Shown here piece after piece: positions 1-32,000 of a DNA stretch of 32,000 nucleotides. A model generated the notes under the pieces. That model saw only the letters and a program-made list of their open reading frames with translations. It was not told where the DNA came from and did no database searches. The stretch comes from Candidatus Nanosynbacter lyticus (GTDB lineage: Bacteria > Patescibacteriota > Saccharimonadia > Saccharimonadales > Saccharimonadaceae). The stretch spans positions 300,001 through 332,000 of the forward strand of contig NZ_CP007496.1 in NCBI RefSeq assembly GCF_000803625.1. Direction: 5' to 3'. The position numbers and the translations under genes are program-made. Every line of letters begins with the position of its first letter. Position 1 is the first letter of the stretch.

Positions 1-153
1 AATGTGGCTAAGTGTTGTTCTTTAATACAGGACGAGATTCCATTCCTCTTTCTATTTTCTCCTCAAAAAAAGGAATAAAACCTCATCCTGTGCTAGGCTG
101 CTTGTCAAAGTACGCTTTCGGACAAGGATTTACTCAACTAGTCAACAAAAGCT
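1..153 (-). ncRNA. Candidate structured non-coding transcript or long 5' leader (function unknown; runs off the left edge)
   Basis: No ORF over 60 aa in 1-245. A sigma70-like promoter at 160-188 points leftwards. Nested helices: 27-36 with 82-91, 42-52 with 66-76, and hairpin 101-110/115-126. Three pairs are G-U on the minus-strand RNA but C-A mismatches on the plus strand. Confidence 0.2.
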
Positions 154-159
154 GATATA

Positions 160-188
160 TATATATCACTAATAGAATAAAATGTCAA
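160..188 (-). promoter_or_regulatory. Putative sigma70-type promoter (TTGACA, 17 nt spacer, TATATA) reading leftwards
   Basis: The reverse complement of 183-188 is TTGACA and of 160-165 is TATATA, with exactly 17 nt between them. It lies downstream of the nrnA-like stop codon. Confidence 0.35.
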
Positions 189-269
189 GCGATTTTGTCA
201 AAAATGTGGTGTAATATTTTTATCAACTCTGTTGCGATCTTGGTGTGTTATATAGTAATTGTAAAAGCT

Positions 270-1256
270 TTAACTCTGCTCTGCTTCTTTCAAGGCCTTA
301 TCCGTCGCCGTTACCAATTCCCGCACAACCTCGTCATAATTCTCGTATACACGGAATCCTGACGCATATGGATGACCGCCACCACCGAAGTAGCCAGCGA
401 CCGTGTCGGCGATTGGGAGGTTGCCGCGTAGGCGGGCGGTCAGTTTGCCGTCGGGATAGGTTTTGATGACACAGCTGAGCGCCACGCCTTCGACTAGTCG
501 TAGTTCATCACCAATCAACGCGCCGGGGTTATAGGCGTCGCTGTAGGCTTGAATTTCCTCAAATGGCACGTGTACCAGCGCCAATTGTCCGTCCAGTAAA
601 TATTCGATGCGCTCAATCAATTTACCTTTGTACGCCAAAATTTCCGGCGATTTCTTCATAAATTCGCGCCGTCGCTCTTCGATTTCGGCATTGGAGGCGC
701 CAAGCTCGGTCAATTCACCAGCGACGTGAAAGGTCGCCGCGGTGGTATTTGGCGTAGTTAAGCCAAGGCTGTCAGACATAATGGCGATTAGCAAATTCTC
801 CGCCGCTTGCCGGTTGATAGTCCAACCAGCGTGGGTGAACAATTGGTACAATAATTCCCCGGTGGCCACCACCGTATCAGATAGTATGGTGTGCTCAAAA
901 CTCAGCGTTGACTCGGCGGTATGGTGGTCAATAACCAGTACCGGATGTGTTTCCAGAAAATGTCTTACTCCAGGTGTTTCTAGTACCTTGCTAAGCAATA
1001 CGTCGGCGCTAGTGTCGACAATAATAGCGGCGTCGGCCTGTGTTGGAAAATCACCAACTACCCTATCCCAGCCGCGTATGTAACGTAGGTATTTGGGGGT
1101 GTCGACCGGACAATATAATGTGACGGACTTTCCCAGGTCGCTCAGCACTTCTTCCAGTGCCAAGCTAGAACCCAGACTGTCGCCGTCAGGGTTTTCAGCT
1201 TGTATAATAACTATATTATTTGCAGATTGGATAAATTGTTTAGCTGTATCGAGCAT
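270..1256 (-). CDS. nrnA: DHH/DHHA1-family phosphoesterase (NrnA-like oligoribonuclease / pAp phosphatase)
   Basis: 328-aa ORF with DGDSLGS, VDTSAD and VIDHH (DHH motif) plus a C-terminal GGGGHPYASGF (DHHA1 GGGH motif). Confidence 0.85.
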   Translation of the reverse strand: MLDTAKQFIQSANNIVIIQAENPDGDSLGSSLALEEVLSDLGKSVTLYCPVDTPKYLRYIRGWDRVVGDFPTQADAAIIVDTSADVLLSKVLETPGVRHFLETHPVLVIDHHTAESTLSFEHTILSDTVVATGELLYQLFTHAGWTINRQAAENLLIAIMSDSLGLTTPNTTAATFHVAGELTELGASNAEIEERRREFMKKSPEILAYKGKLIERIEYLLDGQLALVHVPFEEIQAYSDAYNPGALIGDELRLVEGVALSCVIKTYPDGKLTARLRGNLPIADTVAGYFGGGGHPYASGFRVYENYDEVVRELVTATDKALKEAEQS

Positions 1257-1375
1257 ATATTTATTATAACAAATAGTTTTTATGTCTTTGGTGAGGATTT
1301 TAGGGGCTTAATTTATAGCTATATAGAGACGTTTAACAGATACACTAAAAACGTAAACATTTTTATAAATTATTA

Positions 1376-1404
1376 TTGACAAAATATAAAAATTGTGCTA
1401 GTAT
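1376..1404 (+). promoter_or_regulatory. Putative promoter for the surface-protein gene (TTGACA, 17 nt, TGC-TAGTAT)
   Basis: TTGACA at 1376-1381, a 17-nt spacer, and TAGTAT at 1399-1404 preceded by TG. A strong RBS (GGAAAGAGGAG, 1432-1442) lies 5 nt before the ATG at 1448. Confidence 0.5.
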
Positions 1405-1447
1405 GGGAACATAAAGCCCGAATATTGGGCTGGAAAGAGGAGTTTTT

Positions 1448-2596
1448 ATGAACAAATTTAAGAAAATCGGCATCGCTATTTCTCTGGGAATCGCTTTGTT
1501 CGGTGGAATTTGGCTAGCATCGCCTTCACAGGCTGCCGGCTGTAACAAATTTAATGTCGTTTACTGCGGCACCAATTCTATGTCAGAATTGCAATCGGCA
1601 TATAGCCGTTCGGAGATTAAATCTCTATATAGCCAATGGTATATTACTGAAACCATGATTCAGGGTGGCTCAAACATGCGTGAAGGTGTGGTTGATGCAA
1701 GCGGTAATATTACAGTTGACGGTCGAGTTGTGGCTACAAACGCCGTAACCGTACAGTCTAAGGCTGGTACTCGTCAGCCTACCCCACAGCGTACATATAG
1801 CGCGGCTGGTTATACTTACTACCAGTACACAACTGGCCAGAGCTTTGTGGATGGCCCTAAGAGCTACCGAATCTATGCATGGTTTGATGACAATGGTAAG
1901 TTCATCACCGGTGTTATTAAGGATTGTGGTAACCCAGTTTGGGGTCCACCAACAACACCTCCAGCAAAGCCAGCGCTAACATGTGACGTCCTGCAAGTAG
2001 CTGAAGTTTCTCGTAACACGTTTAAGTTTAGTACAAAAGCAACCGCTAAAGACGGCGCAACTATCACCAGCTACACTTACGACTTCGGTGATGGTAATAC
2101 TCAGACAACTACCTCATCTGAAATCCAACACACTTACGCAAAAGCTGGTAACTATAAAGTTACTGTTACGGTAAACGGCAAAGAGGCTGGTGAAGTTAAA
2201 AGGCAGAGCCCAAACTGCGAAAAGACTATCACGGTTAAAGACGAGCCTAAAATTCAAGTTTGTGATTTAGCAACAAAGAAATACCCAGTAACTATTAAAG
2301 AGTCTGAATTCAATGAGAAAAAGCACTCAAAGAATCCAAATGACTGTAAAGAGGCTCCTTCTAAGATTAAGGTGTGTGTGATTAAGACTAAAGAAATTCG
2401 TGAAATTAAGAAAGAAGAATTCAACGAGTTAAATCATACGACGGATATGAGTAAGTGTCAGGAAACTCCTGCCACTCCTACGCCTTCTCCAGAGTTGCCA
2501 ACGACTGGTGCAGGCGACGTGATTATGTCAGCACTAGGCCTGGGTGGATTGACCGCAGCTACTATCGCTTATGTTGTTAGCCGCCGCCAAATGTAA
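1448..2596 (+). CDS. Secreted LPXTG-anchored surface protein with a PKD domain
   Basis: Signal peptide (MNKFKKIGIAISLGIALFGGIWLASPSQA). PKD signature YTYDFGDGNT...HTYAKAGNYKVTVTV. C-terminal LPTTG, then a hydrophobic helix and a basic tail (SRRQM), which is a sortase sorting signal. Confidence 0.85.
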   Translation: MNKFKKIGIAISLGIALFGGIWLASPSQAAGCNKFNVVYCGTNSMSELQSAYSRSEIKSLYSQWYITETMIQGGSNMREGVVDASGNITVDGRVVATNAVTVQSKAGTRQPTPQRTYSAAGYTYYQYTTGQSFVDGPKSYRIYAWFDDNGKFITGVIKDCGNPVWGPPTTPPAKPALTCDVLQVAEVSRNTFKFSTKATAKDGATITSYTYDFGDGNTQTTTSSEIQHTYAKAGNYKVTVTVNGKEAGEVKRQSPNCEKTITVKDEPKIQVCDLATKKYPVTIKESEFNEKKHSKNPNDCKEAPSKIKVCVIKTKEIREIKKEEFNELNHTTDMSKCQETPATPTPSPELPTTGAGDVIMSALGLGGLTAATIAYVVSRRQM

Positions 2597-2612
2597 TAGG
2601 CTAAGCTAATAG

Positions 2613-2647
2613 AAAAATACCCGCCATAATCAGGCGGGTATTTTATT
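2613..2647. terminator. Bidirectional rho-independent terminator between convergent genes
   Basis: Stem TACCCGCC (2618-2625) pairs with GGCGGGTA (2633-2640). It is flanked by an A-run upstream and a T-run downstream. Confidence 0.75.
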
Positions 2648-2664
2648 GGCTTTAAGGTGTGAGA

Positions 2665-3282
2665 TTATAGTTTTTTCCGACCTTCTAAGGCGTGCGTTAA
2701 TGTAATCTGATCTGCATATTCAAGGTCAACACCGACTGGTATGCCGCGCGCCAAGCGAGTAATTGTAGTACCTAATCCAGCTTCCTGGATGTAGCGCTGT
2801 AAAAACAAAGCAGTAGACTCACCCTCGACTGAGGCGTTAGTGGCGATAATAATTTCCTGTACGTCGTCGGTTTTTATACGCTCAATTAGCTCAGGAATAT
2901 GCAGTTGCTCCGGTCCAATATTATCGATTGGCGAAATCACGCCACCTAGTACATGATAGGTGCCGGTAAATTGTTTTGTTCTCTCTAGCGCAATAATGTC
3001 TAGCGGCTCTTCAACTACGCAAACAAGCTGTCTATTTCTGCCCTGGTCTGCGTATAGTGGCGAAACGTCGTCGCTAGCATCAATCAGCGCAAATGTTTTT
3101 GGGCAAGTTTTTACGTGGTCATGTAGTCGATCCAGTGAGCGCGCCAACTGCTTAGCAGATTTAGGATCACGGCGTAAAACCGCGTAAGCGTATCTCTCTG
3201 CTGTCCGCGGTCCTACTCCGGGTAAATTACCAAAATCATCAATTAAAGCCGTTAAGGCTTTGGGTAAAATGTCAGTTGACAT
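2665..3282 (-). CDS. recR: Recombination protein RecR (zinc-finger-less variant)
   Basis: 205 aa with the HhH motif LPGVGPRTAERYAY and Toprim region VQEIIIATNASVEGESTALF, and a C-terminal end typical of RecR. Only 1 of the 4 usual zinc-finger Cys residues is present. Confidence 0.9.
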   Translation of the reverse strand: MSTDILPKALTALIDDFGNLPGVGPRTAERYAYAVLRRDPKSAKQLARSLDRLHDHVKTCPKTFALIDASDDVSPLYADQGRNRQLVCVVEEPLDIIALERTKQFTGTYHVLGGVISPIDNIGPEQLHIPELIERIKTDDVQEIIIATNASVEGESTALFLQRYIQEAGLGTTITRLARGIPVGVDLEYADQITLTHALEGRKKL

Positions 3283-3286
3283 GATC

Positions 3287-3577
3287 TTAGAATGGCAAGT
3301 TTCCTAGGCCGCCCATCAATGGCTTCATGGTTTCAGCGGCAACTTCCTGAGCCTTAGCCATACCGTCGCGAACCGCAATTTCAATCCAGTGCTCTAGTTC
3401 TTCAATGTTCTCTAAGTCAACCATTTCTGGGTCAATTTTTACTGACTTGATTTTTAGTTCGCCACTAATTTGCACCACTACCGCACCATCACCAGCCTCA
3501 ACTTCAATGATTTCCTTGCCTAATTGTTTCTGTGCTTTACGTAGCTGTTGCAACATTTTTACTTGATCAAATGCCAT
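3287..3577 (-). CDS. ybaB: YbaB/EbfC-family nucleoid-associated protein
   Basis: 96 aa, with an N-terminal MLQQLRKAQKQL segment and a C-terminal PLMGGLGNLPF. It sits directly upstream of recR, the conserved ybaB-recR arrangement. Confidence 0.85.
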   Translation of the reverse strand: MAFDQVKMLQQLRKAQKQLGKEIIEVEAGDGAVVVQISGELKIKSVKIDPEMVDLENIEELEHWIEIAVRDGMAKAQEVAAETMKPLMGGLGNLPF

Positions 3578-3609
3578 ATTCCTCCTTATTTAATATGTAT
3601 AATTATACC

Positions 3610-5073
3610 TTATTTTTTGTCAGATGTGTAGACGTAGAAGCGGTCCCCGCCCTGGTTGTGTTCGCTGACGATAATTGAAGATAAATGGCCTGAGTAGGTT
3701 TTTGGTATGGTGTTTTTTGTGGCATGGCTGACGTATAGTGTTTGTCCGACTTTTTCTGGTGCCGTGCGGATAATTGATATTTTATGATAACTATGTTTTT
3801 GGAGCGCTTCGTAAATTGGCGATTCTTCTTTGCTGACTAATAGAGAGAACGAGTCAGTTGGTGCGGTATTTTTTTGTAAGAGAGACAAGTCTTTATTAAA
3901 ATGTGAAACAGCCTCTGGGAAATAGCGATAACTATCAATGTAGCGGAAGCTACCACCCGCCACCATAACAATAATTAAGAGAGATATAAGAACTAATCCT
4001 GTGCCGCGAGCGTAAGGGTTGCGCGGGAAAAGCCCGTACCACATAGCCATTAGGGATTCCAGGCCGACTGCCAGCAGAATGAATAGTGGAACGATGATAA
4101 TTGGTGTTAAGCTTGGCTGGAAGATTAGTAGGGCTATTGCTAAAACTAGCCATGACCAAATCATAAATGAGCGGGCGCTGGCAATTTTTTGGAAGCTGCG
4201 AACCAATCCTAATCCGATTAGAATCATGGCGTTAAAGTCCATGATTGGTGTAATTTGGTTGCCTACGACTGACGGGAATATACGAAGATAGGTGTAGTAT
4301 AGGGTTTTAAGATTGGCGAACATATCAAAACTGAGATTATTAATGCCAATGAGACTATGAAATAGCGCGTGAGATTTATAACACAGAAAGCCAATTCCGA
4401 GAATTATTGTGAGTAGAATAGTCAACGGTAAAATCCAGGACCCTCGATGTTTTCTGGAGATAAGAAAGTAGCGTGGGTGTGGGTGGAGAAAGGCGATAAT
4501 CAGGAGTCCTAAATTGATATACCAAAGATATGGAGTAAAGAGGCTGAAGGCTGTGGTGATAGCTAGTCCAATCCGCCAGAGTGAAGCTTTTGGCGCTTTC
4601 TGAAGAATGAGCGTCGCAAAAAGTAGTGTTAGGGCGGTATAGAAAATATATAAAACGCCAACGGTTGCGCTCTGTCCTATGAATAGGAATTGACCGGTGC
4701 TAATCATGATAAGTAGCGATAAGATGGTCGTGGAGGGCTTAAACCAGCGTTTAAGTAGGAAGAATATGGCTATGGAGCTAATGATCGACAGCAGGACGGC
4801 TGGGGCTTTAATTGTCAGTAAGCTGACGCCAAATAGCTTGAAAAATGCTAGCTGAAGTAGATGAAACGGTAAGTTGGCTGTGGCAAGTCCTTCTGAGCTA
4901 AATTTCAAGTGGTTTGTGGTATTAACCATGTCAATTTCTGCTTGAGACAGTCCGCCTGGTGCGCGTAAAGCGGAAACCGTAACAGCCCCTATGTACAATA
5001 ATACCAACAGAGTATATCCGAAAGCATAGCGCCATCGGTAAAGAAAAATATCAGTAACTTTTTGCTTTTTCAT
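3610..5073 (-). CDS. Polytopic membrane protein, possibly a GT-C-type (ArnT/PMT-like) glycosyltransferase
   Basis: 487 aa with about 11-13 hydrophobic helices and a soluble C-terminal ~100 aa. The function is inferred from topology only; no catalytic motif was securely recognised. Confidence 0.4.
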   Translation of the reverse strand: MKKQKVTDIFLYRWRYAFGYTLLVLLYIGAVTVSALRAPGGLSQAEIDMVNTTNHLKFSSEGLATANLPFHLLQLAFFKLFGVSLLTIKAPAVLLSIISSIAIFFLLKRWFKPSTTILSLLIMISTGQFLFIGQSATVGVLYIFYTALTLLFATLILQKAPKASLWRIGLAITTAFSLFTPYLWYINLGLLIIAFLHPHPRYFLISRKHRGSWILPLTILLTIILGIGFLCYKSHALFHSLIGINNLSFDMFANLKTLYYTYLRIFPSVVGNQITPIMDFNAMILIGLGLVRSFQKIASARSFMIWSWLVLAIALLIFQPSLTPIIIVPLFILLAVGLESLMAMWYGLFPRNPYARGTGLVLISLLIIVMVAGGSFRYIDSYRYFPEAVSHFNKDLSLLQKNTAPTDSFSLLVSKEESPIYEALQKHSYHKISIIRTAPEKVGQTLYVSHATKNTIPKTYSGHLSSIIVSEHNQGGDRFYVYTSDKK

Positions 5074-5094
5074 TGGTATGATTATAGCACAATT

Positions 5095-6444
5095 CTATTC
5101 GTGCTTGCGATCCAGGCTCATGAAGCGGAGGCGCTCTGGGTGGAAGTACAATTGGACTTTTCCGACGGGGCCGTTACGGTGCTTAGCGATGATTAGGTCG
5201 GTGATGTTTTGGACTTCCGGGTTGTCTGGTTCGTAATATCCTGGGCGATAAATGAAGCTGACGATATCGGCGTCCTGCTCGATGGATCCAGATTCACGTA
5301 GGTCAGCCAGTTGTGGAATTGGCGGGGTGCGCGATTCGACTGAACGACTCAACTGACTTAGCGCAATCAGTGGTACATTGAGCTCACGGGCAATTAACTT
5401 CAAGCCACGGGAAATTTCCGATACTTCCTGGACGCGGTTACCATTGTGATTGCCGTTGGCCTGCATCAGCTGTAAGTAGTCAACGATGATTAGTCCCAGT
5501 TGATTCTCATGAGCAATTCTGCGAGCTTTAGTGCGCATCTCTAGAACCGAAAGTCCCGGCGTATCGTCAATGTAAATCGGTGCTTCGGCCATCTCGCCCA
5601 TGGCTTCGGACAATTTGGCAAAATCATTATCGCTCAAGTTTCCAGTGCGAATATTCCAGCTGTCGACGCCTGAAGCATCTGCCAGCATACGGTCAACCAA
5701 TTGTTCTTTACTCATCTCTAGGCTAAAGAACAGCACCGGCTTTTTCTCAATTGTCGCCACATTGTATGCTAAGTTAGTCACTAGTGTGGTCTTACCCATG
5801 GCCGGACGAGCCGCCAGGATGATCAAGTCGGACTTCTGTAGTCCAGCCGTCATATTGTCAAGGTCGCGATATCCAGTACGGACGCCCCGTAGAGAGCCTT
5901 TATTTTTGCTAAGCTCTTCAATTCGGTCAAAACTGTCCGTCAGAATGCTCTCTAAGCTCACTAAATCTTGTTTGGTTGATTGGTCGGAAACACTGAATAA
6001 TTCAGCCTCAGCTTTTTCTAGCAGTTCCTGCGTTGTCGTAGATTCGTCATAGCCAAGTTCAGAAATGTCACCACTCGCCTTAATAAGTCGTCGACGCACT
6101 GCCGTTTGCGCTACCATCTCGGCGTATGCTGAGGCGTGCGCTGCTGTCGGTACGTAGTTTGTCAGTTCTGTTAGGTAGGCCGATCCACCAACCATCTCCA
6201 GCTCATCTTTACGTTTTAATTCATCTGTTAGTGTCAACAAATCAACTGGCTTATGTTTTTCAAATAAGCGCATCATCCCGGCAAAAATCAGTCCGTGGTT
6301 TTTGTCATAAAAATCGTTAGCGTGAGTGATCTCCGCAGCATCCGCCAGGACTTCCTCGTCAATTAAAACAGCTCCAAGCAGACTCTTCTCTGCGTCTAAA
6401 TTTTGTGGTGGAATTTTTCCGTTCGCGTTGCCTTTATCTGCCAT
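5095..6444 (-). CDS. dnaB: Replicative DNA helicase DnaB
   Basis: 449 aa. N-terminal PPQNLDAEKSLLGAVL, Walker A ARPAMGKTT, LIIVDYLQLM, and a RecA-like C-terminal domain. The start overlaps the dnaX stop (TAATG). Confidence 0.95.
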   Translation of the reverse strand: MADKGNANGKIPPQNLDAEKSLLGAVLIDEEVLADAAEITHANDFYDKNHGLIFAGMMRLFEKHKPVDLLTLTDELKRKDELEMVGGSAYLTELTNYVPTAAHASAYAEMVAQTAVRRRLIKASGDISELGYDESTTTQELLEKAEAELFSVSDQSTKQDLVSLESILTDSFDRIEELSKNKGSLRGVRTGYRDLDNMTAGLQKSDLIILAARPAMGKTTLVTNLAYNVATIEKKPVLFFSLEMSKEQLVDRMLADASGVDSWNIRTGNLSDNDFAKLSEAMGEMAEAPIYIDDTPGLSVLEMRTKARRIAHENQLGLIIVDYLQLMQANGNHNGNRVQEVSEISRGLKLIARELNVPLIALSQLSRSVESRTPPIPQLADLRESGSIEQDADIVSFIYRPGYYEPDNPEVQNITDLIIAKHRNGPVGKVQLYFHPERLRFMSLDRKHE

Positions 6445-7892
6445 TAAATATCCTCCAATTTAACCTCTTCGCCGCCACCCATCAATTCGGCAATTTTCGC
6501 CAGCTTTTTATCCTCTGGCGGTTTCTTCTCTCCAATTATATCAATTTCTAGCTCCATGCCTGTCTCTTCCGTGATTATCTCCGCAATTAATGGCCGATTT
6601 TTGGCGTCGTCCAGTTTCTTCTTGTAAAACGCGGTGCCGGCGTAAATTGTTAATTTTTCTCCATCAAATGCCCACTGGCTTTTTTGCAGTAAAGAAGATA
6701 GCCCAAGGGATTTTTCTTTTGCCTTTTCAACTACTTTGTCCCAATCTATTTCTAATGGAGTGTCAGTTTTCTTTGGTTTTGCAGTGGGTTTCTTCGGCGG
6801 CTCCACTGTCTTTTCCTCTTTCTCAAGAGGCTTTTCTACTGGTTTAGCTGGAGCAGTCGGTTTGGCTGGTGCTGAAATTGTAGGCTGCTTTTTAACTATG
6901 GTTTCGGCGACATTTTTCTTTGGCGTAATTGGATTTTTACTGGCCTGAGAATCGCAATTCATAAATATCGTCAATAATTTTAAGTCCGGATGCGGGTGCC
7001 GATCAACCTCAATTAACTGCTGGACTAGCTTGACCAGATTTGGGTTTTGCCGTAGTTTATTACGTGCAATTGATAGTAACTGGTGGGAAACGACTACTGA
7101 ATTGGCGCCATTATTTTCTAAATCCCTGAAGACATCTAAGATTTGCTCATTATTGCCAGTCTGGTATAAATCCAGTAATCCGTTAAGTTTTGAAGTGTCG
7201 CTTAGACCTAAATATTCGGCGACCATAGCACTGGTCAATGGTTGGTCGGGTGTTGCCAAAATTGATAATTGGTCTAGCATACTGATCCCGTCGCGAAACC
7301 CGCCGCGCGAGCGCTCAGCAATCAACCGTGCGGCGCCTTCCTCAATGCCAAAGCCCTCTTTTTCGGCAATGTTCATGAGCTGGCGTGCCATAATTTCTGT
7401 CGGGATTGGACGGAAGAAAAATTGCTGGACGCGACTGAGGATGGTGGCGGGCAGCTTGTCGGCGTCGGTGGTAGCCAAGATGAATACTACGTGCGCTGGT
7501 GGTTCCTCCAGGGTTTTTAATAGTGCGTTGAAGGCAGGCTTGGACAGCATGTGGACTTCGTCGATGATGTAGATTTTCTTCGGCGCGGAAACGGGCGCGA
7601 CTTGTGCTTTCTCGCGCAGGGCGCGGATGTCGTCGACGCCGTTGTTGCTGGCGGCGTCAATTTCGATGATGTCCAGGTGTGACACTTCCTCGTCATACGG
7701 CAGCTGATTGATCTCATGCGCCAAAATGCGCGCTACGCTGGTTTTTCCGACGCCGCGCGGACCCGTCAGCAAATACGCATGGGCGATTTTCCCCTGCTCC
7801 AAGGCTCGGCGCAAAATGTTGGTCACGTGATCTTGCCCCAACACCTCGTCCAAGCTACGACTGCGATATTTGCGGTACAGCGCCTGACTCAT
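6444..7892 (-). CDS. dnaX: DNA polymerase III subunit gamma/tau (DnaX)
   Basis: MSQALYRKYRS..., Walker A GPRGVGKTS, and DEVHML. It has a Lys/Pro-rich linker and a tau-like C-terminus. The first ATG is at 7892; the ORF track extends to a TTG at 7916. Confidence 0.9.
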   Translation of the reverse strand: MSQALYRKYRSRSLDEVLGQDHVTNILRRALEQGKIAHAYLLTGPRGVGKTSVARILAHEINQLPYDEEVSHLDIIEIDAASNNGVDDIRALREKAQVAPVSAPKKIYIIDEVHMLSKPAFNALLKTLEEPPAHVVFILATTDADKLPATILSRVQQFFFRPIPTEIMARQLMNIAEKEGFGIEEGAARLIAERSRGGFRDGISMLDQLSILATPDQPLTSAMVAEYLGLSDTSKLNGLLDLYQTGNNEQILDVFRDLENNGANSVVVSHQLLSIARNKLRQNPNLVKLVQQLIEVDRHPHPDLKLLTIFMNCDSQASKNPITPKKNVAETIVKKQPTISAPAKPTAPAKPVEKPLEKEEKTVEPPKKPTAKPKKTDTPLEIDWDKVVEKAKEKSLGLSSLLQKSQWAFDGEKLTIYAGTAFYKKKLDDAKNRPLIAEIITEETGMELEIDIIGEKKPPEDKKLAKIAELMGGGEEVKLEDI

Positions 7893-7944
7893 TCCCTCAC
7901 ATTCCTCATGGGACAATTATAGCAGAAAACAGCGTCTAGTGTAT

Positions 7945-8355
7945 TTATGGATAGCGTAGGTCGACTTTGTGCTTAGTTTCGGCGACATAAAAACGGTAAT
8001 AACTATCAGTATCTGATACAGTCGGATTTTCAAGTATTTCGTCATTTTCTTTTATCTCAATATATTCATCGTTTTCGTACGGCTTGATAAGCTTAGTAAA
8101 TTCAAACGCATATTCACCAGAAATATTTTTTAGCTCTTGGCTCTGATCTATTGGATCGGCATAGTCGGTCATAACTAATACTAGGAATCGTCCGTTATTA
8201 TCGGCGAATAGATGAAACGTGGTGTCGGGGTATAATGGCACTAGCGGTGCGAACTGTCGAACATACCCCAATTTTTCGAGAATTGGAAATGCTTCAAAAA
8301 CTATATTTGGAAATACGAAGTTTGAATAGTTATTCATAAATAAGTATTGTATCAA
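7945..8355 (-). CDS. Hypothetical protein (third gene of an unknown three-gene operon)
   Basis: 136-aa ORF. Its TTG start overlaps the upstream stop (TTGA); an alternative ATG is at 8337. No family was recognised. Confidence 0.55.
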   Translation of the reverse strand: MIQYLFMNNYSNFVFPNIVFEAFPILEKLGYVRQFAPLVPLYPDTTFHLFADNNGRFLVLVMTDYADPIDQSQELKNISGEYAFEFTKLIKPYENDEYIEIKENDEILENPTVSDTDSYYRFYVAETKHKVDLRYP

Positions 8356-9224
8356 AATAGCGTCAACTGCTCGCTTGGTAGTTCCAGCTCAATATCTCCA
8401 GTAATTTTATGCGCCTGGTAGCCGATGAACTTTTTGAGATTGTAAGCTAGTAGCTGGTCTTTATGCTCGGTGATGACAATCGAGCCAATAACGCTGTGGA
8501 CGCGCCCGACAAGTTTATTTTGGTCTTTCATGATTATAGCTAGTGCTAGATCGATGTCGTTAGTATGAAAATAATCTTCGCAAGCAATTAGCTCGGATTT
8601 TGGAAATAACACACCAATCTTTTGCTCAATTTCAAGTAGTTTTTGCCGCAACTTCTTCTCGCCAGCTGCGCGTTCAAAAGGTTGCTTTATAAGCTCAAGT
8701 TTTTTATGAATCGGCATAGTCTCGACAATTCCGTCCAGCGCGGAAATTTTCGCCTCGTATTGTCGAGCAATTAACGCCGAAGAGAATGTCTCCAATTTTA
8801 ACGCTAAGCGCGCTCCCTGCTCCAGCAATCGCCGAATGCCGCGTTCTTCTTGCGAGATGCCGACTTTAATGACTCCTGGCGCGAAATATGCCAGATAGAC
8901 GAAGTGCGGGTTTTGATTAATCTTTTCTTGCTGTGCTGACACCGAATCGGCGTTATAAAACGCAGGATTAAAACCAGTCCGATCACGGCATTTCAGGCAG
9001 TTTTCATATTTGCCGTCAACCGTGGTGGAATCTGGACAAATTTGGCTGCAATGATTTTCAAAATCTACCCAGCCAGTGCAATATTTGGTCGAGAAGTCAA
9101 ATTCAAGCGATAAATCTTGCCCAAACAATTCCCGCCGCTCAATTTCGTCACCAACCTGACAGTCAATAAACGGCTTATTCTCGTTATTAAAACTGACGTA
9201 AGCGAGTAAAAAATCACTCGGCAT
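8352..9224 (-). CDS. Hypothetical protein with an N-terminal Cys4 zinc-ribbon-like motif
   Basis: 290 aa. It contains HCSQICPDSTTVDGKYENCLKCRDRTG (Cx3Cx14Cx2C). The segment FVYLAYFAPGVIKVGISQEERGIRRLLEQGA resembles DUF2797 or GIY-YIG-like cores from memory, but this is unverified. Confidence 0.65.
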   Translation of the reverse strand: MPSDFLLAYVSFNNENKPFIDCQVGDEIERRELFGQDLSLEFDFSTKYCTGWVDFENHCSQICPDSTTVDGKYENCLKCRDRTGFNPAFYNADSVSAQQEKINQNPHFVYLAYFAPGVIKVGISQEERGIRRLLEQGARLALKLETFSSALIARQYEAKISALDGIVETMPIHKKLELIKQPFERAAGEKKLRQKLLEIEQKIGVLFPKSELIACEDYFHTNDIDLALAIIMKDQNKLVGRVHSVIGSIVITEHKDQLLAYNLKKFIGYQAHKITGDIELELPSEQLTLF

Positions 9225-9233
9225 AAGTTTCCT

Positions 9234-9749
9234 TTACAGTGCTGCTTCGACAGCTGCCCAGGTAGCGTCAGGATTGTCTTCTGGGATGATGATGGTGACT
9301 TGGTCGCCAATGTTAATGCGGAAATAAGTGACGCTGGCGAGTAAAATACGATACTCACGACCAGAAGCCTCAACGTAATAGACGCCGTCGTGTTGGACGA
9401 GCGTGCCGATGACCTGCTTGCGTGGCACTGGGCCGATTTGCTTATAGATAAAGCTGCCGTCTTCTGCGATGGTCAATTTCATCAAATCACCCTCAACCAG
9501 CTTAGACTTCGAAGCGTAATTGGCAGGGATTGGGTAATTTTTTCCGTCAGGACTAAGCATCATTTGCCCGTCAAATACACCTTCGATAACTTTTCCAGTT
9601 ACGTTATCAGATGAGGTCTTTGGTGTGACCACTTGCCCATCGTCACCGATGATGCTGATTAATAGTTCTTTTGCAGCAGCTAAGTTAGTTTCCGCCTCTT
9701 GAATAAGTGTCCGAAGACGCTTAATTTGTTTTTCTGGTAATTCAGACAT
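9234..9749 (-). CDS. Hypothetical protein (N-terminal coiled coil plus two similar beta-rich halves)
   Basis: 171 aa. The N-terminus is helical (MSELPEKQIKRLRTLIQEAETNLAAAKELL). Two halves then share the pattern DG..G..Y.I...GD.....I.ED. There is a 9-nt gap to the next ORF. Confidence 0.65.
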   Translation of the reverse strand: MSELPEKQIKRLRTLIQEAETNLAAAKELLISIIGDDGQVVTPKTSSDNVTGKVIEGVFDGQMMLSPDGKNYPIPANYASKSKLVEGDLMKLTIAEDGSFIYKQIGPVPRKQVIGTLVQHDGVYYVEASGREYRILLASVTYFRINIGDQVTIIIPEDNPDATWAAVEAAL

Positions 9750-9939
9750 GGTTCTCGCAATTCCTTTGTCTATTTTTATAATACTTAACTAATATATAAC
9801 ACAGCTTTATGTTTGTGGCAAGTCGTCATATCTATTTTTATCTAATTTTCCACAGCGCTATAAGATGTGAATAAAAAAGTGTTGCAAATTTTACCCTTGC
9901 AATTGGCGTGCGGTTCATGATATTAGCAAGCGGTCACAT

Positions 9940-9967
9940 AAAAATCACCGCCCAAAGCGGACGGTGA
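9940..9967 (-). terminator. Rho-independent terminator downstream of rplL
   Basis: On the minus strand, TCACCG pairs with CGGTGA and is followed by TTTTT (plus-strand A-run at 9940-9944). Confidence 0.65.
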
Positions 9968-9999
9968 TCAAACGAAACAAATTGGCGTTATATAACAAA

Positions 10000-10377
10000 T
10001 TATGAAAGCTCAACGCTAGCGCCGGCACCTTCCAAAGTCTTCTTTGCAGCTTCAGCGTCGTCTTTAGAAACTTTCTCTACAACTGGTGCTGGAGCGCCGT
10101 CGACGATAGCTTTTGCTTCGCCAAGGCCCAAACCGGTGATTTCTTTAACAGCCTTGATGACAGCAACCTTCTGAGAACCAGCGTCTTTCAAAGTAACTGT
10201 GAACTCAGTTTTTTCGTCAGCCGCAGCAGCGTCACCGCCAGCAGCTGGACCAGCAACAGCGACAGCTGCAGCAGCTGGCTCGATGCCATATTCTTCTTTA
10301 AGATGATTTTTCAATTCGTTAACTTCTAGAACTGTCAATTTTACAAGTTCTTCAGCCAATTTCTTAATATCAGCCAT
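10000..10377 (-). CDS. rplL: 50S ribosomal protein L7/L12
   Basis: 125 aa with an Ala/Gly hinge and the C-terminal domain [27 protein letters not shown]. Confidence 0.97.
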
Positions 10378-10442
10378 TGATATTCTCCTTGATTATTATA
10401 TTGTTGCGATGAATGCAACGTTACTAGTATTGATTGCTAAAC

Positions 10443-10967
10443 TTAAGCAGTAGCTTTGGCTTCGATGCCGTCCAGAAGTCCGTACAAATTGCCACCAAGC
10501 GCGTTGACTGTGTCGTGTACTGGTGATAGCAATTGTGATACCACTTGAGCAACGAGCTGGTCTTTGCTCGGTAGACCTGCCAATGCTTTAACGTCAGCTT
10601 CGCTAATTGCCAAGCCTTCGCCCGAGAAGCCACCTGCAAGTTGTAATGCTGGATGCGTTTTTGCAAACGTGTCCAATACCTTTGCTGGCATAACTTCATC
10701 TTCGGTGCTTACAGCGTAAACCAATTGACCAACCAATAAGCTGGTGTCGGTTTCTTTGTAAGTATCGATTTCCTGAAGAGCTACGCGCACCAGTCGGTTT
10801 TTAACAACCTTGATGGTAACGCCCGCTTCGCGGGCAGCCTTGCGTAGTTCTTGCAAGTCAGCCACGGTAAGTGTCTGATAGCGAGCGAACGCTGTACCTT
10901 TGGCGTCTTTTAGAAGCCCTGTTAGTTCAGCAACCAAAGTTTGTTTTTTATCGCGTGAAATTGCCAT
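10443..10967 (-). CDS. rplJ: 50S ribosomal protein L10
   Basis: 174 aa (MAISRDKKQTLVAELTGLLKDAKG...TVADLQELRK). It lies directly upstream of rplL. Confidence 0.95.
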   Translation of the reverse strand: MAISRDKKQTLVAELTGLLKDAKGTAFARYQTLTVADLQELRKAAREAGVTIKVVKNRLVRVALQEIDTYKETDTSLLVGQLVYAVSTEDEVMPAKVLDTFAKTHPALQLAGGFSGEGLAISEADVKALAGLPSKDQLVAQVVSQLLSPVHDTVNALGGNLYGLLDGIEAKATA

Positions 10968-11034
10968 AAAAATCCTTTCTTTGATTGAGTTAATTTGTTA
11001 TGTGCCAATTTGTTAACGTGCGGTAATGGAGAAT

Positions 11035-11071
11035 CAAAAAACGTCTTTGATTCTCGCACTACCAAAGACGT
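11035..11071 (-). terminator. Hairpin with U-run between the wbl gene and rplJ (wbl terminator and/or L10-leader attenuator)
   Basis: On the minus strand, ACGTCTTTG, a 13-nt loop and CAAAGACGT are followed by TTTTTT. It lies 130 nt after the wbl stop and 68 nt before the rplJ ATG. Confidence 0.6.
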
Positions 11072-11200
11072 CAAATAAAACTGTTAGTTTCATCCCTCGG
11101 TGGCATTTTTACATCTGTTTTTACACAAATCGCCACTGTCTTTGGTAATGTTCCTTAGAATTGTAGCAGAAATGACAACGAAAGACAAGGGTTATGGCGA

Positions 11201-11527
11201 TTATTCTCCAGCTGATTCAATTGCCTTTTTTATCGCTTTTTTACCTGATCGTAATATTCTTCTGCGTTGAGGGGCAGTTGTGCCTCCCCAAACTCCATAT
11301 TCAGTAGATTCTGGGTGTTGGAGCGCATATTCTAGACATTGCTTTAATACTGGGCATTTTCGACACATGGCTATGGCGGCTTCCGCGGCTTCTGTCTTTC
11401 TGATACCTCTTAAATCTTGATTTGGAATACTTGAGTTTATTTGGAAAAATAAGCGATCAGCTTCTTCGGGAGCTAGTCTCGCGCATTCGGCGCCGTCCAA
11501 TAGACCTTTGTTATTCAATTTTGACAT
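11201..11527 (-). CDS. WhiB-like (Wbl) [4Fe-4S] transcription factor
   Basis: 108 aa. Four Cys residues are in Wbl spacing (AECARL...LFF...MCRKCPVLKQC). These are followed by the G[VI]WGG turn (YGVWGGTT) and a basic tail (QRRRILRSGKKAIKK). Confidence 0.85.
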   Translation of the reverse strand: MSKLNNKGLLDGAECARLAPEEADRLFFQINSSIPNQDLRGIRKTEAAEAAIAMCRKCPVLKQCLEYALQHPESTEYGVWGGTTAPQRRRILRSGKKAIKKAIESAGE

Positions 11528-11533
11528 ATTATT

Positions 11534-11562
11534 ATTTTACAATAATATAGTAATAAAATCAA
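11534..11562 (-). promoter_or_regulatory. Putative promoter of wbl (TTGATT, 17 nt, TAAAAT), implying a leaderless mRNA
   Basis: The reverse complement of 11557-11562 is TTGATT and of 11534-11539 is TAAAAT. Only 6 nt separate the -10 element from the ATG, and there is no Shine-Dalgarno sequence. Confidence 0.35.
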
Positions 11563-11585
11563 ATATATATTAATCTTGGACAAAG

Positions 11586-11612
11586 AAAAAGCCCGCTCTG
11601 TAGTAGAGCGGG
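11586..11612 (-). terminator. Rho-independent terminator of the proline-repeat surface-protein gene
   Basis: On the minus strand, CCCGCTCT, loop ACTAC and AGAGCGGG are followed by C and TTTTT. Confidence 0.7.
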
Positions 11613-11639
11613 TGTGAACTTTTACGCCTATGATTGGCG

Positions 11640-11676
11640 CCGAGGGGTGCTAGAGGGTTGGGCTAGCACCCCTCGG
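11640..11676. repeat. Perfect 14-bp GC-rich inverted repeat (stem-loop) 13 nt after the stop codon
   Basis: CCGAGGGGTGCTAG (11640-11653) pairs with CTAGCACCCCTCGG (11663-11676) across a 9-nt loop. No U-run follows it. Confidence 0.8.
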
Positions 11677-11688
11677 ACTAGGGGTGTT

Positions 11689-12378
11689 TCAGGCGCGGCG
11701 CTTCTGCCTCGCCTGAGATATCACTTCCCACCCCAGCGCGGCCAAGATGACCGCGATCCAGGGTAGGTTAGCAGAAGATGACCCGGTCTTCGCCAGGACC
11801 GAAGTCTCTGGCTTAGACTCCGGAGTCGGTGTAGGACTTGGTTCCGGTGCCGGAGGCGGAGGTGTCGGTTCCGTCGTTGGTGTGGGCACCGGTTCCGGCG
11901 TGGGTGCCGGAGGCGGAGGTGTCGGTTCCGTCGTTGGTGTGGGCACCGGTTCCGGCGTGGGTGCCGGAGGCGGAGGTGTCGGTTCCGTCGTTGGTGTGGG
12001 CACCGGTTCCGGCGTGGGTGCCGGAGGCGGAGGTGTCGGTTCCGTCGTTGGTGTGGGCACCGGTTCCGGCGTGGGTGCCGGAGGCGGAGGTGTCGGTTCC
12101 GTCGTTGGTGTGGGCACCGGTTCCGGCGTGGGTGCCGGAGGCGGAGGTGTCGGTTCCGTCGTTGGTGTGGGCACCGGTTCCGGCGTGGGTGCCGGAGGCG
12201 TCGGAGGTACACATTGCTCCACGGAAGGGTTGCACTCGATACAACCTTTCCCGGTACATTCCAATGAAGGGGTGGTGGCTTGGGATGTTCCTCCGAAGAG
12301 GAGGGCCGTTCCGATGAACCCTAGGAGGATCGCCCCTAAAACGATCCTTAGGGGGGTCCGCTTCCTTGGCCTGGTCAT
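11689..12378 (-). CDS. Secreted LAxTG-anchored proline/threonine-rich tandem-repeat surface protein
   Basis: The ATG at 12378 has an RBS (AAAGGGA). The product has a signal peptide (MTRPRKRTPLRIVLGAILLGFIGTALLFGGTSQA) and 6 copies of the 19-aa unit TPEPVPTPTTEPTPPPPAP. The C-terminal LAKTG, hydrophobic helix and RQKRRA tail form a sortase signal. The ORF track extends to a GTG at 12420. Confidence 0.85.
   Translation of the reverse strand: MTRPRKRTPLRIVLGAILLGFIGTALLFGGTSQATTPSLECTGKGCIECNPSVEQCVPPTPPAPTPEPVPTPTTEPTPPPPAPTPEPVPTPTTEPTPPPPAPTPEPVPTPTTEPTPPPPAPTPEPVPTPTTEPTPPPPAPTPEPVPTPTTEPTPPPPAPTPEPVPTPTTEPTPPPPAPEPSPTPTPESKPETSVLAKTGSSSANLPWIAVILAALGWEVISQARQKRRA
11846..12200. repeat. Tandem repeat, 57-bp unit, 6 full apparently identical copies plus a partial copy
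   Basis: The unit GGTGCCGGAGGCGGAGGTGTCGGTTCCGTCGTTGGTGTGGGCACCGGTTCCGGCGTG starts at 11846, 11903, 11960, 12017, 12074 and 12131. A partial copy begins at 12188. Confidence 0.95.
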
Positions 12379-12562
12379 GATTTTTCCCTTTCGTGAGTGG
12401 TGCTGATTGTAAAAGTTCACTGTCCAGTCACGCTGGAAAGTAAAAAATACACATCAGCAATCTATTGGACTTTACTATTTTAGCATAAAATCAGAAAAAA
12501 TCAATAGTCTAATAAAAAATCCCGCCAGAATTGACGGGATTTAATTGTCTGAAATGTAAAGA

Positions 12563-13570
12563 CTACAAAGAGTTCTCTACTTTAATACCAGGGCCCATAG
12601 TTGTAGCGACTGCAACACTCTTAATGTAAACACCCTTTAAGCTGGACGGCTTTTGAGAGTTTAAGCTGCTTAGGAATGCGCGTGCGTTTTCTGACAATTT
12701 TTCAGTACCGAATGATACTTTTCCGATTGATAAGTGAACGATGGCTTGCTTATCAACGCGATATTCAACTTTTCCGGCCTTTGCTTCAGAAACGGCTTTA
12801 GCGACGTCGGCAGCAACGGTGCCAGACTTTGGATTTGGCATCAAACCGCGTGGGCCAAGCAATCGTGCGTACTTACCAAGCTTTGGCATGTACTGCGGAG
12901 TTGCAACCAAAATGTCGAAGTTCAGCTCTTCCTTATCCAATTGGCTTAGGAATTCTTCGTCACCAATGATGTCAGCGCCAGCTTTTTTAGCGGCAGCATG
13001 TTCTGATTCTGGTGCGAAAACTGCTACGCGAACATCCTTACCTGTACCGTGCGGCAATGCTACGGTTGAGCGGATGTTTTGGTCCGCTTGGCGTGGGTCA
13101 ACGCCCAAGCGGATGTGGATTTCAACACTAGCGTCAAACTTAACTGGGCTGGTTTCAGTGGCCAATTTCAAAGCCTCGTCTAAGCTGTACAATTTGTTCT
13201 TCTCGATGTTTTTTGCAACTTCCTGGTATTTTTTACCGCGGCGCTCCAAGCGTGGACGAGTAACTGGCTTTGGGCCTTTCTTTACGTGAGCCTCAGCATC
13301 GTCAGACTGTGGAGTGGTGTCGCCAGCTTCCTTGCGAGCTTCCTTCTCTGCTTTTTCAGCAGCCTCGTCTAGGGCTTTTTGGCTGCGTTTGCCAGATTTG
13401 GCAACTACGGCTTCACGTTCAGCGACGACATCTTTGTCTTTGTTGTCGTGAGATTTAGTTGTATCGGCAGCTTCTGCAATTGCTGCTTCAATTTCAGCGA
13501 TCGTGTTTTTTTCGCTGACTGCTAATTTTAGTTCTGCTGCTTTTTCTAGCAACTCGGCTTTCTTTACCAT
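12563..13570 (-). CDS. rplA: 50S ribosomal protein L1 with a ~110-aa N-terminal extension
   Basis: The core L1 sequence starts near KKYQEVAKNIEKNKLYSLDEALKL...VRVAVFA...LGPRGLMPNPK. The only good start is the ATG at 13570 (MVKK), which has an AAAGGA RBS. The ORF track extends to 13633. Confidence 0.9.
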   Translation of the reverse strand: MVKKAELLEKAAELKLAVSEKNTIAEIEAAIAEAADTTKSHDNKDKDVVAEREAVVAKSGKRSQKALDEAAEKAEKEARKEAGDTTPQSDDAEAHVKKGPKPVTRPRLERRGKKYQEVAKNIEKNKLYSLDEALKLATETSPVKFDASVEIHIRLGVDPRQADQNIRSTVALPHGTGKDVRVAVFAPESEHAAAKKAGADIIGDEEFLSQLDKEELNFDILVATPQYMPKLGKYARLLGPRGLMPNPKSGTVAADVAKAVSEAKAGKVEYRVDKQAIVHLSIGKVSFGTEKLSENARAFLSSLNSQKPSSLKGVYIKSVAVATTMGPGIKVENSL

Positions 13571-13684
13571 AATAATCCTTTCTGTGGTACGAACGGCGAT
13601 TCGTGACTCTACGACGGACCCGCCTCCCAGCATTGATTGATAGTGATGAAATTATACCATATTTTTAGAGATTAGTGCAAATAT

Positions 13685-13712
13685 TTGATTTTATGAAAAA
13701 GAATTGTATAAT
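13685..13712 (+). promoter_or_regulatory. Putative promoter (TTGATT, 16 nt, TATAAT) for the downstream orphan gene
   Basis: TTGATT is at 13685-13690 and TATAAT at 13707-13712, preceded by TG. The ATG at 13723 is only 10 nt downstream and has no Shine-Dalgarno sequence. Confidence 0.35.
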
Positions 13713-13722
13713 ATTTAATATT

Positions 13723-14217
13723 ATGAGTGAGTTTTCGGAAAGGTCAAATAGAGATAAGTTTACGGAAATCGTAGGTAACGAAGACGGTTCTTTAGGAACG
13801 ATAGATATCTACGTCCCAGAGCAATGTATGTCCTGTCCAAGAATAATAGAAGCGTTAAATAACCTAGATGAATACAGAAAAACAGTAAACAGACTTTTGG
13901 CGATGGCGTTGGGCGGTGATAAAGTAGCGTTGGTTGACGAGGCTACCGGCGAGACATTAGATGAAGATAAAGCTACCAAAATTGTTTGTAAAATGGCCGC
14001 CAGCGGAATGAACGAGCTAGATGAAAATATTGCAAAAGCGCAGAGGGATATTTACATGTTAGCTAATGGGTGTACAGGACCCTTGGGGCTGCAGGCATCT
14101 GATGGAGAGAGGCGCGTGAGTGTCCATATGTGTGATAGTCCAGGAGTTTTTTATTCAGGCTTGGGTGAGTCACAGATCGGAGAGGCTGTAATAATAGAGC
14201 GCGAATTAGAAGAGTGA
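13723..14217 (+). CDS. Hypothetical acidic protein with scattered Cys residues (CMSC...C...C...C)
   Basis: The ORF is open from 13675 (GTG). The start was moved to the ATG at 13723 (MSEFSERS) on the basis of the promoter position. No family was recognised. Confidence 0.55.
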   Translation: MSEFSERSNRDKFTEIVGNEDGSLGTIDIYVPEQCMSCPRIIEALNNLDEYRKTVNRLLAMALGGDKVALVDEATGETLDEDKATKIVCKMAASGMNELDENIAKAQRDIYMLANGCTGPLGLQASDGERRVSVHMCDSPGVFYSGLGESQIGEAVIIERELEE

Positions 14218-14276
14218 TATTTTTATATAAAATGAGGGCTAACGCATAGTTACTGTTTTTTGCTAAACTAGTAACT

Positions 14277-15557
14277 ATGGACATAACAATTACAAACATA
14301 CAGGCAAGGCAAATTTTAGATTCACGTGGTAATCCGACGGTTGAGGCTGACGTAATTCTGAGTGACGGTTCTTTTGGGCGGGCGGCTGTTCCCTCTGGTG
14401 CTAGTACTGGGTCGTTTGAAGCGGTTGAGCTGAGGGATGGTGAGTTGGCGTTCGGCGGTAAGGGTGTGCTTCGAGCGGTTGATAACGTTAATAATGAAAT
14501 CGCTCAGGCCTTAAAAGGAATGAGCCCGTTTGATCAGGCGGCGATTGACAATAAAATGAAATCTCTGGATGGTACGCCAAATAAGGCGCGCCTGGGTGCA
14601 AATGCAATTTTAGCGGTGTCGTTGGCTGTAGCGAAAGCTGCCGCTAAGTCACGTGGCGTGGAGTTGTATCAATACGTCAATAGCTTGGCTGGAAATCCTA
14701 CAATGTCTCTGCCGATGCCGATGATTAATGTGATGAACGGCGGCCAGCATGCGCTCGGTGCGACTGATTTTCAGGAATATATGATTATTCCAACTAGTGC
14801 GGCAACTTTTGCGGATGCGGTTCGAATGAGCGCGGAAGTTTTTCATGCGCTGGCGAAAATCCTGAAAGATGAGGGTTATCCGACGACAGTTGGTGATGAA
14901 GGTGGCTATGCGCCGCATGTCAGAAATGGCAACATGGAGCCAATTCTGCTTTTGACTAGAGCGATTGAGCAGGCCGGCTATAAATTGGGTGTAGACTTTG
15001 GGTTTGCGCTGGATGTGGCGGCAAGTGAGCTTTATAAAGATGGCAAATATCACTTGTCGACTGAGCGCCGCGTATTGTCGGCTGATGAAATGATTCGCAC
15101 ATATAAGGCGCTGCTTGGGCGCGTGCCGGTTCTTTCGATTGAGGATGGCTTAAACGAAGAAGCCTGGGAAGATTGGGAGAAGATGACAGCAGATTTGGGG
15201 CATTTTGCTCAGTTGGTTGGTGATGATCTTCTGGTGACGAATGTCGAGCGATTGAAGCGTGGAATTGAGGAAAAAGCTGGCAATGCTATTTTAATTAAGC
15301 CAAATCAAATTGGCACATTGACTGAGACTATTCAGGCGGTTGTGATGGCGAAAAATGCTGGCTGGAACACCGTGATGAGTCATCGGTCGGGTGAAACTGA
15401 GGATGTAACAATTTCTCATCTGGCAGTTGGACTGGGAACGGGTCAAATTAAGACTGGCTCGATGTCTCGCTCGGAGAGAATTGCTAAATATAATGAGCTG
15501 CTGAGAATTGCGGAAAAGCGTCCAGATTTGGAAATTGCCCATCCGTTTGTCAGATAA
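14277..15557 (+). CDS. eno: Enolase (phosphopyruvate hydratase)
   Basis: 426 aa: [48 protein letters not shown] and SHRSGETED. Confidence 0.97.
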
Positions 15558-15564
15558 TCTACGA

Positions 15565-15606
15565 AAAAAGCTTCCCTTTTAGGTGTCTAACGGGAAGTTT
15601 TTTGTT
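15565..15606. terminator. Bidirectional terminator between eno and the tsaC-like gene
   Basis: CTTCCC (15571-15576) pairs with GGGAAG (15592-15597). An A-run precedes it and TTTTTTG follows. Confidence 0.65.
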
Positions 15607-15612
15607 TGAAAA

Positions 15613-16170
15613 TTATTTTCTTATAAATTCAATTTCTCCGGAGTCATTGATGCGGATAATTTGTGACGGCTTAGAATCTACAATTTCTCCGGAATCAACA
15701 TAGACGGAAGCAGATTCATGGAAGTAATTGATTGCCTCGGTAATGTTATTTGCTGACTCTTTATCTGGTGGGTTAGCACTAGGAGCGGCTAAGTAGCCGA
15801 CTTTCTGAATTAATTCCGACAGTGGTGATTTTGGGATGACACGAAATGCCAGCGTGCCGTTAATGTGCGGTATATGTGGCAGAAAATCAGGCGATACATT
15901 CACGACTATTGTCGTTGGTTGATTTTTGGCTAACTCTTGATAACTTTCTTGTAAGTGTGGCGCCAACCCAGGAATATCATTAATGTCGGTAACAAGAACG
16001 ATAACAGATTTATCTAAGGATCTTTGCTTGATTTTATACAATCTTTCAATTGCTCTCTTTGATTCAGCTCTAGCCAGTACGCCATAAATAGTGTCGGTCT
16101 TAGCGACGACTAGCTGATCGGATTGGAGAGCTGAGATAACTGCACTGTCTAAAATATTTTCTACAATCAT
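15613..16170 (-). CDS. tsaC: YrdC/TsaC-family L-threonylcarbamoyladenylate synthase-like protein
   Basis: 185 aa: KTDTIYGVLA, IKQRSLDKSVIVLV, AAPSANPP, and PSQIIRI near the C-terminus. Confidence 0.75.
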   Translation of the reverse strand: MIVENILDSAVISALQSDQLVVAKTDTIYGVLARAESKRAIERLYKIKQRSLDKSVIVLVTDINDIPGLAPHLQESYQELAKNQPTTIVVNVSPDFLPHIPHINGTLAFRVIPKSPLSELIQKVGYLAAPSANPPDKESANNITEAINYFHESASVYVDSGEIVDSKPSQIIRINDSGEIEFIRK

Positions 16171-16230
16171 TTTTCAAATTTTACCATAAAAATAACCCCG
16201 ACAGATTCGGGGCTATTCTCCTTTTTCAAA

Positions 16231-16656
16231 TTAGTCGACGATTTCTACGCCCATTGAGCGAGCTGATCCAGCAACAACTTTCATTGCGCCTTCAATATCG
16301 ATTGCGTTCAATTGGTCTTTTTTCGCTTCAGCAATTTCTTGTAATTGCGCGCGAGTAAGCTTACCAACCTTATCAACGTGTGGCTTACCACTTCCCTTTT
16401 GGATGCCAGCCTTTTCACGAATCATGTCGTCAACTGGTTGTCCAAGCGAATTCCAAGTGAAGGTTCGATCTTCGTAAACTTGAATGTGAACAATTACGTC
16501 CTTACCCATCATGTCTTTGGTGGCGTCGTTAAATGGATTGATAAAGTCCATCATGTTCAAGCCCCACTGACCGAGTGTTGAACCAACTGGAGGACCTGCT
16601 GTCGCCCGACCAGCTGGAATGCGCAATTTTAAATTACCAATAATTTTCTTTGCCAT
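16231..16656 (-). CDS. rplK: 50S ribosomal protein L11
   Basis: 141 aa: LKLRIPAGRATAGPPVGSTLGQWGLNMMDF. Confidence 0.97.
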   Translation of the reverse strand: MAKKIIGNLKLRIPAGRATAGPPVGSTLGQWGLNMMDFINPFNDATKDMMGKDVIVHIQVYEDRTFTWNSLGQPVDDMIREKAGIQKGSGKPHVDKVGKLTRAQLQEIAEAKKDQLNAIDIEGAMKVVAGSARSMGVEIVD

Positions 16657-16722
16657 AGTTATTCCTTATAGTTTATAGTGCGTAACCCGAATATTATAGC
16701 GAAAAATTCGCTAAATTGCAAG

Positions 16723-17268
16723 CTAAGCTTTTTTAACCTGCAAGGCGTCCAGCTCGACTGGAGTGTCGCGGCCAAACATACTAACCATAACTTTCAGCGT
16801 GCCCTTAGAAGCATCGATTTCGCTAACTGCGCCGTCAAAGCCTTTGAACGGACCGTCAGTAATCGATACGATTTCGCCTTCGGCGAAGTCAATTTGATGC
16901 TTTGGCTCCTCAACACCCATGCGCTTTTTAATCTTGGCAATTTCCTTTTCTGAAACTGGCGTTGGTGTCGTGTCGGCGCCAACAAATCCGGTTACACCTG
17001 GGGTGTTGCGGATAATATACCAGGTTTCGTCAGTCAATTTCATTTCTACCAACACATAGCCCTGGAAAATCTTAGCCTCAACGATTTTTCGCTTGCCGTT
17101 ACGGATTTGGATCTGTTTTTCCTTTGGCACGATAACGTCAAAAATCTTATCGGCCATGTCAACACCGTTAATGCGCTGACGGATTGACTCAGCAACTTTT
17201 TCTTCGTAGCCAGAATAAGTGTGGATTGCGTACCATTGCTGGCTGTCATCGTATCGTTTTGAACTCAT
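16723..17268 (-). CDS. nusG: Transcription termination/antitermination factor NusG
   Basis: 181 aa. The NGN domain carries WYAIHTYSGYEEKV and the KOW motif is GEIVSITDGPFKGFDGAVSEID. Confidence 0.95.
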   Translation of the reverse strand: MSSKRYDDSQQWYAIHTYSGYEEKVAESIRQRINGVDMADKIFDVIVPKEKQIQIRNGKRKIVEAKIFQGYVLVEMKLTDETWYIIRNTPGVTGFVGADTTPTPVSEKEIAKIKKRMGVEEPKHQIDFAEGEIVSITDGPFKGFDGAVSEIDASKGTLKVMVSMFGRDTPVELDALQVKKA

Positions 17269-17280
17269 ATATAACTCCTT

Positions 17281-17610
17281 TTATTTCAAAAATTGATTAA
17301 AGCCCCAATTAAATGCAGCATCAAGTAGTAGGATTAGAACAACAAAAGCCAAGGTGAAGATGAGGACTGCTGCTGTCATCGCCCAAGTGGCTGAGCGGGT
17401 TGGCCAACGAACCAGCTTCAATTCTGCCCAAGCGCCCTTAAAATAACCAATTAGTGTGCCGCGTTCACTAGATTTTTTAGCTGTTTTTGCGACTACCTTG
17501 GTTGGCTTATTAGTCTTTTTTGTGACAGTTTTTTCTTTTTTTGGCGCGTCGTCAGTAGCTTTAATCCGACGAACTGTGATTTTGCTGCTTGCCTTGCCTT
17601 TCTGTGCCAT
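17281..17610 (-). CDS. secE: Preprotein translocase subunit SecE
   Basis: The ATG at 17610 has a GGGAGA RBS. The product has a Lys-rich N-terminus, then FKGAWAELKLVRWPT and a single TM helix. The ORF track extends to 17643. Confidence 0.85.
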   Translation of the reverse strand: MAQKGKASSKITVRRIKATDDAPKKEKTVTKKTNKPTKVVAKTAKKSSERGTLIGYFKGAWAELKLVRWPTRSATWAMTAAVLIFTLAFVVLILLLDAAFNWGFNQFLK

Positions 17611-17625
17611 ATTTTCTCCCAATTT

Positions 17626-17648
17626 AAAAAGTCTGCTTTTCACAGACT
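17626..17648 (-). terminator. Hairpin with U-run between the kinase gene and secE
   Basis: On the minus strand, AGTCTG pairs with CAGACT and is followed by TTTTT. It lies 16 nt upstream of the secE ATG. Confidence 0.55.
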
Positions 17649-17658
17649 GTCAATAGTT

Positions 17659-17687
17659 ATTGTAGTCTATCTAAGGAAAAATAGCAA
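17659..17687 (-). promoter_or_regulatory. Putative promoter for secE-nusG-rplK (TTGCTA, 17 nt, TACAAT)
   Basis: The reverse complement of 17682-17687 is TTGCTA and of 17659-17664 is TACAAT, with a 17-nt spacer. Confidence 0.4.
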
Positions 17688-17709
17688 GCTGCGCTATATA
17701 TCCTTTTCA

Positions 17710-18894
17710 TCATTTCTTAAACTCCTTCAATCTAAAACCAAAAGTTGAACCGTGATTCAGTCGGCTTTCTACCTCAATTTTACAGCCCAGCTTTTTGGCT
17801 AATTTGGCGGATACGTAAAGTCCCAGGCCAGTGCCCTTAGTTTCGCGCGTGCGATAATCTTCAGCTCGATAAAACTTATCAAATATTTTATTTAAGTCAG
17901 CCTTACTAATACCAATACCAGTGTCAATGATTTTAAAGATAATTTCGCCAGATCGATTCTTTTTAATTGACAGCGTAACTGAGCCTTCTTGGGTGTAGCG
18001 GATGGCGTTAGTAATAAAGTTCTGAAGTATTTCTTCTAGATATAAACGAGAAGCTTGGACTGACCCAAGCCGCCCACCAATGTCCAAATTAAAGGCCAAG
18101 TTTTTTTCTGCTGCCTGTGGCGAGTACTCAGAGTTTATCTGTGCGGCAAGTTCGGCTACGTCGATTATCTCTGTCTCGTCAGCAATTCCCCTTTCGGCGC
18201 GTGATAACGTACTCAGATCATTTACCATGCGCGCTAAAAATAAAATTTGCTTATGAGATTCGTCAATTGCCTCAGGTATTTTGCTAGTAATATTACGCTC
18301 GACAAGCAATTTAGCGTTACTTAGCGACCCTTCGGCTATGGCAATGGGTGTGCGTAGTTCGTGACTCACTATACTAATGAATTCATCGCGTTCCTCTTCC
18401 AGGCTTTTTGTTTTGGTGACGTCGCGTAAAATTAGCACATAGCCATCCGGAGTTATTTTATCGCCACCTTGAACTGGAGCAAGTGTTACTTCCAGCCGTA
18501 CGTAATCATCATCGTCAATCATCATAATTATGTCATCGCGCTGACGAATTGTTGAAGATTTAGTGAGCTCCTTGAAGATGTCAATTGGCTTTTTATCAAT
18601 CGTCTTCAGCTCTAAAACTTGGCTAATATGCTCGCCATTAATGCCGCTGTTTGTGTCGATTAAACTAAGAGCGGCAGAGTTATAAGTATTGATGATTCCG
18701 TGTTCATCGGTGCTGAGAATGGCATCAGTGATATTGTTAATTAGCGTGATTAGTCTTTGATGCTCTCTAAGGTTTTTCCTGGGGGTTTTTTTACTTAATT
18801 TGCCGTCAATTTTTTGTAACAATTGATGTAGGGCAATAGTTATACTTCCCAAGATAACACTAAGAATAATCAACAAAATAATGAACACCCACAT
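17710..18894 (-). CDS. Sensor histidine kinase (TM, PAS, HisKA, HATPase_c)
   Basis: 394 aa with an N-terminal TM helix and a PAS-like region. The H-box is SIVSHELRTPI, the N-box is NFITNAIRYT, and G-boxes include IDTGIGI and GTGLGL. Confidence 0.9.
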   Translation of the reverse strand: MWVFIILLIILSVILGSITIALHQLLQKIDGKLSKKTPRKNLREHQRLITLINNITDAILSTDEHGIINTYNSAALSLIDTNSGINGEHISQVLELKTIDKKPIDIFKELTKSSTIRQRDDIIMMIDDDDYVRLEVTLAPVQGGDKITPDGYVLILRDVTKTKSLEEERDEFISIVSHELRTPIAIAEGSLSNAKLLVERNITSKIPEAIDESHKQILFLARMVNDLSTLSRAERGIADETEIIDVAELAAQINSEYSPQAAEKNLAFNLDIGGRLGSVQASRLYLEEILQNFITNAIRYTQEGSVTLSIKKNRSGEIIFKIIDTGIGISKADLNKIFDKFYRAEDYRTRETKGTGLGLYVSAKLAKKLGCKIEVESRLNHGSTFGFRLKEFKK

Positions 18895-18924
18895 GGCTTA
18901 AGTATAGCATAAGCGTATATATTT

Positions 18925-19617
18925 CTATACGTGCGGTGAATATTTTTTTAGTTCATTGCGGTGGGTTTTATATTGCGGATCAAATTTGGCAACTTCCGAC
19001 CAGAATGCTGTCGAGTGGTTCATGTACCTGGTGTGACATAGTTCATGAATAATTATGTAGTCAATAAGTTCAAACGGTAAGTTCATCATCCCAATATTTA
19101 GGCTGATTGTTCCAGAAGAAGAACAGCTTCCCCAGCGGCTGGAGGCGTGAGTTATTTTACAGCGAGAAAAAGAAAAACCATGCTTTTCTGCTAGAAATGA
19201 TAGACGCCTTGGTAGGTGTCCTTTTGCCTCTTTCCTGAGGGCGATGAGGATTTTATCACGAATAATTTGCTGGACTGGAGCGGATTTAATTGATTCTGAT
19301 TCGTTAATTTCCGCTAATATTTGAGTACCGATAATTTTCACGTTAGACGACTTAGTTGTGGATTGTATTAACAGATGATGGCTTTTACCAATTTGCTGAT
19401 TTTCGGTATAAGAAAAGGTTGCTTGGTGTTTAGAAACTAATTCGCGAATCTGTTTACGCGAGGTTTTAATTAGCATTTTTGCTGCGACAACAGGCGCATA
19501 TACAGGCATAGTAACTCTAAGTCGGCCATCCGGCGCGATTTTTAGACTAACGCTCTTCGCTAGACTTTGTCTTTTAACGACAATCTCTCCGAACTCAGCA
19601 TCGGTAATGGTTGGCAT
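18925..19617 (-). CDS. YgjP-like (DUF45 / M48-related) zinc metallopeptidase-fold protein
   Basis: 230 aa with the C-terminal motif IIIHELCHTRYMNHSTAFWSEV (HExxH followed by NHS..FW). Confidence 0.75.
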   Translation of the reverse strand: MPTITDAEFGEIVVKRQSLAKSVSLKIAPDGRLRVTMPVYAPVVAAKMLIKTSRKQIRELVSKHQATFSYTENQQIGKSHHLLIQSTTKSSNVKIIGTQILAEINESESIKSAPVQQIIRDKILIALRKEAKGHLPRRLSFLAEKHGFSFSRCKITHASSRWGSCSSSGTISLNIGMMNLPFELIDYIIIHELCHTRYMNHSTAFWSEVAKFDPQYKTHRNELKKYSPHV

Positions 19618-19619
19618 GC

Positions 19620-20159
19620 TTATCCTATGCTAATGCGATTTGACATAACGCGACGTGGGGCTTCTGGGCGACTGGTGCCAATTTGCTTAAGGACAGTGCG
19701 CGCTTGAGTACTTAGGGTGTGGCGGCCGCTAATTACAATGTAAGATTCACTACTGTGTGGTGCGGAGAATTGTTTTAATCGACGATCGAACGATTCACTG
19801 TCTTGTCCGTAATTTTTTATCCAGCGTCGTTTGGCGGTTGCAGAATCAGTCTGCACCCAGACAAATAGGACTTTATATCCATATTCTCTAGCCAACCGAT
19901 TAATACGCATGCGGTTAGTGCGTTGGTCGGTAGCGCCGTCTAGAATGATAGTTTGCTTGGTCTTCAAAAATTCTTCTAAGATAGCCAAAGTCGCGTCAGA
20001 AATGGCTTTTGTGTCGTCTGTAAAAACTTCAAATTGACGAGAATTAATTACTGGAGAATTAAAAATTTTTGCAAATTCTGTAGCAAACTGAGTCTTCCCT
20101 GAACCCGGTGTGCCAACCATGGCAATAATGTGAGGAAGCGAAGGAGATAGAGGTTTCAT
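19620..20159 (-). CDS. P-loop NTPase / small kinase-like protein (AAA_33-like)
   Basis: 179 aa with Walker A MVGTPGSGKTQ and a Walker-B-like TIILDGA. It lies 2 nt upstream of the DUF45 gene. Confidence 0.65.
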   Translation of the reverse strand: MKPLSPSLPHIIAMVGTPGSGKTQFATEFAKIFNSPVINSRQFEVFTDDTKAISDATLAILEEFLKTKQTIILDGATDQRTNRMRINRLAREYGYKVLFVWVQTDSATAKRRWIKNYGQDSESFDRRLKQFSAPHSSESYIVISGRHTLSTQARTVLKQIGTSRPEAPRRVMSNRISIG

Positions 20160-20190
20160 ATGGAGAGATTATAACAGATTTTTTACTAAT

Positions 20191-20219
20191 AAAAAAGATT
20201 CTCTTTTAAGTGAGAATCT
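20191..20219 (-). terminator. Terminator directly after tRNA-Trp
   Basis: On the minus strand, AAGATTCTC pairs with GAGAATCTT and is followed by TTTTTT. Confidence 0.6.
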
Positions 20220-20296
20220 TGGCAGGAGTGGAGGGACTCGAACCCCCGACACCTGGTTTTGGAGACCAGTGCTCTAGCCACCTGAGCTACACTCCT
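20220..20296 (-). tRNA. tRNA-Trp (anticodon CCA), CCA end encoded
   Basis: Hand-folded cloverleaf of 77 nt. Acceptor AGGAGTG/CACTCCT, D arm GCTC/GAGC, anticodon stem CTGGT/ACCAG with loop CTCCAAA, and T loop TTCGAGT. Confidence 0.9.
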
Positions 20297-20412
20297 ATGA
20301 CGTTCATTTTATCATGAATTGCCCTTCTGGCAAATGTTAAAATTGTGAAAAATAAATATTTCGTGAAAAAAAATACCAAAATCTCTTGAAAAAACATAAA
20401 CGTCGTCCTACA

Positions 20413-21627
20413 ATGAAAACAGAGATGAAAATTTTAATGCTTGGGTGGGAACTTCCTCCGCACAACAGTGGCGGACTTGGCGTTGCCTGCTATCAGATGT
20501 CGAAAGCGCTCGTTTCAGAGGGTGTTGATATTGACTTTATTATTCCCTATACCGCCAAGCATCCCGAGATTGACTATATGGATGTATATTCAGCCACTCC
20601 TTTGCCGCCGAATTATCACGATTTGGGTGCATATAATAACGGCTCAGAGGAAGACCGTGAAAATGCCAAGGATGAATACGGTCTTTCCCCTATGCGCGCT
20701 GTGCAGAGGCGTTACGGTAAATACGTTCGGAAGTTTGTGAAAAATCATCAGCCTGACGCGATTCACGCACATGATTGGTTAACGATGGAAGCTGGAATAA
20801 TTGCTAAGGAGATGACTGGTGCGCCGCTAATTGTGCATGTTCACGCGACGGAATTTGACCGTTCTGGCGAGCAGTCCGGAAATCCTCTGGTTCACGAAAT
20901 TGAGCAACAAGGACTATTGATGGCGGATCGGATAATTGCCGTAAGCGAGATCACGAAAGAAATAATTGTTAAGAATTATCACATTCCGCCAGAGAAAATT
21001 GAGGTGGTTTATAACGCGATTGATTTGGCTGATTTGCCACCTCATGAATATGATGCCAGTACTTACAGGTATTTGGAGGAGTTGAAGGAGGATGGTTATA
21101 CGGTTGTTGGCGCGTTGACGCGACTCACGGTTCAGAAAGGTTTGACGTATTTTGTGCGAGCTGCAGCGAAGGCGCTTGATAAATATGAGAAAATCGTTTT
21201 TGTTTTATCTGGAAATGGTGAACAGAGAGATGAGTTGATTGAACTGGCGGCAGATTTAGGGATTAGCGATAAGATGATTTTTACAGGATTTGTGCGCGGA
21301 AAACAGTGGCGAGATATTTACTGTTTGATTGATGTTTTTGTGATGAGTTCGGTTTCTGAGCCATTTGGTTTGACTGCCTTGGAAGCAGCACATCATGACA
21401 CGGCGTTACTTATTAGTCGTCAATCCGGCGTCGGCGAGGTTCTGAATAATATTATGCGGTTTGATTATTGGGATGTAAATAAATTGGCGGATGAAATTGT
21501 TAATGTCGCTGAATCGCCTGCCTTACAGAAATCTCTGAAGAAAAACGTTAAGAATGAATACGCGAGAATTTCCTGGCAAGATGCCGCTAGAAAATGTCTG
21601 AAACTGTATAAAGGAGCGCTGGCATGA
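20413..21627 (+). CDS. Glycosyltransferase, GT4/GT5 glycogen-synthase-like
   Basis: KILMLGWELPPHNSGGLGVAC at the N-terminus and a C-terminal GT-B signature (SVSEPFGLTALEAA). The start is ambiguous: ATG at 20413 or 20425, with the track using a TTG at 20386. Confidence 0.8.
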   Translation: MKTEMKILMLGWELPPHNSGGLGVACYQMSKALVSEGVDIDFIIPYTAKHPEIDYMDVYSATPLPPNYHDLGAYNNGSEEDRENAKDEYGLSPMRAVQRRYGKYVRKFVKNHQPDAIHAHDWLTMEAGIIAKEMTGAPLIVHVHATEFDRSGEQSGNPLVHEIEQQGLLMADRIIAVSEITKEIIVKNYHIPPEKIEVVYNAIDLADLPPHEYDASTYRYLEELKEDGYTVVGALTRLTVQKGLTYFVRAAAKALDKYEKIVFVLSGNGEQRDELIELAADLGISDKMIFTGFVRGKQWRDIYCLIDVFVMSSVSEPFGLTALEAAHHDTALLISRQSGVGEVLNNIMRFDYWDVNKLADEIVNVAESPALQKSLKKNVKNEYARISWQDAARKCLKLYKGALA

Positions 21628-22826
21628 ATAAAAATAAAGGAATAGTTTTATATCTACACGTACACCAACCGTGGCGAATACGCGAGTATAGTATATTTGA
21701 CGTGGCTTGGAAGTATAACTATTTCTCTGGCGGTCAAAATCCAGATCAGGACAATCAAAAAATATTCCAAAAAGTTGCAGAAAAGTCGTATTTGCCGATG
21801 AATGCTTTGCTTGAAAAGTTGCTGAAAAAATATCCTGATTTTAAGATCTCGTTGAGTTTTAGTGGAACGTTTTTAGAGCAAGCCGAAAGGTTTAATCCTG
21901 AGGTTTTGGAAAGTTTTAAGCGCTTAGTAAAGACTGGTCAAGTAGAAATATTATCAAGTCCGTATCATCACAGTCTGGCGTTTTTCTATTCGCGCAAGGA
22001 ATTCGAGCGTCAAGTTGAGCTTCATCGCTGGAAGATTCGCGAGATTTTTGGTGCGGAAACACGAGTTTTAGCAAATACAGAGTTGGCGTATAGTGATGAC
22101 TTGGCGAAATGGGCTGAGCAGGATGGCTTTAAGGGTGTGTTGGCTGAAGGCTGGGATCCGATTCTGAATTGGCGCAGTCCGAATTATGTATATCGCCCGA
22201 GAGGCACGAAGAAAATTGGATTGCTACTTAAGAATTATCGATTGAGCGATGATTTGGCGTTTAGGTTTAGCGATCGAAAATGGAATGAATGGCCGCTGAC
22301 TGCGGATAAGTTTAATACGTGGGTGGAAGATTCTGTCCGTTACGCGCCACTGCTTAACTTGTTCATGGACTATGAAACTTTCGGCGAACATCAATGGGCG
22401 GAATCTGGGATTTTCGGCTTCTTTGAGAAGTTTGTTGATAAATGGCTGAGTGCTGATGGCAATACTTTCTATACCGTTAGCGAGGCACTGGATGCGAATG
22501 CGCCTGCCGGTGAAATAAGTATGCCGTCGCCTGTAACGTGGGCGGACGCTGAGCGGGATTTGACGGCTTGGAATGGAAACAGCCTGCAGAAAGAAGCTTT
22601 GCGATATGTCTATGAGCTCGAAGATGAGGTCTTGAATAGTAAAGACGAAGGTCTAATTAGCGATTGGCGAAAATTGCAAACTTCAGACCACTTCTATTAC
22701 ATGGGAACGAAGAATTTTACCGACGGCGATGTCCACGCTTATTTTAGTCCGTATGATTCGCCATACGACGCTTTTCTTTACTATATGAATACTATTCGTG
22801 ATATGAAATCTCGATTGAGGAAATAG
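21624..22826 (+). CDS. Glycoside hydrolase family 57 protein (alpha-glucan-active)
   Basis: GH57 conserved regions are present: LHVHQPWR, GQVEILSSPYHHSL, NTELAYS and MDYETFGEHQW. There is an ATGA overlap with the upstream GT gene. Confidence 0.8.
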   Translation: MNKNKGIVLYLHVHQPWRIREYSIFDVAWKYNYFSGGQNPDQDNQKIFQKVAEKSYLPMNALLEKLLKKYPDFKISLSFSGTFLEQAERFNPEVLESFKRLVKTGQVEILSSPYHHSLAFFYSRKEFERQVELHRWKIREIFGAETRVLANTELAYSDDLAKWAEQDGFKGVLAEGWDPILNWRSPNYVYRPRGTKKIGLLLKNYRLSDDLAFRFSDRKWNEWPLTADKFNTWVEDSVRYAPLLNLFMDYETFGEHQWAESGIFGFFEKFVDKWLSADGNTFYTVSEALDANAPAGEISMPSPVTWADAERDLTAWNGNSLQKEALRYVYELEDEVLNSKDEGLISDWRKLQTSDHFYYMGTKNFTDGDVHAYFSPYDSPYDAFLYYMNTIRDMKSRLRK

Positions 22827-22845
22827 TCAGACATTCTTGCTAAAT

Positions 22846-22876
22846 AAAAACTCCCTCTGAATGCGAGGGAGTTTCT
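22846..22876. terminator. Bidirectional terminator between the GH57 gene and rpmG
   Basis: AAACTCCCTC (22848-22857) pairs with GAGGGAGTTT (22865-22874). Confidence 0.75.
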
Positions 22877-22892
22877 GTATGATCCTGTTAAA

Positions 22893-23111
22893 TTAGCTTT
22901 TACGAGCTTTAACTTCGTTACGACCGAGGTTCTTCTTTGTCTCAGTATAGGTCGCGTGCTGCCTTGCAATTGGGTCATACTTCTTCAGTGTTAATTTTCC
23001 CTGACCTTTAGTGGTGCGGTTTTGGGTATTAACGGTAGTATAGTAAGTTCGGTGGTTGCTCAAGTTACTCACCAAACCAATCAGCTTTCGTTTCGTATTC
23101 TTCTTTGCCAT
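22893..23111 (-). CDS. rpmG: 50S ribosomal protein L33 (Cys-less form with a C-terminal extension)
   Basis: 72 aa: MAKKNTKRKLIGLVS...YYTTVN...KLTLKKYDP..RQHATYTETK. It has no zinc-binding Cys residues and about 14 extra basic residues at the C-terminus. Confidence 0.85.
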   Translation of the reverse strand: MAKKNTKRKLIGLVSNLSNHRTYYTTVNTQNRTTKGQGKLTLKKYDPIARQHATYTETKKNLGRNEVKARKS

Positions 23112-23158
23112 CTCTTTACTCGTTAGATTTTATAAAACGTCTTGGCTAATTATAGCAT

Positions 23159-23713
23159 GTGTGGAGTAAAAATGCTAGTACCATATCAGATTTTACTAAT
23201 TTTTATGCTTACTTCGCTAATCACCTAGTCAAGTATCAACCCGCGTACTTTATCGATTCTCTGTTCTATCGATCGTTTCGTCACAGTTCCCTCCTAACTT
23301 TGTTAAGACTGCGTTTTGGTAAAACTCTCTCTTCTTACGACTTTGCGAAAAAATTCAATGCTAAGAATGTTTTGATAGTTACTAATCACCCAGTAATTGC
23401 CAATTCATGGTTTGATGATTTTGAAAAGTTTATTGACGGGTATTATTTTATTTCGACGGCAGATTTTTTAAAAGAACGCGAAACTTTGTCTAGGGACGAA
23501 TTCCTTAATAAAGCTAATTCATCAAGTGAAGATGGGCAAACCTTCTTAAGTTTGCAGGATCTAAAAGGAGGTAGGGCTCTTGGCGGACCACACAATAAAT
23601 TAAAGTGGGCGGCGGATCTGAACTGAGATTTGTTGATTATAGATGAGTCTGGTAAGATGATCGAATTGGACGCAGAGAAAGTTTTGACTTATCATCACGA
23701 AGGAGGATGTTAA
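23159..23713 (+). pseudogene. Decayed SNF2/DEAD-like helicase gene fragment
   Basis: Motif I is degenerate (LRFGKTL) and motif Ia is NVLIVTNHPVIANSWFDDFEKF. An in-frame TGA at 23624-23626 splits ...KWAADLN*DLLIIDESG (DExx motif II). The frame ends 28 codons later, with no motifs III-VI. Confidence 0.65.
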
Positions 23714-23796
23714 CCGCTTTTGCGATAAGAAATAGCGAAAGTACGGTATACTTATAGTAAAGATATTTATAAGTTAATTTGCGGAAGGAAAATAAC

Positions 23797-26346
23797 GTGG
23801 CACAAAAGGAAGCTAAAGCGCGACTAAAGATAAATATGCTACTTTCTGATGCCGGGTGGAGATTGTTGGATAACGAAGACGGTCCCGCTAATGTCGATGT
23901 AGAAAACAAAGTAGATATCGAAAACCTGGGCGATGATTTTGAAAATACGAGACGAGGGTTTGTCGATTACCTTCTTCTAGGCTCTAACCAGAAGCCCATT
24001 GCCGTCCTTGAAGCTAAGCGTGAAAGCATTCCTCCGCTTTCCGCTAAAGAACAAGCTCGCGATTATGCCAATTCTCTACACTTAAGGTATGTAATTCTTA
24101 GTAACGGCAACACGCATTATCTGTGGGATATGCAATTTGGTAACCCCGAGCCAATTAGTAGCTTTCCGACTCTAAGCTCATTAGAAGATGAAAAGAAATG
24201 GGTTTCCGATGTTGATGCGCTTGTAAACGAGAATATTTCTCGAACCTATATCGCCGAATCTCAAATGCCTGAAATTAAAACGCATCCCGATTATATAAAC
24301 GAAGATACTCGTAGTGAATTTATAGAGAAAAATAAACTGAAAATCCTTCGCAAGTATCAGGTAAATGCGATTAAGGCCGTTCAAAAATCGGCGCAAAACG
24401 GCAATAAACGCTTCCTGCTCGAGATGGCGACTGGCACCGGAAAAACTTTAACTTGCGCTGCTATTATCAAACTATTTCTAAAGACAGGAAACGCTCAGAG
24501 AATCCTCTTTTTGGTTGACCGCATTGAATTAGAAAATCAGGCCAAGAAGTCTTTTAGGCAGTCCATCGGTAAAGATTACGTGGTTAAGGTGTGGAAGGAA
24601 GATAGAGATAACTGGAAGACTGCCGATATCGTTATTAGTACGGTCCAATCTCTTTTGGCGAGTAGTCGCTATCGTGATTTTAGTCCGAATGACTTTAATT
24701 TAATTATCTCAGATGAGGCGCATCGTTCTATTGGCGGCAACGCGAGAGCTGTTTTCGAATATTTCACTGGGTACAAGATTGGGCTTACCGCCACACCGAA
24801 GGATTTTTTAAAGAATACCAAGCAAGATGAAAATTCAGAAAAAGAATTCGAACGCAGAGAGTTATTGGATACCTATAGGACTTTTGGGTGCGAATCTGGT
24901 CAACCGACTTTTAGATATGACCTAAAAGATGGCGTAAACGATCCTGATGGTCCGTTTTTGGTGAATCCCGTCATCCTGGATGCTAGGACGAATATTACCT
25001 CACGACTGCTCGCAGATGAAGGCTATGCAGTCCATAAAATTATTGATGGCGAAGATGTTGACGAGAATTTTGGTATCAGAGATTTCGAGAAAACATTTTT
25101 CAATGAAGAGACCAATCGCGTGTTCTGTGAGACTTTTATGAAATACGCGGCGGTCGATCCGTTATCTAAAGAAATTGGTAAAACCATCATCTTTACTGTT
25201 AGCCAAAAACACGCAGAAAAAATAGTCCAAATGCTTAACCAAATTGCTATGGAAAAGTTCCCTGGTAAGTATAATTCTGATTTCGCTATTCAGATTACGA
25301 GTAATGTTCGTGACGCTCAACAGCTCTCGATTAGTTTTTCTGAAAATAATCTGCGCGGACATACAAGGTGGCTTTCGGATTACGAAAGTAGTCGCACTAG
25401 AGTCGCCGTCACGGTCGGCATGATGACGACCGGTTACGATTGCTCCGATTTATTAAATCTCGTGTTCATGCGTCCAGTGTTTAGCCCTTCTGACTTTATT
25501 CAGATGAAAGGTCGAGGTACGCGACTCCATACGTTCAAATATGTAGATTATGAAAATGGCGAGAAAGTTAAAACTATTAAGAAAGAAAACTTCCGTATTA
25601 TAGACTTTTTCGCAGTTTGCGAATACTTCGAAGAAAAATACGACTATAATGCGCCGTTGGTAGTGCCAATGAGTAGGCAAACGCAAAACACTTTAGTGAC
25701 GCCGCTGCTTATCGATGTCGATCCTCCCGTGATCGTGGTAAACCGTACGGTAGACCTGAATGAGAATGATTCCCTGAGTGGAATAGATGAGACGATTGTT
25801 GGTAAAGAAGGCATGCGCGTTGATCGCGAGATGTTCCGCAGCTTCCAAGATGAGGTGAAATCTAATGAAGAATTCGTCAAGTTGTATAATAATGGCAATA
25901 TTGATGGGGCGCTAAGCTATCTTAAATCCGAAATACTCGGCGAAGATAAGCCTAAGTTCTATATGACTCCTGAGAAAATTCGCAAAATCTTCAATCTAGA
26001 CCGCAGGCTAGACCTTCGTGAGATTCTGGATCTAATCATGAACAATAAAGAGCCATTGACTAAAGCTCAATATATCCAGCAAAAGTTTAATGAACTTATT
26101 TCGGATAAAGGGCTGAGTGAAACTTTGGTTGGAGAGTTGTACAACGATGCATTTGAATTATTTGATGCGTATATCACTGATCGACGCGTGTCTGAGGCTA
26201 TAGATAATAGAGATTATAGTCTACTGGCTGGATTCGGCTCTATTACAATCGAACAGCTCAAACGCCTAGGTATCGAAAGAGTAAATCAGATTATTAGCTA
26301 TATTAGAGATTATATTAATGTAGAAAAACTAAGAGTAAAGGATTAA
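23797..26346 (+). CDS. hsdR: Type I restriction enzyme R subunit (HsdR)
   Basis: The N-terminal nuclease domain has EAKARLKINMLLSDAGW and a PD-(D/E)xK-like VDY...LEAKRE. Helicase motifs are LEMATGTGKTLT, IISDEAHRS and GLTATP...QMKGRGTR. A GTG start at 23797 follows GGAAGGA; the track starts at a TTG at 23779. Confidence 0.9.
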   Translation: MAQKEAKARLKINMLLSDAGWRLLDNEDGPANVDVENKVDIENLGDDFENTRRGFVDYLLLGSNQKPIAVLEAKRESIPPLSAKEQARDYANSLHLRYVILSNGNTHYLWDMQFGNPEPISSFPTLSSLEDEKKWVSDVDALVNENISRTYIAESQMPEIKTHPDYINEDTRSEFIEKNKLKILRKYQVNAIKAVQKSAQNGNKRFLLEMATGTGKTLTCAAIIKLFLKTGNAQRILFLVDRIELENQAKKSFRQSIGKDYVVKVWKEDRDNWKTADIVISTVQSLLASSRYRDFSPNDFNLIISDEAHRSIGGNARAVFEYFTGYKIGLTATPKDFLKNTKQDENSEKEFERRELLDTYRTFGCESGQPTFRYDLKDGVNDPDGPFLVNPVILDARTNITSRLLADEGYAVHKIIDGEDVDENFGIRDFEKTFFNEETNRVFCETFMKYAAVDPLSKEIGKTIIFTVSQKHAEKIVQMLNQIAMEKFPGKYNSDFAIQITSNVRDAQQLSISFSENNLRGHTRWLSDYESSRTRVAVTVGMMTTGYDCSDLLNLVFMRPVFSPSDFIQMKGRGTRLHTFKYVDYENGEKVKTIKKENFRIIDFFAVCEYFEEKYDYNAPLVVPMSRQTQNTLVTPLLIDVDPPVIVVNRTVDLNENDSLSGIDETIVGKEGMRVDREMFRSFQDEVKSNEEFVKLYNNGNIDGALSYLKSEILGEDKPKFYMTPEKIRKIFNLDRRLDLREILDLIMNNKEPLTKAQYIQQKFNELISDKGLSETLVGELYNDAFELFDAYITDRRVSEAIDNRDYSLLAGFGSITIEQLKRLGIERVNQIISYIRDYINVEKLRVKD

Positions 26347-26349
26347 TGA

Positions 26350-27798
26350 ATGGACTATACCCAATTTAAACAAATAATAGATAATTCCCGCGATATTCTC
26401 ATGGGTAAATTACCAAGTCCAATCGCCCAGGTGGATGCAATTTCTTATGCACTTATTTATAAGTTCATGTCGGATACTGATGACGATTCTGCTGCACTTG
26501 GCGGCAAACGTACATATTTTTCTGGTGAATATGAAAAATATAGTTGGCACAATTTGATGAGCCCAACTACTACTGGTGCTGATCGCGTAATTCTTTATCG
26601 CAATGCCCTCGAGAATATGAGCCGCAATCCAAACATTCCTCCACTATTCCGTGAGATTTTTAATGGTGCGACACTTGGATTTACCGACTCAAATACACTT
26701 AACTTATTTCTTCGCGAAATCGATAAGATTAAGCAGAGTTCTGGCGACTCCATCGGTGACGTTTATGAATACCTTCTCTCCACTATGGGATCTCAAGATA
26801 AGCTTGGTCAGTTCCGAACACCTCGCCATATCATTGATATGATGGTTGAGCTTATTGATCCAGACAAATCTGATAAAATTCTAGACCCTGCTTGTGGCAC
26901 CGCAGGTTTCCTTATCTCTGCGTATAGCTGGATTAAGAAGAAGCACATTGAAAAAGAACGTTTGAATAGTGAGGATATTGAGAAAATTCATCGCAACTTC
27001 TACGGTTTTGATATCGAACCAAACATGGCTCGTATCGCTCGTGTAAACTTGTTCCTGCATGGCTTTAAATCCCCTCATATTATTGAGCATGATACGCTCA
27101 GCTCAGAAGATTACTGGGATGACCGTTATGATGTGATTCTTGCGAATCCGCCATTCATGACGCCAAAAGGCGGTATCACCCCGCATAAGAAGTTTGGGAT
27201 TACTTCAAAACGTGCTGAGCTTCTGTTTGTTGATTATATCGCTTCTCATTTGAAGCCGAATGGTCGCGCAGCTGTAATTGTGCCTGATGGTGTTCTGTTC
27301 CGCAGTAGCTCTGCACACAAAGCACTCAGGAAAGAAATTGTCGAAAATAAGAAGCTTCAAGCTGTTATTTCGATGCCTTCGGGCGTATTTAAGCCATATG
27401 CTGGTGTTTCTACGGCGATTTTAGTATTTACTAACTCAAGTAATGAAAGAACCGACAAGGTTTGGTTTTACGACATGAAAATAGATGGATATAGTCTTGA
27501 TGACAAGCGCTCAAAGCTCAAAACAAGTGACGTCCCCGATATTCTTGCAAGGTTTAAAAACCTTGATGGTGAGAAAGATCGTAAACGCAACGAGCAATCA
27601 TTCTTTGTGGATAAAGATGAGATAGTCAAAAACGGCTATGACCTAACGATCAACAAATATAAGGAAGTCGAATACGAGAAAGTTGAATACCCACCAACTT
27701 CTGAAATTATAGCTGAGATTAAGAAATTAGATCGTGAAGCTTCCGAAAGTCTGACCGAACTTGAAAAATTATTAAACGAAACAAATCCGGATTTGTAG
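26350..27798 (+). CDS. hsdM: Type I R-M N6-adenine DNA methyltransferase subunit (HsdM)
   Basis: 482 aa. The SAM-binding motif is ILDPACGTAGFLI and the catalytic motif is LANPPFMTP. It starts 3 nt after the hsdR stop. Confidence 0.93.
   Translation: MDYTQFKQIIDNSRDILMGKLPSPIAQVDAISYALIYKFMSDTDDDSAALGGKRTYFSGEYEKYSWHNLMSPTTTGADRVILYRNALENMSRNPNIPPLFREIFNGATLGFTDSNTLNLFLREIDKIKQSSGDSIGDVYEYLLSTMGSQDKLGQFRTPRHIIDMMVELIDPDKSDKILDPACGTAGFLISAYSWIKKKHIEKERLNSEDIEKIHRNFYGFDIEPNMARIARVNLFLHGFKSPHIIEHDTLSSEDYWDDRYDVILANPPFMTPKGGITPHKKFGITSKRAELLFVDYIASHLKPNGRAAVIVPDGVLFRSSSAHKALRKEIVENKKLQAVISMPSGVFKPYAGVSTAILVFTNSSNERTDKVWFYDMKIDGYSLDDKRSKLKTSDVPDILARFKNLDGEKDRKRNEQSFFVDKDEIVKNGYDLTINKYKEVEYEKVEYPPTSEIIAEIKKLDREASESLTELEKLLNETNPDL
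27629..27798 (+). repeat. Outer inverted repeat, left arm (last 56 codons plus stop of hsdM)
   Basis: This 170-bp arm is identical to the reverse complement of 30974-31143, compared base by base. The flanking bases on both sides mismatch. Confidence 0.95.
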
Positions 27799-27805
27799 AT
27801 ATATC

Positions 27806-28825
27806 ATGAAAGTTAAACTTGGAGAGCTAACGAAGATTAGAACCGGCAAATTGGACGCCAATGCGGCTTCTGATGATGGCACGTATCCATTCTTTACATG
27901 TTCGAAAGAGCCGTTGCGAATATCTACATATTCATATGATTGCGAGTGTGTACTAGTTGCGGGAAATGGCGATCTAAATGTCAAATATTACAACGGAAAA
28001 TTTGACGCATATCAACGAACGTACATTGTCGAATCTAACGGCGACGGAAGACTTCATCTTCCATACCTCTATCATTTTATGACGCGGTATATTCAGGAAT
28101 TAAGAAAACTATCGATTGGCGGAGTTATTAAATATATTAAACTAGGCAATCTTACTGATGCGGAAATATCGCTTCCCGATATTAAAGAACAAAAAACCGC
28201 ATGCAAAAAACTTGAGAAAATTAAAAACATTATAGATAAAAAAGAATCGCAACTTTTTTACCTAGATAATCTTATCAAAGCCCGATTTGTCGAGATGTTT
28301 GATGATAACTTTGGCGAAATCGTTGAACTCGGAAATGTCTGTGATGTACGCGACGGTACTCATGATTCACCAAAGTATCACAATGCAGGCTATCCGCTCG
28401 TAACATCAAAAAATATATGCGATGGGAAAATAGATTTTTCGACCTGTAATTTAATCCAGAAAGAAGATTATGTCAAGATTAATAAAAGATCCAAGGTCGA
28501 TGTCGGTGATGTTTTAATGCCTATGATTGGCACTGTTGGCAATCCTATTATTGTAAATACCGACAAGGAATTCGCCATCAAAAATGTAGCACTAATTAAA
28601 TTTAAAGACGATTCCGTAATTCTTAATACGTTCATAAAAACATTGCTTGAGTCAGATTATTTTGGCAGGGCCGTACTCAGTAAAACAAAAGGTGGGACGC
28701 AGAAATTCATTTCACTTGGCGATATTAGAAAATTGGAGTTTAATTTACCGCCAATCGAACTACAACACCGATTTGCCACCTTTGTCGCCCAAATCGACAA
28801 ATCAAAATTTGCCGCTAAGCAATGA
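27806..28825 (+). CDS. hsdS: Type I R-M specificity subunit HsdS, allele 1 (expression position; distal conserved helix truncated)
   Basis: 339 aa. It has a unique TRD1, a central conserved helix (LPDIKEQK...LIKARFVEMF), and a TRD2 identical to allele 2. It ends ...IDKSKFAAKQ*, lacking about 21 aa that allele 2 has. It starts 7 nt after the hsdM stop. Confidence 0.9.
   Translation: MKVKLGELTKIRTGKLDANAASDDGTYPFFTCSKEPLRISTYSYDCECVLVAGNGDLNVKYYNGKFDAYQRTYIVESNGDGRLHLPYLYHFMTRYIQELRKLSIGGVIKYIKLGNLTDAEISLPDIKEQKTACKKLEKIKNIIDKKESQLFYLDNLIKARFVEMFDDNFGEIVELGNVCDVRDGTHDSPKYHNAGYPLVTSKNICDGKIDFSTCNLIQKEDYVKINKRSKVDVGDVLMPMIGTVGNPIIVNTDKEFAIKNVALIKFKDDSVILNTFIKTLLESDYFGRAVLSKTKGGTQKFISLGDIRKLEFNLPPIELQHRFATFVAQIDKSKFAAKQ
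28274..28812 (+). repeat. Inner inverted repeat, left arm (TRD2 plus flanking conserved-region codons of hsdS-1)
   Basis: This 539-bp arm matches the reverse complement of 29903-30441. The encoded protein is identical over about 180 aa, and the DNA matched at all segments checked by eye. Confidence 0.9.
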
Positions 28826-29783
28826 ACTTGCGATGTGCAACTTTTACGTTCGTTTGATTAACTATAGCATAACGCATAGTCGTATCGATCTGAGAATGTC
28901 CGAGTAGCTTCTGAACTTGTTCAATAGGCATCCCTTTATCAATTGCACGTGTTGCCATAGTCCGGCGGAACTTATGCGGATGAACCTTATTTATGCCTAA
29001 TTCGCGCCCTAAGCGTCTCAGGCGGATTTCTACGCCAGATATCTGTAATCTATTGTAAGGCGCATCAAGTGTCACAAAAAGGGCAGGATTTGTGTCAAAG
29101 CGGCTATTTATGTAGCTCATTAGGTGTATTTTAGTTTTTGCGTCGAAATATACGCGTCTTTCTTTATCGCCCTTACCGAAAACAATGCATTCGCGTTCTT
29201 CGAAATCTATATCGTCGATATTAAGTCGCACGAGTTCGCCAATTCTTATTCCAGTAGAATAAAGTAGATCAATTATCGCTAAGTCGCGTAAATTTTTACA
29301 TTTATCTCGCATCTTTTCAATTTCCTCATCGGAAATAACCTCTTTCACGGTTTTCGTAGTTTTAATTTTGTGGATGCGCCGCATTGGGCTTTTGATGATA
29401 TAATCTTCCTCTTCGAGCCATGTAAAGAAGCTTGAGATATTGCGACGGATATTATCAATAGTTGTTTTACTGCAATCATTTAAACCTTGATAGTTAGCCA
29501 AATATTCACGTATATCGTCGGTAGTTACTTTACGTATTGGATCATCTACTTCATCTAGTAGTTTCTCTACAGTAGTCTTGTAATAGGCCAATGTCCGTTC
29601 AGAGCATCCTTCTATCTTTTTAGCATTCAAAAACATCGACAAATAATTGTCGTTTGAAATGCCATTTATAGATCTCGTTTCTTTTGTAAGGCGCGAAACG
29701 AGCACGCGCTGTAATTTTTGTGACTGATTTGCGGTGAGATATTCGTCCATATCCACCAAAATGTATTTAATGGCGTCTTCCAT
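28815..29783 (-). CDS. Tyrosine site-specific recombinase (XerC/D-integrase family), predicted hsdS invertase
   Basis: 322 aa. The catalytic set is TGIRIGEL (Arg), HPHKFRRT (H-x-x-R) and LLGHSQIDTTMRY (His/Tyr). An AAAGGAG RBS is present. Its 3' end overlaps the hsdS-1 stop by 11 nt on the opposite strand. Confidence 0.9.
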   Translation of the reverse strand: MEDAIKYILVDMDEYLTANQSQKLQRVLVSRLTKETRSINGISNDNYLSMFLNAKKIEGCSERTLAYYKTTVEKLLDEVDDPIRKVTTDDIREYLANYQGLNDCSKTTIDNIRRNISSFFTWLEEEDYIIKSPMRRIHKIKTTKTVKEVISDEEIEKMRDKCKNLRDLAIIDLLYSTGIRIGELVRLNIDDIDFEERECIVFGKGDKERRVYFDAKTKIHLMSYINSRFDTNPALFVTLDAPYNRLQISGVEIRLRRLGRELGINKVHPHKFRRTMATRAIDKGMPIEQVQKLLGHSQIDTTMRYAIVNQTNVKVAHRKFIA

Positions 29784-29835
29784 TAATAACTCCTTTCGTT
29801 AGATTGGCACCTCCACTAACAAAAGGAATAACTTT

Positions 29836-30966
29836 TTAGCCAAAATACTCCTGCATTAAACTATCAAATAGAAGTTGCGTTTTTTCTAGCGACTTTTGTA
29901 CAGCAAATTTTGATTTGTCGATTTGGGCGACAAAGGTGGCAAATCGGTGTTGTAGTTCGATTGGCGGTAAATTAAACTCCAATTTTCTAATATCGCCAAG
30001 TGAAATGAATTTCTGCGTCCCACCTTTTGTTTTACTGAGTACGGCCCTGCCAAAATAATCTGACTCAAGCAATGTTTTTATGAACGTATTAAGAATTACG
30101 GAATCGTCTTTAAATTTAATTAGTGCTACATTTTTGATGGCGAATTCCTTGTCGGTATTTACAATAATAGGATTGCCAACAGTGCCAATCATAGGCATTA
30201 AAACATCACCGACATCGACCTTGGATCTTTTATTAATCTTGACATAATCTTCTTTCTGGATTAAATTACAGGTCGAAAAATCTATTTTCCCATCGCATAT
30301 ATTTTTTGATGTTACGAGCGGATAGCCTGCATTGTGATACTTTGGTGAATCATGAGTACCGTCGCGTACATCACAGACATTTCCGAGTTCAACGATTTCG
30401 CCAAAGTTATCATCAAACATCTCGACAAATCGGGCTTTGATGAGCTCATCTAATGCTTCGATCTTTTTCTTGTCGTGTGTAATTATCTCGGAGATAACAT
30501 CAAGTGTTCTAACGATTTTGTTTTGCTTTTCTACGGATTCGCATATGCTAATTTTGAAGTCGCTAAATTGCGTTTTATTAATAATCGGAACGACCGGCGC
30601 GTTCGCTATAGCCTTCAGTTGTTTTCGATTGGCATAGATGGCATATGCCAAGTATTTTGGAATAATTGCTTCATTCGGAACGATAGCATTTATCTGTTGA
30701 TTAAACGAGACTTCTTCTTCCGTTATGCCGACTCGTCCTATTTTCCCAATACACGTGACAAGTATACTATTTGCTGGTACTATTCTAGAAACGTTTTTGG
30801 CGCTGGCGGAGATATACTCATTTGCACTAGATATGACACATAATTCGTCTTTTATCACATCCGGTTTAATAAACTTGATGTTTCTATTACTCCAATATTC
30901 GTCGACCTTTTTGCTCGGAGTATTTCCCGTAAATATCGTACCCAATTCTTTCAGTCTTACCTTCAT
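29836..30966 (-). CDS. hsdS: Type I R-M specificity subunit HsdS, allele 2 (silent/inverted position; full-length distal helix)
   Basis: 376 aa. It has a different TRD1 and the same TRD2 as allele 1. The distal conserved region is complete (LPPIELQHRFATFVAQIDKSKFAVQKSLEKTQLLFDSLMQEYFG). Confidence 0.9.
   Translation of the reverse strand: MKVRLKELGTIFTGNTPSKKVDEYWSNRNIKFIKPDVIKDELCVISSANEYISASAKNVSRIVPANSILVTCIGKIGRVGITEEEVSFNQQINAIVPNEAIIPKYLAYAIYANRKQLKAIANAPVVPIINKTQFSDFKISICESVEKQNKIVRTLDVISEIITHDKKKIEALDELIKARFVEMFDDNFGEIVELGNVCDVRDGTHDSPKYHNAGYPLVTSKNICDGKIDFSTCNLIQKEDYVKINKRSKVDVGDVLMPMIGTVGNPIIVNTDKEFAIKNVALIKFKDDSVILNTFIKTLLESDYFGRAVLSKTKGGTQKFISLGDIRKLEFNLPPIELQHRFATFVAQIDKSKFAVQKSLEKTQLLFDSLMQEYFG
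29903..30441 (-). repeat. Inner inverted repeat, right arm
   Basis: It is the reverse complement of 28274-28812. Confidence 0.9.
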
Positions 30967-30973
30967 ATCGTAC

Positions 30974-31143
30974 CTACAAATCCGGATTTGTTTCGTTTAA
31001 TAATTTTTCAAGTTCGGTCAGACTTTCGGAAGCTTCACGATCTAATTTCTTAATCTCAGCTATAATTTCAGAAGTTGGTGGGTATTCAACTTTCTCGTAT
31101 TCGACTTCCTTATATTTGTTGATCGTTAGGTCATAGCCGTTTT
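30974..31143 (-). repeat. Outer inverted repeat, right arm: silent copy of the hsdM 3' end
   Basis: It is the reverse complement of 27629-27798. An in-frame TAA lies immediately upstream of the copy, so it is not an expressed gene fragment by itself. Confidence 0.95.
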
Positions 31144-31431
31144 AAGGCAGTAGAATAGGCGCCAATCTCACCGAATAATTCTAAAAACTTTCGTACATTC
31201 CCCTAAAAGAGGTACTCGGCAGTATAAGCCGGAGTAGATATAGTAAAAAGTTATTTTCAAGTCTTCGTAAGAATCCTTTCGGTTAAAATTATTATTCTTT
31301 GTACTGGTGGGCCACCACTCTGAATTTAATGCACTAAGAAAAGACTTGTATATCGGGTTTCCTAGGACGATTCTCGTATGAGCAAAAGAAGGCTCGCAAT
31401 CTTTCGATCACGAGCCTTAAATATCTTATTG

Positions 31432-31507
31432 TGGAGCCACGATCGGGGCTTGAACCCGAGACCTCATCCTTACCATGGATGCGCTCTACCAACTGAGCTA
31501 TCGCGGC
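31432..31507 (-). tRNA. tRNA-Thr (anticodon GGU), CCA end encoded
   Basis: Hand-folded cloverleaf of 76 nt. Acceptor GCCGCGA/TCGTGGC, anticodon stem CATCC/GGATG with loop ATGGTAA, and T arm TCGGG-TTCAAGC-CCCGA. Confidence 0.9.
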
Positions 31508-31554
31508 GTAACAGGCTTAATTTTAGCACATTAAGCCGTGTTTAATCAACTGAG

Positions 31555-31860
31555 TCATTTTTTACGAGTGGATTTCTTGGTTGGCGTACCGACTTCTTTT
31601 GGTAGTTTCGGCGTGACAAACGCTTCTATTATTCCCCACGCTATGCTATTGACCAAGAAAGTAACGAACAATATTCCTGAAGCTGATGCCGCCAAGTGCG
31701 CCGATGAGGCGTTAAATAATGTCAATAATCCCGCCGCAGTTAGCCCAATTATAGCCAGCATAATATAAGCGTATTGTAATTTCAATCGTTGGTTTTTTTC
31801 GCTATTCCATAATGTAAGAATAGATTTTGTAAATTCAAACATATCCATATAATAGCACAT
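31555..31860 (-). CDS. Small two-TM membrane protein with a Lys-rich tail (hypothetical)
   Basis: Two hydrophobic helices (YAYIMLAIIGLTAAGLLTLF and ILFVTFLVNSIAWGIIEAFV). The start is uncertain: ATGs at 31860, 31848 and 31842. The track's TTG at 31899 overlaps the tRNA-Tyr terminator. Confidence 0.5.
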   Translation of the reverse strand: MCYYMDMFEFTKSILTLWNSEKNQRLKLQYAYIMLAIIGLTAAGLLTLFNASSAHLAASASGILFVTFLVNSIAWGIIEAFVTPKLPKEVGTPTKKSTRKK

Positions 31861-31897
31861 ATGCTTATAAAAGTCAATATTACTACTTTGCGCTATC

Positions 31898-31921
31898 AAA
31901 AAGTCGCCCCAAAAAGGCGAC
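31898..31921 (-). terminator. Terminator after tRNA-Tyr
   Basis: On the minus strand, GTCGCC, loop TTTTTGG and GGCGAC are followed by TTTTT. Confidence 0.6.
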
Positions 31922-31934
31922 GATGATTCAAATT

Positions 31935-32000
31935 TGGTGCTGGAAGTAGGACTCGAACCTACGAAGCCTTACGGCGGGAGATTTACAGTCTCCTGTGATT
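31935..32000 (-). tRNA. tRNA-Tyr (anticodon GUA), partial: the 5' end lies beyond the window
   Basis: Anticodon stem GGAGA/TCTCC with loop CTGTAAA, a long variable arm, T arm GTAGG-TTCGAGT-CCTAC, and a 3' end of TTCCAGC-A-CCA. Confidence 0.8.

Follow-up and report, generated by a model that had tools for sequence, protein, structure and literature searches.

Gene content and layout of the locus

[quoted passage not shown] A sequence-only reading had named five genes in it, hsdR, hsdM, hsdS-1, a tyrosine recombinase gene, and hsdS-2, and Pfam and NCBIfam models bear out all five (Table 1). An NCBIfam model for EcoAI-family R subunits also matches the hsdR product, with a score under its cut-off. 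In the public annotation, hsdR has a later start and encodes 849 aa. The exact HsdM protein is present on 8 public contigs. The two hsdS products equal TM7x entries AJA06442.1 (hsdS-1) and AJA06444.1 (hsdS-2), in line with the earlier suggestion of a CPR/Saccharibacteria-type host. AJA06444.1 is wrongly named “tRNA isopentenyltransferase” in the TM7x annotation.

hsdR and hsdM form a single operon that reads into an expression slot beginning 7 nt past the hsdM stop. The second complete hsdS lies inverted in a silent slot. No promoter for it was detectable, a tRNA gene and a terminator-like hairpin are found in the upstream sequence, and an in-frame stop directly precedes the hsdM fragment in the right arm of the outer repeat.

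Table 1. Features of the hsd locus, positioned by window coordinates
Feature	Position	Strand	Description
hsdR	23779-26346	+	Restriction/translocase subunit; Pfam ResIII (E = 3e-41), HSDR_N_2, Helicase_C
hsdM	26350-27798	+	m6A methyltransferase subunit; Pfam N6_Mtase (E = 5e-69)
Outer inverted repeat, left arm O	27629-27798	.	Last 170 nt of hsdM including TAG stop
O core ACAAATCCGGATTTGTAG	27781-27798	.	Holds 16-bp perfect palindrome overlapping hsdM stop codon
hsdS-1	27806-28825	+	Expression slot; 339 aa; TRD1a, central helix, TRD2x, short tail AAKQ-stop; Pfam Methylase_S
M core ATCAAAGCCCGATTTGTCGAGATGTTT	28274-28300	.	~27 bp; encodes IKARFVEMF of central conserved helix
TRD2 module “x”, copy 1	28301-28793	+	Identical to hsdS-2 copy
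D core TCGACAAATCAAAATTTGC	28794-28812	.	19 bp; encodes (V/I)DKSKFA of C-terminal helix
Innermost invertible segment	28813-29902	.	Short-tail codons, recombinase gene, 52-nt leader, canonical 21-residue tail codons
Tyrosine recombinase	28815-29783	-	322 aa; putative hsdS invertase; Pfam Phage_integrase (E = 8e-36)
Recombinase-leader RNA hairpin	29789-29829	-	Predicted; anti-SD (UUCCUUUU) pairs with SD AAAGGAG (29790-29796)
hsdS-2	29836-30966	-	Silent slot; 376 aa; TRD1b, central helix, TRD2x, full canonical tail; Pfam Methylase_S (E = 4e-33)
D' core	29903-29921	.	Partner of D
M' core	30415-30441	.	Partner of M
Outer inverted repeat, right arm O'	30974-31143	.	Promoterless copy of last 170 nt of hsdM; core at 30974-30991
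Terminator-like hairpin	31389-31418	-	13 pairs then T run; downstream of tRNA-Thr, upstream of silent slot
tRNA-Thr(GGT)	31432-31507	-	Upstream of silent slot

Two long repeats contain three short sites

Both inverted repeats reported earlier are exact. The arms of the outer pair match at 170 of 170 bases when one is reverse-complemented, and those of the inner pair (28274-28812 and 29903-30441) at 539 of 539. Repeats of these lengths are too long for a chance origin. The outer one extends to 191 nt at 96% identity, taking in the first 14 nt of both hsdS genes, and the inner one to 550 nt with 3 mismatches. In the related genomes L023, L026, and L027, the outer repeat is reduced to 18-19 bp, the O core alone, and one O variant among related Saccharibacteria keeps the palindrome (ACAAATTCGAATTTGT). 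Judging from these sequences, what matters for recombination in the 170-bp repeat is probably a palindrome of 16 bp at the hsdM stop, ACAAATCCGGATTTGT. Simulated inversion of the outer segment placed the hsdS-2 ATG 7 nt past the hsdM stop and left HsdM unchanged, as had been predicted.

The inner pair, previously taken as one site, stands as a real exact repeat but resolves into two short sites, M and D, flanking a duplicated TRD2. The M core marks the limit of identity between contigs carrying TRD1a/1b and TRD2x/y and is conserved as a 25-34-bp inverted repeat in L023-L027. The D core, which runs opposite to O and M inside the same gene, marks the limit between the x/y modules and two alternative tails and is conserved as an 18-32-bp inverted repeat in L022-L027. 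Module “x” is replaced by an unrelated module “y” in L010, L011, L013, L015, L017, L018, L020, and L102-L106, and “y” sits on oral-metagenome contigs whose recombinase is identical to that of TM7x. In closely related strains, TRD2 differs between the two hsdS genes. Because TRD2x occupies both TM7x genes, M, x, and D merge there to form the 539-bp repeat, and the number of specificities falls to two.

The tails differ as well: hsdS-1 ends in KSKFAAKQ and hsdS-2 in KSKFAVQKSLEKTQLLFDSLMQEYFG. In simulation, the inner inversion swaps them (an 18-residue helix end vs AKQ), an effect the sequence-only reading overlooked, and the canonical tail is invariably on the 5' side of the recombinase gene. 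All four simulated states keep both hsdS genes in frame (339/376, 357/358, 376/339, and 358/357 aa). The earlier expectation of four states therefore holds for the DNA but not for specificity: just two combinations of TRDs arise, and in either one the C-terminal helix may be full or truncated. As read from the sequence, the inner inversion would alter no specificity and would instead flip the recombinase gene and exchange the HsdS tail. That both alleles share TRD2 was confirmed, the copies being identical, and the two predicted specificities should accordingly share one half-site.

The motif CAAA-N4-GATTTGT is common to the O, M, and D cores and is restricted to their six sites within the 32-kb window. 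A search with CAAANNNNGATTTGT returned 8 matches in the 32 kb, all at these six sites, against 0.04 expected, and the pattern was found again in the hsdS genes of relatives. All six cores are intact and identical within each pair. Where related Saccharibacteria carry unrelated TRDs, no inverted repeats are left except the O, M, and D cores. The central bases differ among the three cores, and we therefore propose that each pairs with its own partner alone.

The recombinase and its leader

On the NCBIfam model NF040815 (recomb_XerA_Arch), the recombinase reaches 260 bits, above the cut-off of 220, and it falls far under the cut-offs of the equivalog models for XerC and XerD. Among solved structures, XerA and XerD are the closest to it. 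The earlier reading had named a catalytically dead recombinase as evidence against switching. This did not materialize: R180, the lysine of GKGDKER, H270-x-x-R273, H296, and Y305 align with XerA 4A8E, so that, by alignment, the protein keeps all catalytic residues. Two collections each yielded more than 570 relatives. Neighbors were mapped for 80 loci of the genome collection, spread over Saccharibacteria, Firmicutes, and Akkermansia, and in most of these the recombinase gene lies between or beside hsdS genes. Most Firmicutes relatives are arranged hsdM-hsdS-rec-hsdS-hsdR with both hsdS genes co-directional, and the TM7x recombinase is 64-72% identical to the Firmicutes copies.

The predicted leader hairpin (MFE -20 kcal/mol, z = -3.4) begins just 6 nt past the hsdS stop codon. 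Its stem is retained in 8 Saccharibacteria, with small covariation, and distant relatives have an analogous helix over the start codon. No promoter-like site was found in the ~50-nt leader.

Alternative configurations in public assemblies

The alternative junctions predicted from the window exist in public assemblies, here examined as assemblies rather than reads. The 705,178-bp assembly CP040011.1 (“TM7 oral taxon 952”), apparently of the same strain, is 100% identical to the window over 20350-28812 and 29903-32000, with 28813-29902 inverted. However, orientation of this 1,090-bp segment between 539-bp perfect inverted repeats is beyond short reads, so an arbitrary assembly choice could account for the discrepancy between the two TM7x genomes. 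Module maps of 29 contigs contain all four TRD1-TRD2 and all four TRD2-tail junctions, between modules that are 100% identical, and because these junctions cross just 19-38 bp of shared sequence, single reads span them. Moreover, 7 of the 8 predicted HsdS proteins (TRD1 a/b by TRD2 x/y by short/full tail) occur verbatim in public data.

At the outer site, the right flank is joined through O to TRD1a in three samples (L102, L103, and L105) and to TRD1b in the window, L001, and L020. hsdM is joined through O to TRD1b in L018, and TRD1a occupies the silent slot of L111. The expression slot holds TRD1a in both TM7x assemblies, and the metagenome collection, scanned for hsdM-unique sequence followed by 177 nt and TRD1b, gave no match. 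Contigs spanning the 170-bp outer repeat were assembled with k<=141 or at low coverage and are possibly chimeric. The configurations constitute evidence between assemblies and between samples, not within-clone reads, and long repeats could mislead assemblers.

A probable reduced hsdS shufflon and its alternatives

Taken together, the repeats, the intact catalytic residues, and the junctions in assemblies support the original claim of a recombinase-associated invertible hsdS system. We consider it highly likely that the locus as a whole is best explained as a reduced hsdS shufflon, in which the recombinase inverts DNA at O, M, and D and TM7x retains two specificities. Under this model, the XerA/C/D-like recombinase encoded between the hsdS genes would recombine the three pairs of short inverted cores. 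Recombination at O, where hsdM stops and hsdS begins, would exchange whole hsdS genes and hence TRD1a for TRD1b; at M, in the central helix, it would exchange TRD2 modules; and at D, in the C-terminal helix, it would flip the recombinase cassette alone. At the species level, two TRD1 and two TRD2 modules would give four predicted specificities. Methylation motifs would be expected to differ between the hsdS alleles; the literature searched contained no methylome of TM7x.

Could the locus instead be a frozen relic, whose repeats record past shuffling or gene conversion, with no meaningful inversion at present and an assembly difference that is an orientation artefact? The 539-bp repeat is unresolvable by short reads, no record of the sequencing technology was found for either assembly, and both show the same TRD1 in the expression slot. 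TM7x has also lost its TRD2 diversity, and the hsdS genes are fragmented in the sister genome L025. We nevertheless judge a relic very improbable. The recombinase reading frame, its catalytic residues, and the six pairwise identical cores are all intact, and among near-identical strains (modules 100%, flanks 99.7-100% identical) all M and D junctions occur, as do both arrangements at O. The absence of any mismatch across 170 and 539 bp also points to ongoing exchange or a very recent origin.

Repeats this long are good substrates for homologous recombination, however, and inversions in TM7x might be real but mainly RecA-type, leaving the recombinase dispensable or with another role. The whole 170-bp hsdM fragment is 100% identical outside the core, which suggests homogenization by homologous exchange, and other invertons are reported to invert independently of the locus invertase (Huang et al. 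2020, PMC7672463). Still, relatives keep an inversion-competent architecture with cores of 16-34 bp, too short for efficient RecA recombination. The recombinase-type motif shared by the three cores and absent elsewhere in the window, together with the tight linkage between the recombinase gene and pairs of hsdS genes that most of the 80 mapped loci show across several phyla, makes the RecA-type route improbable as the main one. The same linkage bears on the idea that the protein is a housekeeping Xer, a chromosome-dimer resolvase adjoining hsdS by coincidence. The XerA-type model, its best curated family match, and the XerA and XerD structures fit that idea. Such an enzyme would be expected to use a single dif site in a context unrelated to the targets; here, six candidate sites lie in or adjoining hsdS, with no dif-like context. 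Moreover, with its identity to Firmicutes copies the gene looks more like a mobile accessory of R-M systems than like a core gene inherited vertically, and we give coincidence almost no weight.

Possible consequences of the innermost inversion

In TM7x, an M or D inversion would bring the canonical 21-residue tail, together with the recombinase gene, into the operon or remove both from it. The HsdS in the window's expression slot is shortened by ~18 residues at the end of its coiled-coil helix, and the recombinase gene is antisense to the operon. This state would therefore be one of low recombinase, and it may be R-M-impaired. A less probable extension, which we consider doubtful, is that the D inversion is a built-in “lock” rather than a by-product. 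The recombinase gene follows the canonical tail, its leader is without a promoter-like site, and its ribosome-binding site is hidden by the hairpin; on the lock reading, recombinase synthesis would therefore require that the expression slot contain a full-tail hsdS and that this gene be transcribed and translated. If so, a cassette flip would shut off the recombinase and freeze the current specificity, and the same flip would truncate the HsdS coiled coil, possibly turning restriction and methylation off. The result, in a CPR episymbiont that is naturally competent and exposed to phages, would be a self-limiting switch in which R-M ON/OFF is tied to the capacity for switching.

Relation to known invertible systems

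The locus has five of the six features by which Huang et al. (2020) define an invertase-positive epigenetic inverton; the sixth, a distinct methylation motif for each hsdS allele, is predicted here. Alongside hsdR and hsdM it carries two hsdS genes, the minimum for the class; inverted repeats in or flanking hsdS bound the invertible segments; an invertase homologue with an intact catalytic tyrosine is locus-encoded; and the inversion products retain both hsdS reading frames. Alternative configurations are observed between assemblies (CP040011.1, 7 of 8 HsdS variants, and all junction types). The class is already known, and Saccharibacteria examples were already counted in the 2020 survey: two loci, without description, assigned to clade 2 (PMC7672463), a placement that comes solely from the survey table for those two loci and not from the TM7x recombinase sequence.

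The Efa4125I/EfaH25I inverton of Enterococcus faecalis (PMC7672463) resembles the TM7x locus in its gene order (hsdR-hsdM-hsdSA-efiA-hsdSB), in its two inverted, full-length, two-TRD hsdS genes with a tyrosine invertase between them, and in its short repeats at the 5' end and in the central conserved region. Swapping one or both TRDs there yields four hsdSA alleles (Huang et al. 2020, PMC7672463). By contrast, the TM7x system has a third pair, D, which would flip the invertase gene and swap the HsdS tail; 170 nt of hsdM are included in its outer repeat; and its two TRD2s are identical. The invertases also differ in clade, EfiA belonging to clade 4 and the survey's two Saccharibacteria loci to clade 2.

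SpnD39III/cod of Streptococcus pneumoniae (CreX/PsrA; Manso 2014, Li 2016) likewise combines an expressed hsdS with silent partners, inversions at several inverted-repeat pairs of unequal length, and a locus-encoded tyrosine recombinase, and the outcome there is a phase-variable methylome. Its silent genes are truncated, without 5' ends, and give six alleles, whereas both TM7x genes are complete; its recombinase is of clade 1, differing from the TM7x locus, and no tail or invertase flip is described for it. Rearrangements at clade-2 loci often give truncated HsdS and hence ON/OFF switching (Huang et al. 2020, PMC7672463). In these TvrR-type loci, including SpnIV/tvr (Kwun 2018; Huang 2020), such switching resembles the TM7x tail truncation, although tvr works by excision and reintegration at direct repeats and the TM7x sites are inverted. 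The R64 shufflon (Rci, sfx sites) also pairs one tyrosine recombinase with several short sites that have a common core and vary outside it, and its nested inversions change a protein C-terminus. Its target is the pilus adhesin PilV rather than HsdS, Rci belongs to an unrelated recombinase subfamily, and the rci gene, unlike the TM7x recombinase gene, lies outside the invertible segments.

Locus architecture and simulated inversions

The Type I restriction-modification locus with nested inverted repeats is real, and the sequence-only reading of it was essentially right. Both inverted-repeat pairs described there proved identical by repeat search and base-by-base comparison: the outer pair (27629-27798 and 30974-31143) matches at 170/170 positions and extends to 191 nt at 96%, and the inner pair (28274-28812 and 29903-30441) matches at 539/539 and extends to 550 nt with 3 mismatches. 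The calls of hsdR, hsdM, two hsdS genes, and a tyrosine recombinase are each backed by Pfam and NCBIfam. Simulating the outer inversion reproduced the proposal that the hsdS-2 ATG would land 7 nt after the hsdM stop with HsdM unaltered. The prediction of four states stood at the level of DNA, with both hsdS frames open in 4/4 simulated states and expressed HsdS proteins of 339, 357, 376, and 358 aa, but these amount to only two specificities, as both genes carry the same second target-recognition module (TRD2 x). Simulated inversion of the inner segment (28813-29902) swaps the hsdS tails and flips the recombinase gene, an effect absent from the earlier reading.

Coordinates of the genes and putative core recombination sites of the locus
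Feature	Position	Strand	Basis
hsdR	23779-26346	+	ORF; Pfam/NCBIfam
hsdM	26350-27798	+	ORF; Pfam/NCBIfam
hsdS-1	27806-28825	+	339 aa; Pfam/NCBIfam
Tyrosine recombinase	28815-29783	-	322 aa; Pfam/NCBIfam
hsdS-2	29836-30966	-	376 aa; Pfam/NCBIfam
O core	27781-27798 and 30974-30991		Window
M core	28274-28300 and 30415-30441		Window
D core	28794-28812 and 29903-29921		Window

Some sources label the hsdS-2 product (AJA06444.1 / WP_039327329.1) a "tRNA isopentenyltransferase"; by Pfam it is a Type I S subunit. Between rpmG and hsdR lies a 155-aa ORF (23159-23626, +) that has no Pfam match and is kept in the genome CP040011.1 and several metagenome contigs.

Three short core sites

In related Saccharibacteria, whose recombinases are 81-98% identical, the TRDs are unrelated, and the sole inverted repeats remaining at the locus are three short cores, which we located with a seed-and-extend self-comparison script. 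The O core, ACAAATCCGGATTTGTAG(A), is a 16-bp perfect palindrome over the hsdM stop. The M core, (A)TCAAAGCCCGATTTGTCGAGATGT(TT), codes for IKARFVEMF of the central HsdS helix, and the D core, GTCGACAAATCAAAATTTGC, for VDKSKFA of the C-terminal helix. All three share CAAA-N4-GATTTGT and differ in their central bases (TCCG, GCCC, and TTTT, respectively). This motif occurs at exactly six sites in the 32-kb window (8 matches, with palindromes counted twice, against 0.04 expected), and it is also found in hsdS genes beside recombinase homologues of other phyla. Such cores have the layout that would be expected of a tyrosine recombinase with pair-specific overlap regions. For Treponema denticola, Huang et al. 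(PMC7672463) likewise describe two inverted repeats with overlap in a common sequence.

The longer repeats of TM7x can be read in terms of these cores. Because TRD2 x is present twice, M, TRD2 x, and D are fused into the 539-bp inner repeat, while in the 170-bp outer repeat the O core is joined to a promoterless duplicate of the 3' end of hsdM. This copy occurs only in TM7x and its closest relatives, and in L025 (Minimicrobia vallesae) the copies have diverged outside the core.

Some related Saccharibacteria carry a third hsdS, head-to-head with the second, with one palindromic O site serving both (L023, 7040-7069; L026, 6928-6947). The shared site in L023 is a 30-bp perfect palindrome, TACCTCTACAAATCCGGATTTGTAGAGGTA, and the L026 variant of the O core, ACAAATTCGAATTTGTAG, is palindromic too. 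Loci of this type have additional M and D sites, making a larger shufflon than that of TM7x. In L027, a Saccharibacteria MAG, an hsdS-recombinase cassette lies between two O sites (3806-5984), and hsdM continues directly into the recombinase antisense as a 543-aa ORF, an apparent O-inverted state in which hsdM is not immediately followed by an hsdS.

Evidence for switching in public assemblies

All three inversion types are evidenced in public assemblies. The two HsdS proteins of the window match AJA06442.1 and AJA06444.1 exactly, both encoded on the 705,138-bp chromosome of Candidatus Nanosynbacter lyticus TM7x, and the exact window HsdM also occurs in CP040011.1 ("TM7 phylum sp. oral taxon 952," 705,178 bp). 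That genome matches the window at 100% across 20350-28812 and 29903-32000, with 28813-29902 reversed, and at the inverted segment it encodes a 357-aa HsdS (+), the recombinase (+), and a 358-aa HsdS (-). Two deposited, apparently same-strain genomes differ by exactly the predicted inner inversion, which is suggestive rather than proof; short reads cannot orient a 1,090-bp segment between 539-bp perfect repeats, and we read the difference accordingly.

Evidence independent of the long repeats came from a second, unrelated TRD2 module (y), found on oral metagenome and sequencing-run contigs with an identical recombinase, where it replaces one or both copies of x. We listed the module combinations predicted from two TRD1 modules (a and b), two TRD2 modules, and two tails, and looked up each verbatim in public data, an approach that is cheap and reusable. 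Seven of the eight predicted HsdS proteins were present; the sole combination absent from the public collections in this verbatim look-up was 1b-y with the full tail. Mapping modules on 29 contigs recovered 4/4 TRD1|TRD2 junctions and 4/4 TRD2|tail junctions, with the joined modules 100% identical. The sequence shared at these junctions spans only 27-38 bp at M and 19 bp at D, so a single read can cross a whole junction, and chimeric assembly is not a concern here.

Longer repeats complicate the outer inversion. The unique right flank is joined through the outer repeat to TRD1a in three samples and two assemblers (L102, L103, L105), and to TRD1b in the window, CP040011.1, and L020, though contigs assembled at k<=141 across a 170-bp repeat are possible chimeras. 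TRD1b also lies 7 nt after hsdM in L018, a 110-kb contig of a more distant strain, and TRD1a occupies the silent slot (the inverted second hsdS) of another strain, L111, at 99.8% identity. The exact HsdM was found on 8 contigs representing seven loci (L001-L007), of which four, from independent assemblies (L003, L004, L006, L007), stop exactly at 27798, where the hsdM stop codon coincides with the inner edge of the outer repeat. These breaks are consistent with a branching assembly graph but are not proof of heterogeneity. A search for the outer-inverted junction (an hsdM-unique 19-mer, N177, and the TRD1b start) returned 0 matches in the metagenome collection, a negative that carries no weight given exact matching and limited oral sampling. 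The exact 376-aa hsdS-2 product was absent from the contig index; the same protein was present in the cluster collection. Overall, the outer inversion is well supported at the species level and unproven in TM7x itself.

Effects of each inversion on HsdS

In TM7x, the O inversion would exchange TRD1a-x and TRD1b-x, predicting two bipartite m6A motifs with one common half-site. In an x/x genome, an M inversion cannot be told apart from a D inversion, and specificity stays the same after both. What moves between the expressed and silent hsdS in either case is the recombinase gene and, with it, the canonical tail, AVQKSLEKTQ(L/Q)LFDSLMQEYFG. The TM7x locus is a reduced, two-specificity version of this system.

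The recombinase gene always follows the canonical tail, and the partner tail arises where the hsdS frame runs on into the antisense of the 3' end of that gene. In four relatives (L022, L023, L024, L026), this partner tail runs to ~30 residues ("ALSNELAMCNFYVRLI..."). A 1-nt insertion between the D core and the recombinase stop (window 28810-28817; TTTGCCGCTAAG vs TTTGCGCTAAG) cuts it to AKQ-stop in TM7x, L018, and L025. Accordingly, hsdS-1 ends in ...DKSKFAAKQ-stop and hsdS-2 in ...DKSKFAVQKSLEKTQLLFDSLMQEYFG-stop. The spacing of TRDs is set by the coiled coil of the central and C-terminal HsdS helices. In solved S subunits, some 41-45 residues make up the helix that follows the LPP motif, and ~23 are retained in the truncated HsdS. 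Truncation may thus impair the enzyme; truncated HsdS can be active in other systems. In the window, L005, L018, and L110, it is the short-tailed hsdS that fills the expression slot, which begins 7 nt after the hsdM stop; this is therefore a commonly occupied state.

The recombinase and its expression

The sequence-only reading had named a catalytically dead recombinase as grounds for abandoning the switch. By sequence the enzyme is not dead: R180, the lysine of GKGDKER, H270-x-x-R273, H296, and Y305 are all conserved. It is XerA/XerC/XerD-like (NF040815, 260 bits against a cut-off of 220), with XerA (4A8E and 5HXY) and XerD (1A0P) as its nearest structures, and could on that account be taken for a housekeeping Xer. 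Its genomic setting argues against this role. Each of two collections yielded more than 570 relatives, and after a handful of Saccharibacteria the next best are 64-72% identical and come from Lachnospiraceae, Roseburia, Akkermansia, and others. In most of the 80 genome-collection loci with mapped neighbors, the gene lies between or beside hsdS genes, usually in the order hsdM-hsdS-rec-hsdS-hsdR with the hsdS genes co-directional.

The silent slot appears insulated from transcription. On its own strand, tRNA-Thr(GGT) (31432-31507, -) and then a terminator-like hairpin of 13 pairs (31389-31418) come before it. The stretch of that strand from the hairpin to the silent gene yielded no promoter-like site, and the hsdM fragment has an in-frame stop immediately ahead of it.

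The recombinase leader likewise yielded no promoter-like site on its own strand. It contains a hairpin (29789-29829; -20 kcal/mol, z = -3.4) in which an anti-SD pairs with the SD AAAGGAG, and the stem is retained in eight Saccharibacteria with little covariation, which suggests translational control. For distant relatives, we searched for analogous helices ending at the recombinase start codon, with shuffled upstream sequence as the control. One of 8 bp or longer was present in 96 of 124 distinct leaders, compared with 10/124 in the control, and the 96 helices comprised 81 different arm pairs. Folding the aligned Firmicutes leaders (MAFFT, RNAalifold) recovered no structure. The leader hairpin of these distant relatives is a candidate translational control element. 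In these loci, which lie outside the close Saccharibacteria (L029-L101, L113-L189), it is located within ~50 nt upstream of the recombinase ATG, with the consensus GGATGTTGGTAT...ATACCAACATGG.

The hsdS stop codon lies 6 nt before the leader hairpin. Conceivably, the recombinase is both co-transcribed and translationally coupled with the full-tail hsdS and made mainly while this hsdS occupies the expression slot, leaving the window in a low-recombinase, "locked" state, but we consider this unlikely.

Comparison with known systems and significance

Invertible hsdS loci with a locus-encoded invertase are well described, as in S. pneumoniae SpnD39III, M. pulmonis, B. fragilis, E. faecalis, and T. 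denticola. The TM7x locus is a previously undescribed example of this class in a high-profile organism. To it we add the three-core site model, the reduction to two specificities, and an inner inversion that toggles the HsdS tail and recombinase orientation. Huang et al. 2020 (PMC7672463) catalogue 827 such loci from REBASE and place two "Candidatus Saccharibacteria" loci in invertase clade 2 without describing them; these may well be the two TM7x records. Among characterized systems, E. faecalis Efa4125I is the closest in architecture: its gene order is hsdR-hsdM-hsdSA-efiA-hsdSB, its repeats lie at the 5' end and centrally, and it has four alleles (PMC7672463). The same authors remark that clade-2 rearrangements often produce truncated HsdS and hence ON/OFF switching, which the TM7x tail truncation fits. 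Our literature search turned up no publication that deals with methylation in TM7x or with phase variation at this locus, and neither TM7 nor Saccharibacteria is mentioned in the Atack 2020 supplements.

With a genome of ~705 kb, each system that TM7x retains likely earns its place. TM7x is the reference organism of the Candidate Phyla Radiation, and Saccharibacteria are naturally competent. If the locus switches, the restriction barrier would be altered, bearing on current attempts at genetic manipulation, and methylome-based heterogeneity (a phasevarion) could arise in an obligate episymbiont. A phage targeting TM7x was reportedly described in 2026, and switching could affect how TM7x handles phage. 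The deposited TM7x genomes already differ here, with a truncated HsdS in the expressed position of the original reference, and this difference is relevant to interpreting methylation or transformation efficiency.

Possible module exchange and genomic setting

Inversion cannot alter module copy number. The x/x arrangement of TM7x could have arisen if two chromosomes that differed in inversion state underwent a homologous crossover in the recombinase cassette, giving one x/x and one y/y product. The y/y arrangement is seen on contig L017, a possible chimera of a mixed population. Modules 100% identical to those of TM7x occur in strains whose hsdR-hsdM are 6-12% divergent (L018, L111), which suggests that TRD modules are exchanged horizontally between strains. 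Across L018, L111, and L104, TRD modules are 98.5-100% identical to the TM7x type, and hsdR-hsdM, recombinase, or flanks only 83-95%; L104 has a further hsdS of 384 aa with new TRDs.

We rejected L025 (Candidatus Minimicrobia vallesae IHU2, NZ_CP076459.1) as independent support for x/x, given its mosaic TRD2s, x-like patch of ~92 bp, and frameshifts. Over 4112-7053, both of its hsdS genes are split into several short ORFs, and each TRD2 carries a ~92-102-bp patch of TM7x x, making a 75-bp inverted repeat. These patches could reflect a gene-conversion tract, pseudogenization, or sequencing error.

At the hsdR end, a tRNA-Trp(CCA) gene (20220-20296, -) precedes the locus by ~3 kb, and tRNA-Thr(GGT) adjoins the silent slot at the other end. 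G+C in the hsdS/recombinase region is 37.6-39.6%, compared with 41-48% in most of the window. The flanking tRNAs and lower G+C are compatible with acquisition of the locus as an island.

Follow-up and report, generated by a model that had tools for sequence, protein, structure and literature searches.

An invertible segment in the Type I restriction locus of Candidatus Nanosynbacter lyticus TM7x carries the recombinase gene and the only canonical C-terminal tail of HsdS

What does an inversion within a restriction locus change when the segment that is turned carries no TRD? The question is raised by the Type I restriction-modification locus of Candidatus Nanosynbacter lyticus TM7x, an oral epibiont, which lies in the window analysed here, a stretch of 32,000 nt to which all coordinates refer. 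ORFs in combination with Pfam matches give the gene order hsdR-hsdM-hsdS1(+), tyrosine recombinase(-), hsdS2(-). HsdR, HsdM and two Methylase_S HsdS proteins with two TRDs and two conserved helices identify a Type I system, and the presence of two hsdS copies, inverted repeats and a site-specific recombinase in one locus is that of a phase-variable hsdS inverton. The genes and the elements associated with them are as follows.

23779 to 26346, plus strand: hsdR, ORF of 855 aa; Pfam ResIII, HSDR_N and SWI2_SNF2
26350 to 27798, plus strand: hsdM, ORF of 482 aa; Pfam N6_Mtase (E = 5e-69); identical to AJA06441.1 (TM7x)
27806 to 28825, plus strand: hsdS-1, linked to hsdM, 339 aa; Pfam Methylase_S; identical to AJA06442.1
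28814 to 28825, plus strand: stub AKQ and stop, its codons spanning the recombinase stop codon
28815 to 29783, minus strand: tyrosine recombinase, 322 aa; Pfam Phage_integrase (8e-36) and Phage_int_SAM_4; NCBIfam NF040815 (260 bits against a cut-off of 220)
29784 to 29835, minus strand: recombinase leader with a hairpin in the minimum-free-energy fold
29836 to 30966, minus strand: hsdS-2, unlinked to hsdM, 376 aa; Pfam Methylase_S; identical to AJA06444.1
29839 to 29901, minus strand: canonical tail VQKSLEKTQLLFDSLMQEYFG, residues 356-376 of HsdS-2
31389 to 31418, minus strand: strong terminator-like hairpin with a 13-bp stem, 3' of tRNA-Thr and upstream of hsdS-2
31432 to 31507: tRNA-Thr

HsdS-1 has the domain order TRD1a-CR1-TRD2a-half CR2 (CR, conserved region) and ends ...IDKSKFAAKQ (KSKFA-AKQ, then stop), the 3' end of its gene overlapping the convergent recombinase gene by 11 nt. 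HsdS-2 is organized as TRD1b-CR1-TRD2a-full CR2, with the C-terminus KSKFA-VQKSLEKTQLLFDSLMQEYFG, that is ...IDKSKFAVQKSLEKTQLLFDSLMQEYFG, then stop. The ORFs thus bear out the preliminary description, in which hsdS-1 ended in AKQ over the antisense 3' end of the recombinase gene, hsdS-2 carried the full tail and the copy linked to hsdM in the window was the truncated form. The GenBank record of HsdS-2, AJA06444.1, bears the wrong name 'tRNA isopentenyltransferase'.

Two pairs of inverted repeats and three pairs of short core sites define the segments that could invert.

27629 to 27819: outer inverted repeat, left arm (191 nt; 96% complementary to 30953-31143), covering the final 170 nt of hsdM and the start of hsdS
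27781 to 27796: core site A, left; ACAAATCCGGATTTGT, perfectly palindromic over 16 bp, at the hsdM stop codon
28263 to 28812: inner inverted repeat, left arm, 550 nt, 99% complementary; end of CR1, TRD2a and first half of CR2
28275 to 28290: core site B, left; TCAAAGCCCGATTTGT, within the IKARFV codons
28797 to 28812: core site C, left; ACAAATCAAAATTTGC, within the DKSKFA codons and forming the final bases of the inner repeat
28813 to 29902: invertible segment of 1.1 kb, comprising the stub codons, recombinase gene, leader hairpin and canonical tail; reverse-complemented in CP040011
29903 to 29918: core site C, right
29903 to 30452: inner inverted repeat, right arm, pairing with 28263-28812
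30425 to 30440: core site B, right
30953 to 31143: outer inverted repeat, right arm, repeating the hsdM 3' end without promoter or start
30976 to 30991: core site A, right

The outer repeat is perfect over 27629-27798, and the inner repeat over 539 nt (28274-28812 and 29903-30441), with just three mismatches, at 28268, 28270 and 28273. Comparison of the repeats, together with a model of HsdS-2 (see below), confirmed that the inner arms end, at 28812 and 29903, in the distal conserved region of HsdS.

A second TM7x assembly, CP040011, holds the segment in the other orientation. Compared with window positions 23932-32000 it displays 818 mismatches, every one within 28813-29902, and 0 in 8,069 bp after this segment is reverse-complemented. 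The proteins that inversion yields match public records exactly, full-tail HsdS-1 (357 aa) being QCT41490.1 and the stub form of HsdS-2 (358 aa) QCT41492.1, and in CP040011 the recombinase gene is co-directional with full-tail hsdS-1, 52 nt downstream. It had been predicted that inversion would give hsdS-1 the full tail and hsdS-2 the stub, and would place the recombinase gene downstream of, and co-directional with, the full-tail copy; both are seen in this assembly, which in conjunction with the repeat anatomy also upholds the view that the inner inversion swaps a helix tail and the recombinase orientation, and no TRD. The segment comprises the recombinase gene and the sole canonical C-terminal tail of the locus, and both of its orientations occur in public assemblies, a comparison between assemblies and not within one culture. 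A search for a sample holding both states found none. A separate metagenome contig shows hsdM-hsdS1(stub)-recombinase(-); since the original TM7x genome and this contig both have the stub state as their consensus, that state is well tolerated.

The three core classes, each present as one inverted pair, have the common half-sites CAAAT/ATTTG (CAAAT-N4-ATTTG) around a central 4 nt of CCGG in A (hsdM stop), CCCG in B (central helix) and CAAA in C (distal helix). The motif is confined to the six shufflon positions, with 4 exact matches versus 0.18 expected and 0 of 100 shuffles. Cores B and C fall within the two best-conserved stretches of HsdS, KARFVEMF and QVDKSKFA, and throughout the family the core codons are fixed as DNA (pS 0.30) whereas adjacent codons are saturated. 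These cores are the probable crossover sites of the recombinase. As the TRD2 copies of TM7x are identical, B, TRD2 and C merge into a single 550-nt repeat. RecA-mediated recombination over these 550 nt is an alternative route to inversion of the TM7x segment. In relatives, a separate repeat of 38-41 nt occupies the position of site B. Strains with 100% identical recombinases but two different TRD2s have three short repeats of ∼51, 38 and 50 nt, the third of which terminates exactly at KSKFA, and all four combinations of TRD2 with tail or stub are present: TRD2a-tail/TRD2b-stub in locus L003, and TRD2b-tail/TRD2a-stub in L006 and L008. The junction sequence common to the two linkages is TCGACAAATCAAAATTTGC only. 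Site C in the distal helix appears, from these repeats, to be a dedicated third recombination site and not a by-product of the 550-nt repeat.

The AlphaFold2 model of HsdS-2 (pLDDT 91.4) displays helices at residues 145-184 and 336-375, and the tail (356-376) makes up the C-terminal half, 20 of 40 residues, of the distal helix. By this model HsdS-1 of the window lacks half of that helix; the claim that the missing 21 aa belong to the conserved distal helix is supported both by the structure and by codon constraint in relatives. Foldseek matched the model to the S subunits of PacII, MjaXI and EcoKI, the nearest solved structure being PacII S (7VS4_C, TM-score 0.79). [quoted passage not shown] Among 109 relatives the tail has a pN/pS of 0.20 at a pS of 0.87 (synonymous sites saturated), compared with 0.80 at the end of TRD2, computed on codons excluded from the sequence selection. 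The tail is thus under strong protein-level selection, and no other part of HsdS in this family is as tightly constrained as protein. A DNA-level role for the tail, as promoter or long recombination site, had been suggested by its high DNA identity and was rejected because its synonymous change is saturated; in the codon analysis DNA-level constraint is limited to the core and absent from the tail.

Relatives of the recombinase, 64-98% identical, adjoin hsdS in 80 genomes, the hsdS-linked recombinases of many Firmicutes being 64-72% identical to the TM7x enzyme. In the 80 related loci the canonical tail sits immediately upstream of the recombinase gene, while every other copy of hsdS continues beyond QVDKSK only into an unrelated stub of 1-35 aa. 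A single canonical tail per locus, placed in this way, is a family-wide layout. The co-directional arrangement is found in most Firmicute relatives and in L017.

We propose, with a probability of roughly 0.6, that the locus is a three-core shufflon that flips the recombinase together with the only canonical tail, and that the present AKQ state is OFF or strongly weakened. Inversion at core A, B or C would flip the hsdM-linked gene between tail and stub. As every single inversion toggles the end in this way, a new specificity with a complete HsdS would need two inversions. The distal helix contributes half of the coiled coil that joins the HsdM C-terminal tails in a four-helix bundle, so stub HsdS would be expected to assemble poorly with HsdM, and in the present state methylation and restriction alike would be OFF or strongly weakened. 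An OFF or altered AKQ form is plausible. In the HsdS-like S subunit of BsaXI, deletions of 8-32 residues in a CR helix leave partial activity (PMC9159934), so that 'OFF' may in truth be 'weakened'. A literature search returned nothing specific on the TM7x methylome or hsdS.

The BsaXI deletions also favour the view that the tail is dispensable, with HsdS-1(AKQ) assembling and working; the flip would then be silent for restriction-modification and would affect recombinase orientation or expression, or be a neutral by-product of B and C. Consistent with this, the stub is the consensus in two of the three hsdM-linked records of TM7x type, and non-canonical ends occupy 4 of 19 hsdM-linked positions. 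Half of the HsdM-anchoring coiled coil would, however, be lost, and the strongest protein constraint in HsdS (pN/pS 0.20, saturated pS) falls on the tail while the stubs are arbitrary in sequence and length. The canonical state is also the commoner at the expressed position, in 15 contigs versus 4 (one-sided binomial p = 0.01 against 50:50, the samples being non-independent). We consider a dispensable tail unlikely.

Another possibility is that the duplicated upstream region drives expression of both hsdS genes, in which case the tail would pick the complete protein and the flip would be a specificity switch between TRD1a and TRD1b, not an ON/OFF switch. The outer repeat does duplicate 170 nt upstream of each hsdS, and a 236-nt non-coding repeat lies ahead of both hsdS genes in the Anaerovibrio locus L075. 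The hsdM fragment preceding hsdS-2, however, opens with an in-frame TAA at the repeat boundary and contains no canonical start codon, so translational coupling to hsdS-2 is lost, and hsdS-2 lacks an obvious ribosome-binding site. The minus strand from 31388 to 30966 showed no promoter-like site, and the 13-bp-stem terminator after tRNA-Thr, just upstream, argues against read-through into hsdS-2. Expression of both copies is improbable. That the assemblies differ through an artefact, the TM7x locus being fixed in one orientation, is highly improbable: the inner repeat exceeds short-read length, an assembler can mis-orient a 550-nt perfect repeat and the two states were never found together in one sample, but relatives with a distal repeat of merely ∼20-50 nt still show both TRD2-tail linkages and both hsdM-linked states, and the locus has an intact recombinase and a conserved core at every repeat edge.

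With regard to the preferred reading, a switch between tail and stub, the recombinase is probably expressed mainly by read-through from full-tail hsdS, damped by the leader hairpin over its ribosome-binding site. Neither hsdS-2 nor the recombinase gene had a convincing promoter in a sigma-70 scan. The minimum-free-energy fold of the leader pairs CUCCUUU... with the ribosome-binding site AAAGGAG. After RNAalifold had returned no consensus structure for the leader, conservation was tested with an explicit structure: the hairpin, which abuts the start codon, is conserved among relatives and covaries, 81.7% of cells being paired versus 27-51% in slid controls, a value reached in 0 of 500 shuffles. 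A kinetic trap, in which recombinase is made only in the tail state and cells accumulate in the stub state, was rejected on the census of 15 canonical versus 4 non-canonical ends.

The AKQ end arises from a 1-nt difference in the spacer between the recombinase stop codon and core C, which is 2 nt in TM7x and L014 (Ca. Minimicrobia vallesae) and 1 nt in L011, L012, L013 and L015; the difference, peculiar to the TM7x lineage and L014, reads GC-C-GC versus GC-GC and lies outside any repeat tract. Most Saccharibacteria relatives have an open alternative tail of 28-32 aa (LSNELAMCNFYVRLI...), antisense to the last 28-32 codons of the recombinase and in codon-for-codon register with it. AlphaFold runs the distal helix on through this tail at the same 40-residue length (329-368), with block pLDDT values of 83 and 73. 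On this model the cassette might donate tails from both ends, the second being an amphipathic helix antisense to the recombinase, and, separately, each specificity change might traverse a tail-less intermediate, a scheme we regard as rather doubtful. If the antisense tail works, relatives would produce two complete forms of HsdS that differ in their coiled coils, and a 1-nt insertion would have converted the TM7x system to ON/OFF. Conservative changes at heptad positions (I/V, M/V, F/L) were rejected as a sign of selection: the exact codon register forces these residue classes, through the recombinase Asn/His/Lys/Gln codons. Stops in the antisense tail are possible only opposite recombinase Leu/Ser codons.

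A tail-based ON/OFF layer, which the preliminary description took to be undescribed, is not new. For a TvrR-like clade that includes Saccharibacteria, truncated HsdS and ON/OFF switching were predicted by Huang et al. (2020; PMC7672463), and the TM7x layout is typical of this known, little-studied switchable restriction family. Indirect support for a putative kinship with TvrR comes from the clade table of that study, in which Ca. Saccharibacteria loci are listed solely in clade 2. The prediction fills one paragraph, the clade being deliberately left unstudied there, and the account of these 'epigenetic invertons' describes no site anatomy, tail-only flip, single conserved tail or selection. 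As in the tvr locus of S. pneumoniae (SpnIV; TvrR; Kwun et al. 2018, PMC6265443), the tyrosine recombinase lies inside the Type I locus between hsdS pieces. The tvr midpoint and 'tail end' (∼70 bp) repeats, which have a common short core, correspond to sites B and C plus tail in TM7x, where cores B, C and also A have common half-sites; tvr has a hairpin upstream of the recombinase gene that restricts its expression, and some tvr arrangements yield non-functional HsdS. Unlike the inverted repeats of TM7x, between which the segment flips, those of tvr are direct, with shuffling by circle excision and reintegration; tvrAT toxin-antitoxin homologues are absent from the TM7x locus, which has in addition a third class of core, A, at the hsdM stop.

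In SpnD39III/ivr (cod; CreX/PsrA) and the Mycoplasma pulmonis hsd, Bacteroides fragilis and Listeria shufflons, as in TM7x, the 5' ends and central conserved regions of hsdS contain inverted repeats, the locus includes the recombinase gene and inversions alter the hsdM-linked hsdS. Each TRD2 swapped in SpnD39III/ivr-type (clade-1) systems brings a complete 3' end, such that all products are full length and specificity alone changes, whereas TM7x has one canonical tail per locus, one inversion class that swaps no TRD and half of all states without the tail. Full-length and truncated HsdS also alternate in NgoAV (Neisseria gonorrhoeae) and the EcoR124I/EcoDXXI truncations. There TRD2 is dropped, and the TRD1-CR1 half-subunit dimerises and recognises a palindrome; the TM7x truncation retains both TRDs and loses only half of the last helix. 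The NgoAV switch is a poly-G tract, while no homopolymer or short tandem tract occurs at the TM7x hsdS ends. That the recombinase is always downstream of full-tail hsdS suggests orientation-dependent expression like that of E. coli fim (FimE orientation control), in which recombinase expression is tied to the orientation of the element inverted, although fim inverts a promoter and the TM7x cassette a coding tail.

Among the Saccharibacteria (Patescibacteria/CPR), TM7x serves as the cultivated model, and its restriction barrier bears on phage defence, uptake of DNA from the host and genetic tractability. If the stub state is OFF, the methylome and transformability of laboratory stocks could vary with their flip state. 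The locus also offers a natural test of the HsdS coiled-coil length required for HsdM assembly. Clade-2 (TvrR-like) loci, set aside as 'peculiar' in earlier surveys, gain a concrete anatomy: one strongly conserved tail moving with the recombinase, three core classes and a tail/stub switch per inversion. Loci of this type span at least five phyla among the 80 genomes examined.

The window proteins are exact matches to AJA06441-AJA06444 of Candidatus Nanosynbacter lyticus TM7x (chromosome, 705,138 bp) in a protein look-up. The locus contains two hsdS genes, one linked to hsdM (hsdS-1) and one unlinked (hsdS-2), on either side of a recombinase gene.

Features of the locus (window positions; genes assigned by Pfam)
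23779-26346, plus strand, hsdR
26350-27798, plus strand, hsdM
27806-28825, plus strand, hsdS-1
28815-29783, minus strand, tyrosine recombinase
29836-30966, minus strand, hsdS-2 (Methylase_S, E = 4e-33)
28263-28812 and 29903-30452, inner inverted repeat, perfect over 28274-28812
27629-27819 and 30953-31143, outer repeat, a copy of the final 170 nt of hsdM plus the start of hsdS

HsdS-1 terminates in KSKFA-AKQ*, its gene sharing 11 nt with the 3' end of the recombinase gene, while HsdS-2 terminates in KSKFA-VQKSLEKTQLLFDSLMQEYFG*; on re-reading, every detail of the repeat ends, both hsdS ends and the overlap was as the preliminary description gave it. The hsdS-2 product, AJA06444.1, is an HsdS mis-named 'tRNA isopentenyltransferase' in GenBank and UniRef. 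Directly 5' of hsdR, a 155-aa ORF (23159-23626; …NHPVIANSWFDDFEKFI…) resembles a gene fragment and had no match in a Pfam search.

Inversion of 28813-29902 had been predicted to give hsdS-1 the full tail (residues 356-376 of HsdS-2) and hsdS-2 the stub, a term used here for any non-canonical end, and to keep the recombinase co-directional with, and downstream of, the full-tail gene. Exactly this arrangement is present in a second TM7x assembly, CP040011, which encodes both predicted proteins (QCT41490.1 and QCT41492.1) in the order hsdM, hsdS-1 (full tail), recombinase (+) and hsdS-2 (stub, −). Uninverted, CP040011 and window positions 23932-32000 differ by 818 mismatches, none of them outside 28813-29902; after reverse-complementing that segment there are 0 mismatches in 8,069 bp. 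The window's own state is also found in one independent metagenome contig, and full-tail hsdS-1 in five sequencing-run assemblies. The pair of TM7x assemblies is by itself not proof of inversion, because an assembler can mis-orient a 550-nt perfect repeat.

Relatives bear on this point. A second, different variant of target recognition domain (TRD) 2 (…NIEQQHSFSNFVAQVDKSKFA) is found in contigs whose recombinase is 100% identical. There, three short repeats replace the long one: the hsdM stop has one of ∼51 nt, the central helix one of 38 nt and the distal helix one of 50 nt, which stops exactly at KSKFA. TRD2a is joined to the tail and TRD2b to a stub in contig L003, while the reverse holds in L006 and L008; no exchange other than one at the distal site can interconvert these arrangements. 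At the junction, the common sequence is TCGACAAATCAAAATTTGC alone. These contigs remove most of the doubt over mis-assembly; the inversion in TM7x is real, and the genetics of the tail flip are sound.

The putative recombination sites at the hsdM stop, central helix and distal helix (cores A, B and C) are variants of CAAAT-N4-ATTTG. This motif has four exact matches in the 32-kb window against 0.18 expected (0/100 shuffles), all confined to repeat edges, and allowing one mismatch also recovers the central-helix pair. The central 4 nt differ between the three classes (CCGG, CCCG and CAAA), which would limit exchange by a tyrosine recombinase to like pairs. The distal-helix site is a dedicated recombination site. 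Since the two-TRD2 contigs resolve the 550-nt repeat of TM7x into separate short repeats, it consists of site B, a homogenised TRD2 and site C. The two TM7x hsdS genes share 539 identical nt (28274-28812 and 29903-30441), that is, one TRD2 twice, and comparison of L003, L004, L006, L008 and L010 shows that strains whose recombinase is identical keep two different TRD2s. In TM7x, gene conversion has probably removed one specificity domain and with it half of the repertoire.

Inversion at A, B or C in each case moves the tail to the opposite gene, and therefore any single inversion changes the ending of the expressed gene, from tail to stub or back. From this anatomy it follows that four states are available to TM7x (TRD1a or TRD1b, each with tail or stub) and eight to two-TRD2 strains. 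Core A (27781-27796 and 30976-30991), ACAAATCCGGATTTGT, forms a perfect palindrome of 16 bp and doubles as coding sequence for the hsdM C-terminus, TNPDL*; its symmetric centre leaves it without intrinsic direction, so that deletion might be possible besides inversion. In a Saccharibacteria MAG (L016:3696-8415) two A-type cores bracket a unit of full-tail hsdS and recombinase. As assembled, no hsdS follows hsdM, which runs into the recombinase antisense strand as a 543-aa fusion ORF, an arrangement that would turn the system off through disconnection of hsdS.

The AlphaFold2 model of HsdS-2 (52-sequence alignment; pLDDT 91.4) displays two 40-residue helices, 145-184 and 336-375, and places the tail in the C-terminal half of the second, consistent with the proposal that the residues missing from HsdS-1 belong to the distal helix. 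Among solved structures, the S subunit of PacII matches best (7VS4_C, TM-score 0.79). In PacII, assembly is abolished when the M tails are deleted (PMC9613975), and the coiled coil acts as a ruler separating the TRDs (PMC9613975; Loenen review). The AKQ form retains both TRDs with only 20 of the 40 distal-helix residues, and its loss of function is probable. A clean OFF reading is weakened by the HsdS-like S subunit of BsaXI, in which partial activity survives helix deletions of 8-32 aa (PMC9159934). Codon analysis covered 109 distinct sequences, the tail values coming from codons that played no part in choosing these sequences.

Codon variation at the hsdS 3' end
Tail codons: pS 0.87, pN/pS 0.20
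End of TRD2: pN/pS 0.80
Core codons GTC GAC AAA TCA AAA: pS 0.30

The tail is conserved at the protein level and the core at the DNA level. Among contigs linking hsdM to a downstream hsdS, 15 (11 metagenome contigs plus L001, L012, L015 and L017) combine the canonical tail with a recombinase on the same strand, and in four (L095, L097, L002 and the window) the end is non-canonical and the recombinase antisense (one-sided binomial p ∼0.01 against 50:50, the samples not being independent). Such a split is consistent with a complete state that is favoured and a minority state that is tolerated.

Core C and the recombinase stop are separated by 2 nt in TM7x and L014 (Ca. Minimicrobia vallesae), and by 1 nt in L011, L012, L013 and L015. 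With the 1-nt spacer the convergent hsdS extends by 28-32 residues (LSNELAMCNFYVRLI...), each codon lying in register and antisense to one of the recombinase C-terminus (window equivalent 28813-28907, +); most Saccharibacteria relatives have this extension in place of AKQ. About 30 of 120 HsdS homologues have this antisense tail (for example, P0091 and P0100), and among the 120 AKQ is confined to TM7x proteins; the AKQ end is a peculiarity of the TM7x lineage, reflecting one extra spacer base. AlphaFold runs the distal helix on through the alternative tail (329-368; block pLDDT 83 and 73), giving the same 40-residue length. The recombinase codons dictate the residue classes and stop positions of the antisense tail, and no sign of selection on it was found.

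The 52-nt recombinase leader (29784-29835, −) is predicted to fold with CUCCUUU paired to AAAGGAG, the ribosome-binding site. Across L018-L090, 81.7% of cells in the hairpin against the start codon (−50 to −1) are paired, compared with 27-51% in slid controls, and compensatory double changes occupy 36 cells versus 12 in shuffles (0/500 reach the observed value). The recombinase is likely made by read-through from the full-tail hsdS, since a scan found no promoter-like site upstream of it or of hsdS-2, a strong terminator lies upstream of hsdS-2, and the preceding hsdM fragment has no start codon. The leader hairpin resembles the attenuator that precedes tvrR in the pneumococcal tvr locus, where midpoint and tail-end repeats share a core (Kwun et al. 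2018, PMC6265443). Clade-2 (TvrR-like) loci, the sole clade listing Ca. Saccharibacteria, were predicted to be 'ON/OFF phase switches' but not taken further (Huang et al. 2020, PMC7672463). Together these two studies anticipate in general terms the ON/OFF layer that the preliminary description offered as undescribed; the novelty claimed was overstated, and the interpretation is supported in part. New here are the explicit three-site anatomy, the flip of the tail alone (documented in TM7x), the single tail under strong selection, the tail/stub toggle with each inversion and the antisense alternative tail.

In the best 80 of 579 confirmed matches, a recombinase 64-98% identical to that of TM7x adjoins hsdS; these come from Saccharibacteria, many Firmicutes, Akkermansia, Alloscardovia, Thermoguttaceae and Gastranaerophilales. 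In nearly all of these 80 a canonical tail, [VF]AVQK[AS]L[DE]ETQLLFDSLMQ[EKQ]YFG, ends 40-60 nt 5' of the recombinase start; the second hsdS copy is usually downstream and co-directional, ending shortly after QVDKSK in an unrelated stub of 1-35 aa (for example, VMH, VVA, FK, FC, L, FVGIK or FDEMSEV). One tail per locus is the family-wide layout. In L018-L090 the recombinase and adjacent tail are 64-72% identical across the same six groups, while the TRDs beside them are unrelated, which suggests a tail-plus-recombinase module that is spreading horizontally. The orthologous locus of Ca. Minimicrobia vallesae (L014:3381-8053) has decayed: hsdM has shrunk to 457 aa, and each hsdS gene is broken into fragments; its recombinase is still intact and 93% identical.
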